From IMG/VR virus record IMGVR_UViG_3300025944_000008: a stretch of 64,000 bases of DNA; one strand, given 5' to 3'. Positions within the stretch are counted from its first letter, which is position 1, and every line of letters begins with the position of its first letter. The notes below the pieces were generated by a model, which had not been told where the DNA came from, did not search any database, and saw nothing but the letters and a program-made list of their open reading frames with translations. Of the stretch, positions 1 to 64,000 are shown piece by piece. A program made the position numbers and the translations under genes. The DNA is from a virus. Taxonomy: Duplodnaviria; Heunggongvirae; Uroviricota; Caudoviricetes.

Positions 1-1
1 T

Positions 2-61
2 GACTGCGGAGAGGTGGCCGACGCGATGGTGGATGCGATACTCGAAGAGAGCGCAGCGTAG
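2..61 (+). CDS. Partial CDS, C-terminal 19 codons of a gene starting upstream of the window (…DCGEVADAMVDAILEESAA*)
   Basis: Open frame running to the window edge with G/C-rich third positions, ending TAG at 59-61 and followed by a strong hairpin terminator. Convergent with the RNR gene. Confidence 0.3.
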   Translation, partial: DCGEVADAMVDAILEESAA

Positions 62-75
62 GAGCAAGCTAAAGA

Positions 76-117
76 AAAGGCGGGAAGGTTGCGCATTCCT
101 TCCCGCCTTTGTTTTTT
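76..117. terminator. Bidirectional rho-independent terminator between convergent genes
   Basis: 13-bp GC-rich stem aaaggcgggaagg/ccttcccgccttt (76-88 / 98-110) with a 9-nt loop. T-tract gtttttt (111-117) on the plus strand and an A-tract upstream that gives a U-tract for the minus-strand RNR transcript. Confidence 0.75.
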
Positions 118-119
118 AG

Positions 120-2855
120 CTATCCGCAGCCGGTCGAGGTACCGCAGTTCGGGCAGAGGTGGCACGAGCCTGCCCGCTTCGTGAGACTGCCGCAGCGAGT
201 GCAGGGAGGACCAGACGGCGCCTTCTCTGCCTTCGCCTCCTCTTCCTTCGGCGTGAGCAGCTTGACGTCAGCCGGCGCCTCACGCAGTCGGAGAAGATGC
301 TGCGCATTTGGTGCGAAGTTGAGAGCGAGCCACTGCGCCAGGAAGTCCGGGATGGACCGAGCGCGGCGGATGATCGGGTGACTCGTCCAGCCCTTGGGTT
401 CGAACTCCTGGTCGCTGAACTTCTCGATGAACGTCTCCAGCGGAACGCCGTGCTGGAGGCCGATGCTGAAGGCGGTCGCCCACGCATCCATGATGCCGTT
501 CAGCGTGGAGCCCTGCTTCGAGACGCGGACGAAGATCTCGCCCAGAGAGCCATCCCCGAAGAAGCCCGGAGTGATGTACACCTCCGTGCCGCCGATGCTG
601 ACTTTCGCCGTCTTGGCGTCGCGCTCGTCCGGTAGGCGACGGCGTTCACCCCACGCCAGCGACTTGACTCGGCCCTCGAGCGTGTTGTTCTCGGTGGAGA
701 TGGGCTGAGAGAGCTTGCACTTGTCCCGGTAGATGGCCACGCACTTCAGACCAGACTTCCAGGACAGCATGTAGATCTTCTCGATGTCCTCCACCGTGCA
801 GTTCTCTGGCATGTTGACGGTCTTCGAGATGCCGCCCGAGAGGAAGGGCTGGACCGCAGCCATCATGAGGATGTGAGCTTCTGGACGCAGGGCGTTCGGT
901 CCGATAGCTTCCGGGAAGACGCCACCGTGCTTCTCGTAGTCGAACTCCGGCGCGCCCTGAAGCTTCTCGTTCTCAGCGACGTACTCGAGGATCCCGTCGA
1001 TGACTTCCGGCGAGTACCCGAGGTTTTTGAGAGCGAGCTCGACACTGGGAGTCGCCAGCCGCTCCATGCCACCACCGACAAGCTTCTTGTACCGGACGAT
1101 AGCCGTGTTGGGCTCGACGCCGGTAGTATCGGCGCACATGAGGAAGCTGATGGTTCCAGTCGGGGCGAGCACTGTGACCTGGCCGTTGCGGTAGCCGAAC
1201 TTCTTTCCGGCCTGCAGCGCCTCCGTCCAGACTTCGGGCGCCCGATCGATGATGGCGTGATACTGCTTCGCCATCGGCGTCGGAATCCGTTTGGCCGCAT
1301 TGAGGTGCATCTTGACCACGTTGAGCATCGGCTCGCGGTTGGCCTCGAACGCCTCGAACGGACCGCGGACTTCGGCAAGCAGAGCAGACTGCCTCTGGGC
1401 TGCGCCACCCATGATGGCAGTGATGCCGCCGGCGACACTCCGACCGTCATTGGAGTCGTACGGAAGACCCCACACGGTAAGAAGATCGCCCAGATTCGTG
1501 TAGCCGAGCCCCAGTGTACGGTACCTGTGGCTGTTCTCCGTGATGACCGGCGACGGGTAGGAACTGGCGTCGACGACCGCCTCCATCGCGGTGATGGCGA
1601 TCGAGCAGGCGTGCTCGAAGCCTTCGATGTCGAAGGTGTTGTCGAGCTTGACGAACTTGCGCAGGTTCAGTGATCCGAGATTGCAGGCCGTGTTGTCGAG
1701 GTAGAGATACTCCGAGCACGGATTCGAGGCGTTGATGCGGCCCGAAGCAGGGCTGGTGTGCCAGTTGTTCGTGGTCGTGTCGAACTGCAGACCCGGATCG
1801 CCGCACATCCAGGCGGCCTTGGCGATCTCCTTCCAAAGATGACGGGCCTTGTACTTCTTGTGCGGCTTGCCCGTGCTCACGAACTTCGTCGAGAACTCAC
1901 CGTCGCTCTCGACGAGCTTCATGAACTCATCGGTCACACGAACCGAGTTGTTGGCGTTCTGGAAGCCAACGTACTCGTAGACATTGCCCGGAACGTTGAA
2001 CTCGGCGGTGTACTTCCCCGTCGAGTAGAGATCGTGAGCCACCTGCTCCGCGTTCGACTTGCAGGTGATGAACTCCTCGATGTCCGGGTGGTCAACGTTG
2101 AGAACGACCATCTTGGCGGCACGTCGAGTACCACCACCAGACTTCATGGCGCCGGCGAAGGCGTCGAAGCCCTTCATGAACGAGACCGGGCCAGATGCCG
2201 TGCCACCGTTCGACAGCTTCTCCATGCTGCCGCGGATGGGCGAGAGGTTACCGCCCGTGCCCGAGCCGCCCTTGAAGAGCATGGCCTCCTTCTTGGCCAG
2301 GTCCATGATGTCGCCCATGTCGTCGGTGACCTGCTGGATGAAGCAGGCCGAGCACTGCGGAACTTCCACCGCGCCGACATTGAACCAGACCGGAGAGTTG
2401 AAGGCGAACATGCCATGAAGGAGCATGAAGAGAAGCTCCTCGTAGAACACCTGGCCGTCGACGGACATCATCGTATCGGGCGGCGACGGAGGGGCGCCGT
2501 AGGTGTGAAGATGCCCCGGCTCGAAGATCCCTTGGTCGATCGCCTGACGCGCCATCCAATAGGCGACGCGATCGAACATCTGCTTCGCGGAGACTTCCTT
2601 CACGCCATTGATGGTGCGGAAGTACTTCTCAGCGACGATGTTGACTGTGGTGTCGTTCCAGAACCCGGGGACTTCGACACCGTCTTGACGGAACTTCACG
2701 TCCCCCTTGCTGCCGTAGATTACTGCATCTTTCCTGACCCACTCGACGGTGTTGAACGGATGAACGCCCTCGGTGGTGAAGACCCGCTGGAATCGGATCC
2801 TCTTCGGTGATGCGTTTCGGCGCACCACCTTCTTGTCCTCTGCTGCCGTCTGCAT
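120..2855 (-). CDS. nrdJ: Ribonucleotide reductase class II (adenosylcobalamin-dependent, NrdJ-type), 911 aa
   Basis: Conserved RNR active-site motifs NPCSEYLY…CNLGSLNL and GGSGTGGNLSPIRG; Cys-rich C-terminal tail (CTRCGS…CHLCPNCG) as in monomeric class II enzymes; GGAGG RBS before the ATG. Confidence 0.9.
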   Translation of the reverse strand: MQTAAEDKKVVRRNASPKRIRFQRVFTTEGVHPFNTVEWVRKDAVIYGSKGDVKFRQDGVEVPGFWNDTTVNIVAEKYFRTINGVKEVSAKQMFDRVAYWMARQAIDQGIFEPGHLHTYGAPPSPPDTMMSVDGQVFYEELLFMLLHGMFAFNSPVWFNVGAVEVPQCSACFIQQVTDDMGDIMDLAKKEAMLFKGGSGTGGNLSPIRGSMEKLSNGGTASGPVSFMKGFDAFAGAMKSGGGTRRAAKMVVLNVDHPDIEEFITCKSNAEQVAHDLYSTGKYTAEFNVPGNVYEYVGFQNANNSVRVTDEFMKLVESDGEFSTKFVSTGKPHKKYKARHLWKEIAKAAWMCGDPGLQFDTTTNNWHTSPASGRINASNPCSEYLYLDNTACNLGSLNLRKFVKLDNTFDIEGFEHACSIAITAMEAVVDASSYPSPVITENSHRYRTLGLGYTNLGDLLTVWGLPYDSNDGRSVAGGITAIMGGAAQRQSALLAEVRGPFEAFEANREPMLNVVKMHLNAAKRIPTPMAKQYHAIIDRAPEVWTEALQAGKKFGYRNGQVTVLAPTGTISFLMCADTTGVEPNTAIVRYKKLVGGGMERLATPSVELALKNLGYSPEVIDGILEYVAENEKLQGAPEFDYEKHGGVFPEAIGPNALRPEAHILMMAAVQPFLSGGISKTVNMPENCTVEDIEKIYMLSWKSGLKCVAIYRDKCKLSQPISTENNTLEGRVKSLAWGERRRLPDERDAKTAKVSIGGTEVYITPGFFGDGSLGEIFVRVSKQGSTLNGIMDAWATAFSIGLQHGVPLETFIEKFSDQEFEPKGWTSHPIIRRARSIPDFLAQWLALNFAPNAQHLLRLREAPADVKLLTPKEEEAKAEKAPSGPPCTRCGSLTKRAGSCHLCPNCGTSTGCG

Positions 2856-2928
2856 GTGCGACCTCCAAAGGTGAAAAAAGAGCGCAAGCCTTCTATGCTG
2901 GCTAACGCACAGCGCTCGCGCTTATGCC

Positions 2929-4977
2929 TCAGATGAGAGCGTTCTTGCGACGAGGCGGCTTGATGTCTGGCATGGGCGACTGACCGGGGTCAAGCGGATC
3001 AGTCTGAGAGCCCTTCGCGTCTTGGAGGAGCTGAACGGTGAGCCCGTAGAGTTGCGGGTTCTTGCCCTTCATCTTGATGAGCTCGATGTTCTTCGTCATC
3101 TCATCCATCTTCTCGAAGTGCGTAGCCGCACGACGAGCGAGGTAGAGCGGACTGAATAGAGCACCTTGGCCAGCCGCCTGGGTGAGCGGCGACTGCATCT
3201 CCATCGGGATGCCCTCGTTCGGCATGGTCCCGCCCTTCTCCGGGTAGGCCTTCACACCCTCTGGGAAGCCCGGGGCGGCGTCGTCACCTTCCTTGGGCTG
3301 CATGTCGCCACCGCCACCAGGCCCGCCGGGGCCTCCCAATTGCTGGCCCTCGGCGAACTGCTTCATGGCGTCGCCAAGCTGTTGGTTCTGGGCACCACCG
3401 CCTTGGTCTGGCGGAGGCATTCCAGCGGCCTGCATGAGCTTCTGGGCCTGGATCTGGTAGCGCGTCTGGACAAGGAGCGTCTCGCCTTGGAGCTCGGCGG
3501 AGGCCATCATCTGCTTGCGCTGGTTGTCCATCTGCTTCGCCATCTCGGCGCTCTTGTGCTTCTCTTCCTGAACGATGTCCAGATCGGCCTCGTCGAGGAG
3601 CGTGGTGTCCGAGACCTTCTGCGCCTGGTTCATCTGGAAGGTGAGCTGGAGACGCTGCAGATCGTCCGCCATCTTGAAGCGCTTGAAGTGCAGCTTCGGG
3701 CGGTTCCACTCCATGTAGTCGGCGATCTTCCCGAGAATGAAGTCGCGGACCATGATGAGGAGGTTGGTGCGGTAGCCGAGGAACTGGTTCTCGAGCATGC
3801 GCATCGAGACGTTGGAGCCAGAGTACTGCAGGCCGCCGAAGACGAATTCGATGGGAACGTGCATGCCGGCGACGATCTGCTCCGACCAGGCGCGCATCTC
3901 CTGGTGAAGCATGAGTGCCTTGCCCTCGCCTCCGATCGTCTCGTTGCCCACCGGTAGCGGCATGATGGGGATGTAGTTCGGGTCGACTCGCTGCTTGGCG
4001 AGCTCTTGCTCGATCCTCTTGCGCCAATTGCCGAGGTCCGTCGTCGAGTAAGGGCTCGCGTCGGCGCCACCAGCCTGCGGGAAGAGGATGCGGAGCGGAA
4101 CGATGTGCTGCTGGGCAATCGCCTCCTGCCCCTTCCGCAAGATCTGCAGGTAGAAGGTGTCCTTGAGGACAGGCAGGATGAGGGGCATGCCCCAGCCCAT
4201 GTCCTTCTGAGCGATGGTTGGTCGCTTCAGCACGAACATGTTGTCCGAGGTGAGGCGCAGGCTCTTGTTGGAGCGAAGCGACTCGATGTAGACGTCCGGG
4301 ATCGACTCGATTACGTGACGCTTCCCCATGAGGATGTCGTTCCTCGTCGCCATGGGGATGTCGAAGAAGTAGGCCGTCTCACCGGTGATGTCGTTGTGCT
4401 CAGCGGTGACGTACTCCGGGTTCCACCGGATGACCTTGATGTCCCGATAGTTCTTCGTGTAGTTGTCGACGATCTTGGCCTGGACGACCATCTCGCACTT
4501 CTTGCAGGACAAGAAGTAGTTGAGGTTGCGGAACTTGAACTCGGTCCGCTTGTCCTTGGCCTTGTACTCCGTCTTGCAGTGCGGGCAGACGAGGTACTTG
4601 TCGAATGGGAAGTGCAGCGAAATGAATGCGATGCCGTAGCAGTAATAGTCCAGGCCGGCTTCGATCTCGACCGTACGCACCTTGAACTGGTGCTCGATCA
4701 TCTCGATCCACTTCGCCCGCTGCTCAGAGTCTTCCTCGTCGACGATGATGTCCGTGATCGGGTACTCCGCCATCTTGTAAGTGACGGCGTTGATCAGCGG
4801 GTTGGTGAGGAAGTAGTACCGGCACCACCGGAACATCTGCTTGATGCTGGTGGGCAGATACGTGTGGCCGATGTCGAAGAACGGAGACGGGTAACGAAGA
4901 GCGCCTCCGCCGCCCTCTTGGCGACCGTGAAACGAATCGAATCTGGCAATGCCGCCAGCGAGACCGAGGTCGCTCAT
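2929..4977 (-). CDS. Putative portal (head-to-tail connector) protein, 682 aa, with an inserted CxxC…CxxC zinc ribbon
   Basis: Size, alpha/beta composition, and a C-terminal coiled-coil plus disordered Gly/Gln tail (…QEEKHKSAEMAKQMDNQRKQM…PPPDQGGGAQNQQLG…) resembling podovirus/T7-like connector proteins. No Walker A motif, so not a terminase. The insert reads CPHCKTEYK…CKKCE. Confidence 0.55.
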   Translation of the reverse strand: MSDLGLAGGIARFDSFHGRQEGGGGALRYPSPFFDIGHTYLPTSIKQMFRWCRYYFLTNPLINAVTYKMAEYPITDIIVDEEDSEQRAKWIEMIEHQFKVRTVEIEAGLDYYCYGIAFISLHFPFDKYLVCPHCKTEYKAKDKRTEFKFRNLNYFLSCKKCEMVVQAKIVDNYTKNYRDIKVIRWNPEYVTAEHNDITGETAYFFDIPMATRNDILMGKRHVIESIPDVYIESLRSNKSLRLTSDNMFVLKRPTIAQKDMGWGMPLILPVLKDTFYLQILRKGQEAIAQQHIVPLRILFPQAGGADASPYSTTDLGNWRKRIEQELAKQRVDPNYIPIMPLPVGNETIGGEGKALMLHQEMRAWSEQIVAGMHVPIEFVFGGLQYSGSNVSMRMLENQFLGYRTNLLIMVRDFILGKIADYMEWNRPKLHFKRFKMADDLQRLQLTFQMNQAQKVSDTTLLDEADLDIVQEEKHKSAEMAKQMDNQRKQMMASAELQGETLLVQTRYQIQAQKLMQAAGMPPPDQGGGAQNQQLGDAMKQFAEGQQLGGPGGPGGGGDMQPKEGDDAAPGFPEGVKAYPEKGGTMPNEGIPMEMQSPLTQAAGQGALFSPLYLARRAATHFEKMDEMTKNIELIKMKGKNPQLYGLTVQLLQDAKGSQTDPLDPGQSPMPDIKPPRRKNALI

Positions 4978-5586
4978 TTACATCGCCTGTGCTTGGCCGA
5001 CGACTGCGTCGGGCGTGGTATTGAGGCCGCCTGGAGCCGTGTTCTGCCAGCCGCCATCATTCGATTGCTGCGGGAGAACAGCCGGAGGATGACGACGGAA
5101 GCCGCGCCGGATGAGGGCGAATGGCGAGGTGATGAGACGCTCGCCGCCCACGCTCCCAAGGAGCCCCCCAGCAGCCAAAGCGAAGGGGTTCTTGATGCCG
5201 TGTCGAATCATCGCACCGGAGGCCGCCAGACCGCCGAGAGTATTGCCGACAAGGCCAGTAGTGCGTTCGAACCTGGACTTGCCGTGACCAGTCGGGTCTT
5301 CCTTCGCCAGAGCCATTGGAGCCATAGCCGCGGTGCCGAGAAGCGCCATCGACTTTCCGCCGACTGGGAGATACTTCGTCGCGCCGCCGAGAGAAGACGC
5401 GTACTCCATTGCCTTGCCGAGCCGTCCCATCTTCGGCGCGATCTTCAGGCCCTCGCCCATCCACTTCTGAGGATTCTGCGGCGTGCCGTGCCAGCCGGCG
5501 GAGATGACGTTGCCAACCTCAGTCTTGAGCCCTGCGATCTTGGCGAGCTCATCAGCGAAGGCTGCTCTGGTGACCTCGTCGATCAT
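4978..5586 (-). CDS. Hypothetical Gly/Ala-rich protein, 202 aa (possible internal virion protein)
   Basis: ORF with coding third-position bias. Its ATG overlaps the stop of the upstream gene (ATGA), and its stop abuts the portal ATG. Confidence 0.5.
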   Translation of the reverse strand: MIDEVTRAAFADELAKIAGLKTEVGNVISAGWHGTPQNPQKWMGEGLKIAPKMGRLGKAMEYASSLGGATKYLPVGGKSMALLGTAAMAPMALAKEDPTGHGKSRFERTTGLVGNTLGGLAASGAMIRHGIKNPFALAAGGLLGSVGGERLITSPFALIRRGFRRHPPAVLPQQSNDGGWQNTAPGGLNTTPDAVVGQAQAM

Positions 5587-6518
5587 GATGCCTCCAACCA
5601 GCCCTTGAGGCTCTCGAGCTGGGTCTTGAGCTGCATCGAGCGGTACTTCATGAAGTCGGTGGCGATGATGAGGCGAGCCGACTCGACATCTTCGGCCGTC
5701 TCCTGGATCGCGTCTGCCGCCTGCTCAGCGGGAAGCTTGCTCAGCTCTTCGAACCGCTTCTTGGTCGGCTGAGACTCGTAGGTGAGGTGGTACTCGAGGT
5801 TCACGCCCTTGGTCTTGTCCTTCATGTCCGGGTCGGGCTTGAGGGAGAAGGCCTTGTCCTGTTCGTACTTCTGAGTGCAGGTCGGGCAGTGACCATCGAA
5901 CGGCGGAAGTGCCGAGCCGGTCTGCTCACAGTCGCGGCAGCGATAGATCGGCTGAGAGATGTACTCTTGGCAGAAGTCGAGAGGAGGGGCGGCGTAGGTC
6001 ACGCCTTCATGCAGGAAGACTGCGGCGCAATAGCGCTTCACCTCGTCGCTGTACGTCTCTTGGCGGATGCCGCTGGCGATATCGACCCCAGCATAGAGAG
6101 CGGCGAGATCGGGCGGCTGCAGAAGGGCCACCTGCGGCACGATGCCATTGAGCCCAGCAATGACTTTCTCGAAGACCTCCCAGTGGTCCCAGAACGCATC
6201 GATCACATGCAGCGTCTTCGCCGCCATGATCTTGAGACGGTTGCCGGCGTTGATGTGCGTATCGAACTCCCGCTCGATTTCGGCGAAGAGCGTATCGGAC
6301 AGCCAGTCGAACCACTCAACCTGGAAGACCTTGAGCAGCGCCATATCCAAGACAACCGGATGAGCGTCCGGGTGGCTGAAGAGGTTCTTCGAAGACACCG
6401 GTGTTGGTGGAGAGAAGACACCGGACGTGTCGAGGACTGCCCCTACTGGGGCCGCGATCTTCTGCTTCTTCGTCTCTTGCAGGCTCTCGAAGAACGCCTC
6501 GTCCGGCCTCTTATTCAC
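5583..6518 (-). CDS. Hypothetical protein with zinc ribbon (CRDCEQ…CPTC), 311 aa
   Basis: Long ORF in an operon with the portal gene; no recognisable catalytic motif. Confidence 0.5.
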   Translation of the reverse strand: MNKRPDEAFFESLQETKKQKIAAPVGAVLDTSGVFSPPTPVSSKNLFSHPDAHPVVLDMALLKVFQVEWFDWLSDTLFAEIEREFDTHINAGNRLKIMAAKTLHVIDAFWDHWEVFEKVIAGLNGIVPQVALLQPPDLAALYAGVDIASGIRQETYSDEVKRYCAAVFLHEGVTYAAPPLDFCQEYISQPIYRCRDCEQTGSALPPFDGHCPTCTQKYEQDKAFSLKPDPDMKDKTKGVNLEYHLTYESQPTKKRFEELSKLPAEQAADAIQETAEDVESARLIIATDFMKYRSMQLKTQLESLKGWLEAS

Positions 6519-6526
6519 GAGCTCTC

Positions 6527-7078
6527 CTAGCGGATGATGTGAGTCGCCTGGGCTGCGAGCGGCCTCAGCTTACCAGCGAAGTGAGATCCGATCTCGTACG
6601 CAGGATGAGCTCCGAGTATACCCAATCCGGCGAGTTCGTACTTGGCGTGTGACTTGTGCGTCTGGTCCATCGCTGGGTTTCGGAGATCCTTCACACTTGG
6701 GCGAGCAAGGACACCAAGCCCTGCCAGCTCCGCTCCGGCAACTCCAAGGTTCGCCAGCTTGGTGTGGATGATGCCCGAAGCCGCGGCCCGAAGCGGGTTG
6801 GTCCCGGATGACCGAACTCCACCAACGGCGGGCGCCAGCTTCTTCACGGCTCCAAGCAGCCCTCCCCGATGGGTCGGGTTTGCCTGAGCTAAGTGCCCGA
6901 GAGCATTGGCTCCGTTGTTGTGGTAGACGCTCTGTGCGAGCTGAGCATGCGAGTCGAGCCCAGCCGCCAGCTTGGGGAACATCTTCATCGCCGCCATCTT
7001 CACGGCGACATAGTCCCCCGGCACATCGTCTCGCTCGGCGGAGTGCCGAACGAACGCCTTGAAGGTCTCGATGTCCAT
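6527..7078 (-). CDS. Hypothetical protein, 183 aa, with repeated LAGLG(V/I)L segments
   Basis: ORF in the same operon; G/C-rich third positions. Confidence 0.45.
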   Translation of the reverse strand: MDIETFKAFVRHSAERDDVPGDYVAVKMAAMKMFPKLAAGLDSHAQLAQSVYHNNGANALGHLAQANPTHRGGLLGAVKKLAPAVGGVRSSGTNPLRAAASGIIHTKLANLGVAGAELAGLGVLARPSVKDLRNPAMDQTHKSHAKYELAGLGILGAHPAYEIGSHFAGKLRPLAAQATHIIR

Positions 7079-7081
7079 TGA

Positions 7082-8500
7082 TTACTCCGTGCCAGTAGCG
7101 GAACGACGATCACTCGCCATGCGAGCGAGGACGAGCTTCTGCGGCTTGGGTAGCGCCTCGAAGAAAGCCTTGGGCGACTTGGAGAACTCATCGGCGAACT
7201 TGGCGCCGAAAGTCTTGGTGACGAGATGGTGGCCGTTCATGGCCAGATTCTTGAGCTCGGCCTCGTCGGTCCTGGCTCCCAGCTCATCGTAAGTCCAGGT
7301 CGCGGAGGCGAGCTTCTCCTTCGATGGGCCGAAGGTGGTGTACCACGGGTCCATGAGGTTGGTGCCCCAGTGGAAGTGGAGGTTGGTCATGTGGTCGAAG
7401 TCGCTGAGAGCCTCGGCGAAGGTCTCCGGCGTCACGCTGGCCCGCTTCTCGAGCAGCATGTCGAGAGACGAGCGGAACTCCTCCGGGACGAGGTTGCGAC
7501 GGACATTCGTCATCTCGTCGACGTCGGCCGCATAGGTGGTGGAGCCGTACCGCTCGATGTCCTCCGAGATCGGCAGGCCCAGAGAGGCGAGCTTCTGCGC
7601 CAGCTTCACGCAGTAGGTGTGACGATCGCGCGCTGCGAACTGCTGCCAGTTCTCGTCGAAGTAGGCCGATGCGGTCTTCACCTGGTCGTAGGTATCGACC
7701 GGGTAGTGACCTCGGAGGAGCGTCTCGACCGCCTCCGGCTCGACGTTGGTGAAGGCCTGGCGAGGATCCCATCCAGAGATGTCCATGTGCGGGGCCTCGC
7801 GCCAGCCCTTCTGCTTGGCGACCACCTGGCCGGGGGCATCACCGAAGGCGCCAGCGGTCTTGACCATCGCCTGCTTCATGTTGTCGGTCGAGCCGGCGTG
7901 GTCGTCCTTGATGGTCTCCTTGGTGGAGAAGTGGGGGATCTGGATGAAGTTCGTCCCCTGCGGAGAGTCGTAGTTGACTCGGGACTTGAGGTCGTGATCC
8001 TCCTCGTCCTTGCCGAGCTCTGGGTTGTCGTGATACGCCCCGTTGTCCGTCTTGGGCGAATTGAACTGGATCTTGTTGACCTTCGCTCCTCGAGCGTACG
8101 GTGTCTGGCCCTTCCCAGGAATGCCTGAGACGCCGTTCTTGGCCGCCTCCTTCAGCTTCTCTGGGATCTCGAGCTCGTAGTGCTCGCAGGCATCGATCAA
8201 GTTCGAAGCCGCGACCTTCACGGCATCGGGAGGAAGAAGGTGCCCCTGCTCGAGCAGGTAGACGACGGAGAGGGCAGTGTTGCCCTTGTCGACCATGGCG
8301 AACTTCTTCATCTTGGTGCCCTGGTCGAAGAGGACGAGAGCGAAGGCGTCGTCCGGCATCGTCTCCTTCTCGTCCGCCGTCATGCGATGCGCCGTCTTCA
8401 CGAACTCCGGCATTGTCTCTGCCGTGGGGAATCGCGAGACCAGCACCTCGCCTCGAACATCATCGTACTGATCCACCACGAAGCCTGCGATTCCGCGCAT
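7082..8500 (-). CDS. Hypothetical protein, 472 aa (first gene of the minus-strand portal operon)
   Basis: Long ORF; GAGAGGTG RBS 6 nt before the ATG at 8500. No P-loop, so not a large terminase. Function not recognisable. Confidence 0.55.
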   Translation of the reverse strand: MRGIAGFVVDQYDDVRGEVLVSRFPTAETMPEFVKTAHRMTADEKETMPDDAFALVLFDQGTKMKKFAMVDKGNTALSVVYLLEQGHLLPPDAVKVAASNLIDACEHYELEIPEKLKEAAKNGVSGIPGKGQTPYARGAKVNKIQFNSPKTDNGAYHDNPELGKDEEDHDLKSRVNYDSPQGTNFIQIPHFSTKETIKDDHAGSTDNMKQAMVKTAGAFGDAPGQVVAKQKGWREAPHMDISGWDPRQAFTNVEPEAVETLLRGHYPVDTYDQVKTASAYFDENWQQFAARDRHTYCVKLAQKLASLGLPISEDIERYGSTTYAADVDEMTNVRRNLVPEEFRSSLDMLLEKRASVTPETFAEALSDFDHMTNLHFHWGTNLMDPWYTTFGPSKEKLASATWTYDELGARTDEAELKNLAMNGHHLVTKTFGAKFADEFSKSPKAFFEALPKPQKLVLARMASDRRSATGTE

Positions 8501-8647
8501 CTTTCACACCTCTCGAGGAGAGCCTGGGTCTCATCCTACGAGGACTGACTGTCGGGTGCAAAGCAAAACCTCCGAATGCAAAAACTCCAAATCCCCGGGA
8601 TAAGGGCTTGGAGAGGATGCCATTTTCTTTCACTGAAGGAGGACAAA
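8501..8647. promoter_or_regulatory. Divergent intergenic control region between the minus-strand portal operon and the plus-strand early operon
   Basis: 147-nt non-coding gap flanked by two divergent RBS/start sites. Contains imperfect direct repeats tgcaaagcaaaacctccgaa / tgcaaaaactccaaatcc (about 8565-8605). Confidence 0.35.
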
Positions 8648-9217
8648 GTGGGCAACGAACCAGCCGGAGCACCGCATTGCTGGGGGAAGCAATTCGGCGA
8701 AGAAGACGATGAATGCAAGAACTGCCTGTTCGACAGGACGACATGCCGGACCGAGTCGATCAATCACCGATCGATGCTCGACTCGTACCGGCGGCAGGGA
8801 GGGTCGATGCTGCCTCAACCTCGCTACTCACTACCGATGTTCCCGCAACAACCGCAGCAGCCGCCACAGACCTTCTCACAGCGGTTTGGGTACAACTCGG
8901 GATCGGCAATGCCTCAGCCGCCACCGACGAACTATCCTCGACCCGCGATGCCAGCGCCGATGCAGGCTCCCCAGCAACCTTCTGTGGGGTACGCACCTCT
9001 GGCCTATCAGCAGAACGCTCCGGCCGGCTGGAATGCTCCGATCGTGTATCTGCAGAGGCCGAATCCCAACAACCCGGGGGTGTGGCAGTACTCTGGAGAA
9101 TCAACGAGATCTCGCCTGGCAAAGAACGTGATCCTGTCTGCACTCAAGGCCATTTTCGAGGAGCTGTGGAGGTTCTTCGCGAACTGGACTTGGCCCGTTA
9201 GTTTAGGTACAACGTAG
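8648..9217 (+). CDS. Hypothetical zinc-knuckle protein with a P/Q-rich low-complexity region, 189 aa (GTG start)
   Basis: Strong SD GAAGGAGGA 4 nt before the GTG at 8648. The in-frame ATG at 8576 offered by the ORF track has no SD. CWGKQF…CKNCLF…C motif, then PQQPQQPPQ…YPRPAMPAPMQAPQQP. Confidence 0.5.
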   Translation: MGNEPAGAPHCWGKQFGEEDDECKNCLFDRTTCRTESINHRSMLDSYRRQGGSMLPQPRYSLPMFPQQPQQPPQTFSQRFGYNSGSAMPQPPPTNYPRPAMPAPMQAPQQPSVGYAPLAYQQNAPAGWNAPIVYLQRPNPNNPGVWQYSGESTRSRLAKNVILSALKAIFEELWRFFANWTWPVSLGTT

Positions 9218-9243
9218 GATCTTCTTCGGGCTGGAAGGAGACA

Positions 9244-10632
9244 ATGTCAAAGCTTCTGCTGCCGGTGCGGGCACCGGATAAGGCGTATATCGATCGCCTG
9301 CTGTGGCTACCCAAGTGGGGAATCCGGCAGCAGGCGATCACCGACACTCTCGAATTCTGGGATGTCGAAGATCGAGATCCGGTGCGCGTTCGCCTGTGGG
9401 AGGACTCACCTCACCACATCGGCGTGCCACGGGAGTTTCTCAAAGTCTCCGACTACCAGTCCTACCCATTTCCCTTCGTTGATCTGACGCCCCGATCGTT
9501 CCCCAAGAGTGGGCTGTCGACGAAGATCGAGCTGCGCAATCAGAAGCAAGCCGAGGCCTATGCAGCAATGCAGGCCAACCCCAATGGCATCCTCAACCTC
9601 GGCTGCGGCAAGGGTAAAACAGTCCTGGCACTCAAGCGTCTAGTCGAGCTTGGGTGTCCAGGACTGGTAGTTGTTCACAACTCGTATCTCTTTACACAGT
9701 GGAGAGAGCGAATTGAGGAACACGTTATTCTTCCAAAGGGGGAGAAGATCGGCGTCATCCAGGGCAAGGAGCTTGACTGGGAGAGGCCAATCGTAATCGC
9801 CATGATTCATACGTTGGCGCTGCGGGCGAAGGAGAAGAAGCTCCCTCCTGGCTTCGACCGGCACTTCGGGGTGGGCATCTACGACGAGGTTCATCACCTC
9901 GCAGCCAAGCTGTTCTCCCAGACCGCAGCGACAGTCATGGGATACCGTCTTGGGCTAACCGCGACACCGCGGCGTCTCGACGGGCTCGAGTACATCTACC
10001 ACTACCATCTGGGCCCAGTCTTCTACACAGACACAGAGCAAGACCTGATTCCCAGAACCTACTTCCAGCTCACCCCAACGCAAATGGATCTGGGCAAGGG
10101 CAACAGTGAGGTGAGGGATGTGACGGGAGAGCTCAGTGTCTCGATGATGCGCTCCGCGCTTGGAAAAGACGACGTGGCCAACGAGTTCCGCTGGCGCTGC
10201 ATCATGGAGGCTGTGAAAGAGGGACGGAAGATCTTGGCTGTCTCTCACTCGAAAGCGCAACTCAAGGCACTACACGAGAAGACACCCGGCTCTGCAATCA
10301 TCATCGAGGAGACGCCACAAGAAGAACGATCTGCACTACTGAAGCGCAGCCAGGTGACCTACGCCATTGCTCGTCTTGGCGTAGAGGGTCTGGACGACCC
10401 GCAGCTTGACACGCTTTTCTTTCTCACGCCGTTCTCGTCGGAGAACGACCTGGAGCAAGCGAAAGGGCGCATCGGCGCCAGAGACCCACAACTGAAGAAG
10501 GGCCACCCTGTGATGATCGTCTTCGATGACGTCCACATCCCGCCCTTCCATGCGATGTGCAAGAAGCTGAAGTCGAAGCTCAGGAGCTGGAGCTATCCGT
10601 TCCAGGTTCTCAACGCACCCAACTTCACGTGA
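9244..10632 (+). CDS. Superfamily-2 DEAH-box DNA helicase (UvsW/DEAD-like), 462 aa
   Basis: Motif I LNLGCGKGKT, motif II IYDEVHHL (DEVH), motif VI-like QAKGRIGAR; GGAGAC RBS. Confidence 0.8.
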   Translation: MSKLLLPVRAPDKAYIDRLLWLPKWGIRQQAITDTLEFWDVEDRDPVRVRLWEDSPHHIGVPREFLKVSDYQSYPFPFVDLTPRSFPKSGLSTKIELRNQKQAEAYAAMQANPNGILNLGCGKGKTVLALKRLVELGCPGLVVVHNSYLFTQWRERIEEHVILPKGEKIGVIQGKELDWERPIVIAMIHTLALRAKEKKLPPGFDRHFGVGIYDEVHHLAAKLFSQTAATVMGYRLGLTATPRRLDGLEYIYHYHLGPVFYTDTEQDLIPRTYFQLTPTQMDLGKGNSEVRDVTGELSVSMMRSALGKDDVANEFRWRCIMEAVKEGRKILAVSHSKAQLKALHEKTPGSAIIIEETPQEERSALLKRSQVTYAIARLGVEGLDDPQLDTLFFLTPFSSENDLEQAKGRIGARDPQLKKGHPVMIVFDDVHIPPFHAMCKKLKSKLRSWSYPFQVLNAPNFT

Positions 10633-10639
10633 GGTAGTC

Positions 10640-11437
10640 ATGCAGAAGCTGGAGCGGCTGCAGACCCTCGTCAACGAGTGGTCTAACTGCCAGAAGTGCC
10701 CACTGCTGTGCAATGAGAGGAAGAACGTAGTCTTCGGCTATGGGCAGTTCGACAAGGTCCCGATCTACGACCATAACATCAACCGCCAGATTGGCTTCGG
10801 CGGTCAGGTTCTCATCATTGGTGAGGCGCCCGGCGCCAATGAGGACGAGCAGGGTCATCCCTTCGTCGGCAAGTCGGGGATGCTGCTGAATCAGTACCTC
10901 GCCTCTGTCAGCGCCCGCCCAGAGGTCAGGGAGAAGCTGGCCGAGATCAACAAGGAGTCGAGCTCGGAGAGGACGCAGCGACTGGATTACGAGCTCCGCC
11001 AGCTCCTCATCCAAGAGTTCTTCTTCACCAACGTCATCTCCTGCCATCCGCCAGAGAACCGGGATCCGACCCCCAAGGAGGTCGCCGCGTGCCGGCCGCG
11101 GTTACTGGAGACGATCTACATCGTCGACCCAGTCATCATCATCGCGGTAGGCCGCATCGCAGTCGAGAGCTTGCTCGGCAGGAAGATCTCCATCACTGGA
11201 GTTCGTGGTGAGCTCTTCGACGTCCCGGTTCCAGGGAGGCTGCTCGGCCGCAACCTGACCTACCCGCTCATCGCGACGCTGCACCCCAGCTACTTGATGA
11301 GGAAGAACGACTTCAACCAAAAGGGAGGAGAGGGGGCCAAGACGTTCCATGACTTCTTGCGGGCCGTAAAGCTTGTGGACGACTACAACTTCCGCAACTT
11401 CGGCATCCCGCATCCAGACCGCCGGGAGGACGAGTGA
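10640..11437 (+). CDS. Uracil-DNA glycosylase superfamily, family 4 (Fe-S type), 265 aa
   Basis: Motif A GEAPGANEDEQGHPFVGKSG and motif B TLHPSYLM. Cys ligands CQKCPLLC plus a later VISCHPP match the 4Fe-4S family-4 architecture. Confidence 0.8.
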   Translation: MQKLERLQTLVNEWSNCQKCPLLCNERKNVVFGYGQFDKVPIYDHNINRQIGFGGQVLIIGEAPGANEDEQGHPFVGKSGMLLNQYLASVSARPEVREKLAEINKESSSERTQRLDYELRQLLIQEFFFTNVISCHPPENRDPTPKEVAACRPRLLETIYIVDPVIIIAVGRIAVESLLGRKISITGVRGELFDVPVPGRLLGRNLTYPLIATLHPSYLMRKNDFNQKGGEGAKTFHDFLRAVKLVDDYNFRNFGIPHPDRREDE

Positions 11438-11610
11438 TGATGACCCTTCAGGCCTACGTCAAGGAGCAGATCCGACTGCTCAACAAATTCGAGCAACATT
11501 GGGAGAAAAGATCTCTGCGACAGCCCAAAGAGTATCCATCCGAATTACCGGCTGGAGACTGGGATGAGCAGTTTGATCTCTTTACGGCGAACAAGGAGAA
11601 CGAGCGATGA
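11437..11610 (+). CDS. Small hypothetical protein, 57 aa
   Basis: ATG overlaps the UDG stop (TGATGATG); ends in an ATGA overlap with the next gene. Below the ORF-track size cutoff. Confidence 0.35.
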   Translation: MMTLQAYVKEQIRLLNKFEQHWEKRSLRQPKEYPSELPAGDWDEQFDLFTANKENER

Positions 11611-12128
11611 GCACGGTCAAGGACTACATCCCCACGCAGGACACCCAGAACGTCGTCAACAAGTTCCTCTCGGCCGACCAGAAGTACCAGGCCGCGTGGG
11701 CCGAGTTCTACGACCGCCATCAGCAGGAGATCGACCAGCTCGACCAGCTTCGTGAAGAGCGCAACGTGAACCTGGACGAGGCCGGCAAGATGCTCCGCAG
11801 CGAGGCCACCCGCCTCGACCCGACCCGCTACAAGACGTTCAAGTTCGGGCCGTTCCAGGTCTCGAAGAAGTTCGGCTCGGACAGCTTCCGCGCGGTCGAG
11901 TTCGTCAACCTCGCCAAGTCGCTCGGCTTCAAGAAGCAGATGGAAGACGAGGGCGCGATCGCCACGAAGATCGAGATCAACCAGGAAGCGGCCAACGAGT
12001 TCCTCAAGAAGAACGGGCTCGAGAAGCAGTTCGCCACCACCATCGAGCCCGGCCTGGCCATGACGCCGGCGGTGTCCGGTCCGAAGCCGATCCCGGCATT
12101 CGGTCAGGAGCTCAAGGCCGGCAAGTGA
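11607..12128 (+). CDS. Hypothetical protein, 173 aa
   Basis: ORF with good third-position bias; translationally coupled to both neighbours. Confidence 0.55.
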   Translation: MSTVKDYIPTQDTQNVVNKFLSADQKYQAAWAEFYDRHQQEIDQLDQLREERNVNLDEAGKMLRSEATRLDPTRYKTFKFGPFQVSKKFGSDSFRAVEFVNLAKSLGFKKQMEDEGAIATKIEINQEAANEFLKKNGLEKQFATTIEPGLAMTPAVSGPKPIPAFGQELKAGK

Positions 12129-12367
12129 ACATCGACAAGGAGCAGGAGGAGAAGCTCGAGGCTGTTCTCAAGAAGATCGGTAAGGGAGATGGACTCACCG
12201 ACGAAGAGCTCGAGCTCGCCATCGACTTTCATAAGGAAGCGGAGTGGCGCCTCAAGCTTCTCGGTCCGCATTTTCACTTGGCTTGGAGAGAAGTCTACTT
12301 CAGGCTGACCGCGTTCGAAGAGTTCAAGCTGAACCGGCAACGGAACCACGGGCGCAAGCTCAAGTGA
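12125..12367 (+). CDS. Hypothetical protein, 80 aa (GTG start)
   Basis: GTG at 12125 overlaps the previous stop; followed directly by a textbook terminator. Confidence 0.45.
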   Translation: MNIDKEQEEKLEAVLKKIGKGDGLTDEELELAIDFHKEAEWRLKLLGPHFHLAWREVYFRLTAFEEFKLNRQRNHGRKLK

Positions 12368-12375
12368 CCACCAAA

Positions 12376-12407
12376 CCTCACCTCCTTCGGGAGGTGGGGC
12401 TTTTCTT
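12376..12407 (+). terminator. Rho-independent terminator with UUCG tetraloop
   Basis: cctcacctcc-ttcg-ggaggtgggg gives a 10-bp stem with one G·U pair and a UUCG loop, followed by cttttctt. Confidence 0.8.
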
Positions 12408-12422
12408 ACCTAGGAGCGATAG

Positions 12423-12710
12423 ATGCCGAAGATGGGACTGGAAGCAACGCTGGACGAGCTGGAGAAGGGCCAGACCTGGCCCGGCACCCGTGCCTTCAAG
12501 TTCGCCGTTCCGATCGATGACCTGAAGAAGTACGGCCTTCGCAAGCCGAAGGGGACGCCGGACGAGCAGCAGTACATCTCGATCTGGCAGCTCGACATCT
12601 GCGAGCAGGGCGGCCAGCCGGCGTCCTTCTGGGGGTTCCGGCTGCTCGACGCGGCGAAGAAGGCCTACGACATGAAGTATCCCAACCAGGCGGTGGGCAA
12701 TGGGTCGTGA
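12423..12710 (+). CDS. Hypothetical protein, 95 aa
   Basis: AGGAG RBS before the ATG at 12423. Confidence 0.5.
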   Translation: MPKMGLEATLDELEKGQTWPGTRAFKFAVPIDDLKKYGLRKPKGTPDEQQYISIWQLDICEQGGQPASFWGFRLLDAAKKAYDMKYPNQAVGNGS

Positions 12711-12999
12711 AGTGACGAGACAGGAAGCAGGCGAGGAAGGCCTCATCATCACCGTCGCTGGCAAGTGCAATCGAGGCAAGACGACGGTGGCTCGCTTCAT
12801 CGAAGAGGCCCTGCGTCGGGAAGGGTTCGTGGACGTCACAGTCTACGACGACCCGCGCGACAGCATTCCCAACAAGGCATCCATCGACCAGCGCATCGAG
12901 GCCACGAAGAAGCGGACGGTCTACATCGAGACTGTCCAGCTCAAGGCGCGCCTCTCGCGTGGAATCGAGCCCGGAGAAGTTCCGATCGCCGAGGACTAG
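12700..12999 (+). CDS. Mini P-loop NTPase-like protein, 99 aa
   Basis: Walker A-like AGKCNRGKTT after a hydrophobic strand (LIITVAG), and a candidate Walker B VDVTVYDD. Too short for a canonical kinase. Confidence 0.5.
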   Translation: MGREVTRQEAGEEGLIITVAGKCNRGKTTVARFIEEALRREGFVDVTVYDDPRDSIPNKASIDQRIEATKKRTVYIETVQLKARLSRGIEPGEVPIAED

Positions 13000-13102
13000 T
13001 CCCATGGAAGTGGTTCTCCCTCACACAAGCTTCACTGTGCGACGCGTCTACAGTCAGAACAGTCGTGACGTAGACAACGAGGTTCTTGAAGGAGAGGCTC
13101 CC

Positions 13103-13387
13103 ATGTCTCAGCAACAGCAGGACTACTACAAGGCGATCATCGGGGACGGGCTCGCTCGCGTCTCCGTCGGGCGCGACATGAGCGAGATGGACTTCGGCTC
13201 CGGCGGCAAGGTGTTCGTGTCCGTCTCCCTCGTCTGCAACCAAGATGCGCAGACCGTCAACTACGCCGTGGGGTTGGCAGCGCAGATCGCGGACTACCAG
13301 ATCGAGCAGCACTTCCAGCAGATGAAGCAGCGCTGCGAAGCCATGGGGCTCCTCAAGCCTGCGGCGCCAGCAAGGCCGGCGTACTGA
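13103..13387 (+). CDS. Hypothetical protein, 94 aa (MSQQQQDYYKAIIG…)
   Basis: GGAGAGG RBS before the ATG at 13103. The longer ORF-track version (12959) lacks an RBS and overlaps the previous gene. Confidence 0.45.
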   Translation: MSQQQQDYYKAIIGDGLARVSVGRDMSEMDFGSGGKVFVSVSLVCNQDAQTVNYAVGLAAQIADYQIEQHFQQMKQRCEAMGLLKPAAPARPAY

Positions 13388-13665
13388 TGCTGGTGTCCAA
13401 GTCGAAGTGCCGGATCGTGGGCATCGAGCTTCAGCAGGCGCATCTCAACTTCGTCAATCCAGCCCTGCCCCCGTTGACGGCGGATTTCGTCCTCATCCGC
13501 GATGACGAGGAGCGGGCTGGGTTGCTGCAGCGACGGCTGGAGTGGAGTCCTCGCACTCTCGCCGCGCTCGCAGAGTTGCAGGATGCGATGGAAGCGGAGA
13601 CACTCGAGCACGTGTTCGAGCCGCAGCCACCGCAGGAGCAAGCACGAGAACCCGAGCAGATGTAG
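13387..13665 (+). CDS. Hypothetical acidic protein, 92 aa
   Basis: ATGA start-stop overlap with the upstream gene. Confidence 0.45.
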   Translation: MLVSKSKCRIVGIELQQAHLNFVNPALPPLTADFVLIRDDEERAGLLQRRLEWSPRTLAALAELQDAMEAETLEHVFEPQPPQEQAREPEQM

Positions 13666-13733
13666 CGTGATAGCAGTTCAAACTTGATCTCCTCTCCCGC
13701 CTGGGAGTAGGACTACAGTTTCGCGAGGACCCT

Positions 13734-14117
13734 ATGGGGAACCACGACGATCGCCGGGGCAGCAACAGATCGATCCCGCCGGCGATAAGCCCGTCCCAGG
13801 CAGGTGAGCTTAGCCGCATGGTCCATGAGGCCCGCGGCAAGTCCCTGGACAACGAGAAGCGCATCCAGGCACTCGAAGCAACGGTCAACGACAAGAGTCA
13901 GTGGAACAATACGGTGCGGGAGTGGATCGGCAAGCAGGTGCTGGTCTACCTCGTCACCGGCGACAATGTTCGCGGCGTGCTTCGAAGCCTCGATCGATAC
14001 ACACTGCAAGTGGCAGGACGGATCTATGACAAGGATGGTGACTTGCTCGTCGGCGCCGAAGAGAGCGAGCTCATCATCCACAAAGGATCGATCGCCGTTA
14101 TCTGCCAAGATAAGTAG
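13734..14117 (+). CDS. Sm/Hfq-like protein with N-terminal coiled-coil extension, 127 aa
   Basis: Sm1-like VLVYLVTGDNVRGVLRSLDRYTLQV and Sm2-like IHKGSIAVI, aligned by eye to Hfq ([25 protein letters not shown] … YKHAISTV). Confidence 0.45.
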   Translation: MGNHDDRRGSNRSIPPAISPSQAGELSRMVHEARGKSLDNEKRIQALEATVNDKSQWNNTVREWIGKQVLVYLVTGDNVRGVLRSLDRYTLQVAGRIYDKDGDLLVGAEESELIIHKGSIAVICQDK

Positions 14118-14165
14118 TCGCATGCAGTACCCGTGATCCAGGCACGGGAAAGGGAGGTCGCGATA

Positions 14166-15578
14166 ATGGCAGCGCACGTGGAATACGCGCTAATCTCGCG
14201 TATTTTGGACTATCAGGATTTCTTCACAGTCCAGAAGGCCCGCATCACCGAGGAGTTCTTCCTCGAGGCGCTTTGTCGCCAGGTTTTCTGCTTCATTCGG
14301 GATCATTTCACGAGCCGATACACCTACGGCTCGGTCCCGAGTTGGGAGATCGTCCTTCAGCGATTTCCTGCCTTCCAGCGTGTCTACAACAACGACACGG
14401 TCTCTACCCTCTGCGAGCAGCTTCACACCTCGAAGCTCTCCATCCAAATCAAGTCACTTGCAGAGCAGCTCTGGGAGATCGCCGAGCAGAATCCCAGAGA
14501 GGCGCTCAGCCTGGTCCGTGCGAGCTCATCCCAACTCTCTGGGATGCACGAGCGGTCCAACGACTTGCTCATGTCGGACGCCTATGAAGTGCTCAAGCAA
14601 GAGTACGACTTGGTGGCCAGTGGGCACGGCCTCCTCGGCATCCCGTGGCCGTGGGACGTGCTCAATGACGAGACTCAGGGCCTGCAGCCAGGGCAGTTCA
14701 TCGTCCTGTACGGACGACCCAAGAACATGAAGACGTGGGTTGGTCTGGCCATCGCATCTCATGCCTATCTACACGCCCACCAACGAGTGCTCGTCATCTC
14801 GATGGAGATGTCATCCACCGACATCCAGCGACGAGCCGCATCGGTCTGCGCCAAGGTCGACTACCAGAAGTGGCGCAAAGCCCAACTGCAACCGTACGAC
14901 AGAGACCGTCTCTTCAACTGGCTGCAGTTCCTCAAGCAGGGCGAGCGCACGGTCACCAACGCGGGTGGCAATCACCCGGAGTTCTTGGCCATGTCCGGCA
15001 TGGGCGAGGGCATCGGGCTGGTGCAGGCCAAGATCTTCGAGTTCCGCCCGACCCTTGTCGTGGTGGATGGCCTGTACCGCCTGCGGAACGACAGAAACAA
15101 AACACGCTCCATCGACTGGAAGGATGTCACGGCCGTCGTCCAGGACCTGAACGAGACGGCCAAGACCCTCAACATCCCCATCATCGGCATCACTCAGGCC
15201 AACCGCTCCGCCGCCAAAGCCTCACCCAAAGAGGCAGACGTCGCAGAGCTCGCGTTCGCCGACGCTCTCGGCCAGGAGTGCGACATGGCCATCCGGGTCA
15301 AGAAAGAGAAGGACCCGCAGACCCACGAGCCGGAGGTCATCATGAGCTTCCCGGCGGCTCGCGAGTACGAAGTCGAGAACATCGTCATCCACGGCATTCC
15401 CGGCGTGAACTTCGGATTCAAGCGAGTCTGGGTCCCTCAGGCTGACCCGAATCAGGGACAGACCCAGCAGAGCAGCAATGGCCAGAAGAACGGTGCCAGC
15501 AAGAAGTCGAACGGCCAGCAACAGATGCTCCCAGGTGGCGGGCGCATGGCACCAAAGCCTCCCTTCGCGCAGTACTAG
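14166..15578 (+). CDS. DnaB-family replicative helicase (RecA-fold C-terminal domain), about 470 aa
   Basis: GQFIVLYGRPKNMKTWVGLAIA P-loop variant, LVVVDGLYRL Walker B, IPIIGITQANR arginine-finger region. GGGAGG RBS 8 nt before the ATG at 14166; the ORF track's GTG 14133 has no RBS. Confidence 0.85.
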   Translation: MAAHVEYALISRILDYQDFFTVQKARITEEFFLEALCRQVFCFIRDHFTSRYTYGSVPSWEIVLQRFPAFQRVYNNDTVSTLCEQLHTSKLSIQIKSLAEQLWEIAEQNPREALSLVRASSSQLSGMHERSNDLLMSDAYEVLKQEYDLVASGHGLLGIPWPWDVLNDETQGLQPGQFIVLYGRPKNMKTWVGLAIASHAYLHAHQRVLVISMEMSSTDIQRRAASVCAKVDYQKWRKAQLQPYDRDRLFNWLQFLKQGERTVTNAGGNHPEFLAMSGMGEGIGLVQAKIFEFRPTLVVVDGLYRLRNDRNKTRSIDWKDVTAVVQDLNETAKTLNIPIIGITQANRSAAKASPKEADVAELAFADALGQECDMAIRVKKEKDPQTHEPEVIMSFPAAREYEVENIVIHGIPGVNFGFKRVWVPQADPNQGQTQQSSNGQKNGASKKSNGQQQMLPGGGRMAPKPPFAQY

Positions 15579-15587
15579 GAGTCGGAC

Positions 15588-16664
15588 ATGAGGGACCAGG
15601 TCATCGCGGTGCTCGAGCGGCACCTCGACCTGGGGAACTATCGTTTCTCGGGCGACTCGAACATCAAAATCAAATGCCCGTTCCACAAGGGTGGACAGGA
15701 GACGAAGGCCTCGTTCTCCATCAATGTCGATACGGGCATATTCCAGTGCTTCACCTGCCACGTCGCCGGCACCGTCAAGAAGCTCCTCTCCATGCTTGGT
15801 CTCCCCAAGCAGACGGTGGATTCCGAGACTGCGGGCCTCAAAGCTCTGTTCGATGCGAACCTCAATGCCCTGCGGCACCGACGCAGGACGGATTGCATCA
15901 ACAACAACCCGTTCGAGGCCAAGCACATCCTCCCGGAGATGATCCTTTCGGCCTACGAGTTCCTTCCAACCAAGCTTGTGGAGGACGGGTTCGATCCCAC
16001 CATCCTGCAGTACTGCGAGGTTGGCTACGACCGCTTCAACAATCGAATCACATATCCGATTCGGGATCTCTATGGTAACTTGGCGGGCATCGCTGGTGGT
16101 CGAGTGTTCGACTATCAGGAGCCCAAATACCTCGTCTATTTGGGTAAGAGGAAGGAGCGAGACACAGGCCGTGTCATCCCCAGCAACTTCGGTCCGTGGT
16201 TCGACGACGACTACCAGTACGAAGGGTACGAGTTCGACAATCACGACTACCTGTGGGGACTCGATAAGGTCTACCCTCGCCTCTTCTTCGGAAAGGAGCC
16301 GCAGACCCTAGTTGTCGTTGAGGGCTACAAGGCGGCCATGTGGTGCATCCAGGCTGGCTGGGTGAACACGGTGGCACTGATGGGCAGCTCGCTTTCGTAT
16401 CGTCAGAAGCAGCTACTCCTCAGGGTCAGAGACAACAAGATCGTCTTCTTCCTCGACAACAACCAGGCAGGGAGAGAAGGCACCAGGAAGATCGCATCCG
16501 AGCTTCACAAGTTGATAAATGGGGTCTTGATTGCCTGCTACCCCGACGACGCTCACGAAGAGTGTCAACCGGACGACCTGATTCCTCAGGCCGTGTCCTC
16601 GGCTATCGCAGGCGCTGTGACGTACCCCAATTGGAGAAAGGGACAAGCTCATGGGAATTGGTAG
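15588..16664 (+). CDS. DnaG-type DNA primase (CHC2 zinc finger + TOPRIM), 358 aa
   Basis: CPFHKGGQETKASFSINVDTGIFQCFTCHVAG matches the DnaG zinc-binding motif. TOPRIM elements VVVEGYKAAMW and FFLDNNQAGREG. Confidence 0.85.
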   Translation: MRDQVIAVLERHLDLGNYRFSGDSNIKIKCPFHKGGQETKASFSINVDTGIFQCFTCHVAGTVKKLLSMLGLPKQTVDSETAGLKALFDANLNALRHRRRTDCINNNPFEAKHILPEMILSAYEFLPTKLVEDGFDPTILQYCEVGYDRFNNRITYPIRDLYGNLAGIAGGRVFDYQEPKYLVYLGKRKERDTGRVIPSNFGPWFDDDYQYEGYEFDNHDYLWGLDKVYPRLFFGKEPQTLVVVEGYKAAMWCIQAGWVNTVALMGSSLSYRQKQLLLRVRDNKIVFFLDNNQAGREGTRKIASELHKLINGVLIACYPDDAHEECQPDDLIPQAVSSAIAGAVTYPNWRKGQAHGNW

Positions 16665-18135
16665 CCTCCGGCAGGGCGCGAAGAAGTTCACCGAGAACAG
16701 CAGCAAGGGTGGGAAGGGCGGGAAGGGTGGCTTCTTCAACAAGCTCCGCATCCCCCAACTGACTCCGCAGCTTCAGGGCATGCTCCGGCCCAACGAGAGC
16801 CCCGGCGAGCCGATCGTGCTCGTCCGCCCCGAGCCGCTCTACGACGACATCTACGACGTCGATGACCACGGCAACTGGAAGGGCACGAAGACCGAGGCTC
16901 TTCACTTCGTCCAGCACCAGGTCAAGCGTATCGAGAACGGCAAGGAGAAGTACGGCGACTTTCCTTGCTCCGCCGGCCCCAGCCCGCACGCTCCTCAGAA
17001 CTGCGTCGGGTGCCAGCAGAATGACGCTGGCAACAAGACCGTCGGCAATGGCCGCCAGCAGTGGGCCTTCAACGTCAAGCACCTCGTCCCCTACCACGAG
17101 ATCCCGCTGGTCGACAAGAAGACCGGTCAGATGCGGATGAAGCAGGACAACAGCGGTCCGGTGATGGTCCTGCAGCAGTGCCAGGTGGGGACGCCGAGCG
17201 AGCGCCTGTACGGCATGAAGAACAACCGCAACGGACAGTGCGAGCACTGCCAGCGCAACATGCCGCTCCTCTACGGCGCTCCGAAGTTCCTCCAGCTCGG
17301 CAAGAACCATCTCGAAGAGCTGTTCAAGGTCGATACCTTCCTCGAGCAGACCTGCGCGAACTGCATGACGCGCCTCATCAAGGTCGCCTTCGACTGCGCC
17401 CGCTGCGGCAACGAGATCCTCAACGTCGCCCAGTCCGGGTTCGTCAACGACCAGCTCAAGCAGTTCGCCGAGACGCCTCAGCAATGCCGTTCTTGCGGCC
17501 ACGTGGGGCTGGCGAAGCCGGCCTACGAGTGCGGCTTCGATCCCAACGGCATGTACAAGGTTCCCCAGGGCGGATGCTCTCAGAACGTCGAGCCGCGGCC
17601 GATGTCGATCTTCGACTGCGTGCTCTTCGTTCACAAGGAAGGTCAGGACACTCAGACCAAGCTCGTGATCTCCCCGCCGACGCCCATCCGGTTCTTCCGA
17701 ACCCACACGGGCAACACGGATCTCGAGCAGTTCCTCCAGCAGCCGCATCTCGTCCGCGGCATCAACCTCGTCGACGCGTTCAAGCCCATCGACCTGGAGG
17801 AGCAGGCGAGGATTTGCGGGGTTCCCAATCCCTTCGCCCCCCAGCAGCAACAGCAGTACCAGAACTACCCGGGGCAGCAGGGCGTGGCGCCTGGTCAGTA
17901 CGCTCCTCCGCCACAGCAGTACGGCGGCCAGATGCCTCCTCAGCAGCCGCAGTATGGTGCGCCGCAGCCTCCTCCGTACGGCGCACCGGTGCCGGGCTAC
18001 CCGCCTCCGCAACAGCAGCCGTTCCAGAACAACGGACCGCTGCCTGCTCAGTCGGGTGCGGGTAACATGCAGTACCCGCAACAGCAGCCTCCGGGCATGC
18101 CGTTCGGCGGTCGTCCCAACTTCGGAAAGCAGTAG
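16651..18135 (+). CDS. Multi-zinc-ribbon protein with a long Q/P/G/Y-rich C-terminal tail, 494 aa; candidate single-stranded DNA-binding protein
   Basis: Four CxxC pairs (CVGC, CEHC, CANC…CARC, CRSC); tail …PQQQQQYQNYPGQQGVAPGQYAPPPQQYGG…MPFGGRPNFGKQ. Sits between the primase and polymerase genes. Confidence 0.6.
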   Translation: MGIGSLRQGAKKFTENSSKGGKGGKGGFFNKLRIPQLTPQLQGMLRPNESPGEPIVLVRPEPLYDDIYDVDDHGNWKGTKTEALHFVQHQVKRIENGKEKYGDFPCSAGPSPHAPQNCVGCQQNDAGNKTVGNGRQQWAFNVKHLVPYHEIPLVDKKTGQMRMKQDNSGPVMVLQQCQVGTPSERLYGMKNNRNGQCEHCQRNMPLLYGAPKFLQLGKNHLEELFKVDTFLEQTCANCMTRLIKVAFDCARCGNEILNVAQSGFVNDQLKQFAETPQQCRSCGHVGLAKPAYECGFDPNGMYKVPQGGCSQNVEPRPMSIFDCVLFVHKEGQDTQTKLVISPPTPIRFFRTHTGNTDLEQFLQQPHLVRGINLVDAFKPIDLEEQARICGVPNPFAPQQQQQYQNYPGQQGVAPGQYAPPPQQYGGQMPPQQPQYGAPQPPPYGAPVPGYPPPQQQPFQNNGPLPAQSGAGNMQYPQQQPPGMPFGGRPNFGKQ

Positions 18136-18185
18136 CCCAAGACAGGAGGGTCCTCTCCTTCCCTCCTGATGTCTCGCCACGTGTG

Positions 18186-18219
18186 GCCCCGAGCGTGGGG
18201 AAAGTCGGGGCGTTCTTTT
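18186..18219 (+). terminator. Rho-independent terminator after the zinc-ribbon/Q-P-rich gene
   Basis: Stem gccccga/tcggggc (7 bp) with a 12-nt loop, then gttcttttc. A GC hairpin caggaggg…ccctcctg (18143-18168) lies directly after the stop codon. Confidence 0.6.
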
Positions 18220-18234
18220 CACAATAGGTGACTC

Positions 18235-18606
18235 ATGACCTGGAATGGCAAGAAGACTCTCTGCGTCGACTTCGACGGCGTGGTTCATCTCTACGAATCG
18301 CCGTGGACTGGGATTCACGTTGTCTCGGACAAGCCGCATCCCAATGCATGGGACGCACTCGCCCAGTATGTCGAGCACTTCAACGTTTGCATCTACTCCG
18401 CTCGCTCTTCCGAACCGGCCGGCATCGAGGCGATGAAGGCGTGGTTCGTGGAGCACGGCTGCCCAGCGGAGGTCTACACCAAGCTGGAGTTCTCCTCCAC
18501 GAAGCCGATCGCTTTCGTTTATCTCGACGATCGTGCCTGGCGGTTCGAAGGCATCTTTCCCAGCGTCGAGGAGCTCAAGGACTTCAAGCCCTGGAACAAG
18601 CGCTGA
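18235..18606 (+). CDS. HAD-superfamily phosphatase (putative 5'(3')-deoxyribonucleotidase-like), 123 aa
   Basis: HAD motif I LCVDFDGVV, motif II IYSARS, motif IV FVYLDDR; AGGTGA RBS. Confidence 0.6.
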   Translation: MTWNGKKTLCVDFDGVVHLYESPWTGIHVVSDKPHPNAWDALAQYVEHFNVCIYSARSSEPAGIEAMKAWFVEHGCPAEVYTKLEFSSTKPIAFVYLDDRAWRFEGIFPSVEELKDFKPWNKR

Positions 18607-18609
18607 GCC

Positions 18610-20640
18610 ATGAGCGGCACGTGGAATCTCATCCCGAAGGCTGAGTGGATCGAGACTGACGCACAGGCCCAAGAAGCGGCTGAGTACCTTCAGCAACACG
18701 CTCGAGTGAATGGGCTGGGGACCGATACCGAGACCACGGGCACGAACCTCGTCAAGGACGTGCCGCTCCTGATGTCACTCTCGGACGGAAACCGCCGATT
18801 CGCGTTCTGGATTCAGAACCTCTTTCGCTGGAACTGGCTTCACGAAGGTGTACTCCGCAACCCAGAGATTCCGAAGGTCGGCACAAAGATCAAGTTCGAC
18901 ATGCACATGTGCGCGAACATCGGAATCCACATCGAAGGCAACCTGGAAGACACACTCGTCATGGACTGGCTCTATGATGAGAACCGCACTGGTCGACACG
19001 GCTTGAAAGAGACAGCCAAGGACCACTGCGGTCTCGTCATGAAGGACTTCAAGGAAGTCTTCCCGATGAGGAAGGCGACCAAGAAGGTGCCAGGTGAAAC
19101 TGCCGGCGACGCCATCATGCGAGTGATGGCTGACCCGGTGGAGAGTCTTCGCGGCATCGAGTACGCCGGCTTGGACGCTTGGGGCTCTGTACGAGTCAAG
19201 ATGTGGCTGAGAGAGCAGCTCAGCGCCATCATGATGTTCCCCGATCGCTCTCTCTGGCAGCACTTCTGCGACACCGAGATCCCCTTCACTCGCGTGCTCT
19301 TCAACATGGAGCGCCGAGGCATCACCACCTGCATCGGCCACCTGCGTGCTCAGTCCGCGCCGATGGACCATGACCTGCACGAGCTCGAGAAGGAGATCGT
19401 CCGCCACGTTGGCTGGCCCATCAACCCCAACTCCGCGGTTCAGCTTCGAAAGTACTTCTTCGAGCAAATGGGGTACGAGCCTCACCGATACACCGACGGT
19501 GGAGCCTCCGGCATCAAGCAACCCTCCACCGATGCCGACACGCTCATCCACTTCAAGGACACCAAGCAGTGCAAGGTGTCCTCGCTGATGATCAAGCAGC
19601 GTGAAATTGCGAAGGCTAAGAGCACCTACGTCGACGGCCTTCAGGACTGGGTCGATCGGTTCTTCCGCATCCATACGACCCTGAACCAGCACGTGACGGT
19701 CTCCGGCCGACTCTCCTCGGTCGAACCGAACCTGCAGAACATCCCCCGCCCTGACGAAGACAAGTTCAAGATCCGCGCTGCCTTCTGCGCCGCTCTCGGC
19801 TGCGTGCTGGTCATCGCCGACTACGACCAGCTCGAGATGAAGCTGATGGCCCACTTCTCCCAGGACCCGGAGATGATTGGCGCCATCCGCTCGGGCAAGG
19901 ATCTCCACTGCTACACGGTGGCCCTGATGTACGGGGAGAACTATGAGGAAGTCGCCGAGGCGAAGCACTGCAAAGAGAAGAAGATGACGCTGACGGATCG
20001 TCAGAAGCATCTCCTCCTTCTCCGCCAGGCCGCCAAGAACACCGGCTTCGGTCTCATCTACGGCATCGGTCCGATGAAGCTCGCCTCTCAGCTCGTCGAC
20101 GCGAAGGTCTTCCAGCCTCCACGGAACGAGGCCGAGCTGAAGGAGAACATCAAGAAGGCCAAAGATCTCATCAACAAGTACTTCATGGCGTTCCCCGGCG
20201 CCAAGGCCTTCATCGACGGCACCCACCAGCGGTGCATGGAGACTGAGTATGTCCAGACGCTCATGGGTCGTTTCCGCCGGCTGCCTGGCATTAACGCTAA
20301 GGGAGGTGGCGGCGTCGACGGTGAGGATGGCGGCGGTATCGCTGCTGAAGCGCGGCGGCAAGCGGTCAACACCATCATCCAGGGCACCGCTGCCGACATC
20401 GCGAAGCAGGCGATGATCGTCTCCGAGTACGACCCAGTCCTCAACAGCATCGGCGCCAAACTGCTGCTGCAGATTCACGACGAACTCATCTTCGAAGTCG
20501 AGGATGACCCGGAGAAGGTCAACACCTGCAAGAAGCGCGTGCAGGACATCATGGAGCATCCGTTTGGACCGGACTTCGAACTCTCGGTCCGACTCACCGC
20601 CGCCGCGGGCTCAGGCTACACCTGGGTCGACGCGAAGTAG
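18610..20640 (+). CDS. Family-A DNA polymerase (PolA-like) with 3'-5' proofreading exonuclease and no 5' nuclease domain, 676 aa
   Basis: Exo I GTDTETTG; motif A VIADYDQLEMKLMAHFS; motif B RQAAKNTGFGLIYGIG; motif C LLLQIHDELIFEVED. Confidence 0.9.
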   Translation: MSGTWNLIPKAEWIETDAQAQEAAEYLQQHARVNGLGTDTETTGTNLVKDVPLLMSLSDGNRRFAFWIQNLFRWNWLHEGVLRNPEIPKVGTKIKFDMHMCANIGIHIEGNLEDTLVMDWLYDENRTGRHGLKETAKDHCGLVMKDFKEVFPMRKATKKVPGETAGDAIMRVMADPVESLRGIEYAGLDAWGSVRVKMWLREQLSAIMMFPDRSLWQHFCDTEIPFTRVLFNMERRGITTCIGHLRAQSAPMDHDLHELEKEIVRHVGWPINPNSAVQLRKYFFEQMGYEPHRYTDGGASGIKQPSTDADTLIHFKDTKQCKVSSLMIKQREIAKAKSTYVDGLQDWVDRFFRIHTTLNQHVTVSGRLSSVEPNLQNIPRPDEDKFKIRAAFCAALGCVLVIADYDQLEMKLMAHFSQDPEMIGAIRSGKDLHCYTVALMYGENYEEVAEAKHCKEKKMTLTDRQKHLLLLRQAAKNTGFGLIYGIGPMKLASQLVDAKVFQPPRNEAELKENIKKAKDLINKYFMAFPGAKAFIDGTHQRCMETEYVQTLMGRFRRLPGINAKGGGGVDGEDGGGIAAEARRQAVNTIIQGTAADIAKQAMIVSEYDPVLNSIGAKLLLQIHDELIFEVEDDPEKVNTCKKRVQDIMEHPFGPDFELSVRLTAAAGSGYTWVDAK

Positions 20641-20648
20641 GAGACGAC

Positions 20649-20861
20649 ATGAAGTGCGAGATGACGGGCCGGCTCACGGCCCTGGAGAACAGCAAGGGTG
20701 GCAAGACTGCCATCACCCTCGAAGTCGAAGGGCGCGATGCTGCCGGAAGGCTCATCGAGGGTGAGCTGAAGCTTCACTGCGAAGTGCGGCTCTTGAAAGA
20801 CGTGAAGATCTCGGACTTCCTCACCGTCACCGTGGAAGCGAAGTCGAGTCCGGCCGACTGA
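20649..20861 (+). CDS. Hypothetical protein, 70 aa
   Basis: ORF immediately after polA. Confidence 0.45.
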   Translation: MKCEMTGRLTALENSKGGKTAITLEVEGRDAAGRLIEGELKLHCEVRLLKDVKISDFLTVTVEAKSSPAD

Positions 20862-20872
20862 AGGAGGATAGA

Positions 20873-21037
20873 ATGGACAAGTACGGCGTCGATACTAGCA
20901 AGAACGACGGAGAGAAGACGGCAGCGGAAGGGAGCAAGTGCCCCATCTGCGGCGCCGATCTCGATCCCAACTCTCCCACCCCGAAGTGCCCAACTCACGG
21001 CACCGCCCCATTCGAGGGCGGAGACCAGGTGGCGTAA
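20873..21037 (+). CDS. Small zinc-ribbon protein, 54 aa (CPICG…CPTHG)
   Basis: Perfect SD AAGGAGGA before the ATG at 20873. Stop overlaps the recA-like ATG (TAATG). Missed by the ORF track because it is under 60 aa. Confidence 0.5.
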   Translation: MDKYGVDTSKNDGEKTAAEGSKCPICGADLDPNSPTPKCPTHGTAPFEGGDQVA

Positions 21038-22323
21038 TGGCGTCCGCAGCCAAAGAGAAAGCCAAGAAGGAGAAGAAGGAAGAGAAGGAGGAGGCGAGAG
21101 CCAAAGCTCCGCTCAAGCCGAAGGCTCCGAAGAATGTGCCGCTATCCCGCAAGGAGCGCATCCTTCTCTTGCAGGCGACCCTCAACAAGGCCTTCGAGGG
21201 GAAGGGTGCCGTTCTCTGCGGCGACGAGATCTCCAACGTCTTTGGCCTGCGCCGCCCCACTGGCATCATCGACCTGGACATCTCCATCGGTGGGGGTTGG
21301 CCCGCCGGCGGTCTATCTCAAATCATCGGTGAGGACAACTCGGGAAAGTCCTACCTGGCGAATAGGACCATAGCTGAAGCGCAGAACACCTACGGAGACG
21401 ATGCCGCAATCTCCGTCTGCATGACCGAGCAGAAGTACGACAAGGCCTTCGCGAAGTGGAAGTGCGGCATGCACATCGCGATGTCGAAGATGGAGATCGA
21501 CATCATCGAGCAGTCTCGCGCTCGACACGGGCTACCTCCGCTCGACCAGCAAACCCTGGACTGGCTCCGGTTCCAGAAGGGCCACTTCCAGGAATCCATC
21601 TTTCAGACGGCAGAGCAGCTCTTGGAGGCAGCCGTCCAGCAGGTGGAATCGAACCTCTTCCAGATTGTCCTCATCGACTCTTTCGGTGCGCTTCTCACGG
21701 CAGCCGAGGCAGAGGCCGAGGGTGGTCTCGAAGATCGGCACTACGGCGGTGCGTCGGGCGTCATCACGTCGTTCATGCATCGACTCCACGCCGCTCTCAA
21801 CCTGCCTGACCAGTATGGGCGCCCGAACACCACGACTGTTCTCGGCATCAACCAGTATCGCGAGAACCTCAAGGCTTCAGGTCCGTACGCCAACCCTCTT
21901 CAAATCGCCGGTGGTCGCGCCCTCAAACACGGCAAGCTGGTCGACGTGCTCCTGAAGAAGGGGGCGAAGATCAAGGAGGGGAAGTACCCCAACGAGATCA
22001 TCCACGGCAAGGTCATCAACTGGAGCGTCCTCAAGGGCAAGGCTGGCTGCCACGACGGAGGAGAGGGCGAGTACCGCTTCTACTACGGCGAGAATGGCTA
22101 CGGCTTCGGCGCAGACGTCTACCACAACCTCCTGATGTGCGGCGTCAAGACGGGGGTCATCGAGGCTAGCGGTGCCTGGTACGGCTTCCAAGGTACCGCC
22201 ATCTGCAATGGCCAAGACAACGCAGCCGCTGCGTTCATGACCAATCCGACGCTGTTGGAGGCGGTCCGGCAGGCGATCTTCGCCAAGGTCGGTCTCAATT
22301 TCATCACGAAGGAGACGTTCTAG
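21037..22323 (+). CDS. RecA/UvsX-like recombinase, about 428 aa
   Basis: GGGWPAGGLSQIIGEDNSGKSYLA (Walker A region) and VLIDSFGALL (Walker B). N-terminal Lys/Glu-rich tail. The longer ORF-track start at 20938 overlaps the zinc-ribbon gene. Confidence 0.75.
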   Translation: MASAAKEKAKKEKKEEKEEARAKAPLKPKAPKNVPLSRKERILLLQATLNKAFEGKGAVLCGDEISNVFGLRRPTGIIDLDISIGGGWPAGGLSQIIGEDNSGKSYLANRTIAEAQNTYGDDAAISVCMTEQKYDKAFAKWKCGMHIAMSKMEIDIIEQSRARHGLPPLDQQTLDWLRFQKGHFQESIFQTAEQLLEAAVQQVESNLFQIVLIDSFGALLTAAEAEAEGGLEDRHYGGASGVITSFMHRLHAALNLPDQYGRPNTTTVLGINQYRENLKASGPYANPLQIAGGRALKHGKLVDVLLKKGAKIKEGKYPNEIIHGKVINWSVLKGKAGCHDGGEGEYRFYYGENGYGFGADVYHNLLMCGVKTGVIEASGAWYGFQGTAICNGQDNAAAAFMTNPTLLEAVRQAIFAKVGLNFITKETF

Positions 22324-22331
22324 GAGGAAGC

Positions 22332-22553
22332 ATGTCGTTCTGCGAAGACACCACTTGGCAGAAGGACCACAGCGATCCAAAGGATCCCGTCCACAAGCAT
22401 GAGGACGGCACGTGGTGGTTCTTCGACGAGACTTGGGCATACGAGCACGGGCCATTCGACTCCGAGGCGCAGGCGAACGAGTACCTCAACAAGTACGTCG
22501 AAGCCTTCTGCCTCTCGAATAGCCAAATCATGACGCGGATGGAAAAGGGATGA
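22332..22553 (+). CDS. Hypothetical protein, 73 aa
   Basis: ORF with G/C-rich third positions. Confidence 0.45.
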   Translation: MSFCEDTTWQKDHSDPKDPVHKHEDGTWWFFDETWAYEHGPFDSEAQANEYLNKYVEAFCLSNSQIMTRMEKG

Positions 22554-22719
22554 TGGCACTAGTGCTTTGTCTGAACGCGCTCTTCTTTCTCTTCATGGGC
22601 CTGTTCTTCAAGGCGGATACGCTCTTGAACATCAGCATGAAGTTCATCTGCTGCGCACTCTTCGTGGGGAACATGTTCATCATCCTCAAAGAGTCCGGCT
22701 ACATAGTGAAGGTGCATTG
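22552..22719 (+). CDS. Small hydrophobic (membrane) protein, 55 aa (MALVLCLNALFFLFMGLFFK…)
   Basis: This frame has G/C-rich third positions. The overlapping N-terminal part of ORF-track ORF 22567..23244 has A/T-rich third positions. TGATG coupling at both ends. Confidence 0.45.
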
Positions 22720-23244
22720 ATGGACGCCCGCACGTCGAAGCGACAGAAGAGAGTCAGCAGGAAGCAAGAAGAGAGGATGGCCGAAGATCTCGGTGGTCGA
22801 GCTCAGCCAGCATCCGGCGCTCTCCCTGGGGCGAAGGGCGACGTGCGGAAGTTTGGCGTGGTGCGAGCCGAGGCGAAGTACACCGCCAAGAGCTCGTACA
22901 TCCTCAAGCTATCGGACCTGGACAAGATCATCGGCGAGGCAGGGCTGGACAATGCAGTCCTCCAGCTCTGCTTCGTCGATCGCGCCAATCGCCCAGTCGC
23001 TGAGTTTGCCATCTATCCAATGGCCGACACTAAGACGCAGCTCACGTTCCAACAAGCCGCCGATCTACAGACATTTTCGGCTCGGACAACCATCGACCGA
23101 GACCGCACGATCCTCAAGCTCATGAAGAAGAACATATACATCGTCTTCTCCAAACGACAGATCGACGGCTCAACGCACCATAGGTGGTTTTGTCTGCATT
23201 ACTGGAAGGACTACCTGAAGACGTTGGAGGGGGCCAATGCTTGA
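22720..23244 (+). CDS. Hjc/archaeal-type Holliday-junction-resolvase-like PD-(D/E)xK nuclease, about 174 aa
   Basis: E-R…SGA…GDV…VRAEAKYT pattern aligns to Hjc (ERELIKLL…SAGSKKVDL…IEVK). GTGAAGGTG RBS before the ATG at 22720. Confidence 0.5.
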   Translation: MDARTSKRQKRVSRKQEERMAEDLGGRAQPASGALPGAKGDVRKFGVVRAEAKYTAKSSYILKLSDLDKIIGEAGLDNAVLQLCFVDRANRPVAEFAIYPMADTKTQLTFQQAADLQTFSARTTIDRDRTILKLMKKNIYIVFSKRQIDGSTHHRWFCLHYWKDYLKTLEGANA

Positions 23245-24136
23245 GATCATGACCATCAGGGACTTCATGTCTCTCCCCGTGCAGCAGCGGGAGGAGATCT
23301 TGAAGGCCCTGCGAGTCAGAGATCGGCTCGACCGCTGGCTCGACAGCCTCAACACGAAGAGGCCAACGCTCATCCAACCGGAGTGGAAGCAGTGCAAAGG
23401 CTGCAGCGACGGCGAGTATCCCGGCTGGGTTCTCCACACGCCTCGCAACGATTCCGACATTCACCCGTCGCAGGTGAACAAGTGCATCAAGAAGCTCTGG
23501 TTCGACTGCGCCGGCTATGCGCCCTATGCGGAGGACAACGTCGACCCGCGCGTTCGCCGCATCTTCGATCTCGGGCACGCCTGGCACCACACCATCCAGA
23601 GTTACGGCAAGTCCGGGGCCTGGGGGCCGAGAGAGCACTACCATGATGAAGTGCCCATCGATCCCGACGCGCTCGACGAACAAGGTCGGCCGATCCTCCC
23701 AGTCGCCAACAATCTCTGGATTCGGGGCTCGGCTGACGCCATCATCGACCGCTACGTCATCCCGGCTGTTCCTACGCTTGGTGATGTTGCGGTGCGAATG
23801 GTCCACGAGTACAAGACCATCAACTCCAACGGCTACACGAACCTGAAGAGGCCGAAGCCGGAGCACAAGTGGCAGGCGATGATTTATGCGGCCGTCTTCG
23901 ACGTCCCGCTCGTCGTCTATCTCTACCTGAACAAAGACACCTGCGCTCAGATCGACTACCCCGTTCCCTTCGACTTCGCCCTCTGGCAGCAGATCGAGCA
24001 GAAACTGCAGACGGTGAAGTACTACATCGAGAACGACCAGCTCCCTCCTTGGGAGATCACCTCGGCAGTGAACAACACGAGCGAGTGCAGGGAGTGCGGC
24101 TACCTCAAGCTCTGCGGCCCCAACCTGAGGAGATAA
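23237..24136 (+). CDS. Cas4/RecB-family PD-(D/E)xK exonuclease with Fe-S cysteines, 299 aa
   Basis: D…E-x-K core (IRGSADAII … VHEYKT), N-terminal CKGC and C-terminal CRECGYLKLCG as in Cas4 / lambda-exo-like nucleases. Confidence 0.7.
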   Translation: MLEIMTIRDFMSLPVQQREEILKALRVRDRLDRWLDSLNTKRPTLIQPEWKQCKGCSDGEYPGWVLHTPRNDSDIHPSQVNKCIKKLWFDCAGYAPYAEDNVDPRVRRIFDLGHAWHHTIQSYGKSGAWGPREHYHDEVPIDPDALDEQGRPILPVANNLWIRGSADAIIDRYVIPAVPTLGDVAVRMVHEYKTINSNGYTNLKRPKPEHKWQAMIYAAVFDVPLVVYLYLNKDTCAQIDYPVPFDFALWQQIEQKLQTVKYYIENDQLPPWEITSAVNNTSECRECGYLKLCGPNLRR

Positions 24137-24137
24137 C

Positions 24138-24740
24138 GTGCAAGGATTTCAGAATCTCCAAACCGACATCTCCTTCGAGGAGGCGTCGAGGATGTTCAAC
24201 GCGGTGCCCATGAAGGTCCAGACCATGCTGCTGCAGAAGGGCTTTGGTGGCGCCCCGAACCCACCCCAAGTCCAAGACCAAGCCACTGGTCAGACGGTGC
24301 CGTTCAATGGCAGGATCCCAACTGACCTGACGGCCCTCAATGACGATTGGCTCGGCTACTATCTCGGTTTGCTCTCTGGCTGGATGGACTACGTCCAGCA
24401 GCAGCTCGCTGAGGCACACTCTTCGATGCGGATCGCGAACGAGAAGCTCGAGTTCGTCAACGCGCACCTCCTCATGATTCACAAGAAGGATGGTGAGAAG
24501 AAGAGACCGGAGCCGGAGCGAAAGGCGATGGTGCTCATCGACCGGCGCTACGTCGAAGCGCAGGCAGAGGCCATCTATCACGAGACGTACTATCGCCACG
24601 TGAAAGCAATCGCCGAGACAGCGGAACAGAGCTACTCGGCCGTCTCTCGCCGCATCAGCCAGCGTCAGCAAGACATCGAGCGGCAGAAGCGCCAGACTAC
24701 TGTGGGCAACGTCAGTGGCCCGCTCTTTCATCGCCCCTAG
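24138..24740 (+). CDS. Hypothetical coiled-coil protein, 200 aa (GTG start)
   Basis: GTG at 24138 with GAGGAG 6 nt upstream. Between the nuclease and kinase genes. Confidence 0.45.
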   Translation: MQGFQNLQTDISFEEASRMFNAVPMKVQTMLLQKGFGGAPNPPQVQDQATGQTVPFNGRIPTDLTALNDDWLGYYLGLLSGWMDYVQQQLAEAHSSMRIANEKLEFVNAHLLMIHKKDGEKKRPEPERKAMVLIDRRYVEAQAEAIYHETYYRHVKAIAETAEQSYSAVSRRISQRQQDIERQKRQTTVGNVSGPLFHRP

Positions 24741-24749
24741 GAGAAGACC

Positions 24750-25532
24750 ATGCTCTTGACCGTCAACGGCGAAGCTGACAACGGAAAGGACTACGTCGCC
24801 GACTGGTGCGCCCAGCGACTTGGTCTCGTGAAGATCGCCTTCGCCGATCCAATGAAGCGCTTCGTCCGCCAGCTCTTCGGCGTGCCCTTCGACAACCTCT
24901 GGGGGCCATCGAGCAAGAGGGAGGAGACGCTCGACGCGGTGCCACTTTGGGCCACGGCCTGGGCGCAGATGCACATCCTGCATCAGTTCACCGCTCGAGT
25001 GGTTCCCGAGAGCCTGGGCCCGGACGTTCGCGCCAGAGCGTTCGACGGGCTGCATCGATGGTTCACCCAGCTTCAGAAGCAGTACCCGGAGAAGATCTCC
25101 GCTCGCATCATCCTACAGACGCTCGGCACGGAGTGGGGACGAGAGGTCTACCCGGACATGTGGGTGGACTATTTGTTCGACGTCCAGCTCCCTCTTCTCG
25201 CCCAGGGATACGTGTACGAAGCCGATCTTGGAGTTCGAACCAACATCGAGCCTGGGACGCCGAAGAATGGCATCGTCATTCCCGACCAGCGCTTCATCAA
25301 CGAGCTCGACAAGTCGGAGGCCCGCGGAGGCTACTCACTCAGGACGAGACGACTCTCTCGAGTGAAGCAGGACAACTCCAATGTCGGGCTGCAAGGGCAC
25401 CGCAGTGAGCAGGAGCAGCGAGGTATCCCCGACTCTCGCTTCAGCAAGGTCTTCAACTTCCCCGAGGGCTTGGACATCGTCAACAAGATGCTCGAGGACT
25501 GGGCCGTCGGGTTTGCCGGGAACATGCCCTGA
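24750..25532 (+). CDS. Deoxynucleoside monophosphate kinase (T4 gp1-like), 260 aa
   Basis: VNGEADNGKDYVADW aligns with T4 gp1 LSGVKRSGKDTTADF; IVIPDQRFINE aligns with YIVPDTRQDHE; LQTLGTEWGREVYPDMWVDYLF aligns with MQALGTD…MYWVKLF. Confidence 0.75.
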   Translation: MLLTVNGEADNGKDYVADWCAQRLGLVKIAFADPMKRFVRQLFGVPFDNLWGPSSKREETLDAVPLWATAWAQMHILHQFTARVVPESLGPDVRARAFDGLHRWFTQLQKQYPEKISARIILQTLGTEWGREVYPDMWVDYLFDVQLPLLAQGYVYEADLGVRTNIEPGTPKNGIVIPDQRFINELDKSEARGGYSLRTRRLSRVKQDNSNVGLQGHRSEQEQRGIPDSRFSKVFNFPEGLDIVNKMLEDWAVGFAGNMP

Positions 25533-26044
25533 TGCTCACTCTACCGACGCCTCCAGAGTACACGCCACCTGACGGGCTGCAGATCGTCATCCCTTTCCTG
25601 CCGCCGAGCTCGAACCACATCTACGTCAACGGCAGAGGCGGTCGGGGCAGGTTTCTGAGCAAAGACGCCGAGGCTTGGAAGAATCGCTTCACGCAGCAGG
25701 TGGCAGCACCGTACATGATGCAGATTCAGTCCTTCTGCAAGACGATCGACAACGACCCGAACTCGATCCTCGAGATGTGGATGACGTTCTTCTTCGACAA
25801 CGAAGATCTCCTAAACACCACGTTCGGCAAGGCCGTCAAGAACCCAGCGAAAACACGGTACAAGAAGATGGATGTACAAAACCGTATCAAGCTGGTGACG
25901 GACGCAGTATTCAAAGCCCTGGCCCTCGACGACTCGCTGAACTTTCGTGAGATCCACGATAAGTGCAGCGCCGATCTTGTTGGAGGCCACAGCGGGATCT
26001 GCATCCGTCTGAAGAAGGCTCATCCCGCAACATTTGGCGTCTAG
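25532..26044 (+). CDS. rusA: RusA-family Holliday junction resolvase, 170 aa
   Basis: Hallmark VIPFLPPSSNHIY…GRGRF (compare RusA LPWPPSNNRYY…RGR) and downstream aspartates (VTDAVFKALALDD). Confidence 0.7.
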   Translation: MLTLPTPPEYTPPDGLQIVIPFLPPSSNHIYVNGRGGRGRFLSKDAEAWKNRFTQQVAAPYMMQIQSFCKTIDNDPNSILEMWMTFFFDNEDLLNTTFGKAVKNPAKTRYKKMDVQNRIKLVTDAVFKALALDDSLNFREIHDKCSADLVGGHSGICIRLKKAHPATFGV

Positions 26045-26054
26045 GAGGTGCTCG

Positions 26055-26474
26055 ATGTCCCACGGGCACGACCATAAAGAGTACAAGCGTGTCTTCGGGG
26101 ACGTCGAGCGAGGATCTCGCGGACTCCTAGTACTGTGCGATGGCGATGCTCCCAAATCCGGCACGGAGGTTCATCAGCAGGTTCGGGCTGTTTGTTTAGG
26201 GCGCCCGCTACCTGCCTGTGAAAGCTGCGAGCACGGAAACTTCACCGTGAAGTTCCAGAACAACATCGGCGGGCAGATGGTTGCCTGCCCCCGCTGGAAG
26301 TCGATAAGCGACAGAATCGACAAGAAGATCCCGCAATACGAGATGGTTCGACGGGAGCAGTGCCTACTCGTTTCCCCGTACGAGTACTGCAGCAGTTGCC
26401 CCAACAGGAACATCCAGAAAACTCCCAGGACCGAACCGGGCTGGTGGGAGGAAGAGAAATGGAAGGACAGATAG
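26055..26474 (+). CDS. Cys-rich hypothetical protein, 139 aa
   Basis: TAGGAGGTG RBS before the ATG at 26055; multiple CxxC pairs (CESCEH, CSSCPN). Confidence 0.45.
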   Translation: MSHGHDHKEYKRVFGDVERGSRGLLVLCDGDAPKSGTEVHQQVRAVCLGRPLPACESCEHGNFTVKFQNNIGGQMVACPRWKSISDRIDKKIPQYEMVRREQCLLVSPYEYCSSCPNRNIQKTPRTEPGWWEEEKWKDR

Positions 26475-26803
26475 ATCTGCAGGACCTGAACGACACCGAA
26501 CTCTGGGAGCTTGCCCGTCTCGAGCTCTCTTCGGCTTGGAGTCGTCCAATGCGCCTCAAGCGGTCCGTGCCACGGGAGACCGTCATCTACTTCATAGAGA
26601 CTGGCAATCCTCCTGATGACAGCTTTCTGTACATGGAGTCGAGAGCGGAGCTTCAGGATTGGATTCTCAAGAACTGGATGATGGTGAACTCCCAGCTTCC
26701 CTGCAGCGGTCCGCAGAAGGGGCACTGCACGGTCTACGCATGCCCCGAGGGGAGACACCTCACTTGCTACATGAACGCCAAGCCGCACTTCGCGCTGAAA
26801 TGA
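26459..26803 (+). CDS. Hypothetical protein, 114 aa
   Basis: GGAGG RBS before the ATG at 26459. The ORF-track N-terminal extension from 26360 is unsupported. Confidence 0.45.
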   Translation: MEGQIDLQDLNDTELWELARLELSSAWSRPMRLKRSVPRETVIYFIETGNPPDDSFLYMESRAELQDWILKNWMMVNSQLPCSGPQKGHCTVYACPEGRHLTCYMNAKPHFALK

Positions 26804-27012
26804 TTCAGCCGGCGTGTGTCAACTGCAAGCAGCTCGGCGACTGCACCAAGGTCGACGAGCAGAAGCTCATGACCAATTACATGTGTGGGGACTGGAAGGA
26901 GGCCCACGAAGCAGCAGTGGCAGCGAGACAGCAGATCTTGTATAAGTTCGGCTCCGCCGGTGCGCGTGTTCTTGTGAACAGGCCGCCGGATCTCGACACG
27001 AAGGGGGAGTAG
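26800..27012 (+). CDS. Small Cys4 protein, 70 aa (CVNCKQLGDC…C)
   Basis: ATGA overlap with the upstream gene. The ORF-track start at 26659 has no support. Confidence 0.4.
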   Translation: MIQPACVNCKQLGDCTKVDEQKLMTNYMCGDWKEAHEAAVAARQQILYKFGSAGARVLVNRPPDLDTKGE

Positions 27013-28209
27013 ATGCATCACGGACTACCCACTCTCGAGCTCACGAAGCCGGACGGATCCTTGCTCACCCGAATCGAAGCAGAGAAGCACGTGCGCGACG
27101 TTTGTAAGACGTCACACGTGCAACGTCGATTCGCGTGGGGGCAGCTTGGTCTGGACTACCAGTTCGTGTGGATGATGAAGCCCATCACCGTCACGCACTG
27201 GATCTTGGACGAGCTGATCCGCAAGAAGCAGATTGCCGGCGACCTGCTAGGGATCCAGCCGGAGCTCGACACCGACGACTCGTACTTCAACTCGTTCATC
27301 CAAAGGCTCGCTGTGTTCGTCCAAGACGGCCGAGCACTGCAACCCAAAGAAGGAGAAGGAATCATCATGGCCGATTTCCAGCAGATGGGTCCCCCGAACG
27401 GTCAGCCCCCCGGCGCTCCCGGCTACAACCCGCCTCCGCCTCCGGCCGGGTTCGGTCCGCCGCCCCAGCCGCCCGGGTACGCCCCGCAGCAGCCGCCGCA
27501 GGGCTACGCTCCTCCTCAGCAGGGCTTTGCCCCGCCCCAGCAGGGGTTCGGGCCGCCCCCGATGCAGCCGCCGCCTCAGCAGTACCAGCAGCCCCAACAG
27601 CCCTCGTTCCCGCCGCAGGGCGCTCCCCCGCCGATCCCGCCCCCGCAGATGGCCCCGCCGTCCATGGGTGCTCCTCCGCCGGCGATGGGCGCGCCCCCGA
27701 CCATGGCGCCTCCTCCGATGGGTGCTCCGCCCCAGCAGCCGCAGATGGCCCCTCCCGGCCAGCCTCCGGCCCCGCCGGCGCAGGCTCCGAGCAATCGCCG
27801 TGGTCGCGGCAAGGCGGCGGAAGGCGCTCCGCCGCAGCCGGGCGTGCTCCCCGGACAGCAGGCGCTGCCCCTCGGCAACGCTCAGCAGCCGCAGGGGTTC
27901 GGCGCCCCGCCGGCGATGGCTGGCTTCGGGCCTCCGGCCATGGGTCAGCCGCAACAGCAGCAGGGTGGTGGTGACACCGCGGCTCTCCAGGCTCAGATCA
28001 ACGAGCTGAAGGGCCTGGTCGCCGCCCAGAGCCGACAGCTCGAGGGCCTTCTCTCGATGGTGGGCCAGGTTCTCCATCTGAGCAAGGGCACGGACGCGGC
28101 GGTGTCGTGCATGATCCGCCCGTACTACGAGAAGCAGTTGCCCCAGCAGCCCCAGCAACTCGGGACCGAGGCGACGTTCAAGGAGATCGGCCTCCCGTAC
28201 CCTTCGTAG
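27013..28209 (+). CDS. P/Q-rich low-complexity protein, 398 aa (possible internal start at 27367)
   Basis: AAGGGGGAG RBS before the ATG at 27013. The central 220 aa are PPQ/PQQ/GAPP repeats. A second SD (AGGAGAAGGAA) precedes the in-frame ATG at 27367. Confidence 0.55.
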   Translation: MHHGLPTLELTKPDGSLLTRIEAEKHVRDVCKTSHVQRRFAWGQLGLDYQFVWMMKPITVTHWILDELIRKKQIAGDLLGIQPELDTDDSYFNSFIQRLAVFVQDGRALQPKEGEGIIMADFQQMGPPNGQPPGAPGYNPPPPPAGFGPPPQPPGYAPQQPPQGYAPPQQGFAPPQQGFGPPPMQPPPQQYQQPQQPSFPPQGAPPPIPPPQMAPPSMGAPPPAMGAPPTMAPPPMGAPPQQPQMAPPGQPPAPPAQAPSNRRGRGKAAEGAPPQPGVLPGQQALPLGNAQQPQGFGAPPAMAGFGPPAMGQPQQQQGGGDTAALQAQINELKGLVAAQSRQLEGLLSMVGQVLHLSKGTDAAVSCMIRPYYEKQLPQQPQQLGTEATFKEIGLPYPS

Positions 28210-28253
28210 CGCCGCCAGAGCCCGAGAAGCCGGTACAGGTCAGCAACTATCCT

Positions 28254-28481
28254 GTGCCGGCCGACCAGGTTGCTCTACCGCGGCGCCCTAATACGGAGGA
28301 GCCGGAAGACTTCACCGAGATCACCAGCGAGCAGCTTCTCTCGATGAGCGACCAGGAGCTCTACGGACTGCTCACCCAGCTCGGCATCACCCTTCCAGTA
28401 GTGAATGGGGTACCGGCCTGGTCGAGAGACAAGATGCTCGACGTGATCATGAAGGTCGCGATCTCAGCGAGAGATGGTTAG
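28254..28481 (+). CDS. Hypothetical protein with uncertain start (track ORF 28107..28481 begins at a GTG inside the previous gene)
   Basis: Open frame to 28481 with coding-like C-terminus (…ITSEQLLSMSDQELYGLLTQLGITLP…). No ATG with RBS. Candidate GTG at 28254. Confidence 0.3.
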   Translation: MPADQVALPRRPNTEEPEDFTEITSEQLLSMSDQELYGLLTQLGITLPVVNGVPAWSRDKMLDVIMKVAISARDG

Positions 28482-29050
28482 GCTGCCGTCGCCCGCTGCA
28501 GCAAGTAGCCAAGCGTTCCAGTAGCCGCAGCAGCAATTGGAGTCTGGAGGTAGGTGGAGAAGGCCGAGCGCAAGTTCGTCCGGTACTTCTCCACCTCCTC
28601 CGGCTTCGCCTTCACCTTCTCCAAGACCTTGTGGCCCGTGTTGGTCGCCAGAGCCTCTGCCAAGAGGATCGGCGCCACCGCGGCTGCAGGGATGATCAGA
28701 GGCCACTTCTTTCCTTTAGCTACTGCCATGCCTGCAACGAGGCCAGCAGCAGGAGCGAGTTGGAAAGCAAGGCGAGCCGGAACACTCTGGATGAGCTTTC
28801 CCCAGATCTTCTGATGATTCTTGGCGTGCCCAACCTCATGAGCGAGGGCGTCGAACTTCTTGTCCGAGACGCCGATGTGACCTTCACCTGATGGGTCGAA
28901 GTAGCCACCGCCGTACTCAGCGGCCTCATCCAGCCTCTTCACCTCGACCGGAGACTGTTTCTTGACGCGCTGGTAGAGCTCTCGTTCGCTCTTCGTCTCG
29001 GCGATTTTGAGCAGCTCCACACCGAAGCTATGAAGAGTTGTGAAGTCCAT
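28478..29050 (-). CDS. HExxH zinc-metalloprotease-like membrane protein (M48/HtpX-like motif), 190 aa
   Basis: ALAHEVGHAKNHQ (compare HtpX HELGH…N), followed by three hydrophobic segments. Last gene of the minus-strand late operon. Its stop overlaps the stop of the convergent plus gene. Confidence 0.55.
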   Translation of the reverse strand: MDFTTLHSFGVELLKIAETKSERELYQRVKKQSPVEVKRLDEAAEYGGGYFDPSGEGHIGVSDKKFDALAHEVGHAKNHQKIWGKLIQSVPARLAFQLAPAAGLVAGMAVAKGKKWPLIIPAAAVAPILLAEALATNTGHKVLEKVKAKPEEVEKYRTNLRSAFSTYLQTPIAAAATGTLGYLLQRATAA

Positions 29051-32000
29051 CAGCCGTTGATGCTGTCATCAAGGTAGTTGTATGAGAAGCGCATCGGTCC
29101 GAGGTTGATATTACCGGTTCCACTGGAGCGCGATAGATTGATGAGAATCTCGTTCACCACGTTGTCGTTGTCCGGCATATAGATGAACGCGCCCGGATTA
29201 TTGATGATTTCGACGGCAAGAGAACCACCAATGTAGACACGGATTGTCGCCGCACCGTTTGCCGTCCCGATGGCTGTAGCACTGCCGTGGTACTCAAACT
29301 GGACCTTCGTCCAGGCACTGTTCGTAAGTGCTGAGCCGAAACTCGCAATGTTGTTGTGAGAGACGTCTCGCGACGAGAACACCTGCCATCCGGTTCCACC
29401 GATGGAGCCGGAGTTGTAGCCGAGGATGATCTTTCCTCCTCCGGTATTGTCGTCCATGATCATCTCGAAATGACCGTTCACCTGATCGGTCATCATGATG
29501 TGGAACGGGATGATCAGATCGAGATACGAGTTCCAGCCCCAGCCCCAGCCATTATTCAGCATGGCGAGCGGAGTGCCAGCAACCTGCAGCCAAGACGTGC
29601 TTGGCTGACCGGCCGTAGTCAGGTTACCCGATGTCGGGCTGACGCGCGGGTATGCCCCGGTCGAAAGCCAGCGCTTGACTAGGACAGGATCCCAGTACTC
29701 GGCGATATCGAACGTGTAGCCGGTCGGATAGCCGTGCGCTCCAAGCGCAAAGCGATTCTTGCCTCCAGCGTTCTGTGCTCGGAACAGAGGTGTGAGATCG
29801 CTCTTCAGCGACTTCACCAACTGGTTGCCAGTAGACAAATCTCGGCTGTCGACGATGGACCAGTTGGCCTCGGTCCAAGGGGATGAGCCCGCCGCCTTGA
29901 AGCCAACTCTCTCCGTGCTGCCGAACTGGTAAAAGTACGAAGCGAGCGCCGCGTTGTCCTGGTTCCAGTTCGTACCGTCCCACCGAGCGTTGATGACGTG
30001 CCGACGCTCGAGGTTCGTATCGCCAGAATAGATGCGCGACTTGGCACCGCCAACGGCAGGATCCCACTCCTCGAGAAGCGTGACTAGGAGGGATGAACCC
30101 TCTCCGGCACCATACGTGGGGCCCGAGATTCTTGCGGTACGCGCCCCGCTCGCTCCAGTAAGAGAGAGTCCCAAGTTGACGAGCGAATGCGGAAGATCGA
30201 GACCTGTCGGGTTGATCAGGAAGTTGTAGCCCGTCCAACCACCACCGACGAGGGAGTCGTTCCACGTCGTTCCACCGGTGTTGTAGAAGAACTGGACCTG
30301 GCTGCCGATGAGCTTGATCGCCGATCCGCCATTGCCTGGCGTATCTGCCGTCCAAACTCCGCCGCCGCCCGTCGACCAAGAGCAGTTCGCAGAAATTACA
30401 ATGCCACTGCTCGAGCGGTTGTAGACCCTGATGCTGCCGCCGACGTTGTCATTGACCTTCGACAGGAGCTGGTCATTGATGCCGTCGAAGAACAGAAGTG
30501 GCGTATTCGGGGTTCCGACCGAAATTAGGGAGACGATTCCCTTGATGGTGTACCCGATATTCGCGTCGAATTGGGAGAGAGCGATCTCATCCCAAGAGCT
30601 GTCGTTCCACGTGCCACCTGCGGTGCTTCGGCCGCGGCACTCGAATCCAGACAGGCCAGCGGCAACTCCGATTGTGAATTTCGTCGACCGGGCACTACCG
30701 CTGTCCTTGCTCCACGTTTGCGACGTCCAATCCCAGACAGCGTTGGTAGTAAATACATACGCAGTGGCCTGAGCGTTGACGTACAGTCGAGTCTTGCCTA
30801 CCGAGCCGACCGTGTTGGACTCAAACAAAAGGCTAAGACGGATCGCACCGCTCCCCTCATTTGTCGGAGGAAGCTCGAAGCGAGGTGTCGCACCGCCCGT
30901 TGTAGAGCTCAATGACGCTGCGCTGATGATGAATGGAATCTCTGGCCAGGCGTCGGAAGTGATGAGCGAGTTGTCCGATGCCGTCTGCTGGAAGTATTTT
31001 ATGCCAGCAGGATTCATATCCATTCTGCTGGCGGCCGTGCCGTTGACGTCCTTGGTCCAGACGTCGGTAGAGCGGTTGTGCTTCGAGTTGGTCGTGATCG
31101 TGATGCCACCCGTTGTGCGATTGAAGTACACGCGCATCGGATAGTTGGCGCCAAACAGGTCGACACCGTCCGTCTCGATCATCAAGACGAAGAACGGGTC
31201 ATCGTTGCCCGTGACTGGAGCAAGCACGCGGGAGGCGAGCGCGAAGCCCCCATTCAGAGGAAGGGTTGGAAGCGTGATTCCAGCGTCAAACTGATTCCTC
31301 TGGGTGAACTCGTTCGCCAGATTCTTGAAGGCGATCTGCGGGTCGTGAGAGCTGTTGGGGTTCTCGAGGAAGCCATTCGAGATGACTTCGCGCAGGGTCG
31401 TCGCAATGGGGAGACGAACCCACGCATTCGTGCCGCCAGTGAGCACACCAAGGCCGATCCAGATGCGAAAGCTATCCGCCGTAGTCGCGGTCTTCCCGCC
31501 AAGTGGGAAGCCCCAGCCGATGTAGACTGAAATGTTGCCGTAGACTTCACCAGGATTGATGCTCTGGTTCAGTGCCGGAGGGGCGTCATTCGCCGGGTCG
31601 ATCTTTGACTCGGTGTAGCCCAAAGGCCGCACCTCGATCTCAGTCTCAGATGCGACGTTGATGACAACGAATTCACCATTATGGTTGAGTGGCGAGTTGT
31701 TGTTGGCACCAGAGATCAGGATATGGTCGCCAGGCTGAATCCGGTTCGTCTGAAAGGTCGCTCCTGAGGCAATGAGCGTCGATCCCTGGATACTGGTGAT
31801 TGCCGTCGAGGCTTGTTTCAGAGACTGCGCCGCAGCAGTTGTGTCCGGCCGAATGCCACTGCCGGTGCTTCCCCAGGTGATAGGACCGCTGATCGGAGCG
31901 AAACCGTTGCCACCGTACGAGACCCCAAGCGGGACGACCTTGCTCGTCGTGCCGAGGTTCGTGACGTAGTACGTCTGTCGAGAGGAGTTCTGAATCTCGA

Positions 32001-32736
32001 TGATGTCGGCGTAGCTGTACCCGTCCGCGATGGCCTGAGCGATGGCGCCGGTGTGGACGCGAAGATTGGCGATGGTGGGATCCGAGTTCACGTTCGTCGG
32101 AGCGAGCATTCCGCTGAAGCTGTCTTCCGTGAACTCGATCGTCCTCCAGCACGCAACTTCGCGGTCCAGCGCCGACAGAATCTGGTCCACGCCCTGAAGA
32201 GAGCCGACGATTGCCCGATTCACTGCGGCCGTCGACAGGTTCTCATCGTGGGTCAGGAGCTCAGTCGTCTGCGGATTGGCCTGCGTCTTATCGCCAGGAG
32301 CCGGCTGGAGGTCGCCTGCTCGCGACATGCCGCCTGGAGACGGAAACACGGGCATCCCGAAGATGGGAGCCGCCGTGCCTCCAGTGATTTTGATGTAGTT
32401 CTTCGCCCCTGAGTGCAGATCTTGGATGCAGGGGAAGCCATCCGACTCGAGCCACTTCAGGTGGGTCGGAGACGCTGCATTCACCGTCGTGACGGTATTC
32501 GAATAGAAGTTGCTGGTGAAGTTGATAGTGACGGTGGCGAGGATACCACCATCAATTGTACCAACCTCGACGACCAGCGAGGTGCCGTTCAGCCCACTCC
32601 AGAACGGCTGGGCGTGGCTGCCGTCTGGGTCGCTCCTTCGCACACTGCCGCGAATCTGCGGATTGGACAGCCGCGGGACAGAGGCATTGCCATTGAGGCT
32701 GCCGCGGGCGAAACGAGGATCGACGTTGGTCGCCAT
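29050..32736 (-). CDS. Tail fibre / receptor-binding-type structural protein, 1228 aa
   Basis: Very long beta-rich Gly/Thr/Ser/Asn-rich ORF; distal position in the structural operon. Confidence 0.65.
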   Translation of the reverse strand: MATNVDPRFARGSLNGNASVPRLSNPQIRGSVRRSDPDGSHAQPFWSGLNGTSLVVEVGTIDGGILATVTINFTSNFYSNTVTTVNAASPTHLKWLESDGFPCIQDLHSGAKNYIKITGGTAAPIFGMPVFPSPGGMSRAGDLQPAPGDKTQANPQTTELLTHDENLSTAAVNRAIVGSLQGVDQILSALDREVACWRTIEFTEDSFSGMLAPTNVNSDPTIANLRVHTGAIAQAIADGYSYADIIEIQNSSRQTYYVTNLGTTSKVVPLGVSYGGNGFAPISGPITWGSTGSGIRPDTTAAAQSLKQASTAITSIQGSTLIASGATFQTNRIQPGDHILISGANNNSPLNHNGEFVVINVASETEIEVRPLGYTESKIDPANDAPPALNQSINPGEVYGNISVYIGWGFPLGGKTATTADSFRIWIGLGVLTGGTNAWVRLPIATTLREVISNGFLENPNSSHDPQIAFKNLANEFTQRNQFDAGITLPTLPLNGGFALASRVLAPVTGNDDPFFVLMIETDGVDLFGANYPMRVYFNRTTGGITITTNSKHNRSTDVWTKDVNGTAASRMDMNPAGIKYFQQTASDNSLITSDAWPEIPFIISAASLSSTTGGATPRFELPPTNEGSGAIRLSLLFESNTVGSVGKTRLYVNAQATAYVFTTNAVWDWTSQTWSKDSGSARSTKFTIGVAAGLSGFECRGRSTAGGTWNDSSWDEIALSQFDANIGYTIKGIVSLISVGTPNTPLLFFDGINDQLLSKVNDNVGGSIRVYNRSSSGIVISANCSWSTGGGGVWTADTPGNGGSAIKLIGSQVQFFYNTGGTTWNDSLVGGGWTGYNFLINPTGLDLPHSLVNLGLSLTGASGARTARISGPTYGAGEGSSLLVTLLEEWDPAVGGAKSRIYSGDTNLERRHVINARWDGTNWNQDNAALASYFYQFGSTERVGFKAAGSSPWTEANWSIVDSRDLSTGNQLVKSLKSDLTPLFRAQNAGGKNRFALGAHGYPTGYTFDIAEYWDPVLVKRWLSTGAYPRVSPTSGNLTTAGQPSTSWLQVAGTPLAMLNNGWGWGWNSYLDLIIPFHIMMTDQVNGHFEMIMDDNTGGGKIILGYNSGSIGGTGWQVFSSRDVSHNNIASFGSALTNSAWTKVQFEYHGSATAIGTANGAATIRVYIGGSLAVEIINNPGAFIYMPDNDNVVNEILINLSRSSGTGNINLGPMRFSYNYLDDSING

Positions 32737-32744
32737 TACTTCTC

Positions 32745-33503
32745 CTAGAAGCGGATCTGCCAGCTCACATCGAGAACGAAGTTCTGCGTCTTCCTCAGCG
32801 GCTCGAATGCCTTGTACGCGTCCGGCGCTTGGGCAGAGGCATTTGCGAGAGTAACATCTCGCGTCCTCGGTGCGTAGTTCGCCGTCGGGGATCCGTCTGT
32901 GAAGAGGCCCGCCTCGGTGAGCGTGACAGTCCCGCCAAACGAGAGCTCCAACTCCGTATAGGTACGGCTGTATTGGACGGTGGTCCGGGTTGGTGCTAGC
33001 GGGTAGGTCGGCAGGGAGATCGACGCCAGGAAGTTACCGCCGCCATCGAATGCGATCGGGTTGACGAGCGCCGAGACTGAGCTCACTTCCGGCTGCGTTC
33101 CCGTCCCGAAGCCAAAGTAGCGAATGCGATCGTCGCGTGCCGGCGTATCCGGGTTCGAGCTTCCACCGGCGTGTGCTGAGGTGCCGTAGGCCGAGTAGCT
33201 CATGAGCTGAGCCAGGTACTCACGGCCGGTCAGAGTCCAGATGTTCTTGCCCTCCCGCCTCGTACCATAGACGAGCTTTCCACGCTCTCGGCACACGGCG
33301 GAAAAGAAGCCCTCGACCTGGACGAGCTCCTTTTCTGGGGCGCAGATAACGGTCTTCGCCGGCTCTCGAGTACCTCTCGAGGTGTCGAAGAATCCAAAGT
33401 TGAGTTGGTCGGTCACCCTCACCAGGTCGTGACCGCCGTGCCTCACTCTATCGCTCATTGGAGCTCCTGCGCTGGACGCCGTAGAGAATGCCCGGGGCGG
33501 CAT
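32745..33503 (-). CDS. Virion structural protein, 252 aa
   Basis: ORF in the late operon; overlaps the upstream gene by 56 nt. Confidence 0.5.
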   Translation of the reverse strand: MPPRAFSTASSAGAPMSDRVRHGGHDLVRVTDQLNFGFFDTSRGTREPAKTVICAPEKELVQVEGFFSAVCRERGKLVYGTRREGKNIWTLTGREYLAQLMSYSAYGTSAHAGGSSNPDTPARDDRIRYFGFGTGTQPEVSSVSALVNPIAFDGGGNFLASISLPTYPLAPTRTTVQYSRTYTELELSFGGTVTLTEAGLFTDGSPTANYAPRTRDVTLANASAQAPDAYKAFEPLRKTQNFVLDVSWQIRF

Positions 33504-36500
33504 TGGTTACTGTGAGTGGCTGAGTAAGAACAAGACTCGTCGTTGAGACGGCAAGGATAGGGAAGATGCCCGCCCCGTAGCCAATGTCTCGAGTCGCATC
33601 TGCTCCCTCGAGCACGATCAGATAGTCTCCACCACGGACCCCAAGGTCCGCATCGAAGTCGGTGCCGGAGACAGTAGAAACAGTTGCAGAGGCATTCGTT
33701 GTAGTGAGATCCGGCCCAGAGCCACCGCTCGCGACGGACCTTCTTCTGATGCCCAAGAATAGAGAATCGCTGGGCATCCGGTCAAGGACGTCCAGCGAGA
33801 TGGTGTCTTCTGTACGGTCCTGCCGCTCGAGCCGCCCGATGATGGATGTCGAGGCAAGGGCTGGCTGGACATACACATTCTTGTTGTCCGGGTCGAAGTC
33901 TACAACGACGTACTCCATGGAGTCGGCGACGTTCACGATGACATCGTCCGGCTGCATGAAGAGCACAGAGTCGAGCTCGCTCGTGCCGTTTAGAGTGAAG
34001 ACGTTCTGCCCGATGACGCCGGTGCCATTGACCATCGCGTCGGGATTCGCACTGCCATAGTGCTGGTTGATGAGCCCAGGCCTCATCACAGCTCCAGTGA
34101 ACGACCCAGAGATCGACTCGATGACGGCGGGCGAGAGCGTCATAGTCCTCGCCACCGGATCGACTGCGATGATGGTGTACCGCCGGCTGTACGAGGTCGT
34201 TCCGTTCCTGAAGACGAACCAGTCGCCCGTCGAGACGTCCGCCGTGAAGATCGGGTCTGTGGTAACCGCAACCGTGGTGCTGTTGAAGGTGATGGGCATG
34301 CTGCGAATGACGCGGCAGTCCACATACCGGTAGATGGCGAACTCTTGACCCGTCAACGTCTGCACTTCGAACGTGTCGCCGTCGAAGTCGTTATTCTGGA
34401 CGAGAATGGCCGTGTCGCTCGTTGCGCTGCTGACAATGTACCTACCCTCGTTGGGGCCAGAGAGGATCTGGAGCACTGTCTCGAAATGGGCGTTCGGCGG
34501 AATCCAGTTTGTCTCGTGATTCGTGAATGGAAGAGTGGAGGCGAAGCCGCCAGTTGGTGAGACGAAGCTCTTGCTGCCCTGCGTAGTCTGCAGGTCCGTC
34601 CCATACATCAAATAGGCGAACATGTCGCCTTCGGCACTCAGGTACGTTCCGTCGACGCTCTGCGGATCGAACGCAACCGAGATGGGAAGGTTCTGACTTG
34701 CATTGTCGTGCAAGAAGACTGTGCCCGTGAAGAGCATCGAGTCTTCGACCTCAACTGTGTCTTCCAGAGCCTTCGAGAGTGCTAGAGCCAATTTGGTGTA
34801 CGTCGGCTTGGCTCTCCTAATGAACTGCGCCACCAAGTCCGTATCGATAGCAGTAGTGATGTCGGCGTTCACGATGAGCTGGAACGAGTGGTAACGCTGA
34901 ATCGCGAACGCAGTGTTGCCCTGATTCAGAGCCTGGGTGAGCAGGTCCGGCGTTGTGAGATAGTCCTGAACCTGGGTGCCCTTCGACAACGCCGCGAATC
35001 GATCCACATGGTCGCCGACGGTGTACTCTGCACCAGTCGCAGGATTGATAGCGATGCCGGAGAGCTCCGGGTCCGCTGGCAGCCACTTCCCTGGATTGGC
35101 AGGATCTGGGATCTGTCGACCTTGCGGGTAGAAGTAGATATTCGTGATTCCCAACGGCGTGCCGTGGACATCTTCAGCGGCGATGAGAATACGACCCTCG
35201 AGAGGTGACCCGTCCGCGTTCGTCTTGAAGGACGGGTCGATCTCGATGATGGTTCCGGCGTTGGTCGTGAACGGGAGCCCGAGCAAGATCTGCGATGCGA
35301 GCTGCAGGTTCGCCACCGTTGGTCCGTTCGTCAGAGCGTACATCAGACCAGCGACAGCATTCTTGTAGGAGATGGTCGCCCCGACTGAAGACAGGTCAGA
35401 ACGAAGAACACCGACGAGGACGCCGAAGTTGTTCTCGACCGAATCCTCGTTGTCGAAGAAGGTGACCTCCGCCCAAAGACGACTTGGCGCCGGCTTCGTC
35501 TTACTGAACGTCCCTTCGGTGAACCGGATGAAGGTTCCAGGAACAGCTCTGGAGATGACGAACGGTGCCACAGCCTCTGTGAACGCCGGCGTAGGAGCGA
35601 CTCGAAGAGTTTGTGGATCGATGACAGAGATGATCTGAAAAGCGTTCTGAACGACGCCATCTTCGATGTTGATGGTGTCGCCTTCTCGAATGTCTCGGTC
35701 GAACAGGTCACCAAACGGAACGGAGACCAGATCAGACCCACTCGTCACCGCACACGTACCAGTGACGTTGCTCTGATCGTCGATGATGTAGTCGGCGTTC
35801 TGGTAAACGACGATCGGAGGGTGGTCGAGCGGGAACAACTTGCTCTCGGACACCTGGAAGAGTTCTCCGTCCTGCTGCACCACCACAGGCTGCTTGATGT
35901 ACTCCTGAAGCGATGGGATTGACTTCACCGAGGCGTCGATGAGCACCTTGCTGTTCCTGATGACAGAGCGCGGCGTCAGGGTGACCGAGAATGGCCCCAG
36001 GTTGATGGAAATGACAGACGTGAGAGACGTCTCGTAGAACTGACGCTTGAAGGACGGACTCTGCACCAACGTCTTGATGATGAGGGCCTGGTCCGTATAC
36101 ACCAGGGAGTTGTCCACCGTCGAGACCATGAGTCCCGGAATCTGCAGGTCCATCGAGAGCTTGATCTGATCGTCGCGCGACAGCCCGCCAGCCGGAGTTC
36201 CATCCACGAGATCGAGCGTATTGAAGACGAAGCCGATCTTGCCCCTATCGACCGAAACGACTTGTAAATTCAGCGTCGACGAGAGCTGATTGTCGACTCT
36301 CGTGATTTGAACCACGAGAATGTCACCCGGGGACACTCCCTGCTCTTCGAAGTCGTACTGCGTCGACGTAAGCGTTGGGCTGAAGCGCCACGGTCTCGCA
36401 GAGAGGCGCGTTGGGACGAGATTCTGGTCTGCGAAGAAGGAGTTGTTGTTTGGGGTCTTCGGGAAGATCGAGTAATTCAGGCCCGTCTGGCTCGAGGGGA

Positions 36501-37515
36501 AGGAGACAGCCCCGCCGGTGAGCGTCTGGACATGGATAACAGAAGAGCTCGTGACCGTCGCAATCAAGTACGTTCCAGCCGACGCTCCGGTCAGGATCTT
36601 CAACAACATGCCGGCCATGCCGGCAGAGAAGGCGCTGCCTTGGAATGCGTCGCTCGAGCCAGACGTTGCCCCGTCCGTTCCAGTATTCACGGCTCTGGTA
36701 GCGACGCCGGAGCGAGCCATGGTGAAGGCGAGGTCGCCGAGCTGCAGGAGTCGGCCCGTGGCGATGGCGGAACCGTAGGACGTCAGGGCGAAGTTCCCCT
36801 CGCCGATCGGCACGGTGATGAGATTCGACAGCAGCGGCTGATTCGACTGCGCCCCGTTCGTCACCGTGTCGATGAGGAAGGTCGAGGCATTCAGACCTGC
36901 CTGGTCATCCGCCAGCACGAAGGACGACAGGGTGGGATCGAGCGAGATTGTCGGTTCGTAGGCAATCCACCTCTTCTGGATGACTTCTTGGATGTCCTGA
37001 ATGCTCTTGTTGTAGTCGTACTGCCAGAGCTTCAGTTGCTCGGCCGCGATGATCTGCACCGCGCTCGACCAGATGGTCTCGAACCGCTCCCGCTGCTCGA
37101 CGATTGTCCAGAAGTCTGAGAGAAAGTTCCAGACCCAAGACATATCCGGGACAATGCCGCGATTCTGGGGGACGAGGACCACCTTGGTGTTGACGTCGCT
37201 CGTCACCGGCGCCGAGTCGAAGCTGCCATCGTTCACGATGAGCTGAACGACGTAGAGGCCAATGATGTCCGGCGCAAAACTGACAACGGAGCTGTCTTCC
37301 TCGAGATCCTTGAAGCCGTCAACGAGGACCTGCGACCCGATCGGGACCTGCACGAAACTCCAACGATAGGTCAGATCAAGTCCGCTGGGGCTGAACGAGG
37401 AGCGGCCGTCCAGCCGCACAACCGCGCCGACAACGGTGTCTTGGGCACCGGGCGCGATGATGGCCGTCGGTAGTTGAGGGCTTTCTTCGGTTGTGTATGC
37501 GTAATCGATTGTCAC
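33448..37515 (-). CDS. Large virion (tail/baseplate-type) structural protein, 1355 aa
   Basis: Long beta-rich ORF with coding bias. Confidence 0.65.
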   Translation of the reverse strand: MTIDYAYTTEESPQLPTAIIAPGAQDTVVGAVVRLDGRSSFSPSGLDLTYRWSFVQVPIGSQVLVDGFKDLEEDSSVVSFAPDIIGLYVVQLIVNDGSFDSAPVTSDVNTKVVLVPQNRGIVPDMSWVWNFLSDFWTIVEQRERFETIWSSAVQIIAAEQLKLWQYDYNKSIQDIQEVIQKRWIAYEPTISLDPTLSSFVLADDQAGLNASTFLIDTVTNGAQSNQPLLSNLITVPIGEGNFALTSYGSAIATGRLLQLGDLAFTMARSGVATRAVNTGTDGATSGSSDAFQGSAFSAGMAGMLLKILTGASAGTYLIATVTSSSVIHVQTLTGGAVSFPSSQTGLNYSIFPKTPNNNSFFADQNLVPTRLSARPWRFSPTLTSTQYDFEEQGVSPGDILVVQITRVDNQLSSTLNLQVVSVDRGKIGFVFNTLDLVDGTPAGGLSRDDQIKLSMDLQIPGLMVSTVDNSLVYTDQALIIKTLVQSPSFKRQFYETSLTSVISINLGPFSVTLTPRSVIRNSKVLIDASVKSIPSLQEYIKQPVVVQQDGELFQVSESKLFPLDHPPIVVYQNADYIIDDQSNVTGTCAVTSGSDLVSVPFGDLFDRDIREGDTINIEDGVVQNAFQIISVIDPQTLRVAPTPAFTEAVAPFVISRAVPGTFIRFTEGTFSKTKPAPSRLWAEVTFFDNEDSVENNFGVLVGVLRSDLSSVGATISYKNAVAGLMYALTNGPTVANLQLASQILLGLPFTTNAGTIIEIDPSFKTNADGSPLEGRILIAAEDVHGTPLGITNIYFYPQGRQIPDPANPGKWLPADPELSGIAINPATGAEYTVGDHVDRFAALSKGTQVQDYLTTPDLLTQALNQGNTAFAIQRYHSFQLIVNADITTAIDTDLVAQFIRRAKPTYTKLALALSKALEDTVEVEDSMLFTGTVFLHDNASQNLPISVAFDPQSVDGTYLSAEGDMFAYLMYGTDLQTTQGSKSFVSPTGGFASTLPFTNHETNWIPPNAHFETVLQILSGPNEGRYIVSSATSDTAILVQNNDFDGDTFEVQTLTGQEFAIYRYVDCRVIRSMPITFNSTTVAVTTDPIFTADVSTGDWFVFRNGTTSYSRRYTIIAVDPVARTMTLSPAVIESISGSFTGAVMRPGLINQHYGSANPDAMVNGTGVIGQNVFTLNGTSELDSVLFMQPDDVIVNVADSMEYVVVDFDPDNKNVYVQPALASTSIIGRLERQDRTEDTISLDVLDRMPSDSLFLGIRRRSVASGGSGPDLTTTNASATVSTVSGTDFDADLGVRGGDYLIVLEGADATRDIGYGAGIFPILAVSTTSLVLTQPLTVTNAAPGILYGVQRRSSNER

Positions 37516-37516
37516 G

Positions 37517-39823
37517 CTACGGCCCCGCGCTGACCACGATGGTTGCCCGGACGTTGTTGAGTCTCTTGTTCAGCTCGCTCTCCGGCCGATCGAGAATCGT
37601 GGAAATCTCGTAGCCAGATCCGAAGGAGCCTCTGACGAACTTCCACACGGTCTCTGCTCCTTCCTGAGAGAACTGCCCAAAGGCTATAGCAGGAAGGCTG
37701 AGCTGTGTCTGTGGGAAAGCGTAGCGGGCCGTGTCCGGGATGACGAGAGCCAGCTTGTTGTCGATGTAGAGGTAAACTCCATCTCTCGGGCGGCGCTCGA
37801 GCCGATAGGTGTGGAAGACCGTCCAGTCGACCGCAACACTCAGCTTGGACGCGGGCCCGGTCTCGCCGGCATACTCTTGGAACTGAAGAACACCTGCCGC
37901 CAGTGGAACACAGACGAACCGTCCCTCGGCAGTCTCGACGAACGAGAGCATGTACGCCTTGATACTGTCATCCAGGATGACGTACGCCCCAGTCCGCTCG
38001 AGCTCGTGCCACGCATCGACCTTCATGCCCACTTCGACAACGCCACCTCTGTTCACGTCGATGAAAGCGGCGCGGGTATAGTAGAGCAGGGCTCCACCGG
38101 CGCAGATAATGTGAAGGCCGTCCGCCTCGAGCAAAGCCGTACCAGATCCACCACCTCCACCCCCGGAGGTGTAAGGCAGCGGGAGAACTCCAGGCATCAC
38201 AGCCTCATTCAGCGGTCCCCCAGCCGTCCCGGACGAGCTCTGAGCGAACGCCGGATTTGCCCCCGTAGGCAGAACTATGTCTCGCACTTCCCAGGCTTGG
38301 TAGATGTACGAGTACTTCAGGCTGTAGAGGTCGAACGCCCCAACAGCCTGCGTAGTGGTAATGGGCAGTCCAACAGCGATCTGCGTCGTAGCTGCCGAGG
38401 GCAGTTGCATTCGATCAAGAGGCCACGTGACGAGAGGGGTCGTCAAATCCGCGGCATCGAACAGGTCGATGAGACCTCGCCTTGGATCGATGACGAGCCG
38501 TAGCGTTCTGAGGGTGTAGTCGATCGGCGTGGTCGAGAGGAAGTGATCCGCCGGCGTGCTCGGATTACCTCCGTTCTTCAAGAGTCCGATATTGTGGGTC
38601 GCCCCGTCGAACAAGAAGTCGAGCTCGAACAAGCTTGTGCCGTCCGAGATCTGGATTGCCGCTCCAGTCTCAAAACCAACCCCACCACTCGTCGACGTAG
38701 CACACTTGAATTCCAGCAGAATTCCGTCCGTCGCCGTTCTTGCGAATCCGGGGTCGCTCCTGAAGATGCTGAAGTTCTTCGCAGGAGTGTTCTTCAGCAG
38801 CCTGCAGTACCCGCCTGCCGATGGGATGATTTGACCCGCCGCGTCGAGGTTGCTTGTTGCCTTGAACCACGCCCCACCTCTCGGCTGCCTCGTAGGATTG
38901 ACGGTACCAGAGAACCCGACGCTGATGTCCGTGTCGAGGTACGTCTTCCAGCCGCCTGTACGCCCGCCATTGATGAAGGGGAACCCGGCATCGGTACCAA
39001 CCGCCACGCCGGCGATGCCAGCCGACGTTCCTGAGCTCCCCTCCACTCCGTAGATGCCAGTGATGTCGTTCGCCCCACCCGCCGGGACGGAAACTCCTGA
39101 GAACGGCTGGAACTGGTCGATGGGAATTGCGGCAAGCTGCGTCGTTGTCCCGATGCCGCCCGCACCTGCCGTGTTGTCGACCCAGACCTCGACTTGCTTC
39201 TTCGCCTCGTTCCAGAAGATGACGTACTGGTTCTCTGGGTTGGTACTCCAGTCGTACGTCACCGACGTATCCGGGGCCCGCACTCCAAGAGTGGAGGGGC
39301 CGCAGATGCGGATCTTCTTGGTGACGCCGTCATCCGTGAAGAAGCAGTAGACCGCTGTGTTTCTCGGACCGTGCTCGAGGCCGATCACCGGACCGATCGG
39401 GTCGCTCGGGGCATAGGTGCTGGCTGTGATGACGTGGAAGACGGAGGTGAAGACAGCACTCATATCGAGTGCGTCGCCGCGGTCAAGAGAGGTGAAGTAG
39501 ACCGAGGCGCCCGGCTGCCCGCTTGTCTTGGTGACCTGGACCTCTGACCCAACTGTGGCGATGGTTGTGTTGGCTGGGAACTGGCCGGGATTGAAGATCG
39601 ATCCCAGCTTGGTCCGCGGCAGTTGAAGATCGAAAGTGCCGCCGGTACCAAGAGCGTGCGCCCGGGAGTAGCCGACATCGACTTGAATGTCGGTGATGTC
39701 GACAAACGAAGAGTCGTCTCGAAGAGAGACCTGGATCGGGTCCGTCGCCTTCACCCCTACTGGGTCACCGGCGGCAGAAGGAGCTGCACCGCCTCGAGAA
39801 GGATTGCTGATGAAGAGGGTCAC
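37517..39823 (-). CDS. Virion structural protein, 768 aa
   Basis: Long ORF; fibre-like Gly/Thr composition. Confidence 0.65.
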   Translation of the reverse strand: MTLFISNPSRGGAAPSAAGDPVGVKATDPIQVSLRDDSSFVDITDIQVDVGYSRAHALGTGGTFDLQLPRTKLGSIFNPGQFPANTTIATVGSEVQVTKTSGQPGASVYFTSLDRGDALDMSAVFTSVFHVITASTYAPSDPIGPVIGLEHGPRNTAVYCFFTDDGVTKKIRICGPSTLGVRAPDTSVTYDWSTNPENQYVIFWNEAKKQVEVWVDNTAGAGGIGTTTQLAAIPIDQFQPFSGVSVPAGGANDITGIYGVEGSSGTSAGIAGVAVGTDAGFPFINGGRTGGWKTYLDTDISVGFSGTVNPTRQPRGGAWFKATSNLDAAGQIIPSAGGYCRLLKNTPAKNFSIFRSDPGFARTATDGILLEFKCATSTSGGVGFETGAAIQISDGTSLFELDFLFDGATHNIGLLKNGGNPSTPADHFLSTTPIDYTLRTLRLVIDPRRGLIDLFDAADLTTPLVTWPLDRMQLPSAATTQIAVGLPITTTQAVGAFDLYSLKYSYIYQAWEVRDIVLPTGANPAFAQSSSGTAGGPLNEAVMPGVLPLPYTSGGGGGGSGTALLEADGLHIICAGGALLYYTRAAFIDVNRGGVVEVGMKVDAWHELERTGAYVILDDSIKAYMLSFVETAEGRFVCVPLAAGVLQFQEYAGETGPASKLSVAVDWTVFHTYRLERRPRDGVYLYIDNKLALVIPDTARYAFPQTQLSLPAIAFGQFSQEGAETVWKFVRGSFGSGYEISTILDRPESELNKRLNNVRATIVVSAGP

Positions 39824-39874
39824 CGCGGTCTATCTCCTTCATCGAGTATGTACTTGCTGTGGTAGTCTACCGAC

Positions 39875-40174
39875 GTGGACAAGCGCCGGTCAACAATGGT
39901 GTTCCAGGAGATGAAGCCCGAGGATGTCCGCAAGGCATTGGAGGGACACAAGAACATCTTGCAGCCAGCCCTCGAAGAGCACCAGAGGTTCTTCAAGAGC
40001 CTCTCCTGCTATCGCTGCGGGAGTGAGGTCATGCCGATCGTGAACACTCGACAGCTCTTCCGCGGCAACGCCATACTGCCCAATTTTTTAGCTAAGTGCC
40101 GCACTTGCGGGTGCGAGTTCGAGCCCAACACGAAGATTGAAGTGAAGGGGCCGGATCAGCCCCTTGGCACTTAG
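39875..40174 (+). CDS. Zinc-ribbon protein (CYRCG…CRTCGC), about 92-99 aa, encoded opposite to the surrounding late operon
   Basis: Fills the 347-nt gap between two minus-strand genes and has G/C-rich third positions. GTG at 39875 or ATG at 39896; no SD at either, so possibly leaderless. Stop overlaps the stop of the convergent 1569-aa gene. Confidence 0.45.
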   Translation: MDKRRSTMVFQEMKPEDVRKALEGHKNILQPALEEHQRFFKSLSCYRCGSEVMPIVNTRQLFRGNAILPNFLAKCRTCGCEFEPNTKIEVKGPDQPLGT

Positions 40175-43100
40175 GTCCTTGTCAAAAACACCTGCTCACC
40201 GTCCGGCCTCGGCTGCGTGTTCGACGTATCTGGCCCGGCGATGAAGTACGTCTGAGCGTATGTCCCGTTGAAGATAGGGACGTCTCCAGCGCCAATCGCA
40301 TTCTTGGACCGAAGACCACGGATCTTCCTATCGATGTCGTGAACGAGCGCGATGAGCGTGAGAGGTAGAGTCACCTTCGTCGCCCCACGACGAACAGCGA
40401 TGTTCTCGACCTGGCTTGCCACTAACTGATTGACCGACGGCGGAACCGTATTGATGTAGTTGATGAGATCCTTCGCCACAACGCTCGTGTCGCTACCGCC
40501 CACGTAGGCCACATCGAGGAAGACGTACGCTGGCAAGAAATGGCGGATGAGGTAGTTCGCCACCACGACGCGATCCAGAGGCGAGTTGAAGAACCTCTGC
40601 AGTTCCTCTGCAAGCGGCGCATTGTCGTAGGTGATCTGAATCGTCTGCCCTGCCAGGTCGATTTCATTGACGATTCCAGGCGTCGAGCCGACCGGCAAGA
40701 TTGACGGCGGGATGACGATCGAGACCTGCTCTTGGTCGGAGAATGTGAAGATGCTGTTGTCCACCACGAGCTGGTAACCATCGATCTTGGCGTTCTCCTT
40801 GATGCCGAGCGCCGTGTCCTCGGCGATGTTCATCTCAGACTGCGGCCCGTACCCAACCGCCGGTAGATCGACGAAGTAGAGAGCCCCCTCTCGCTGCAGA
40901 GCCATCGCCGTCGAGGAGATCTTGTGGATGCCTTGGCGCAGCACTCGATAAGGAGACCAATGCTCATAGAACGACTGGTTTGTGAGGCCTAGGAAGTTAC
41001 CCGAGCTGCTGATGGGACTATCCGCGCCAGTCTTGTCTTTCAGCTTGATCTGCTCAGAGCTGGCCGTGTAATTCGGGTCCGACGGCAATAGGTCCGGGAT
41101 GTGATCGATGAGCGGGTTTCCCGACGACCAAGGAATGTTCACAAACCGAGTCTGCGGAACCGAATCGTAGAGACGGCAGCGAACGTACTGATTGGAGAGG
41201 GCCGTCCCTCCGCCAGAGGTCGACGTAGGCGTAGCATCGGGCGCACTGTGGAGAATCCAGAAGACCTGAGCCGTGCTCGGATAGGCTGTCGCTGGCGACG
41301 TGGACGCGTCGGGAAACGCAGGTGAGCGGTCCAAGACCACGTAGTCGCCGTTGATATCCGACTGCTGATCGATGACCAAGAAGGTTCCGAGGTAGGCCAC
41401 GTCGTCCCCGAACTCTTCGACAGTCGTATTAGCCACCGCGTAGATGGACACCCAGTCGACGTTCGGTGATGCGGCCGATGCAAACGACGGGTGGTAGAGG
41501 CGCGCTTGCGAAGAGATGACTCGGGTCGTTCCAGTGCTGAAGTCGCTCGGCATTGCCGGTCGCGCCGTTGGCGATAGATCGAGGCTGCCCGGCACGCCCG
41601 CCGTCGAGTGCGTCATCGTCTTGTCGATGCGGAACTGCACCACCGGCCGATCGGGATTGGCACCGCTGCCGTCGAGCTCGTCGGTGATCACCTCGGTGAT
41701 GTTGTAGGCGCCGATGTCGGGACCGCTATCGATGAAGAAGAGCTGCCCCGGTTGAATGAACGTCAGGTGTCCAGGAACGGCTGGCAAGAGGACCGTGATG
41801 ACATTTGAGCCAGCCTGCGTCACGCAGACCCAGCTCGATTGCATCTGGTCTCGAGCCGGGAAGTCATTGATGGCCGGGTAGTACTCGTACTCGTCTCCGT
41901 CTTCGACGCCTCTCTTGATGTAAGCCGAGCCGGTCGTGATGAAGGCGTTGGCGTCCGGCGAGCCTCCGTTCACAAACCAGCGCTCAGAGGTGTTCCGGCT
42001 CCACTGAGACGGAGGTGTCTGAGTCTCCGACTCCGGCAACACTTGAGCGTCCGGCAGAACTGGGTCCAGCCGGAAGACACGACTCGGCTGCAGAAGATCG
42101 ACGAAGCGGGTCGGATTGATGCCAGACCGGAACTCAGCAGAGACAGGTTCCTGGAAGTAGACACGCAGTGTGCCTCTGGCGGACGGTCCGACGGAGTAGC
42201 CCGTAAAGGACAAGCTCTTCGTCAGTGCGTTGAGATCGCCATTCGAAATGGTGATCGACAACGCCGTCATCACCGCCTGCAGACGACCCTGCAGCAGACT
42301 CCAGAACCCGCTTCCATTGAAGAAGTCCGTTGAGTACTGAATCGTCTTCAAAAGATCGGTACCGGTGATGGCACTTCCCGGCGTCACTGCGGCGATGAGA
42401 TTCATCATCGTCTTGACCGGATCGACGGGGAACGGAGGGTCGACCTGCACGACCGCGATCTTCTGGTGGCCGGCGTCTGTCACCGACCACATGTCGAGGA
42501 CGCGGAGATCGGTGATGAGGTACGAGCCCTGATTCGGCCCATCGAGGATGGTCAGCGAGTCTCCGATCTTCGCCTCTGCAACATCACTCGTTCGGTTGTC
42601 TCCACCCGGGAAAGCGGTGAAGTTCGGGTCCTTCCTCGTTGTGAACGCCAGCAGCTTGTTGCGATTCCCATCGTAGAGGAACGGAGGGATGTTCACCTCG
42701 TTCTGCGTGATGGGGTTGCCACCGTTCTGGGTCGTGATGGGTCGGTAGAAACCGTCGAAGCTCTGGATCTCCTGAGAGTAGCGAGCGTCGTGATTCGCCC
42801 CTGGCGTGACACCAGTGTTCGAGAGCGGCCACAAACCGGTCGCATCCGGGAAGATGAAGATCTGGCTGTCGAGGACCCGCACCTCGTTCGCAGCACCCTG
42901 GAAGTCGCAGGTCGGTCGAATATCGACCGCGTCACCGTACGGGACGGTGATGCCCGTGCCTTGGTTGGTCGAGTCGAGGATCTCGATCCCCTTGATGCGC
43001 ACCAAGGGCAATGTGAGGCCCGGCGACGGCGTGAACACCTCGTAGCGGAGGTTCGCTGTCGAGGCGCCGGCTGCGCGGTCGACGATGGGGCCCTGCCCGC

Positions 43101-44880
43101 CCAGCACCGTGTCGAACCCGGTGATGGCGAAGTCCCCCGCATCTGGTCCATCCAACACACGGATGGTATCGCCCACCACTGCCCCGAACGACTGGATGTT
43201 GATGGTCGTCAGTCGGAAGAGCTTCGAACCGACGGTCGTGCTCAAGTCCGAGACAGAGCCGGTATCGAACGGGAGCTTGGGAATCTTCGGCTCGACCAGG
43301 TCGATGTGGATGTTCCGAACGATTCGGGCGCGAAGCTGTGTCTGGGTCTGCGTGAAGAGCGTATCCAGACGAAGGCTGAACTCGTCGGGATCGTTGATCG
43401 CCAGGACTCGGTAGGAGCCGGCCAAGGCAGACGTCTCGATGATGACGATGTCTCCTACTTGGACGCCAGCCTGGACGAAGTCGATGGGAGACGTTCCACC
43501 GCTGAACGCGATGTTGGTTGGGCTACCAGTCGAGCCGTTGATGCGGAAGTTCGAAGCCGCGTTGCCAGCGATCGCCAAGACAGGACTGTCGTCGGTGATG
43601 TTGGGGAGGCTGTCCTGAAGCGTCGTATCGCTGTTGGGGCGAACGAAGACGTCCGTGTGACCGCCAAGATGGACGGTGCCATCAGCGACCTGAACGTTGG
43701 AGGCAATGCCTCCCGGCACTTCCGAGATGGTGATGAAGCCGCTCTTGAAAAGCGCGAACGAGCCGCTGCTTGGGGCAGTCACCGGCAGAGTCGTATCCAG
43801 AATGAGGATGTACTCTGTCGATGCCGCCAGCGTCGTGGCCGGCACCACCACTGAGATGTGCGCTTCGTAGACCGTGCTACCAGAGCTCGGCTTGAAGCGA
43901 ACGAGATCTCCCGCTTGGATGACGATATCGCCGTTTGGTCCACCATCTCGATAAATGAGGTTCGAGATGATGAGCCACTCACCGTAGTAGGTCGCACTGC
44001 CTGCGAGATGGAGGAAGCCCTCACTCGTGCCCTTGAGGATGTCCCGGTCCATTCCCGGGTCGCCGGCACCGATGATGCTGAGCGCCCGAACCGACGTGAA
44101 GAGGTCGGGAATGCGAGCCTCGATACCACGCTGGGTGACGAGGGAGCGCTCGGTGAGGGCCTGCGGAATGCGCCCGAGGTAGGTGGCGTTGTCTTCGCGA
44201 GGATTTCCGTCCGTGAACGCGGAGAGGTTCGAGACCTTCACCACGCCGGGCACGTCGTCGATGTTGGCGATCGCACCGACAGCAACGTTGTACTGGTCGC
44301 CGGGATTCTCTGCCTGGACGGTGATGTCCATGAAGTAGAGGTTGCCCTGACGATTGAAGAGCATCTGCGCGGTGGTGATCTTGAAGTTCTCGACCGGGAA
44401 GAAGTTGAGACCCGTGTTCGTGTAGATCTTCTTGTCGGTCGTGACGTTCACCGTCACGGGGGCGGCGAAGTAGAGGCGCACCAAACCGCCGGAGAAGTCA
44501 CCCGCCTCACGGGGCTCGAAGAAGTTCGCACCGAGGGCATCTGCCTCGGAGTCAGCCATCAGCTCGGCATTCACCACCGACTGGTTGGTCTTGACCGTCT
44601 GGATTTCCCTCTTGAAGGGCTCCAGGAACATCTGCATCGGGTTAGTGATGAGATCTTCGAGCTGCCCGCCATTGTCTGCCGCCAGAGCTGGGAACTCTTG
44701 GAGGAGGCGATCACGCAGGAAGGTCGGGATATCCGTCGCAAACGGGTCGGCAGCAAACCTATCGAGGATGGGCTGCACGATCTGGGTCTCCGCCGGCGAG
44801 CCGGGAGAGAGGTCGATCGTCGGATCATACGACGTGAGGAGGTTCTCGACGAAGTTCTTCAGATCGTCCGAGGACGCCAT
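40171..44880 (-). CDS. Very large virion structural protein, 1569 aa
   Basis: Long ORF in the late operon. Confidence 0.7.
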   Translation of the reverse strand: MASSDDLKNFVENLLTSYDPTIDLSPGSPAETQIVQPILDRFAADPFATDIPTFLRDRLLQEFPALAADNGGQLEDLITNPMQMFLEPFKREIQTVKTNQSVVNAELMADSEADALGANFFEPREAGDFSGGLVRLYFAAPVTVNVTTDKKIYTNTGLNFFPVENFKITTAQMLFNRQGNLYFMDITVQAENPGDQYNVAVGAIANIDDVPGVVKVSNLSAFTDGNPREDNATYLGRIPQALTERSLVTQRGIEARIPDLFTSVRALSIIGAGDPGMDRDILKGTSEGFLHLAGSATYYGEWLIISNLIYRDGGPNGDIVIQAGDLVRFKPSSGSTVYEAHISVVVPATTLAASTEYILILDTTLPVTAPSSGSFALFKSGFITISEVPGGIASNVQVADGTVHLGGHTDVFVRPNSDTTLQDSLPNITDDSPVLAIAGNAASNFRINGSTGSPTNIAFSGGTSPIDFVQAGVQVGDIVIIETSALAGSYRVLAINDPDEFSLRLDTLFTQTQTQLRARIVRNIHIDLVEPKIPKLPFDTGSVSDLSTTVGSKLFRLTTINIQSFGAVVGDTIRVLDGPDAGDFAITGFDTVLGGQGPIVDRAAGASTANLRYEVFTPSPGLTLPLVRIKGIEILDSTNQGTGITVPYGDAVDIRPTCDFQGAANEVRVLDSQIFIFPDATGLWPLSNTGVTPGANHDARYSQEIQSFDGFYRPITTQNGGNPITQNEVNIPPFLYDGNRNKLLAFTTRKDPNFTAFPGGDNRTSDVAEAKIGDSLTILDGPNQGSYLITDLRVLDMWSVTDAGHQKIAVVQVDPPFPVDPVKTMMNLIAAVTPGSAITGTDLLKTIQYSTDFFNGSGFWSLLQGRLQAVMTALSITISNGDLNALTKSLSFTGYSVGPSARGTLRVYFQEPVSAEFRSGINPTRFVDLLQPSRVFRLDPVLPDAQVLPESETQTPPSQWSRNTSERWFVNGGSPDANAFITTGSAYIKRGVEDGDEYEYYPAINDFPARDQMQSSWVCVTQAGSNVITVLLPAVPGHLTFIQPGQLFFIDSGPDIGAYNITEVITDELDGSGANPDRPVVQFRIDKTMTHSTAGVPGSLDLSPTARPAMPSDFSTGTTRVISSQARLYHPSFASAASPNVDWVSIYAVANTTVEEFGDDVAYLGTFLVIDQQSDINGDYVVLDRSPAFPDASTSPATAYPSTAQVFWILHSAPDATPTSTSGGGTALSNQYVRCRLYDSVPQTRFVNIPWSSGNPLIDHIPDLLPSDPNYTASSEQIKLKDKTGADSPISSSGNFLGLTNQSFYEHWSPYRVLRQGIHKISSTAMALQREGALYFVDLPAVGYGPQSEMNIAEDTALGIKENAKIDGYQLVVDNSIFTFSDQEQVSIVIPPSILPVGSTPGIVNEIDLAGQTIQITYDNAPLAEELQRFFNSPLDRVVVANYLIRHFLPAYVFLDVAYVGGSDTSVVAKDLINYINTVPPSVNQLVASQVENIAVRRGATKVTLPLTLIALVHDIDRKIRGLRSKNAIGAGDVPIFNGTYAQTYFIAGPDTSNTQPRPDGEQVFLTRT

Positions 44881-44888
44881 CGGTTCTC

Positions 44889-45542
44889 CTAGAAAGTCAG
44901 ATTCGTGACAGCCTGCTGCCCAGACTGTGCCGTGATGCCGACCCGCATAGCAAGGGTCGTCGAGTTGGTGTCGTATCCTACGTTGAGCACGTCTGCGCTG
45001 AGGAGTCTCTCGTCAGGCGGAATGCGAGGAACCTGGTTCTGAAGAGAGATGACCTGGTCCCTGGTGCGGGCGATGGCAGAAACGGCCAGCGAAGACAGGG
45101 AGGTCTGGGAGTTGACCACGACGTTCTGCCCAGCCAACGCCATGAGTCCACCTCCCAGCGTGGGGCGGAACTTGTCCTTCCCTGGTGTCTGCAGGGCCAG
45201 CTTGGTGAACATCTGCACAAGCCGCTCGATGCCGCTGAGGCCTTTGATGCTTCGCCCCACTTCGAAGAGGAAGACGCTGCTTCTCGTGGGAGAGGGTTTC
45301 TCGGCGAAGACTCCAATCGTACTGATGATGGAGTTCTGCTGACCGTTCGGGATCTGGGCCAGCAGGCGAGTGTCCGAAAGCACCATGAACTCCGGCGCCT
45401 CGATTTGGTTGATCTCGACGCTCGTCGCCTGGAGGAACTCGAGACCCTGAATGTCCAGCGTCTTCGGAAAGAAGTTCGGCACGACCTGGACCATCGTGAT
45501 CTTGAGGATGTCCTTGATGGCGATGATCTTGATGTCCGTCAT
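44889..45542 (-). CDS. Virion structural protein, 217 aa
   Basis: ORF with RBS; late operon. Confidence 0.5.
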   Translation of the reverse strand: MTDIKIIAIKDILKITMVQVVPNFFPKTLDIQGLEFLQATSVEINQIEAPEFMVLSDTRLLAQIPNGQQNSIISTIGVFAEKPSPTRSSVFLFEVGRSIKGLSGIERLVQMFTKLALQTPGKDKFRPTLGGGLMALAGQNVVVNSQTSLSSLAVSAIARTRDQVISLQNQVPRIPPDERLLSADVLNVGYDTNSTTLAMRVGITAQSGQQAVTNLTF

Positions 45543-45892
45543 CCCGACTGACCTTTCTGATCGGCGGCCTCAGCCAGCTTCTTGGCGTCGTCGAATGCAT
45601 CACTGAACGCCTGTTGCAGAGATGCAAGAGCTTCGAGCTGGGTTGGGCGCGTTCCTACGGCCAGAGAGTCCTCTCCGCTCGCATCGCGGAGAAGCCGATC
45701 GTCACCCTTGATTTGCCGCTTCGCCTCGTCGATGTAGTGGTCCAAGGTGAAGCTGGCGAAGGTTGTATTGATCTCCCTCGAACGGACGAACGTGTAGGTA
45801 TCGGCAATTGCCTGCCGAATTTGGTCCGACTTTGAGAGCTCGTCGTTCGACTGCTCGACAGTCTCGTTCGGTAGGAGGTCTTCCGACGCCAT
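45539..45892 (-). CDS. Hypothetical acidic protein, 117 aa
   Basis: ATGA coupling to the downstream gene. Confidence 0.45.
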   Translation of the reverse strand: MASEDLLPNETVEQSNDELSKSDQIRQAIADTYTFVRSREINTTFASFTLDHYIDEAKRQIKGDDRLLRDASGEDSLAVGTRPTQLEALASLQQAFSDAFDDAKKLAEAADQKGQSG

Positions 45893-45904
45893 GGCGACCC
45901 TATA

Positions 45905-48100
45905 CTACGGCACTTCTTTGTTGGTCAGAATACTTGTGGGATTGGCGCCCGCCAAGAGGTTGCCATCCGGGAGGTATTCCTCGACCGTGCTCGTCGGCAG
46001 GTCTGTCGTCACCACAGTCTCCATGGACTTCATGAAGCGGGTGCTCTTTGAGGCGTCCTCAGATGTGAGGCCGAAGAAGTCAGAGAAGAGGCACTGGGTT
46101 AGCAGGTCCTGAGCCCGGTCGAGACCTCGCTCCTCGAGCGTCTTCAGGATGCTTTGCGCCGTCGCATCTGCTGGCTCTTGGGCCTCCGAGATGACGATCG
46201 AGGAGAGCTGCGTGAACAGGTTGCTGAGGCGGGTCTTGATGACCTGGAACGCTCTCAGCGCGTCGTTGACCTGCGCCAGGCTCGGCGTCGTGAGCAGTGG
46301 GGAAAGAAGACCCTGAAGAGGGAGCAAGTCGTTGTTGAACTGGCCATTGAACGAGCTCATGACCGTCGTGGATGTCTGCGCCGCGGCAACCACAGGAGCC
46401 ACGACTCGAACCGCACTCTTTGTCAGAGGCAGCAGAAGACTCGGGTTGAAAAGGATACGAGTACCATCGATCGCCACCACCGTCTGAATGAAGGCACTTG
46501 CGTGGACGATGCTTCCAACAAGAACTCCCAATGCCGCCGGGTCCTGCACCGCTCCCGTCGCATCGGTGATCTGCATCGCCAGAGGTACGGCGATGGCACT
46601 CGTAAAGCCGAAGTCGGTCAGAACGGGGTTGTTGACGACGAGCTTGGACACATTCGGGATCGTCGACCCACTCGTGATCTCGATTTGGTTGGTGAGCGTC
46701 CTGTCGACTGAGATGTTGAAAGTGGGGGTGTAGTTCGTCTTGATGAAGCGAGTCAGGAAGTCCAGATCGAACGAGTCGATTGGAGTACTGACCTGGTCTG
46801 GAGCGAAGCCCAAGATCTCATGCGCCGACGGCCCGTCCGGCGTGAAGATGTTGGTGGTCGCATCGAAGGTCCCCGGCCCAGCGCCTCGAACACGAACGCT
46901 CGTGTCCGTGTTGCTTCCGAAGATGATGATCGCATGGTCGGAGTGGAAGAAGTCCCCCGCAGTGGGGCCGGTGATTCCAAAGACGGCATTGATGTCGGCG
47001 ATGACAGCCGTCCAGGCCTGGGTGGGTCCCGACGTGATGGGTATGGCGTAGTGCGTTATGCCGTCCGACCCTGGTGACGGGCCAGGCGTAACCTCGACGT
47101 AGAGCTTCAGACCGGCAGGGATGTTGAAGCTCGCCTGCGCCAGGCTGTTGCAGACGAACGGGCACCCCGACTTGCTTGCCCCTGGTATCTCGTAGGACTG
47201 CGCTGAGATGCCGTCAGCGCCCATGGAGGTGCTGTGGGGGTGGGAGGCGACCGTGCTGAGGTCTGGCGAGCCCACAGAGCTCAGGGTGAAGGCACTGGTG
47301 GGCTCCGGGCCGATGAAGAGGCCCTGGGACAGTGGGATCGTGTCGTCGTAGACCTTCTTGGTGTTGGAGATCGACTGCAGCGAGGCGTTGCCTGCCATCA
47401 GCTCGAGTGCGGCGACCGTATTGGACATGCCGCCGCTCGTCATTCCGGCCTGAATCTGCTGCAGAGAGGTTCGAACGCGAGCGATGGTCTGGGTATGCAC
47501 CACTCTCGACAAGTCGATGCCGTTGTAGCTTGCGATCGCGCCAGACAGCGTTGCCAGCCGGCTGATGAAGAGCTGGTGCGTCTGCGTGAAGAGGCCGAGG
47601 GCGTTGAAGAGGTCCTGCTTCGCCTCCGTCCCTGATCTGTTGAAGTCGGTCGACGGGTTCCTCTTCAGCAGCGGAGCAAGCTGGTTGTTGAGGAAATTGT
47701 TGATTGAATTCTGGTAGCGAGTGTAGGCCTGCAGATTCGTGTCGATGCGCCCGATACGATCGAGCTCGACTAGAGCTGTCTGTGCATCGATGAGGTCGGC
47801 AGTGCTCGACGGAAGACCATCTGGGTTCTGGGTCTCGCCGATCGCAGCCGTGATGTAGTCGATGAGCTCGATATCGGACGTAATGAGCTGCTGCAGCGTA
47901 TTCTTGGCGTTCAAGAAGATCGACAGAATAGCCTGCGGATTCAGGAGCAGCGCAATAGCGATCGACTCGAGAACGGCCTGATTCTCAGTCGCCGTGTCTG
48001 CGTCGGAGTTGAGTCTGGTACCAGTGGTCTGTCGAGAGAGGTACTTGCCGACGACCGATGCCGTGTCGATGCTAGTCGCCATCCTCACCCTCTTCATCAC
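45905..48100 (-). CDS. Virion structural protein, 731 aa (helical N-terminal third, beta-rich remainder)
   Basis: Long ORF; late operon. Confidence 0.65.
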   Translation of the reverse strand: MMKRVRMATSIDTASVVGKYLSRQTTGTRLNSDADTATENQAVLESIAIALLLNPQAILSIFLNAKNTLQQLITSDIELIDYITAAIGETQNPDGLPSSTADLIDAQTALVELDRIGRIDTNLQAYTRYQNSINNFLNNQLAPLLKRNPSTDFNRSGTEAKQDLFNALGLFTQTHQLFISRLATLSGAIASYNGIDLSRVVHTQTIARVRTSLQQIQAGMTSGGMSNTVAALELMAGNASLQSISNTKKVYDDTIPLSQGLFIGPEPTSAFTLSSVGSPDLSTVASHPHSTSMGADGISAQSYEIPGASKSGCPFVCNSLAQASFNIPAGLKLYVEVTPGPSPGSDGITHYAIPITSGPTQAWTAVIADINAVFGITGPTAGDFFHSDHAIIIFGSNTDTSVRVRGAGPGTFDATTNIFTPDGPSAHEILGFAPDQVSTPIDSFDLDFLTRFIKTNYTPTFNISVDRTLTNQIEITSGSTIPNVSKLVVNNPVLTDFGFTSAIAVPLAMQITDATGAVQDPAALGVLVGSIVHASAFIQTVVAIDGTRILFNPSLLLPLTKSAVRVVAPVVAAAQTSTTVMSSFNGQFNNDLLPLQGLLSPLLTTPSLAQVNDALRAFQVIKTRLSNLFTQLSSIVISEAQEPADATAQSILKTLEERGLDRAQDLLTQCLFSDFFGLTSEDASKSTRFMKSMETVVTTDLPTSTVEEYLPDGNLLAGANPTSILTNKEVP

Positions 48101-48466
48101 GAGAAGACGAAGAGCCGAGGACAGCCAAGAAGGCCTTCGTCGAATCTCTACTGCCGGTCCGCTCCAGGAACTCCATCTTCTTGACCTGTTCTCTCGTCAC
48201 TCGTCTTGAGAATGCCCGCACGAGCTCAACATTGATGTCGAGGGCGTGGCAGATGTTCTCGAGGCTATTGACGAGGCGGGACGGATCGAAGAGCCAACGC
48301 TCGGCGTCCAGCGCGAACTTGCGGAGCTTCAGATCGCGGTGGCTCTTGTAGAGAGCAAAATCGAACGCCGCTCTGATGATGACTTTGATCCAGAGAAGGC
48401 GGACCGGAGCATAGCGCTCTGGAGGCGGAGACGGGAGGCTGGCCGCCAGGCGCTTGACGTAGTCGA
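48072..48466 (-). CDS. ATG-less coding segment (about 131 codons) in the -1 frame relative to the upstream 313-aa gene; candidate frameshift extension or non-AUG-initiated gene
   Basis: Protein-like translation (…DYVKRLAASLPSPPPERYAPVRLLWIKVIIRAAFDFALYKSHRDLKLRKFALDAERW…EEGEDGD). Open in the -1 frame far upstream. No in-frame ATG/GTG/TTG before the last 34 codons. Fills the gap between the 313-aa gene stop and the 731-aa gene start. Confidence 0.35.
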
Positions 48467-49408
48467 CTAGGTGATTGTTACAGTCAGGGTCTCGCTGATG
48501 AAGGCCGGCGGGCTTGGCCAGAAGATCGACTGCGGCAGGGACCGAACTAAGGTGACGGTTCCGGTTCCCGTCTTGTACGGCGTCACCTGTGTGCTTCCGT
48601 TCGACAGGATGATGCTGAAGAGATCGGGATCCGAGTAGACGTAGTCGAGCCTTGCGAAGGGCGGTAGCTGTGTCCGATTGCTGGGAGTTGTCCCGCTCGT
48701 CGTTCCGTCCGCGTAGTGAATTGTTCCCAGCGTTGCGTCCCCGTTCGGCCCCGCCGCGAGCGGAATGGAAATAGAGTCCACTGAGAACTCCACCAGGACC
48801 GGCAATGGAAACAGCAAGTTCACCAACGACACCGCTGGAAGCGGGGGCCCGATCACGTCCAGCGCCAGTGGGTCGATACCCAGGATCGGGAAGCTGTCGA
48901 CCGCTCTCAGGTAGGCCTTGTAGACGACCCCGCGCAGTAGGTCGAACTGGAAGTGTCCGTTCTGGTCCGGCTTGACCTCTATCTGCGACTGCACTGAGAC
49001 CAGATTTCCTCCGACCACTTGCAGGTCGGTCGTCGGTCGAAACGAGATCCGCAAGTCGTGAATCGGAAGGCCGTCCACGCCCAGAAGGTCGCCCGAAGCC
49101 CTGCACCGAAGAGGATCTGGTGATTCGGGCAAGGTGGAGACGTGACTCGAGACGAGAAAGTTGTTCGAGATCGCGAGCGAATCGACCACGATCCGCTGCG
49201 GCTGCCTTGGCAGGATCGAGACGCCTTGCTTGTAGAACAGGACGTTGTACGGCCCATCGGGGAGCAGGAAGGAAACGTTCCCACTGCTGTCCGTTGTCCC
49301 CGACGTAACGAGCGCGCCAAGCGTGGTGTAGATCTGCACCACCACTGACTGGACGGGCTGCGGCGACGGCTGGTCGTCCTGGACGGTCAGTTGGACTGGC
49401 GTCGACAT
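48467..49408 (-). CDS. Virion structural protein with carboxypeptidase-regulatory-like beta-sandwich motif, 313 aa
   Basis: SSGNVSFLLPDGPYNVLFYKQGV pattern; start at MSTPVQ (TAATG overlap with the upstream gene at 49408). Confidence 0.55.
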   Translation of the reverse strand: MSTPVQLTVQDDQPSPQPVQSVVVQIYTTLGALVTSGTTDSSGNVSFLLPDGPYNVLFYKQGVSILPRQPQRIVVDSLAISNNFLVSSHVSTLPESPDPLRCRASGDLLGVDGLPIHDLRISFRPTTDLQVVGGNLVSVQSQIEVKPDQNGHFQFDLLRGVVYKAYLRAVDSFPILGIDPLALDVIGPPLPAVSLVNLLFPLPVLVEFSVDSISIPLAAGPNGDATLGTIHYADGTTSGTTPSNRTQLPPFARLDYVYSDPDLFSIILSNGSTQVTPYKTGTGTVTLVRSLPQSIFWPSPPAFISETLTVTIT

Positions 49409-50385
49409 TATCCCTCTCGGATGGGCATGGGGGGAGCTTGGACGATGGAGAAGGGATCTGGCTGCGTCGAGAGAATGGCCAAGAGGTCGATGCTCGTGGC
49501 CGGTGATTGAGCCGCGGGCACGACGCACTCACGCGAGTAGCCGGAGCCCTCGAAGAAGACCCGAATCGTGGAACCGACGACCAGGTTTGTCTGCGCATGC
49601 CCAGATGCATCTGTGGTCAGCTCGATCCTATCGCTGCTCGGTAGTAAGCCATAGTCTATACTACCGTTTAGGAATTGTTGCATCACCACAGGCACGATAA
49701 TTATGCGCCGACCGACGACTGGCGCACCGGTAACCGAGACGAGGTCAACGGTCGCCAAGACGAGGCTTCCATTGGCCAAAACCTGAGACGGATTCGCCTG
49801 TTGGGGTGTCGAGAAGGCTGAAACCGCGTTGGTCTTTGAGCTCCAGTACCTCGTCTTGTACCAGTAGGTGGGATCTCCGCCGAGGTCCGTGAACTTGTAC
49901 TGGGTGTTCAGGAGCCCGATCAAGATTCTCGGCGCAACTCCGCTCTGAAGAGTCGAAGGAAGACCGAAGACCACGAGCGCGTTGCCCGTGAGCAAGATCG
50001 TCGAGCCGGTGCCGGTGAGCGGGTTGGTCAAGTCGAAGACAGCGTTGTCGTCTGGGTCGATCTGAGCCAGGCCAGGAATCGCCAGATTGATTTGCTGAAC
50101 GACGTCTTCGATTCGAAGCGGGCCTGGGCCGGTGTTGGCGTCGTGGAAGGTGATGGCGACTGGGTCGGCACTGCTCAGGGAGACGTTGAGCACGAGCCCA
50201 GAGACCGCCCACGGTGGTGAGGTGGTACTCTTCGCCACGGCCGCGGTCTCCGGCGAGCCGGTGATCTCGGTGTATGTGCCGCTCGACCCAGTCGTCGACC
50301 GCCAGACCTGCATATGGTCGTACAGCGCCAATACATTCTGGAGCTGGTCGAGAGGGATGTTGAATGTCAGAAGTGTCGCGGTCAT
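49408..50385 (-). CDS. Virion structural protein, 325 aa
   Basis: ORF in the late operon. Confidence 0.55.
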   Translation of the reverse strand: MTATLLTFNIPLDQLQNVLALYDHMQVWRSTTGSSGTYTEITGSPETAAVAKSTTSPPWAVSGLVLNVSLSSADPVAITFHDANTGPGPLRIEDVVQQINLAIPGLAQIDPDDNAVFDLTNPLTGTGSTILLTGNALVVFGLPSTLQSGVAPRILIGLLNTQYKFTDLGGDPTYWYKTRYWSSKTNAVSAFSTPQQANPSQVLANGSLVLATVDLVSVTGAPVVGRRIIIVPVVMQQFLNGSIDYGLLPSSDRIELTTDASGHAQTNLVVGSTIRVFFEGSGYSRECVVPAAQSPATSIDLLAILSTQPDPFSIVQAPPMPIREG

Positions 50386-50394
50386 GGCTCCTCG

Positions 50395-50898
50395 CTACGG
50401 CGTCGGAACGCGCTGGAAGATGCTCGTCATCGACGGGATACCGTTCTGGTCGAAGAGGTTGAACGTGTAGAGCGGCGTCGTCCGGTCGTCGTCGTAGATG
50501 ATGAGCTGGTTGGACGCAACGATCCACCTGTTGGTCTGAATCTTCCTCACGATGACAGAGACGGCTTCCGCATTCGTCGCGGCGGTGGCCGCACTGGCTG
50601 CGTTGGTGGCCGCTGCCGCGATCTGGTCGACGTCGAAGCTCTCTGGACGAAGGATGTCCGAATAGTAGCGACTGAGCGAGCTCGCTCCAGCGTCGATCAC
50701 GTAGCAGAGCAGGTGATTCGCGTGGAATGATGGAGTGAAGACGTACAAGCCACCTTTCACCTCAGTGATGGGTGGCTTCGGAAGAATGTCTGAACCAGTC
50801 TCGTCGCAGTACGTCAAGAAGGTCGGCGACTGACCAGTGAGCGGAGATCCGTCGACATTGCTGAACAATGCAAAGCCAACAACGTGGGGGCTGGCCAT
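50395..50898 (-). CDS. Hypothetical beta-rich protein, 167 aa
   Basis: ORF in the late operon. Confidence 0.5.
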   Translation of the reverse strand: MASPHVVGFALFSNVDGSPLTGQSPTFLTYCDETGSDILPKPPITEVKGGLYVFTPSFHANHLLCYVIDAGASSLSRYYSDILRPESFDVDQIAAAATNAASAATAATNAEAVSVIVRKIQTNRWIVASNQLIIYDDDRTTPLYTFNLFDQNGIPSMTSIFQRVPTP

Positions 50899-50938
50899 CT
50901 CTAAACGTCCTCCGTCTCCGCTCCCTGGTCAGAGAGCC

Positions 50939-51274
50939 TTACTTCTTGCTTGGCTCAGCCTTCTCGGGCTTCGGCGGCTCGGGCGGGCGAGCGCGCTGAA
51001 TCTCGCCGGAATCCGGGTCCACACCAACCGTGACGGTGAGCTGGTTCGGATCGATCTTGTACTGCTTGCAAATGCGCGCGATCTCCATGTCAAAGACCGC
51101 CGCATCAGCCCTCGCCGTCTCATAGATCCGCTTTCGGTTCGCCCACGCAGCCGTGAGCTTGAGGGCGTCCGTGATCGCCATCTTGGATGGCAAGTTCAAG
51201 GGAGGAGACGGCTTGGGCTCGGCGAGCGCGACGGTCGAGAGCAGCAGAGCTAGGATCGGGATCAGGATCTTCAT
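50939..51274 (-). CDS. Small secreted protein with Sec signal peptide, 111 aa
   Basis: MKILIPILALLLSTVALA|EPK signal peptide. GAGAGG RBS 7 nt before the ATG at 51274. The longer track start at 51313 lacks an RBS. No lipobox Cys. Confidence 0.55.
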   Translation of the reverse strand: MKILIPILALLLSTVALAEPKPSPPLNLPSKMAITDALKLTAAWANRKRIYETARADAAVFDMEIARICKQYKIDPNQLTVTVGVDPDSGEIQRARPPEPPKPEKAEPSKK

Positions 51275-51313
51275 GGTTGGCCTCTCAGTGATTGCCCGTC
51301 CCCTTTGTACCAC

Positions 51314-54300
51314 TTAGTTCAGGACTTCAACAGTGGTGACGGTTCCAGAGACAGTCTGGCTGGCAGCGCTGAGAGTAGCTTGCACGTCGACGGCAAGAGA
51401 TCCTGTCGTATTGATGGTGGTCGTACCGCCGTTGTTGTTCAAATCGGCGAAACCACGAGCGGTAGTCGAGGTCGGGAAGATGACGTTGCCGTCGACCATG
51501 ACCGTGCCGCTCGATCCACAGGTGCGGAAGGTCAGGAATGCATCGACGTCATAGCCCTTCGTGGTGAGCGACGCTCCAACCGTGCTGAGGGCGCCAGTCG
51601 TTGCGATTGTTGTGGCTCCCAGCTTGATGAGCCAGGTGAAGTTGCCTGGCGTCGCCGTAGTGGTGATGACCCCACCGTTGTGAATATGCAGGGTCTTGCC
51701 CGCCGCACAGAAGTTCGCTGGGAGGGTGGCCGTTCCAACGCCGGTGCCGACGATCGTGGCAGTGGTAGCAGTGTTGACCGTACCGTTCGCCGTTGAAGAG
51801 AAGGCGGTTCCCTGCAGCATCTGCTTGAGGCCGAGCTGCTGGGTAGCGAGAGCACTCTGAGTCGAGTCGGTCCAGACATCGCCGTTGGTCGGAGATCCTG
51901 GTGCCGACTGCGAGGCAACGTTGAAGGTGCCATTGACCGTCGAACGAACGCCCGTCTTCGAGATCGAGACGCTGGTAGCGTTCGAGGTGCCAAGCTGCAG
52001 CGCCGCGGCAGAGTCGACCGTAGTGTTACCGCTGCTCGTCGTGATGGTGGACGCTGCATTGCCGGTCAGACTGATGGCGCCAGTCAACTGAGTGAGGCCA
52101 CCAGTGATCGTCGTCGTAATACCAGAGCGGCCGATATTGACCGCGCTCGCGTTGGTGCCACCAATCGTGATGGTGCCGGCGGTGCCACTGTTGACCTTCG
52201 TTCCGCCATCGATCGTGACACTGCCACCGTTGACGTTGCCGCCGAACGCACCAACAGAGCCTGAGTTGCCAGCGGTGATGGTGACGTTACCACCAGGACC
52301 TGGGGGGCCCTGGGCACTGCCGTTTCCACCGTTTCCGCCGATGATTTGAGCGGCACCGCCAGTTCCGCCAGAGATGGAGTTGTTGTTGGTCGCTCCACCT
52401 GCTCCACCCTGCAAAGATGCAGCGCCACCGTTACCAGAAGCAGATCCGTTATTATTTGCTCCGCCAGCACCAGCGATAAGAGCCGCAGCGCCGCCCACAG
52501 CACCACCATCTGACGCACCACCGGCGCCGCCCTTACCCGCCGTGATAGTGACCGTTCCTGCAGCGCCAGACGTCGTCGCCGTTCCGCTCGAATCGCTACC
52601 GGCACCAGCGGTGATCGTAACCGCACCACCCTGTGCGCCAGATCCAGTGAAGCCGGAGATCATCGTGTTACCAGCACCGGCCAAGAGCTGAATCGAGCCA
52701 CCTGCGCCAGGGGCTGCGCTTGAGCTACCAACGGAACCCGCAGCAGCGTTGAGTTGGATACCGCCGCCAGTCGCAGCGGCACTTGATGCCGGAGTTCCAC
52801 CCGTGAGCACAACGGCACCACCGGCGCCGCCCGTAGCTCCCGTAGTCCACGTGCCTGCATTACCGCCAGTAATATTGACCGCGCCACCGGCGCCAACAGC
52901 TAGGCCAGAACCGCCGCTATTACCACCGACACCGCCATTGATGTTGACCGCACCGCCAACAGTAGCGCTGCTTCCGCTGCTTGTATTTCCTGCACCGGCA
53001 GTTATGAAGACTCGGCCAGCAGCACCAGGCGCAAACGCAAACCCATTTCCGCCGCCGCCAGCAACGACGGAGATATCACCACCGGCTCCACCAGCAACTG
53101 AACTACCTGGGCCTCCAAGCTGAGCTCCGAGGGCCAAAGGCGTGCCAGCGGTGTCGTTCGCAGCCGCCACCGTACCTGCTGTCAACTGCGAGGCAAAGAA
53201 GTTGCGACCACGAGCCGCATTGGAGCCGATGTCCATCGCCAGATCGCCACCTCCGAAGGCGATGGCCTGGCTGGTTCCAGAGATAGTGAGCGTGTTGTTG
53301 ATCGACATCGTGCCGCCAATTGCGACATTGGCGGGACTACCAACCGTCTGCACATCGATGACGGCAGTACCAAAGCCATCCTTCACAATGAGCGTGTCAG
53401 CGACGGTGCCGTTGTTGGCAATGATGACGCCACCACCATTGGCGGAGGACGTCGTGATCGTTTGATTTCCCGTCGTTGATCCGTGCGCATATACCGAAGA
53501 GAGCGTATTAGCGGCTGCGGTATAGGCCGTTGTCTGCGTAGTGCCGTCACTGAAATTCAGTGCGAGGGAGATTCCGGTCGCGCCAATATTGCAGTTGTTG
53601 GTGTTGGTGGTGCAGATATTGATATTGCCGAATGAGCCGGAGACCGTGTTGCCACCGCTGATAGTAACGCCACCACCGTTGCCCTGTCCGGCTCCACCAT
53701 CAGCTCCCGCATCACCACCTGCAATCGTGAGAAGGCCGCCGTTGCCAGACGCCTGCGCCGCCGATCCAGCACCACCCGTACCGCCCGTGAGGCTGGTCGG
53801 CCCACCGTCGCCCGCGAAGAGGGTGCTGGTAGCAGCCGCACCGGCACCAGCGCGAACGGTCATCGTGCCGCCGCTCTGGCCATTCACCGTCGAAGCGGTG
53901 CCGGCGTTGCCCGCGTTCACCGTGAGGTTCTTGCCCGCGACGTCTGTCGCAGCCGTCCCGATGTTGTACGTAGCGTTGGCCGTTCCCGAGAACTGCAGGA
54001 TCGAGGCGGACAGCGTCAGGTTGGTCGTATTGTTGAAGCGCCAGACGTAAGACGTTGCGCTCGCCGTATTGAAGATCGGCCCCGTTGTAAGAGTAGTACC
54101 GCCGATGGTGATTCCGGCCGTCGAGGTCGTTCCAATGGTGATTGAGCCGTTGACGCCCGTGCCGGATAGAGCACCACCATTGATTGCGACCGAGCCGCCG
54201 TTGCCGCCGCCAGTGCCGCCAGAAGTACCGCCCGAGCCACCATTGATGTTGACGCCACCACCGTTGCCTGGGCCGTTTGTCGAAGCCGCGCCCGTGCCGC

Positions 54301-57300
54301 CCTGACCGCCCTGCACAGTCGCCGCACCACCAACACCAGCAGTGCCTCCAGACGTAGTCGTCGCCGTACCACCCTGGCCCGCAAACAGCGTGGCAGTGCC
54401 ACCAGCACCACCAGGCGTCGCACCAGAGCCGTTGCCACCGTTGCCTTGGCCGAAGAGTAGAGCAGTGCCGGCCACGCCAGTGCCTGGAGTGGTGGCGCGG
54501 ACAATGCCGCCTGGGATGATGATGTTCTGGCCAGAGCGGCCGATGCTCACCTGACCACTGTTGGTCCCACCGATGGTGATGGTGCCGGCTGCTGCTGACC
54601 CAGAAGTGGTGCCCGTATCGATGACGACGTTGCCAGCGCTCGCTCCACCATTGCTACCCTGGACGAGACCGCCATTGCCGGACTGCAGTGTGAGGGTTCC
54701 GCCCGTGCCCGAGGCGCCTGGGGCCGTTCCGGTACCACCCTGCCCGCCTGCGCCAGCCTGAATGGTCCACGCTGCACCATTACCGCCGATGCCGCCGTTG
54801 CCAGTGCCGTTACCTGCTCCGGCGTCGCCACCCTTGTTCGCGGTCCATGCCCACGCTGCGCTCGTAGCGCCATTACCACCATTGCCGTTCGTAACGCCAG
54901 AACCGCCGTTGCCACTCTGAGCGCTCGAGATGGTAATTGCACCCGCCGAAGAGCCACTGTTGCCACTGCTTGCGAGACCCGCTCGACCAATGCCGGCGGT
55001 GATGGTAATTGAGGACCCAGTACCTGCACCGGCACCATTATCTGCGCCACCTGCCTGGCCACTGATCTGAATCGCACCAGCAGCGCCGCCAACAGCCGAT
55101 GCGGTACCGTCGGCAGGGATGGCGCCAAGAACTTGTGTTAGACCGCCCGCCGCGCCGGTGTTATTGCTGCCGCTGGGGGCGACACCCGTGCCGCCTCGAA
55201 TTGATGCAGTACCAGCAGTACCACCACCTGCGCCGTTATTCGTTCCACCAGGCCCACCACGAACAGTACCTGCGCCACCGTTGCCACCAAGGGCCGTAGC
55301 CGTGCCAGCGCCGCCAGAAGCACCCTGGATGACACTCTGGCCACCCGCGCCACCAGTCAGCGAGGCAGTGCCCGCGCCGCCGGTTCCGCCGTTCAGGTTA
55401 AGAGTTGCGCCGCTGCCACCACCCGTCGCTGAAGCGGCACCGCCATTACCAGCCTGAACGGTGAAAGTCGTTCCAGCAGTGTCAGCCGCAGCCGTCGCAA
55501 CATTGAGCGTCTTGCTCGTTCCACTTGCCCACTGAAGTGTGAGCATTGTGCCACCGAGAGTGACAGCGCTGACGGTTGCATCGAGAGTATTGCTCGCCCA
55601 CGTCAGATTCGAGTCGGCAAGTGTCGTCGAGCTCGAGGCGACAGGGATACGCCCAGAGGTCAAGCCACCGATCGTACCGCTAACTCCGCTCGATGTAGCC
55701 GCCGTAACCCGGCCCTGCGCATCGAGAGTGACTGAGCTGATGAAGTTGCCGCCACCGCCGATCGTGCCAGCACCAGGGCCGACGTTCGGAAGACCGATGG
55801 TGACCGTGCCTCCGAGAGAGACAGGGCTGCCGCTGACGCTGATCTGCCCCGCCGTTCCCGTGACGGTGATGGAGCTGTTGGCTAGCGCCGCATTCGGAAC
55901 TGTACCCCAAGACGGCGCAACACCAACGCCGCCAGAGAGCAGCACTTGGTTCGTCGCGACATCTGCAAGGTTGCCGATTGTATTCGATCCAGTTGCGTAA
56001 AGGATGTCGCCCGTTGTCGCCGCATTGGGCAAGGCCAGTGTCGACCAGACTGGAGCAGCCGCCGTTCCGCCAGACCGTAGATAGGAGCCAGCAGTGACGT
56101 CGGCGAGGCGAGACATTGCCTGTCCGCCGGACGTCGAGTACATCAGGTCGCCGGTAGTTGTCGGGGTACCAGTGAGGCAGGTTGTGCAGGTAAGAGTAAG
56201 CGTGCCGCCCAAGGAGACGGACCCACCGCCTCCAAGAGGGCCGGTCGTGCTGATCGTGACCGAGCTATTCGTCAGTGCTGCGTTCGGAACGGTTCCCCAA
56301 GCAGGTAGTGTTCCTGTGCCCTGCGACAGAAGAACCTGATTCACCGCGACAGCAGTGATGCGGCCGACTGCGTTCGTGGCTGTGGCAGCCAACAGATCGC
56401 CCGTCGTTGCGGCGTTCGGAAGAGTCAGCGTCGACCAGAGCGGTGCGGCAGACGAGCCTCCCGAGCGGAGGTACGAGCCAGCAGCAACGTCTGCGAGCGC
56501 GGTCATGGCCTGACCGCCGCTCGTCGAGTAGAGGATATCGCCGATCGCTGACGGTGTACCAACGATGCAAGTCGCGCAGGCGAGAGTGACAGTACCGCCC
56601 AGCGACACTGTGGTACCGCCAGTGATTGGCGAAGTTGTAGAGATGGTGATGGAGCTGTTCGTCAGAGCCGCATTCGGGACAGTTCCCCACGCAGGAAGAG
56701 TCCCGACGCCCTGTGACAGAAGGACTTGGTTCACCGCAACAGCGGTGATTCGACCCATCGTATTCGAGGCGCTCGCCGCGAATAGGTCACCCGTAGTCGC
56801 TGCGTTCGGGAGAATGAGTGTAGACCAAAGAGGCGCAGCACCAACGCCTCCGCTCCGCAGGTATGATCCGACCGCGACGTCGGCGAGCGGAGAGAGTGAC
56901 TGGCCTCCCGCGGTCGAGTACAGGATGTCGCCAGTTGCCGTCGGTGTTCCAACAAGGCAAGTGCTGCAAGTCAGCGTAAGCGAGCCGCCAAGAGAGACTG
57001 TTCCTCCGCCGCCCACCGGTGCTGTGGTGTTGATGGTGACGGAGCTGTTGGTCAGCGAGCCGTTGCCGATGTTGGTCAGCGTGTTGGAGGCGCCGCTGAT
57101 TGTCTTGTTCGTCAGCGTGTCAGCGGTAGCCCGGCCGACAATGGTATCGGTTGCGTCTGGGAGGGTAAGCGTTCTCGTCGTGCTCGGATTCCAGCTCAGC
57201 GTTCCAAGCCCGGCGAGGTTGTCGAACGAGATCGATTTCGTCGTTCCCGTACCGTCACCAATGACTGGGGCCAGCGTAAACGTATGCGTTCCGGTCCAGG

Positions 57301-58126
57301 TTGGGCTGAATCCCTGATTGACTGAGATCGTGCGGTCGGCGGAGAGGTCTCCGATCGCATTGATGCCTGTTCCGCCTGTCAGCGTGCGGGTGACGTTTGT
57401 GACGGCAGTGACTCGTCCCTGCGCATCGAGTCCGACGCTATCACCCGTTGACCAGGTGTACGTTCCGGCACCCGGGCCAACGCTGGGGAGCACGCCAGAT
57501 GGAAGAGACGTGCTCCACGTCGGCGCCGTTCCAACTCCGCCAGAGACGAGAACTGATCCAGTCGCGACATCCGCCAAGCTGCCAATCGAGTTCGTACCAG
57601 TGGCGATGAGAATATCGCCGGTAGTAGCCGCATTCGGAAGTTTGAGCGTCGACCACAGCGGCAGAGCTCCAACACCTCCGCTTCGCAGATAGGAGCCGGC
57701 CGCAACATCTGCCAGCGGGGCCATGGCCTGGCCACCACTGATCGAGTACATGAGGTCGCCGCCGGCGGTAGGAGTGCCGGTGAGGCAGGTAGCGCAGGTC
57801 AGAAGAACAGAGCCACCAAGAGGAACGGTCGGGCTGCCACCACCGAGTGGAGACGATCCCTGGATGCTGATCGTCGAGTTGGCGAGAAGCGCATTGCCGA
57901 TCGAGCCGTTCGGAATAGTGACGTCGGTTCTGTTCGACCCGGAATTATCCGTCGCCTGGAGCGCACCGCTGAAATTGGCGATGCGCCTCTGAGGCAGAGC
58001 CGTTCCACCATTTTGAATCGTGGTGTATGACGGCGTCGGCGAAGGGGATTGTGCAAGTGCTGCAGATGCTGTGAAGAGCGCAAGCGCCCACACAGCAGCT
58101 CGGCATAGCCTCGTCGGTACCGACAC
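51314..58126 (-). CDS. Giant Gly/Thr/Ala/Ser-rich repeat protein with N-terminal signal peptide, 2270 aa (fibre/adhesin-like), GTG start
   Basis: GTG at 58126 with GGAGGA 9 nt upstream. N-terminus MSVPTRLCRAAVWALALFTASAALAQ|SP is signal-peptide-like. About 134-aa tandem repeats carry a CxTC pair (LGG…LTC(A/S/T)TC…GTPT…GD(I/L)(L/M)YS…LADVA.GSYLRSGG…LPNAATTGD), then long GGxGGxG tracts and a distinct C-terminal domain. Confidence 0.75.
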   Translation of the reverse strand: MSVPTRLCRAAVWALALFTASAALAQSPSPTPSYTTIQNGGTALPQRRIANFSGALQATDNSGSNRTDVTIPNGSIGNALLANSTISIQGSSPLGGGSPTVPLGGSVLLTCATCLTGTPTAGGDLMYSISGGQAMAPLADVAAGSYLRSGGVGALPLWSTLKLPNAATTGDILIATGTNSIGSLADVATGSVLVSGGVGTAPTWSTSLPSGVLPSVGPGAGTYTWSTGDSVGLDAQGRVTAVTNVTRTLTGGTGINAIGDLSADRTISVNQGFSPTWTGTHTFTLAPVIGDGTGTTKSISFDNLAGLGTLSWNPSTTRTLTLPDATDTIVGRATADTLTNKTISGASNTLTNIGNGSLTNSSVTINTTAPVGGGGTVSLGGSLTLTCSTCLVGTPTATGDILYSTAGGQSLSPLADVAVGSYLRSGGVGAAPLWSTLILPNAATTGDLFAASASNTMGRITAVAVNQVLLSQGVGTLPAWGTVPNAALTNSSITISTTSPITGGTTVSLGGTVTLACATCIVGTPSAIGDILYSTSGGQAMTALADVAAGSYLRSGGSSAAPLWSTLTLPNAATTGDLLAATATNAVGRITAVAVNQVLLSQGTGTLPAWGTVPNAALTNSSVTISTTGPLGGGGSVSLGGTLTLTCTTCLTGTPTTTGDLMYSTSGGQAMSRLADVTAGSYLRSGGTAAAPVWSTLALPNAATTGDILYATGSNTIGNLADVATNQVLLSGGVGVAPSWGTVPNAALANSSITVTGTAGQISVSGSPVSLGGTVTIGLPNVGPGAGTIGGGGNFISSVTLDAQGRVTAATSSGVSGTIGGLTSGRIPVASSSTTLADSNLTWASNTLDATVSAVTLGGTMLTLQWASGTSKTLNVATAAADTAGTTFTVQAGNGGAASATGGGSGATLNLNGGTGGAGTASLTGGAGGQSVIQGASGGAGTATALGGNGGAGTVRGGPGGTNNGAGGGTAGTASIRGGTGVAPSGSNNTGAAGGLTQVLGAIPADGTASAVGGAAGAIQISGQAGGADNGAGAGTGSSITITAGIGRAGLASSGNSGSSAGAITISSAQSGNGGSGVTNGNGGNGATSAAWAWTANKGGDAGAGNGTGNGGIGGNGAAWTIQAGAGGQGGTGTAPGASGTGGTLTLQSGNGGLVQGSNGGASAGNVVIDTGTTSGSAAAGTITIGGTNSGQVSIGRSGQNIIIPGGIVRATTPGTGVAGTALLFGQGNGGNGSGATPGGAGGTATLFAGQGGTATTTSGGTAGVGGAATVQGGQGGTGAASTNGPGNGGGVNINGGSGGTSGGTGGGNGGSVAINGGALSGTGVNGSITIGTTSTAGITIGGTTLTTGPIFNTASATSYVWRFNNTTNLTLSASILQFSGTANATYNIGTAATDVAGKNLTVNAGNAGTASTVNGQSGGTMTVRAGAGAAATSTLFAGDGGPTSLTGGTGGAGSAAQASGNGGLLTIAGGDAGADGGAGQGNGGGVTISGGNTVSGSFGNINICTTNTNNCNIGATGISLALNFSDGTTQTTAYTAAANTLSSVYAHGSTTGNQTITTSSANGGGVIIANNGTVADTLIVKDGFGTAVIDVQTVGSPANVAIGGTMSINNTLTISGTSQAIAFGGGDLAMDIGSNAARGRNFFASQLTAGTVAAANDTAGTPLALGAQLGGPGSSVAGGAGGDISVVAGGGGNGFAFAPGAAGRVFITAGAGNTSSGSSATVGGAVNINGGVGGNSGGSGLAVGAGGAVNITGGNAGTWTTGATGGAGGAVVLTGGTPASSAAATGGGIQLNAAAGSVGSSSAAPGAGGSIQLLAGAGNTMISGFTGSGAQGGAVTITAGAGSDSSGTATTSGAAGTVTITAGKGGAGGASDGGAVGGAAALIAGAGGANNNGSASGNGGAASLQGGAGGATNNNSISGGTGGAAQIIGGNGGNGSAQGPPGPGGNVTITAGNSGSVGAFGGNVNGGSVTIDGGTKVNSGTAGTITIGGTNASAVNIGRSGITTTITGGLTQLTGAISLTGNAASTITTSSGNTTVDSAAALQLGTSNATSVSISKTGVRSTVNGTFNVASQSAPGSPTNGDVWTDSTQSALATQQLGLKQMLQGTAFSSTANGTVNTATTATIVGTGVGTATLPANFCAAGKTLHIHNGGVITTTATPGNFTWLIKLGATTIATTGALSTVGASLTTKGYDVDAFLTFRTCGSSGTVMVDGNVIFPTSTTARGFADLNNNGGTTTINTTGSLAVDVQATLSAASQTVSGTVTTVEVLN
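55800..57850. repeat. About five tandem copies of a roughly 400-nt repeat inside the giant gene
   Basis: The protein-level 134-aa repeats are mirrored at DNA level. Near-identical peptides recur in same-frame antisense ORFs at about 55870, 56240, 56650, 57030 and 57730. Confidence 0.6.
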
Positions 58127-58181
58127 TTGTGGAGTCCTCCGTCCAGCATTCTCCCCTGATGGGGAAGGACTGGGAAGAGAA

Positions 58182-58409
58182 CTACTCGTTAGAAGGTTCT
58201 AGCGGGGAGCCGAGATAGTCGTTGATCGAGTTGGCCAGAATTTTCGAAGCGCCCTGAGCGTTGGCGTCTTGAAGACCGACGCTGCCTCCTCGCTTCTTGG
58301 AGATGTTGTCGAGGAAGTCGAATTGTGCATTCAACCGGTTCTTCTCTTTCGAGAACCAGTCGTCGGCGGCATCTTTGAGCTCTTGGAGTCTCTGCGCTGC
58401 ACCAGCCAT
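58182..58409 (-). CDS. Small protein translationally coupled to the sigma factor gene, 75 aa; candidate sigma partner / anti-sigma
   Basis: ATG overlaps the sigma-gene stop (TGATG at 58411-58407). Helical, charged sequence. Confidence 0.5.
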   Translation of the reverse strand: MAGAAQRLQELKDAADDWFSKEKNRLNAQFDFLDNISKKRGGSVGLQDANAQGASKILANSINDYLGSPLEPSNE

Positions 58410-59227
58410 CAGACCAGCTCCATTGCCTCTTTCAGCTTGTCGACGAGGCGATTACGGATGCGGGAGACCTTGGAAGGGTGAATGCCGGTCGTCTTGGCGA
58501 TCTGGCCCGGCTGATGGCGAGGCTTGCCATTCATGCCGAAGGTGTACTCGTAGACCGTCCGCTCTTCGGGCGTGAGGTCGTACTGCATCAGCTTGATCGC
58601 CTCGAGCTCCTTGGGCGTCATGAGCTCAGCGGGGTCGCTCTCGAAACCAGACGCTGGAAGATCTCGCCGGCGCTCCTTGATCATCTGAACGACGCGGCGC
58701 TGAGGCCAACCAAGATGGTCGGCCAACGTCTTGGTATCCGGCTCGTGCCCGAGTTGGTTCATCAGATGCTCCTTCGCCGCATCAAATCGACGAATCTGGG
58801 AGATCTGCCCCTCGGGGATCTTGCCGATGTTCTGGTAGGTCTTGATGTAGCGAGACGACTTCTGCAGGTTCGTCTGGACCCAGGTGTTGAGCTGAGTTCC
58901 GCGCTTGGGGTTGAAGGTCTTGATAGCGTTGACGAAGTGCCGATCAATCTCGTGATGGATGGCGGCGGTTGGAATCTCGACCTTGTTGGCGTACTTATTC
59001 GCCTCTCGAACGAGAAGTGGCTTGTAGCTCTCGTACAGAGGGATGAGGTGCTCCGGCTTCTGACCATGGGTGTTCCAATGGTGCCAGAGCTCGAGCTCCT
59101 TCTTCTGCGTCTCCTTCATCTCCTCCCGCGACTTCTTCGGCGCGGCTGTCTTGACGTGCTGATCGAGGAAGAGATCGAGGATCTGCGTGTGGTAGTCCGG
59201 GATGTGCGCCAACTGCCGGTTGAGCAT
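58409..59227 (-). CDS. Sigma-70-family RNA polymerase sigma factor (phage-encoded), about 272 aa
   Basis: Region 2: LIPLYESYKPLLVREANKYANK…AIKTFNPKRGTQLNTWVQTNL. Region 4 HTH: LTPEERTVYEYTFGMNGKPRHQPGQIAKTTGIHPSKVSRIRNRLVDKLK. Start assigned to the ATG at 59227 that overlaps the upstream stop (TGATG). The track's longer Arg/Gly-rich N-terminus is in overlap with the upstream gene. Confidence 0.8.
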   Translation of the reverse strand: MLNRQLAHIPDYHTQILDLFLDQHVKTAAPKKSREEMKETQKKELELWHHWNTHGQKPEHLIPLYESYKPLLVREANKYANKVEIPTAAIHHEIDRHFVNAIKTFNPKRGTQLNTWVQTNLQKSSRYIKTYQNIGKIPEGQISQIRRFDAAKEHLMNQLGHEPDTKTLADHLGWPQRRVVQMIKERRRDLPASGFESDPAELMTPKELEAIKLMQYDLTPEERTVYEYTFGMNGKPRHQPGQIAKTTGIHPSKVSRIRNRLVDKLKEAMELV

Positions 59228-59610
59228 CAGCCACCCGTGCGGATTGCGCCCAGCTCGTTGATGAAGCTGCGCACTGCCGCAGCCTTGTAATGCGTCGGAT
59301 ATGCCTGGAACGTGCTCGACTCGTTCAGGACTGCCATCGCCACCTTGAGCAGGGGCGCTGACGTGTCCTTCTCGAACTTGTCCGACGGGAACCACTTGTT
59401 GGCAAACCGCGTCTCGACCTTCTGAGCCTCTCCCATGTTCTTGAAGAGGGTGCCGAGCGTATTGCGGTTGTCGTTGAGGTTCTTGTCGTGCTCGGAGTTG
59501 GCGACGGCCGCGCTGTCGACGTCGTGGTCGAACGTCGGGCCGATCTTCCCGCCATCGGAGATCGATGCCCGCTTCTCCAGCATCTTGATGTAGTCGTCTC
59601 GACGCAGCAT
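59227..59610 (-). CDS. Hypothetical protein, 127 aa
   Basis: ORF coupled to the sigma gene. Confidence 0.45.
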   Translation of the reverse strand: MLRRDDYIKMLEKRASISDGGKIGPTFDHDVDSAAVANSEHDKNLNDNRNTLGTLFKNMGEAQKVETRFANKWFPSDKFEKDTSAPLLKVAMAVLNESSTFQAYPTHYKAAAVRSFINELGAIRTGG

Positions 59611-59611
59611 C

Positions 59612-60223
59612 TCAGACTCCTTGTGGCGCGCTGGACTCGCGGCCGATCATGCCGGGCATCGACTTCACGACGCCGCGGTGTAGCTTGTTTTCGAAGTGTC
59701 CCTGCTGCTGCCCCGTCTGGAGTGCTCGAGCAGGAGTGAAGGTGCTGGAGCCGAGCATTGCAGTCTTCATCTTCTGCTGCTTGATGACCGCCCGCCGGCG
59801 GAGCGCCCGATCGGCGAGAGCAACACCGCTGCCGAGCGCCACGGCCTTTCCCAGGTGCTTCGGTGGAATCTTGAAATCGTGGCCGTGATGGAGGGTGTGC
59901 GCCAGCGTCGCCGCACCAGCCCCCGTCATGCCGCCCTTGAGTGCTGCAGAGGCAAAGTTGGAGGCAGTCTCGTAGGGAGTGCCTGTCGCCGTCGGCTTCT
60001 TGCCGCGCCAGTTGTAGGCGCTGGGCGGGGTGTAGCCCATGAAGCCCATGGCAAGCTTCGGCTTGAAGTTGGTCTCGACTTCGGCGTTCGATCTGATCTG
60101 GCCGCCGGGCAGGTACTCCTTGCCCTTTGCCTCGGCCATCATCGCCCGAATGTCCGCGTCCTGAACCTCGGTGGCGATCTTGATCAGCTCGGCCGTGAAG
60201 GCCCTGTAGCCCAAGAGGTTCAT
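59612..60223 (-). CDS. Hypothetical protein, 203 aa
   Basis: ORF; ATGA overlap with the upstream 71-aa gene. Confidence 0.45.
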   Translation of the reverse strand: MNLLGYRAFTAELIKIATEVQDADIRAMMAEAKGKEYLPGGQIRSNAEVETNFKPKLAMGFMGYTPPSAYNWRGKKPTATGTPYETASNFASAALKGGMTGAGAATLAHTLHHGHDFKIPPKHLGKAVALGSGVALADRALRRRAVIKQQKMKTAMLGSSTFTPARALQTGQQQGHFENKLHRGVVKSMPGMIGRESSAPQGV

Positions 60224-60438
60224 CAGTAGGCCTGGTTCTGCATCCGCATGGCGCGACCCATCCGCCAGTCCTTGTGGGCGCGCTGGAGAGCCAGGGTACC
60301 GAGAGAGCCGGCGACCAGACCAGGGACGAGGAGCGACGGCTTCTTCGCCACCGCGGCTGCTGCGCTGGCTTGCTTCTCGAAGGCGATCTTCTTGAGCTCG
60401 TCTTCGAAAGCTGCCGCCATTTTCTTCGTGAAGTCCAT
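60223..60438 (-). CDS. Hypothetical protein, 71 aa
   Basis: GGAGGA RBS before the ATG at 60438. Confidence 0.4.
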   Translation of the reverse strand: MDFTKKMAAAFEDELKKIAFEKQASAAAAVAKKPSLLVPGLVAGSLGTLALQRAHKDWRMGRAMRMQNQAY

Positions 60439-60491
60439 GCGTCCTCCGTACCAGAAGATACCCGCCGCAGGGCCTGGCGGGAAGTGGTTTG

Positions 60492-63400
60492 TCAGCCTAA
60501 GAGCCCGATACCCAAGGATCCCGTACCTCCGCCAAGCTCATCGGAATACTCCTGCACCGCGGCACGCCGATCCGGTCTCGGGTCGAGAGCCTTCGAGATC
60601 GCGAACTTCTTGCCCTTCGTCTTGAGACGAGGGAGTTCTTGGTCGGGGTTGTCGAGAAGACCAACGAGGTTGCTGTAGGGCCCAACCGCCGTCGAGTGGA
60701 AGCCAGGCACGCCCGCGGTCTTGCTCAGGGTGCTGCCGTTCTGCTCATATGTCAGATCGACAGACCCCAAGACGTTCTCAAGCGTCGCCACCGGCCGGTG
60801 GGTGTAGTCCGCAATGAAGCGGTGGACGTCCAGGCCCTGACGCCGCACCTCGCCGTAGAGATAGGCGAGGACGTCAGCCGACTGCTCGATGGACGGGATG
60901 TCAGAGAGCTGATCTGGCGTGGCATTCGAGAGGATCTGCTGAATCTTCTGAATGTCACCGTCCGCCGCCTCGACCTGGCTCACCAGCTCGCGCTGCTTCT
61001 GCCTGTTGGTCCCCGTCGCACCGGTGCCAAACGGCGTCTGGAACACGGCCTGATCGACGATGGACCCAGTTCCAAAAAACTGCTGGTAGATGTTGTCCCC
61101 GATGAAGAGGTTCGAGTAGAGCGGCGAGAACCAGGGCGGCCGCAGCGACTCTTCAACCGGAATGGGGCGCAAAACCTTGTTGCTGGTCTGCTGCTCGTAG
61201 ATGACAGCCTTCTGCCAGACATAGACCGTCTTGGCGTTCTTGTTCGGCTTCAGAGCTGTCTGAACGCTCTGCTTCCGTCCAGTCTTGCCCTGTTCGGCGA
61301 ACTCGAGGTCCTGGATGCTCACTGCCATGACCTGGTCGGAGGCCACCTGGATCTGCGTGATGGTCCCTCCCTTTGGACCCTTCTGACCGACGCGAAGCTT
61401 GCCGGCGGTGGCGGGGGAGAGAATCTTCGTACCGTTCGGCCTCTCCGCCTGAATCGTCTTGGCTCGAAGAGGGATGGACCCGCTCGGTTGGACAAGCGTC
61501 GAAGACGCCACCACGGTTGAGCTCAGGTCGATGGAGGGCGCTTGAAGGATGGGGGCGATGCTGTCGAGGTTTGCCGGACGGAAGACAGCACTCGGCCGGC
61601 TCGTGGCCTCCCACGGGTCCAGAGGCTGCTGGTCGCCGAACGGATTGACGTTCTGCTGTGCCTGCTGGTTGTCTTGCGCGATCTGCTTCGCCTCGTCAGG
61701 CGCATTCTGAGTAGTGATGTCGATGAGAGACTTGAGGTTCTTGTAGTCGCCCTGTGAAATGAGTGAGGCCGCATCGAGGACCGTACTCACCTCGGTCTTC
61801 TGCGTATCCGACTGGTACTGGGCCGCGTAGAGCGACAGGAAGTCATCCTCGGTGATGCGGTGCGACCGGGCGTGCGTCATCGTGACGCTCGTGGTCGCTC
61901 CCTCTTGGCCCACCTGGTGCGTCATCGTTGCAATCATGCCGAGGTAGTGCGTCGGCGCTCTGAAGGCGGAGGCGAGCGTCCCAATGTTGGCGATGATATC
62001 CGTCATGTCCGTCGGCTTGATCTCGCTGTTGTTCGTATCCGCCAGGGCGGCGTCGACCAACTGCGGATCGAGAATGAACGGCTTGGTGATGAGCAGTGCT
62101 GGGAAGCCAGGCACCAAGAACGGATTGAACTTCAGCGAGACCTCGAGTGTCCGCGCCGCGAAGCGGTACTTCAGGTAGTTGAAGTTCGCAGCGCGCTGAG
62201 CGTAGTTGACCGCCTGGCCCACCACGTTCTTCTTGATCTGCGCCTCTCGCTTGTTGGCGATGTAGTTGACCTCAGAGACGAGCTCGAACTTGGGCAGAAT
62301 GCCGGAGAACTTCTCCCACGGCAGAAGAGACCGGATGCCAGACGCGCCCTGCTTCTTGGCGAGCTCTTGGATCTCCTTCATCGATGGAGCGTAGTGGTAG
62401 TTGGCGAGAAGCTTCTCGTCCGACGGGATGAAGGTCATGCCCGTCTGCAGACGAAGACGCGTCACTTCCTGAAGGAAGTTGCGACTATAGCTGAACTGGG
62501 TGTACTGCTCCGGGAAGATGACGTTGCACTTCGGAGGAGCAGCAAAGAAGCAATCTGGCCGGAAGACCTGGGTCTGCAGGCGATCGAGCTCTGGCGGGTT
62601 GTTGACCGTCTTCTGCGTGGTGGTCTTCTTCGCCTGGTCCTTGCCAGCCGCACGTGCATCGTTGAGGGCGTTCTGGATTGAGGTCCAGTTGTCTCCGATG
62701 TGCGCAGGCCCGGAGGCGATCTTGGTTGGCTGGTTCTTCGCCTGAATGAGATTGAGCGCGAACGAGATAGCCTTCTGAAGGTTCTTGGTGACCTTCGGAT
62801 TCATGTTCGGGGTCAGAAGAATACGGTTCAGGGAGGAAATCAGGTTCTGCGCGATCTGAGCCGTACTGGCGATCCAGCCGAGGTTGTGGAGCTGAGCATT
62901 GCCGTCGTCGAATTGCTTCTTCGCCTGCTGAGCGAGGTCGGTGAGCTCTGTGTCGACGGCGGCCGGGAAGTTGAATGAGCTCGAGACGGTTACCTTCTTC
63001 GTCGAGGTCGTCTGCTGCACGCCAGGGACGTAGAGAGGTGACGTAATCGGCACCACCTCGTAGTAGACCCAATTGAAGAGCAGCTTGATCATGTCTCGGA
63101 ACGTGACGAGCTCTCCAAGGCTGGTAATACCTCGCTCGAGCCACGCCATGAACTCCTTCTCATCGAAGAGTCGCTGAGCCGTGTTGTCGTTCTGCTCAGC
63201 GGTGATCTGCTGGAGGAGGTGATTCTTGAGCTCGGCAATGGTGAAGAAGTCGTTGATGCCGTGCGTGTGCCGCGGGACGCCACCCATAGCCTCGAGGAGC
63301 GAGATGATGCCTCCCATGAGGCCCTTCACGTTCTGGAGACCGGGCGTCTGCGGCTTCTGGTTGAGGTACGTATTCATCACCGACGAGTGGCCATCGATGA

Positions 63401-63866
63401 TGTCGTTGAAGATGGCGTTCCCGCCGGCCCAAATTGCGCTCTCTTCCGTGAGGAAGTTACCGCTCGGGCCGTAGGTGATCATCATCTGGTACGCAGTATC
63501 CCAGTACGTCGAGAAATCCGCGCACTGCAGAACCGCGGAGCGGGAGAGGGGCGTCTCTTGCATCGCCAGCCCGATGACTTCACCGCAGAACAAGAGGCTG
63601 TAGTTCGAGAGGGGGATGGAAGCGTCCGTTTGGGTCTCTGGGCCAGCGCCAGGCGGGACCGCATCTGGCAGGTCGTTGGTGTAGTCGTAGAAGAAGACAT
63701 GGACCATCGTCCTCGGCTTGAAGTTCATGATGCTATCGAGAGGGATGATCTGAATCGCGGCTGTCGCCGGCGAGTTCAAGCTCACCTGCACGGTGACCCC
63801 GATGACGGGGACCTCGATGCCCTCAAGAAACAGCCTCAGCTTGAGCTGCTGCCCGACTCCGTGCAT
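60492..63866 (-). CDS. Large virion-type protein, 1124 aa
   Basis: Long ORF; AAGGGG RBS before the ATG at 63866. Followed by a GC hairpin (60461-60481). Confidence 0.7.
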   Translation of the reverse strand: MHGVGQQLKLRLFLEGIEVPVIGVTVQVSLNSPATAAIQIIPLDSIMNFKPRTMVHVFFYDYTNDLPDAVPPGAGPETQTDASIPLSNYSLLFCGEVIGLAMQETPLSRSAVLQCADFSTYWDTAYQMMITYGPSGNFLTEESAIWAGGNAIFNDIIDGHSSVMNTYLNQKPQTPGLQNVKGLMGGIISLLEAMGGVPRHTHGINDFFTIAELKNHLLQQITAEQNDNTAQRLFDEKEFMAWLERGITSLGELVTFRDMIKLLFNWVYYEVVPITSPLYVPGVQQTTSTKKVTVSSSFNFPAAVDTELTDLAQQAKKQFDDGNAQLHNLGWIASTAQIAQNLISSLNRILLTPNMNPKVTKNLQKAISFALNLIQAKNQPTKIASGPAHIGDNWTSIQNALNDARAAGKDQAKKTTTQKTVNNPPELDRLQTQVFRPDCFFAAPPKCNVIFPEQYTQFSYSRNFLQEVTRLRLQTGMTFIPSDEKLLANYHYAPSMKEIQELAKKQGASGIRSLLPWEKFSGILPKFELVSEVNYIANKREAQIKKNVVGQAVNYAQRAANFNYLKYRFAARTLEVSLKFNPFLVPGFPALLITKPFILDPQLVDAALADTNNSEIKPTDMTDIIANIGTLASAFRAPTHYLGMIATMTHQVGQEGATTSVTMTHARSHRITEDDFLSLYAAQYQSDTQKTEVSTVLDAASLISQGDYKNLKSLIDITTQNAPDEAKQIAQDNQQAQQNVNPFGDQQPLDPWEATSRPSAVFRPANLDSIAPILQAPSIDLSSTVVASSTLVQPSGSIPLRAKTIQAERPNGTKILSPATAGKLRVGQKGPKGGTITQIQVASDQVMAVSIQDLEFAEQGKTGRKQSVQTALKPNKNAKTVYVWQKAVIYEQQTSNKVLRPIPVEESLRPPWFSPLYSNLFIGDNIYQQFFGTGSIVDQAVFQTPFGTGATGTNRQKQRELVSQVEAADGDIQKIQQILSNATPDQLSDIPSIEQSADVLAYLYGEVRRQGLDVHRFIADYTHRPVATLENVLGSVDLTYEQNGSTLSKTAGVPGFHSTAVGPYSNLVGLLDNPDQELPRLKTKGKKFAISKALDPRPDRRAAVQEYSDELGGGTGSLGIGLLG

Positions 63867-63874
63867 GGAACCCC

Positions 63875-64000
63875 TTACAGGCCCGGAAGGCCGCCGCTGA
63901 CTTTCGTGATGGTCGAATCCGGCGAGAACGATGCGATGGTTGCGAACTTACCATCCTTGCCGGCTGTGACAAGATCCGCGGGCGCTGGCGCCTTGATACC
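63875..64000 (-). CDS. Partial CDS (C-terminal 41 codons; gene continues beyond the window)
   Basis: Open frame to the window edge ending TAA at 63875-63877, 8 nt before the next ATG. Confidence 0.4.
   Translation of the reverse strand, partial: GIKAPAPADLVTAGKDGKFATIASFSPDSTITKVSGGLPGL

Follow-up and report, generated by a model that had tools for sequence, protein, structure and literature searches.

Co-occurring predicted signal peptides on a tail-fibre-type phage protein and its small neighbour

Tailed phages are taken to assemble entirely in the cytoplasm, and a signal peptide predicted on one of their structural proteins is usually written off as an artefact. A 64,000-nt stretch of DNA from an uncultivated member of the Caudoviricetes, here called the window, raises the question of whether every tail fibre conforms to this picture. 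On its minus strand, a gene for a 2270-aa fibre-type protein and the small gene that follows it both begin with what looks like a Sec signal peptide. Are the two proteins exported, do they belong together, and where would an exported fibre act? The comparison of related loci set out below suggests that in some tailed phages a fibre matures outside the cytoplasm.

Two adjacent genes with predicted signal peptides

The fibre gene (51314..58126, minus strand; 2270 aa plus stop, from the ORF listing) starts at a GTG that has a Shine-Dalgarno-like GGAGGA 8 nt 5' of it (58135..58140, minus strand; read from the sequence). After an intergenic gap of 39 nt follows the gene of a 111-aa protein, hereafter the partner (50939..51274, minus strand), with its ATG at 51274 and GAGAGG 6 nt upstream. 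Both reading frames called in the initial annotation hold up, and each has a credible ribosome-binding site; across the window, GGAG, GAGG or AGGA precedes 16 of 34 crudely called gene starts, against a background of 17%.

Signal-peptide calls came from a heuristic scan rather than a trained predictor, and the features sought were a positive n-region, an uncharged h-region of ~7-15 residues, small residues at -3/-1 and a total length of ~15-35 residues. Fibre and partner both display them. The predicted signal peptide of the fibre covers residues 1-25 (58052..58126, minus strand) and the N-terminus reads MSVPTRLCRAAVWALALFTASAALA↓QSPSP, with two arginines (R6 and R9) in the n-region, an uncharged, hydrophobic h-region of ~12-16 residues (AAVWALALFTAS) and then A-L-A↓Q, 25 aa in total, an A-x-A at -3/-1 placing the predicted cut before Gln26. 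That of the partner, 18 aa in total (residues 1-18; 51221..51274, minus strand), reads MKILIPILALLLSTVALA↓EPKPS and consists of K2, the h-region ILIPILALLLSTV and A-L-A↓E. This canonical Sec/SPase I architecture agrees with the initial annotation, which had described a signal-peptide-like N-terminus on the large protein and a textbook signal peptide on its 111-aa neighbour; for the fibre, an equivalent N-terminus is also found in ten database homologues and three locus-encoded fibres. Neither window protein contains a twin-arginine motif (S/T-R-R-x-F-L-K) or a lipobox (L-[AS]-[GA]-C), and among 52 crudely called genes of the window the scan flagged two, the adjacent fibre and partner.

The n/h/c architecture and the AxA↓Q site are kept across fibre N-termini that are otherwise unalignable, and Gln stands at +1 in 12 of the 13 signal-peptide fibres, the window's included. 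This resembles the Q-rule described for SPase I substrates of Bacteroidetes (PMC5837995, PMC10653852), and one relative, on a contig binned as Bacteroidota (L015), reads ...LIFG↓QATG. In contrast to such a rule, Gln at +1 occurs in just one of 55 partner-family members and the window uses Shine-Dalgarno sites, so that the residue appears to characterise the fibre and not to follow from a rule valid throughout the host.

Searches recovered 66 homologues of the fibre, including tail-fibre-type proteins with Peptidase_S74 or Mtd_N domains, which are carried by distant relatives only. One GenBank match is annotated 'phage-related tail fiber protein', and an independent contig (L001) carries a gene identical to the window fibre. 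The fibre matched no curated family in Pfam, PHROG or NCBIfam, and whole-fibre tblastn against 50,697 phage records returned zero matches, the repeat unit alone three weak ones. Scans of IMG/VR with the fibre N-terminus and with partner alignments gave the same phage and one new locus only, a metagenome scan the same phage only, and a first genome scan nothing.

A mosaic fibre with cysteine-bearing repeats

An anchored alignment of four modules delimits the first CxTC module (residues 66-205; 57512..57931, minus strand), whose CATC lies at residues 111-114 (nt 57785-57796). It is followed by a 136-aa insert module containing the motif ...LTLPDATDTIVGRATADTLTNKTISG (residues 206-341; 57104..57511, minus strand) and by three tandem 130-aa repeats of repeat family D1 at 390-nt spacing (residues 342-731; 55934..57103, minus strand). 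Each tandem repeat carries LTCxTC (CSTC at residue 387, CATC at 517, CTTC at 647) and two copies of a ~40-aa motif, GDxLY...SYLRSGG..P.WSTL.LPNAATTGD; the repeat unit is conserved in P0001, P0003, P0004, P0005 and P0010. The protein had initially been described as carrying about five ~134-aa tandem repeats, each with a CxTC pair. Repeats with CxTC do exist, yet the pairs number four (residues 111, 387, 517 and 647), the period is 130 aa (390 nt), three copies are in tandem with an earlier one split off by the 136-aa insert, and a fifth copy is degenerate and lacks Cys.

The proposal that these repeats form a recombination and phase-variation hotspot did not survive closer inspection. They are 65-73% identical as protein and 63-67% as DNA, the longest exact run common to any two units is 9-15 nt (longest exact internal repeat 18 nt), third-codon-position identity at conserved residues is ~0.40, and Tandem Repeats Finder did not detect the 390-nt DNA repeats. 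Judged by these values the CxTC repeats are old and diverged, which makes such a hotspot implausible.

A Cys-less degenerate repeat, linker modules and a Gly-rich shaft, recognised by Gly content, make up residues 732-2000 (52127..55933, minus strand). Gly accounts for 30-38% per 100 residues at residues 900-1300, 1400-1500 and 1640-2000, as expected from the Gly-rich tracts of hundreds of residues noted at the outset, and the entire 2270-aa fibre contains a single Glu. In the shaft, Gly autocorrelation peaks at 10 and 22 residues, and a V-x-I-x-G-G strand recurs about every 22 residues. A collagen-like shaft was ruled out by the absence of G-X-Y runs of four or more and of a Pfam collagen match; nor are the Gly repeats of the RTX or PE-PGRS type (GGxGxD nonapeptides), and Pfam gave no HemolysinCabind match.

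The distinct C-terminal beta domain that had been anticipated proves to be a fibre-tip jelly roll. The tip (residues 2030-2270; 51317..52039, minus strand) comprises an all-beta jelly-roll knob from about residue 2070, ending ...TVEVLN, of the TNF/C1q-like type common to many phage fibres and also present on short phage proteins without signal peptide. T9SS cargo and autotransporters were rejected as models, as there is no sorting domain (TIGR04183/TIGR04131) and no barrel, with NCBIfam at E<=1 and Pfam at E<=0.01 empty. A long repetitive shaft, a distal trimer-type knob and mosaic module exchange are found together here, as in tail fibres. The exchange spans fibres with and without signal peptide: residues 740-1420 are 60-75% identical to P0002, which lacks one, and the 136-aa insert shares 72-74% identity with P0011 and P0001, both signal-peptide fibres, and 67% with P0009, again without one.

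The partner family and related loci

The mature partner is predicted to form a long and a short helix and a hairpin, with a Pro/Lys tail that ends in KK; its AlphaFold2 model reaches a pLDDT of ~90 over residues 31-90, with a helix at 34-71. Foldseek of this model against the PDB returned nothing below E=3, LysM-like matches being weak and insignificant. An exhaustive HMMER search defines a family of 66 clusters that is not previously described, and the 11 members queried showed no consistent Pfam or PHROG match. Some 60 of 63 representatives have a signal peptide or a lipobox (the latter in P0080, P0093, P0099, P0104 and P0107), and most clusters end in Lys. A 1586-aa match of the partner profile (P0086) was discarded as a spurious coiled-coil/GAF-repeat match, and a 110-aa signal-peptide protein of L016, partner-like in appearance, scored insignificantly against the family HMM and was left out of the counts.

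Ten related loci, among them L001, were compared for the co-variation of signal peptides. Six (L001, L002, L003, L008, L011, L017) have one on both the fibre and the partner-family gene, four (L006, L007, L009, L010) on neither, and none is discordant. Immediately after the fibre gene comes a homologous small gene in L002, L003, L008, L011 and L017, and a small gene without signal peptide takes this place in the four loci in which neither has one, where the region upstream of the fibre start leaves no room for an extension. The partner groups with and without signal peptide occupy the same position and are related (hhalign 87.8%, E 3.3e-6), a profile of 63 partners scoring those without signal peptide at 10-12 bits only. 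With modules exchanged between both kinds of fibre, the concordance of signal peptides has been kept despite exchange, and it may stem from a few evolutionary events. In two further loci, L012 and L016, signal-peptide fibres are followed by other small signal-peptide proteins.

Cysteines follow a similar distribution. CxxC is found in 8/10 fibres with a signal peptide and in 4/6 relatives anchored in the membrane, against 0/52 relatives with neither feature; the two signal-peptide fibres without CxxC have an N-terminal C-x5-C pair instead.

The window fibre lies in a co-directional minus-strand block with a Baseplate_J-like gene (40171-44880), a tail/baseplate-module location as is typical of tail fibres. 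Its relatives stand directly behind Baseplate_J and Mu gp48 genes (L011, L012) or J/I-like genes (L017); the exceptions are L002 and L008, where the pair sits amid replication and lysis genes, not tail genes. L017 has a further fibre-like gene, devoid of a signal peptide, ahead of its signal-peptide fibre, so the latter could be accessory. A sigma-70-family gene is found two genes upstream of the window fibre (58409..59395, minus strand; Pfam Sigma70_r3 E 6.7e-7, PHROG 351 E 8.9e-14), and the fibre genes of L002 and L008 likewise have sigma-factor genes upstream. Downstream of the partner follows a 167-aa gene (50395..50898, minus strand) that is conserved after the pair in the loci without signal peptides, its N-terminus MASPHVVGFALF... 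being recognisably similar to MSSPKNFCFTVYDATTG... and MASPQIVVFPVYDATTG... (L006, L007, L009, L010). The segment MPLxxFPxLxLTGLLTxGRVP of orthologues without signal peptide is missing from the window fibre and from elsewhere in the window, which leaves no evident baseplate-docking element there. A promoter and terminator scan around the pair gave nothing above chance.

Export and possible roles of the pair

Our tentative reading is that the 2270-aa ORF encodes a mosaic tail-fibre-type protein made as a Sec preprotein, that the partner is dedicated to it and exported too, and that the fibre joins tails at lysis. Sec would carry both proteins across the inner membrane and signal peptidase I would cut both after ALA, a step that their sequences and the comparison of loci make quite likely; the fibre would then begin with Gln, prone to pyroglutamate formation. 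In the periplasm the fibre would fold and trimerise, its CxTC pairs could oxidise, and the small helical partner would act as assembly or holding factor, which the cysteine distribution and the gene linkage render reasonably plausible. As the last assembly step, holin and endolysin would breach inner membrane and wall, and finished fibres would encounter and bind tails assembled in the cytoplasm, much as T4 fibres are able to join particles that lack them. Attachment at lysis in the present phage is conceivable and is put forward with reserve. A complete periplasmic branch of virion assembly, with a Sec-exported fibre and helper, disulfides, pyroglutamate, a partner that possibly holds the fibre, and attachment at lysis, is possible but far from assured, and the literature searched offered no precedent for a tailed-phage virion protein, or a Sec-exported fibre, being exported before assembly.

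The joint gain and loss of signal peptides, together with paired cysteines found in exported variants only, makes a concrete case for Sec routing of a fibre-type protein. If the fibre is on virions, this would be a new assembly route, in which disulfide-stabilised fibres are possible and fibre attachment is tied to lysis timing. If it is not, phages would have turned tail fibres into host envelope proteins, in parallel to the MAT (mosaic adhesive trimer) adhesins of Bdellovibrio bacteriovorus. Either way, the partner clusters would form a new small periplasmic protein family, and whoever expresses such receptor-binding proteins in another host, or engineers them, may have to direct them to the periplasm and supply the partner as well.

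That there is no export at all, the hydrophobic N-termini serving as helices that anchor or assemble virion proteins in the cytoplasm or resembling signal peptides by chance, strikes us as very improbable. To our knowledge every tailed-phage assembly described is cytoplasmic, and the calls made here come from a heuristic scan and not a dedicated predictor. Signal peptides on phage structural proteins such as capsid proteins are moreover often deemed false positives (PMC10367356). Such artefacts would hardly account for a canonical n/h/c architecture and AxA↓Q conserved across unalignable N-termini, for a partner whose similar N-terminus is gained and lost with that of the fibre, for family members that swap the signal peptide for a lipobox, or for cysteine pairs strictly limited to signal-peptide and membrane-anchored variants. 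The virion anchor helix named as alternative in the initial annotation is likewise weakened, leaving the parallel gain and loss in the partner and the conserved motif unexplained, while its exported fibre or adhesin with an exported partner is strongly supported by joint presence or absence in 10/10 loci, along with cysteine pairs in exported variants and the fibre-tip jelly roll. A doubtful but possible alternative is that the pair is exported yet non-virion: a fibre-type protein would have been recruited to the envelope or surface of the cell, infected or lysogenic, with the partner as assembly or anchoring factor. It might serve as a MAT-like adhesin, mask receptors or exclude superinfecting phages, or act as a decoy keeping progeny off debris, and the same doubt applies jointly to these variants. 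Location speaks both ways: the pair lies outside the tail module and beside lysis genes in L002 and L008 and adjoins an integrase gene, a moron-like position, in L003, whereas in L011 and L012 the fibre gene stands behind baseplate genes, the canonical place of a fibre, and in the window it replaces an orthologous cytoplasmic fibre, the 160-aa gene downstream being the same. Missing from the window fibre is the docking-like N-terminal segment of the orthologues without signal peptide, but large modules have been exchanged with cytoplasmic fibres at 60-75% identity. Six other structural-size ORFs of the window could supply receptor-binding proteins, and L017 has its additional fibre without signal peptide; a 2270-aa product would, however, be costly for a virulent-type phage, and neither a T9SS domain nor an autotransporter barrel was found as outer-membrane translocation signal (Pfam and NCBIfam empty). 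Relatives from bacteria of the candidate phyla radiation (CPR), P0014 among them, combine the same modules in cell proteins anchored in the membrane. Proteins with Q-rule signal peptides are also encoded by phages of Porphyromonas gingivalis, and modification of the host envelope has been proposed for them (PMC10367356). Exported tail-fibre-like proteins are so far known only as fibres of the cell surface, the Bdellovibrio MATs, Sec-exported trimers indicating that folding outside the cytoplasm is feasible (PMC10769870). MATs are encoded by chromosomal genes of a predatory bacterium and have a conserved ~130-aa domain after the signal peptide (PMC10769870), and no small co-exported partner is described for them; the gene studied here is instead phage-encoded, stands at the position of an orthologous cytoplasmic fibre and varies in its N-terminal modules between lineages.

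We further consider it unlikely that the small protein is no fibre partner but an independent envelope protein, either a receptor blocker similar to Llp or Cor or a spanin-like lysis accessory. In T5, llp adjoins the gene of the receptor-binding protein pb5, and Cor-type lipoprotein genes (phi80, T1, N15) lie near fibre genes; the small exported protein beside a receptor-recognition gene and the few lipobox members of the partner family recall this arrangement. The receptor-binding proteins of these phages stay in the cytoplasm and their blockers are lipoproteins, whereas here the fibre, too, is predicted to be exported. Lineages without signal peptide moreover encode a cytoplasmic counterpart in the place of the partner, which makes a surface-receptor blocker role unlikely. 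Holin-, spanin- or endolysin-like genes directly follow the partner in L002, L008 and L017, and its helical, Pro-rich C-terminal architecture resembles i-spanins. Even so, it follows the fibre in 6/6 signal-peptide loci whatever comes beyond, which is structural genes in the window and the operon end in L003 and L011. A spanin was ruled out by its cleavable-looking N-terminus, the lack of an embedded lipoprotein ORF and these neighbouring structural genes; separate spanin-like genes or candidates exist in L002, L008 and L012, and the sole spanin match of the family is a PHROG Rz-like hit at E 0.09 in 1/11 members.

Returning to an exported fibre that reaches the virion, the closest systems each share part of its features. 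The virion protein pIII of filamentous phages binds the receptor, is made with a Sec signal peptide and contains disulfides, and Ff virions take shape as they are extruded through the envelope; the phage described here differs in its baseplate J-type tail genes and a lifestyle of cytoplasmic replication and packaging. Signal-peptide endolysins such as fOg44 Lys44 and those of the J5a clade of Wbeta-like phages (PMC8878798) are late proteins that carry a Sec signal peptide in some phages and lack it in related ones, and they rely on the Sec pathway of the host. They are enzymes with an envelope substrate, in contrast to a fibre-type protein accompanied by a second gene that switches in step. 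We know of no signal peptide on the fibres and chaperones of lambda (Stf/Tfa), P2 (H/G), Mu (S/U) or T4 (gp37/gp38). Unlike classical tip chaperones, the partner does not co-vary with the fibre tip, and it belongs to no known fibre-chaperone family by sequence or fold (Pfam, PHROGs, Foldseek against the PDB). What it shares with the Tfa/gpG/gpU/gp38 type is its place as a small gene directly downstream of a very long mosaic fibre gene, and the fibre shares with theirs a trimer-type jelly-roll tip, module exchange between phages and, in L011, L012 and L017, a position after Baseplate_J and gp48- or I-type genes.

Predicted signal peptides on the fibre and the adjacent small protein

The fibre ORF (51314..58126, minus strand; 2270 aa) begins at a GTG codon with GGAGGA 8 nt upstream. 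It is followed by the partner ORF (50939-51274, minus strand; 111 aa), whose ATG at 51274 has GAGAGG 6 nt upstream, and both genes are present again on the independent contigs L001, L005 and L014. The initial annotation had seen signal-peptide-like N-termini on the two proteins, and both indeed have a textbook Sec/SPase I layout, MSVPTRLCRAAVWALALFTASAALA/QSPSP in the fibre and MKILIPILALLLSTVALA/EPKPS in the partner (the slash marks the predicted cleavage site); twin-arginine motif and lipobox are absent from both N-termini. A heuristic scan of a crude gene call flagged signal peptides in 2 of the 52 window genes, the fibre and the partner only, the calls in the window and in the partner family resting on heuristic criteria.

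Genomic context was taken for eleven relatives of the fibre. Both proteins have a signal peptide in six loci (the window with L001, and L002, L003, L008, L011 and L017), where the small gene is homologous to the 111-aa protein of the window (34-53% identical). Four loci (L006, L007, L009 and L010) lack it on both, and their small genes encode proteins of 109-166 aa whose N-terminus is polar and rich in Lys. None of these ten scored loci is discordant, their switching events not all being independent. At the loci without signal peptides, divergent upstream genes leave no space for a longer fibre ORF, and the same ~160-aa gene follows the pair as in the window. Their small proteins align to the mature part of the signal-peptide partners (hhalign 87.8%, E 3.3e-6); because a profile of 63 partners scores them at only 10-12 bits, their homology rests on the profile-profile result and synteny. 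Since fibres with and without a signal peptide swap modules with each other, the maintained concordance argues for selection.

In L012 and L016, the genes behind the signal-peptide fibres encode different small proteins that also have signal peptides, with no demonstrable homology to the partner family. In the Mu-like phage L012 (4568-11478), Baseplate_J and gp48 are directly followed by two successive fibre-type genes with signal peptides, of 477 aa (MKKLILFLSLLASTAFA/QIAP) and 1386 aa; downstream lie a non-homologous signal-peptide protein of 114 aa, holin-like proteins, lipoproteins, a trypsin-like protein and Amidase_2.

Position +1 is Gln in 12 of 13 signal-peptide fibres, whose signal peptides are otherwise unalignable. 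This recalls the Q-rule of Bacteroidetes, where exported proteins gain stability from pyroglutamate (PMC5837995, PMC10653852). The sole genome match is a contig binned as Bacteroidota (L015), and its collagen-like fibre begins MKKILLILILFPALIFG/QATG. As only one partner-family member out of 55 has Gln in this position and the window uses Shine-Dalgarno sites, we treat the Gln as a property of the fibre. The fibre-type ORF of L015 (2395-4833; contig JAZKBX010000332.1, GC 35%) gives this N-terminus from an internal start, and combines collagen-like G-X-Y runs with SYLRSAG...LPNSATTGD, the shared module; lysis-type genes lie behind it.

Fibre architecture and shared modules

The fibre is composed largely of Gly (21%), Thr (15%), Ala (14%) and Ser (10%), with one Glu and 14 Lys, and matched no family in Pfam, PHROG or NCBIfam. 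A short Pro/Ser linker joins the signal peptide to four modules with ...LTCxTC(L/I)xGTP..., the first at residues 66-205 and, after a 136-aa insert, three tandem 130-aa copies at residues 342-731, with cysteine pairs at 111/114, 387/390, 517/520 and 647/650; a fifth, Cys-less copy follows. The repeats initially described as about five in tandem, ~134 aa long and each with CxTC are thus real, with the correction that four carry CxTC, that the unit is 130 aa and that three are in tandem. Their DNA is 63-67% identical, with third-position identity of ~0.40 at conserved residues and a longest common exact run of 9-15 nt, and TRF found no array in it. The repeats are old; their low identity, short exact runs and lack of a TRF array therefore do not support the suggested recombination hotspot in ~400-nt repeats.

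Residues 900-2000 contain 30-38% Gly with a periodicity of ~22 residues and a V-x-I-x-G-G strand per turn, which bears out the GGxGGxG tracts over hundreds of residues noted at the outset. The shaft is predicted from its sequence to be beta-solenoid-like, and a collagen-like shaft is ruled out, as this region has no G-X-Y runs. The distinct C-terminal beta domain also proposed then was recovered by AlphaFold2, which modelled the last ~200 residues as a jelly-roll knob (24 sequences; pLDDT 79, pTM 0.72) with 104 viral Foldseek matches, mostly uncultured Caudovirales proteins. Within the fibre gene (52000-56000) GC skew is -0.08, against +0.08 to +0.13 in the flanks, and GC3 is 0.63 versus about 0.8 in neighbouring genes; Gly/Ala-rich coding on the minus strand accounts for these shifts, so foreign origin is not required.

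Searched against 5.8 billion proteins, the fibre has 66 matches. The currency common to these homologues is a ~40-aa GDxLY...SYLRSGG..P.WSTL.LPNAATTGD motif together with TLTLPDATDTLVGRxTTDTLTNKT. They are found as well in Fadolivirus proteins, in proteins of candidate-phyla-radiation (CPR) bacteria that have a membrane anchor, and in proteins with the tail-fibre domains Peptidase_S74 or Mtd_N; one fibre module pool thus spans phages, giant viruses and cell-surface proteins. Six homologues (P0013, P0051, P0012, P0014, P0026 and P0059) that come from a giant virus (Fadolivirus), a 346-kb contig and membrane-anchored CPR (Dojkabacteria) proteins carry the second of these motifs and SYLRSGG..P.WSTLTLPNAATTGD. 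The window fibre itself is a mosaic. Its residues 205-350 share 72-74% identity with the homologues P0011 and P0001 and 67% with P0009, its residues 740-1420 share 60-75% with P0002, and its tip recurs only in the short proteins P0135-P0157. Signal-peptide-like N-termini are found in 10 of the 66 homologues (P0001, P0003, P0004, P0005, P0010, P0011, P0016, P0023, P0032 and one long-anchor case) and are concentrated among the closest relatives; P0002, P0006, P0008 and P0009 have none. In L006 (5617-13811), a relative without signal peptide, the fibre is split into 794-aa and 1936-aa genes overlapping at stop/start, and the 794-aa N-terminal part bears MPLxxFPxLxLTGLLTxGRVP, absent from the window fibre.

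Among the signal-peptide fibres 8 of 10 have CxxC; so do 4 of 6 relatives that carry a membrane anchor at the N-terminus, and 0 of 52 relatives that have neither. The two CxxC-free signal-peptide fibres have a C-x5-C pair right behind the signal peptide, and the corresponding module of cytoplasmic fibres has the sequence ...LSLPNVGPGAG.... Such confinement of paired cysteines to extracytoplasmic variants is as expected if they are oxidised in the periplasm, which we infer for the fibre; metal binding on the three-fold axis is an alternative.

The partner, and the probable export and possible fate of the fibre

HMMER, run exhaustively against 1.84 billion representatives, found 66 clusters of the partner family. 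Among 63 representatives, 55 pass the signal-peptide heuristic, 5 have strongly hydrophobic N-termini or lipoboxes and 3 are fragments. Their conserved core is ...PPSKMxxxDAAxLDAAxAH...ICxxYKIDxxxLGKTVGVDxxTGEIxRA. AlphaFold2 modelled the partner as one long helix (residues 34-71) followed by a shorter one and a hairpin, with no significant PDB neighbour, and no family in Pfam or PHROG matched consistently. A spanin was rejected, as no lipoprotein ORF is embedded in the gene, which stands behind the fibre irrespective of what lies further on, and as L002, L008 and L012 have separate spanin-like genes. The partner does not co-vary with the tip, since fibres that differ in their C-termini (three kinds) have partners 52-53% identical, and it is therefore not a classical tip chaperone. 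After a Pro-rich tail, 55 of the 63 representatives end in Lys, 29 of them in Lys-Lys. The Lys ends of the family (P0067-P0134, 50939-51274) recall Braun lipoprotein, whose C-terminal Lys is cross-linked to peptidoglycan; by analogy, the partner might anchor some component to the cell wall until the endolysin acts.

Sec export of both fibre and partner is very probable. Once through Sec, we reasonably infer, the fibre would fold in the periplasm with the partner acting in the same compartment. It may then join tails once lysis merges the compartments. Attachment at lysis is narrowly favoured because the fibre gene occupies the slot of an orthologous cytoplasmic fibre, because L011 and L012 show the canonical fibre slot after baseplate genes, and because modules are exchanged with cytoplasmic fibres. 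In T4, finished fibres join fibreless particles as a separate final step, which lends partial support in that separate compartments are not absurd. Four points speak against attachment and for a non-virion, envelope or surface role: there is no known precedent for an exported fibre joining tails, the N-terminal segment of the signal-peptide-free orthologues is missing from the window fibre, the pair stands beside lysis and replication genes in L002 and L008, and L017 also has a fibre-like gene without signal peptide. Pfam and NCBIfam gave no outer-membrane crossing signal in the fibre. With more doubt than confidence, we suggest that the pair could point to a new assembly route.

Pairs of tail fibre and assembly genes have the same arrangement, Sec export of both being the feature here. 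The nearest exported look-alikes, the chromosomal MAT fibres of Bdellovibrio, all carry signal peptides (PMC10769870), and the nearest evolutionary analogy is provided by the endolysin clades with and without signal peptides (PMC8878798). In the full-text literature searched, no description was found of tailed phages whose tail fibre is exported by Sec, an absence that is not proof.

Other features of the window

The window, a fragment of a GC-rich phage genome (about 60%), encodes helicases, UDG, DnaB, primase, PolA and RusA, with no tRNA genes in its 64 kb. Its RecA-like protein (20938-22323, plus strand; 461 aa) has a long N-terminal extension, the RecA domain starting only at ~residue 223. 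The Baseplate_J-like protein (40171-44880, minus strand) is unusually large at 1569 aa, and five more large ORFs of 730-1355 aa lie in the same strand block (29050-32736, 33448-37515, 37517-39823, 45905-48100 and 60492-63866), with no Pfam or PHROG family matched and no modules in common with the fibre. Two genes upstream of the fibre, a sigma-70-family gene (58409-59395, minus strand; Sigma70_r3, PHROG 351) may encode a late-gene sigma factor; L002 and L008 have sigma-factor genes upstream of the fibre too. The ribonucleotide reductase encoded at 120-2855 (minus strand) belongs to class II (B12-type) and has a TSCPD domain. In the related phage L002 (25610-26039) the ribonucleotide reductase has an intein and an HNH domain, and a 921-aa protein near the sigma factor contains a LAGLIDADG/Hom_end element.

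Follow-up and report, generated by a model that had tools for sequence, protein, structure and literature searches.

The late-transcription factors of phages SPO1 (gp34 and gp33) and T4 (gp55 and gp33) are two-protein assemblies, each made of a sigma-like protein and a small helical partner of about 100 amino acids. In SPO1 the genes for gp34 and gp33 are adjacent. The late sigmas of both phages are truncated and lack region 4, which is replaced by the partner. Jumbo phages without an RNA polymerase (RNAP) of their own use their own sigma factors together with the host RNAP, according to two reviews (PMC7824862, PMC13282480), the first of which also mentions T4 gp33. Phage sigma factors are well known, so a sigma gene by itself is a matter of routine annotation. 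Here we describe a sigma gene and its small neighbour in a stretch of 64,000 nucleotides of tailed-phage DNA, hereafter the window, whose source genome measures about 200 kb (contigs of 183-211 kb). Related loci are designated by L numbers, and the features of the locus are collected in Table 1.

Table 1. Genes and candidate promoters around the sigma gene, in window coordinates
Feature	Position	Strand	Basis or sequence
Candidate promoter P1	60455..60484	-	CTTCCC (60484..60479), 18-nt spacer, TATCTT (60460..60455)
71-aa protein, first gene of the block	60223..60438	-	ORF list
203-aa protein	59612..60223	-	ORF list
127-aa clade-specific protein	59227..59610	-	ORF list
Sigma-70-family factor, 272 aa	58409..59227	-	Translation, profiles, AF2 model
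75-aa helical-hairpin protein	58182..58409	-	ORF, homologues, AF2 model
Candidate promoter P2	58148..58177	-	CTTCCC (58177..58172), 18-nt spacer, GAGAAT (58153..58148)

The initial annotation had read the 272-aa product as a sigma-70-family factor with regions 2 and 4, and profile searches bore this out. Pfam Sigma70_r3 scored 29.2 bits against a cut-off of 25.3 (residues 144-187), and matches were also found to Sigma70_r2 (E=0.008, 16.3 bits, under the 24-bit cut-off) and to Sigma70_r4 (E=0.012, under the cut-off). The protein matches PHROG 351, 'RNA polymerase sigma factor' (E=4.9e-14). When the PDB was searched with phmmer, residues 64-270 aligned with RpoS (E=1e-7); residues 64-132 aligned with region 2 of RpoS and SigA in the PDB and also with the RpoD_Cterm, SigBFG and RpoS models. 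The NCBIfam SigB/F/G model was spanned end to end by residues 66-269, and the SigK and SigE C-terminal models of the same collection matched residues 214-269 (E=7.7e-8). The AF2 model (pLDDT 87) agreed: in a Foldseek comparison with the PDB, the best 50 chains listed were all sigma factors, mostly within sigma-containing transcription complexes, matched over the full length at probability 1.00. In the model, an N-terminal extension with a helix at residues 12-25 precedes domain 2 (about 58-132), which in sigma factors contacts the beta' coiled-coil of the core and recognises the -10 box. Domain 3 spans about 139-185, and domain 4 (about 205-271), the helix-turn-helix for the -35 box, has helices at 240-247 and 251-271. 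These results establish the product as a true member of the sigma-70 family, with domains 2, 3 and 4 all present.

Membership in a curated NCBIfam subfamily was found for none of the types compared (RpoD, RpoS, FliA/WhiG, SigB/F/G, ECF and the sporulation sigmas), with all matches far under their cut-offs (SigBFG, 39 bits vs 234; sigma70-ECF superfamily, 37.0 vs 42.9). Judged from its sequence, the factor is a divergent branch of its own with a three-domain, group-3-like architecture. Scanning IMG/VR with the single sigma sequence gave 0 matches, and an alignment used as the query recovered four contigs bearing a sigma of this type. In region 4.2, the recognition helix (H250, S252, K253, S255, R256, I257, R258) is invariant or nearly so among 119 homologues, which fits a fixed -35 box.

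The sigma gene had been placed among virion genes, just ahead of a giant fibre gene, and baseplate and fibre-like genes do lie nearby. A 1569-aa protein (40171..44880) carries a Baseplate_J domain and matches PHROG 6, baseplate wedge, and the start of a 2270-aa fibre-like gene lies 55 nt beyond the 75-aa gene. Upstream of sigma, the 71-aa and 203-aa proteins have the N-terminal motif AFxxELxKIAxE in common, and hydropathy analysis reveals a hydrophobic Gly/Ala-rich segment in the former (residues 34-52) and Gly-rich hydrophobic stretches in the latter; neither matched Pfam or PHROG. Homologues of the 71-aa protein occur in six related loci (41-68% identity), those of the 127-aa protein in only four of six clade loci (30-72% identity). 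Rfam and tRNA scans of the window gave no match.

The sigma ORF runs on the minus strand from an ATG at 59227 to a TGA at 58411..58409, and its stop codon was correctly described as overlapping the start of the 75-aa ORF: the junction reads TGATG, an overlap of 1 nt. Translational coupling had been read into this arrangement. The junction between the 127-aa gene and sigma is TGATG too, with the 127-aa stop overlapping the sigma ATG, and 18 of the 47 same-strand junctions in the 64-kb window overlap (by exactly 1 nt in six cases), with 36 of the 47 no more than 15 nt apart. Because stop/start overlaps are the norm in the window, this one carries no specific meaning; nor is it kept in relatives, where the sigma and 75-aa genes overlap by as much as 14 nt or lie up to 7 nt apart. 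The overlap thus lends the claim of coupling no particular support.

The 75-aa ORF is a real gene of a conserved, uncharacterised family. It has 110 homologues (58-100% identity), and the family makes up 95 clusters at 50% identity. Within the block it ranks first in conservation, at 68-76% identity; sigma shows 53-79% and the 203-aa gene 30-49%. At synonymous sites, codon identity stands at 0.35 in the 75-aa gene against 0.46 in sigma, with the amino acids retained, which argues for selection on the protein and not on the DNA. A nucleotide-level constraint, such as an embedded RNA or promoter, was ruled out, since the synonymous sites are more diverged than those of sigma. Modelled alone by AF2, the protein forms two helices (residues 2-39 and 46-67) with an RGG turn between them, in keeping with the helical character first ascribed to it. 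Helix 2 is the most conserved part, yet it was modelled with low confidence, as expected of a segment that folds on a partner. The sequence also displays a coiled-coil-like heptad hydrophobic seam and conserved small residues.

No anti-sigma fold had been recognised in this protein, and searches of Pfam, NCBIfam, PHROG and the PDB all led to the same result. Compared with ZAS/zf-HC2, RseA_N-type, FlgM, SpoIIAB-type kinase, Rsd and phage AsiA, it has, as far as profile and fold comparison can tell, no recognisable anti-sigma domain. Like the family consensus, the sequence contains no Cys and no His (0 of each), and the ZAS-type HxxxCxxC zinc motif is absent. A Pfam scan at E<=1 yielded only two insignificant matches (HTH_72 and Hikeshi-like_C), NCBIfam yielded none, and a comparison of PHROGs with 83 family members gave scattered single-member matches at E 8e-4 or weaker. 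The fold search of the model against the PDB returned 0 matches, and the sequence profile against the PDB only coiled-coil noise from GCN4 and RAG1. There was no match when three family members were compared by tblastn with 50,697 phage records, and no natural sigma-75-aa fusion was present among the homologue matches.

Conservation of the 75-aa gene alongside sigma in related phages, which the initial annotation had left to be established, was found in most lineages: the gene directly follows sigma in the window, L001-3, L017-19, L020, L023-25, L009, L015/16 and L013/14. One gene lies between sigma and the 75-aa homologue in L008, and six genes over 5 kb separate them in L101; in L012 the homologue does not adjoin sigma and has RNase HII upstream. 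In these three loci the small gene stands directly ahead of a conserved structural block (a 95-111-aa gene, a 325/347-aa family and a 300-aa CarboxypepD_reg-like family, in this order), a location just as compatible with a role in structure or assembly. Four distant lineages (Arash, L021, L022 and L026), whose sigmas are 28-34% identical to that of the window, have no 75-aa homologue beside sigma, and the proteins encoded after sigma in Arash, L022 and L026 showed no hidden homology to the 75-aa family (hhalign probability <=0.2%). The classic sigma/anti-sigma layout had been deduced from adjacency by itself; with adjacency broken in three loci and the small gene missing from four lineages, that deduction is weakened.

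The slot of sigma, after a large protein of about 800-1200 aa and ahead of baseplate genes, is kept from the window's clade to Arash, L021, L022 and L026, and the large proteins have a LEGIEVP-type N-terminal motif in common. In all lineages with a 75-aa homologue, sigma carries the N-terminal extension; in three of the four lineages without the homologue it does not. Over 11 lineages, this association between extension and small protein has p~0.02 when phylogeny is ignored. Because the whole module is syntenic, the co-conservation of sigma and the 75-aa gene is not specific to the pair.

The late genes had further been presumed to use a phage-specific promoter, and of this presumption one part stands: a promoter-like motif, CTTCCC-N18/19-nAnnnT, is present in the structural region. 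Its two sites in the window bracket a conserved block of five genes (71 aa, 203 aa, 127 aa, sigma and 75 aa). P1 follows the stop codon of a 1124-aa gene at a distance of 8 nt and precedes the ATG of the 71-aa gene by 16 nt. The orthologous site is kept in L001, L002, L003, L018, L019, L023, L024, L025 and L017, with the spacer fully diverged; the L017 version is CTTCTC..TTACTC. P2 occupies the gap between the 75-aa and 2270-aa genes, 4 nt from the stop codon of the former and 21 nt ahead of the GTG of the latter, and in L001 the sequence CTTCCC-N18-GAGAAT likewise comes after the small gene.

In the structural region of seven clade loci, CTTCCC is about 16-fold denser in intergenic than in coding DNA (4.9/kb vs 0.30/kb, p=4.6e-12). 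It occurs in 11 of the 21 gaps of 35-120 nt, always 2-9 nt past the upstream stop codon, and its enrichment recurs in loci outside the motif definition (p=3e-4). At 13 of 15 CTTCCC sites nAnnnT is found at a spacing of 18 or 19 nt, for which the chance expectation is about 8% per site. The motif thus has two blocks at fixed spacing, on the coding strand and upstream of genes; its spacers are not conserved, and the -10-like part differs from one non-orthologous site to another. An RNA-level role for CTTCCC was considered and dropped, as spacer hairpins form in some loci and not in others, and CUUCC would pair with the Shine-Dalgarno GGAGG over only 5 bp across a loop of about 30 nt; a DNA-level signal is therefore favoured. 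A scan of 50-64 kb for consensus sigma-70 promoters and terminators gave fewer matches than shuffled sequences did.

From this pattern we lean towards regarding CTTCCC-N18/19-nAnnnT as a candidate phage-specific promoter. The other part of the presumption, a general late promoter, was ruled out: the full motif has only 2 matches in the 64-kb window, against a shuffle mean of 2.8 genome-wide. That the candidate promoter is read by the window's own sigma is plausible, although we stop short of favouring it. A host sigma could read the motif instead.

An RNAP domain was absent from the 33 window proteins scanned. Exact 8-residue patterns located the Arash-type phage RNAP at 74 IMG/VR loci, and with the same patterns it was found on none (0/4) of the contigs that carry the window's sigma type. 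A protein search with Arash Gp206 likewise gave no match on the 183-211-kb sigma contigs among the best 120 of 425. The window phage's sigma probably uses the host RNAP.

In the explanation we prefer, the phage sigma most likely binds the host RNAP core and redirects it to phage promoters. The motif looks like a promoter in having a -35 box unlike TTGACA and a -10 box that keeps A at position 2 and T at position 6, the two positions that are universally recognised. Were the phage sigma to read it, the block would switch itself on by positive feedback and would also start the downstream fibre genes. A sigma encoded inside a structural operon would come too late for the start of late transcription unless P1 fires earlier. 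The 75-aa protein, presumably made from the same transcript as sigma, would play an accessory part, binding either sigma, perhaps through the N-terminal helix of the latter, or the holoenzyme that contains sigma, and adjusting its activity. The explanation as a whole, with a sigma for host RNAP, a block under a self-read promoter and a 75-aa accessory, is offered tentatively; that the 75-aa protein acts on sigma is, taken on its own, doubtful.

The 75-aa protein may instead be unrelated to sigma, serving as a small component or assembly chaperone of the baseplate/fibre module and owing its adjacency to inherited gene order. The gp57A protein of T4, a helical, oligomeric fibre chaperone of 79 aa, offers a possible analogy. 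Such a role would suit the loci in which the small gene, parted from sigma, stays with the structural block (L008, L101 and L012), as well as its position directly before the 2270-aa fibre-like gene in the window. The heptad-like seam and the conserved small residues befit an oligomeric coiled coil, synteny of the whole neighbourhood makes the co-conservation with sigma nonspecific, and Arash gp11, a non-homologous protein in the same position, was detected in virion preparations. However, the 75-aa protein is unlike any structural or chaperone family in PHROG, Pfam or the PDB. Moreover, within the window's clade the genes after it are highly variable whereas the sigma before it is constant, and its gene lies upstream of P2, in one unit with sigma. 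We consider this structural role possible but unlikely.

Sigma itself might be a virion protein, perhaps with the 75-aa protein as its keeper. It would be made late along with the baseplate proteins, enter the virion and travel with the DNA into the next cell, to direct the opening round of transcription there as a factor for early rather than late genes. The conserved slot beside the large protein and the baseplate genes, kept out to Arash, L021, L022 and L026, agrees with this idea, as do the proteins between the large protein and sigma, whose Gly-rich hydrophobic segments are like those of membrane-active ejection proteins. Mass spectrometry of Arash virions covered 100% of Gp10, with 24 unique peptides and 467 spectra, a denser representation than that of obvious contaminant enzymes (PMC10585845), and the most abundant protein in the preparation was the beta/beta' RNAP of the phage. 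The presence of the Arash sigma in virion preparations thus makes packaging of sigma possible. The preparation was, however, not clean: 116 of 252 proteins were listed, including ribonucleotide reductase, ligase and primase. The Arash sigma is only 29% identical to that of the window, the virion data come from Arash alone, which is outside the window's clade, and no phage RNAP was found for this clade in searches of listed matches and in the exact-pattern scan. Packaging of the window's sigma therefore appears improbable to us.

More speculative still is a combination in which the 75-aa hairpin represents a new family of phage proteins that bind sigma, docks on an N-terminal helix peculiar to the partnered sigmas and restrains sigma or keeps it deliverable, with sigma loaded into the virion along with baseplate proteins and injected to start transcription; if true, the virion would deliver a sigma factor accompanied by a keeper of its own. 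Finally, it is very unlikely that the 75-aa protein targets the transcription machinery of the host, as T4 AsiA and T7 Gp2/Gp5.7 do, and disables the host primary sigma or RNAP to let the phage sigma compete. Its size and all-helical nature may recall small phage binders of RNAP or sigma, the layout suggests co-expression with the phage sigma, and its high conservation might stem from a conserved target in the host. On the other side, it resembles neither AsiA nor any Pfam family, no match being significant even at E<=1, and host-takeover genes are normally early and not part of structural operons.

In conclusion, the locus is an ordinary sigma feature of a big phage joined by an uncharacterised conserved neighbour. 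It defines a sizeable, entirely uncultured lineage of phages of about 200 kb. The fixed place of sigma in the baseplate cluster, out to Arash, is an odd home for such a factor and raises the question of when and where it acts. The 75-aa family, with its 95 clusters annotated nowhere, provides a cheap and concrete candidate for a new modulator of sigma or RNAP. Should CTTCCC-N18-nAnnnT be confirmed, late or auto-regulated units could be annotated throughout the lineage from sequence alone.

Among known systems, the auto-regulated bacterial ECF sigma-ZAS/RseA, FliA-FlgM and SigF-SpoIIAB operons likewise consist of a sigma gene followed by a small co-transcribed gene, perhaps with a self-read promoter ahead. 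Unlike the partners in these operons, the 75-aa protein has no anti-sigma domain, zinc site, kinase fold or transmembrane segment; its adjacency to sigma is not universal, and its role as a partner is putative. In contrast to the SPO1 and T4 pairs, the window's sigma possesses region 4, there is no sequence similarity, and the 75-aa partner is again a putative one.

The only homologue in a cultured phage is gp10 of Salmonella phage Arash (OQ632216; PMC10585845), which aligns with 85% of the query at 29% identity. Its gene has the same slot as in the window, with a large structural protein and then one small gene ahead of sigma, and a few genes and then a Baseplate_J/gp6-like wedge protein after it. 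The Arash sigma differs in having no N-terminal extension and a different region 4.2, and Arash lacks a 75-aa homologue and encodes its own beta/beta' RNAP. The group 2 jumbo phages, which are without an RNAP of their own (PMC7824862, PMC13282480), have a T4-like family B replisome, whereas the window phage has a family A DNA polymerase, DnaB, DnaG and a RecA-like protein. In comparison with group 2 sigmas, that of the window scores under all curated NCBI subfamily cut-offs and is located inside a baseplate gene cluster. Group 2 phages likewise carry a phage sigma with regions 2-4, presumed to take over the host core for phage promoters.

The initial annotation had placed a sigma-70-family factor among the virion genes, and domain, family and structural comparisons of the 272-aa product (hereafter sigma) bear this out. 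Sigma70_r3 scored above its Pfam cut-off, with r2 and r4 detected but below theirs; PHROG 351, 'RNA polymerase sigma factor', matched at 4.9e-14; and RpoS structures aligned with residues 64-270. The AF2 model (119 homologues, pLDDT 87) is all-helical with three domains, and its best 50 Foldseek matches listed against the PDB were sigma-factor chains throughout. The NCBIfam RpoD, SigB/F/G, RpoS, FliA and SigK models all matched, with scores far under the curated cut-offs; the protein represents a divergent branch. The 164 members detected in its family are metagenomic without exception, on contigs of up to 211 kb.

The minus strand carries every gene of the sigma region. One half of the window (G+C 60%) holds a replication module of helicase, UDG, DnaB, DnaG, family A polymerase and a RecA-like protein, plus ribonucleotide reductase; the other is a long minus-strand structural module. 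As described at the outset, a giant fibre-like gene, that of the 2270-aa protein, starts after a short gap 3' of the 75-aa gene. Its product, for which we found no homologue in any related locus compared and no Pfam domain, opens with MSVPTRLCRAAVWALALFTASAALAQ, which resembles a Sec-type signal peptide, AxA cleavage site included, and would be an uncommon feature in a phage tail fibre. A common motif marks the N-termini of the 71-aa and 203-aa proteins (AAFEDELKKIAFEKQ and RAFTAELIKIATEVQ), both of which also contain hydrophobic stretches rich in Gly/Ala, and a similar-looking 131-aa protein lies ahead of sigma in the distant locus L026. Judged from their sequences, all three may be tail proteins that act on membranes or are ejected.

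Coordinates of features in the window and in two related loci
Feature	Coordinates	Strand	Basis or remark
1124-aa protein	63866..60492	-	ORF
Gap, 1124-aa to 71-aa gene			53 nt
71-aa protein	60438..60223	-	ORF
203-aa protein	60223..59612	-	ORF
127-aa protein	59610..59227	-	ORF
Sigma, 272 aa	59227..58409	-	ORF translation
75-aa protein	58409..58182	-	ORF translation
Gap, 75-aa to 2270-aa gene			55 nt
2270-aa protein	58126..51314	-	ORF
2270-aa N-terminus	58126..58040	-	
Baseplate_J / gp6-like wedge protein	40171..44880	-	structural module member
99-aa ORF	39875..40174	+	two CxxC pairs
TTGACC-N18-TAGACT	39893..39864	-	overlaps 99-aa ORF start
Small CxxC-rich ORFs	26044..27013	+	apparent 968-nt gap
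Tandem direct repeat	8563..8592		imperfect
GC-rich hairpin	79..117		
L101 insertion	5363..7116		APS kinase and sulfotransferase on opposite strand, plus HNH endonuclease
Arash RNAP genes (L007)	93..4670 and 9441..11261		

The overlap of the sigma gene with a small 75-aa gene is likewise confirmed: both ORFs are present, TGATG joins the stop of one to the start of the other, and both products have homologues. The coupling read from this overlap is, however, not distinctive. TGATG also links the end of the 127-aa gene to the start of sigma, and among relatives the sigma and small genes overlap by up to 14 nt or lie up to 7 nt apart. Because 18 of the 47 same-strand junctions in the window overlap and 36 lie within 15 nt, a stop/start overlap means little here, and the order of the genes is more informative.

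The small gene lies directly 3' of sigma in the window, in the related loci L001-3, L017-19, L023-25 and L020 (a 174-kb MAG contig), and in three more distant lineages (L009, the marine L015/16, and L013/14). Sigma profile scores across these loci start at about 450 bits and fall to 96-123 bits in L013/14. This adjacency is broken three times: by one 388-aa gene in L008, by six genes (5 kb; sulfotransferase, APS kinase and HNH endonuclease among them) in the distant relative L101, and in L012, where an RNase HII gene stands upstream of the small gene. In all three the small gene still lies immediately ahead of a conserved block holding the 325/347-aa family. In four distant loci, those of Salmonella phage Arash, L021, L022 and L026, sigma occupies the same slot and a small-family member was not detectable. 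Co-conservation of the pair thus stands for most lineages, but not for these four; the small protein was never clearly seen without a nearby sigma, and sigma does occur without it. Two of the contigs with the phage module were binned in public MAGs, L020 (CAZNAX010000001.1, 174 kb) in 'Desulfatibacillum sp.' and L022 (JBAZRX010000012.1, 32 kb) in 'Candidatus Paceibacterota'; both probably come from phages and were co-binned with bacterial sequences, and the labels are weak at best as host hints.

As the whole module is syntenic, linkage cannot separate a partner of sigma from the next gene in a baseplate module. A weak hint of partnership comes from the sigma N-termini: where a small protein is nearby, sigma always has an extension of 24-73 residues that includes a short helix, (L/V)(D/E)xF(L), and three of the four unpartnered sigmas begin only 10-11 residues ahead of the conserved WxxW motif. 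The 75-aa protein has 110 close homologues, and among 1.8 billion representatives a profile search recovered 95 family clusters at 50% identity, nearly all of full-length proteins (62-91 aa), with the pattern RLdeL..A...W...E..RL..E..FL..IL.GRtG..L......A..L....I..FL. Within the close clade its gene is the best conserved of the block, amino acids being held and synonymous sites saturated. AF2 predicts a helix at 2-39 (pLDDT above 90), a Gly turn and a helix at 46-67 (low confidence); Cys, His and membrane segments are absent. The claim that it has no recognisable anti-sigma fold was borne out by searches of Pfam, NCBIfam, PHROGs, the PDB (sequence or fold) and GenBank phage records, all without a match. 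These results neither back nor contradict modulation of sigma, which is a possible rather than a probable role for this protein, and a structural or assembly role stands level with it.

Both short gaps bracketing the five-gene block from the 71-aa to the 75-aa gene contain CTTCCC and, after an 18-nt spacer, a hexamer whose second base is A and whose sixth is T. The two hexamers, TATCTT and GAGAAT, end 16 and 21 nt ahead of the next start codon. Nine relatives keep the first site in the orthologous place, with fully diverged spacers, and further copies precede other, non-orthologous genes. Intergenic DNA of seven loci is enriched ~16-fold in CTTCCC (p=4.6e-12), which occurs in 11 of 21 gaps, each time just after the upstream stop codon; the enrichment was repeated in loci left out of the motif definition (p=3e-4). 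By our count, nAnnnT is spaced 18 or 19 nt from CTTCCC in 13 of 15 sites. We read the motif as a candidate promoter specific to the phage; its -35 box would be an unusual one, which the invariant region 4.2 helix of sigma would fit. The late-gene promoter first presumed has a candidate counterpart around the sigma block, but the whole window holds two matches only, and the motif was not found in the replication module.

Two CTTCCC matches are explained by a GC-rich hairpin, GGCGGGAAGG-TTGCGCAT-TCCTTCCCGCC, that closely follows the ribonucleotide reductase gene, with a run of A on one side and a run of T on the other; its sequence looks like that of a bidirectional intrinsic terminator. Where a minus-strand 472-aa gene and the plus-strand replication module diverge, the intergenic DNA contains an imperfect direct repeat in tandem (GCAAAACCTCCGAAT / GCAAAAACTCCAAAT), possibly an operator or early promoter element. 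A good sigma-70-like promoter match lies about 40 nt upstream of the 768-aa gene, at the start of a zinc-ribbon-like 99-aa ORF that runs on the opposite strand amid the structural operon. An apparent gap elsewhere was rejected as such, being packed with small ORFs that may form a cluster of small zinc-ribbon proteins.

Of the new points, the CTTCCC candidate promoter and the constant place of the sigma gene within the baseplate cluster are the most useful. In Arash, the only cultured relative, sigma (gp10) has the same place as in the window's phage, following a 1165-aa lysozyme-domain structural protein, with the gp6-like wedge protein three genes later. In the published virion proteome of Arash, Gp10 is listed as fully covered, by 24 unique peptides, and the phage RNAP Gp206 as the most abundant protein (PMC10585845). 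We confirmed that Gp206 joins RNAP beta to the N-terminal part of beta' in a single polypeptide and that Gp216 supplies the C-terminal part. Delivery of sigma in the virion is nevertheless a minority reading, because the preparation held many enzymes (PMC10585845) and so was not clean, and because our searches, which were not exhaustive, showed no sign of an Arash-type RNAP among the scanned window proteins or on IMG/VR contigs with this sigma type. Fused or unfused, that RNAP occurs in at least 74 IMG/VR loci and 425 protein clusters (the best 120 of 425 matches to Gp206 being listed). The long contigs among these loci are mostly 130-193 kb, and the RNAP type appears to characterise a large and little-studied group of phages that have both an RNAP of their own and a sigma-70-family factor. 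The 272-aa protein, for its part, is a new, divergent phage sigma factor of a known kind, that encoded by large phages relying on the host RNAP (PMC7824862, PMC13282480).
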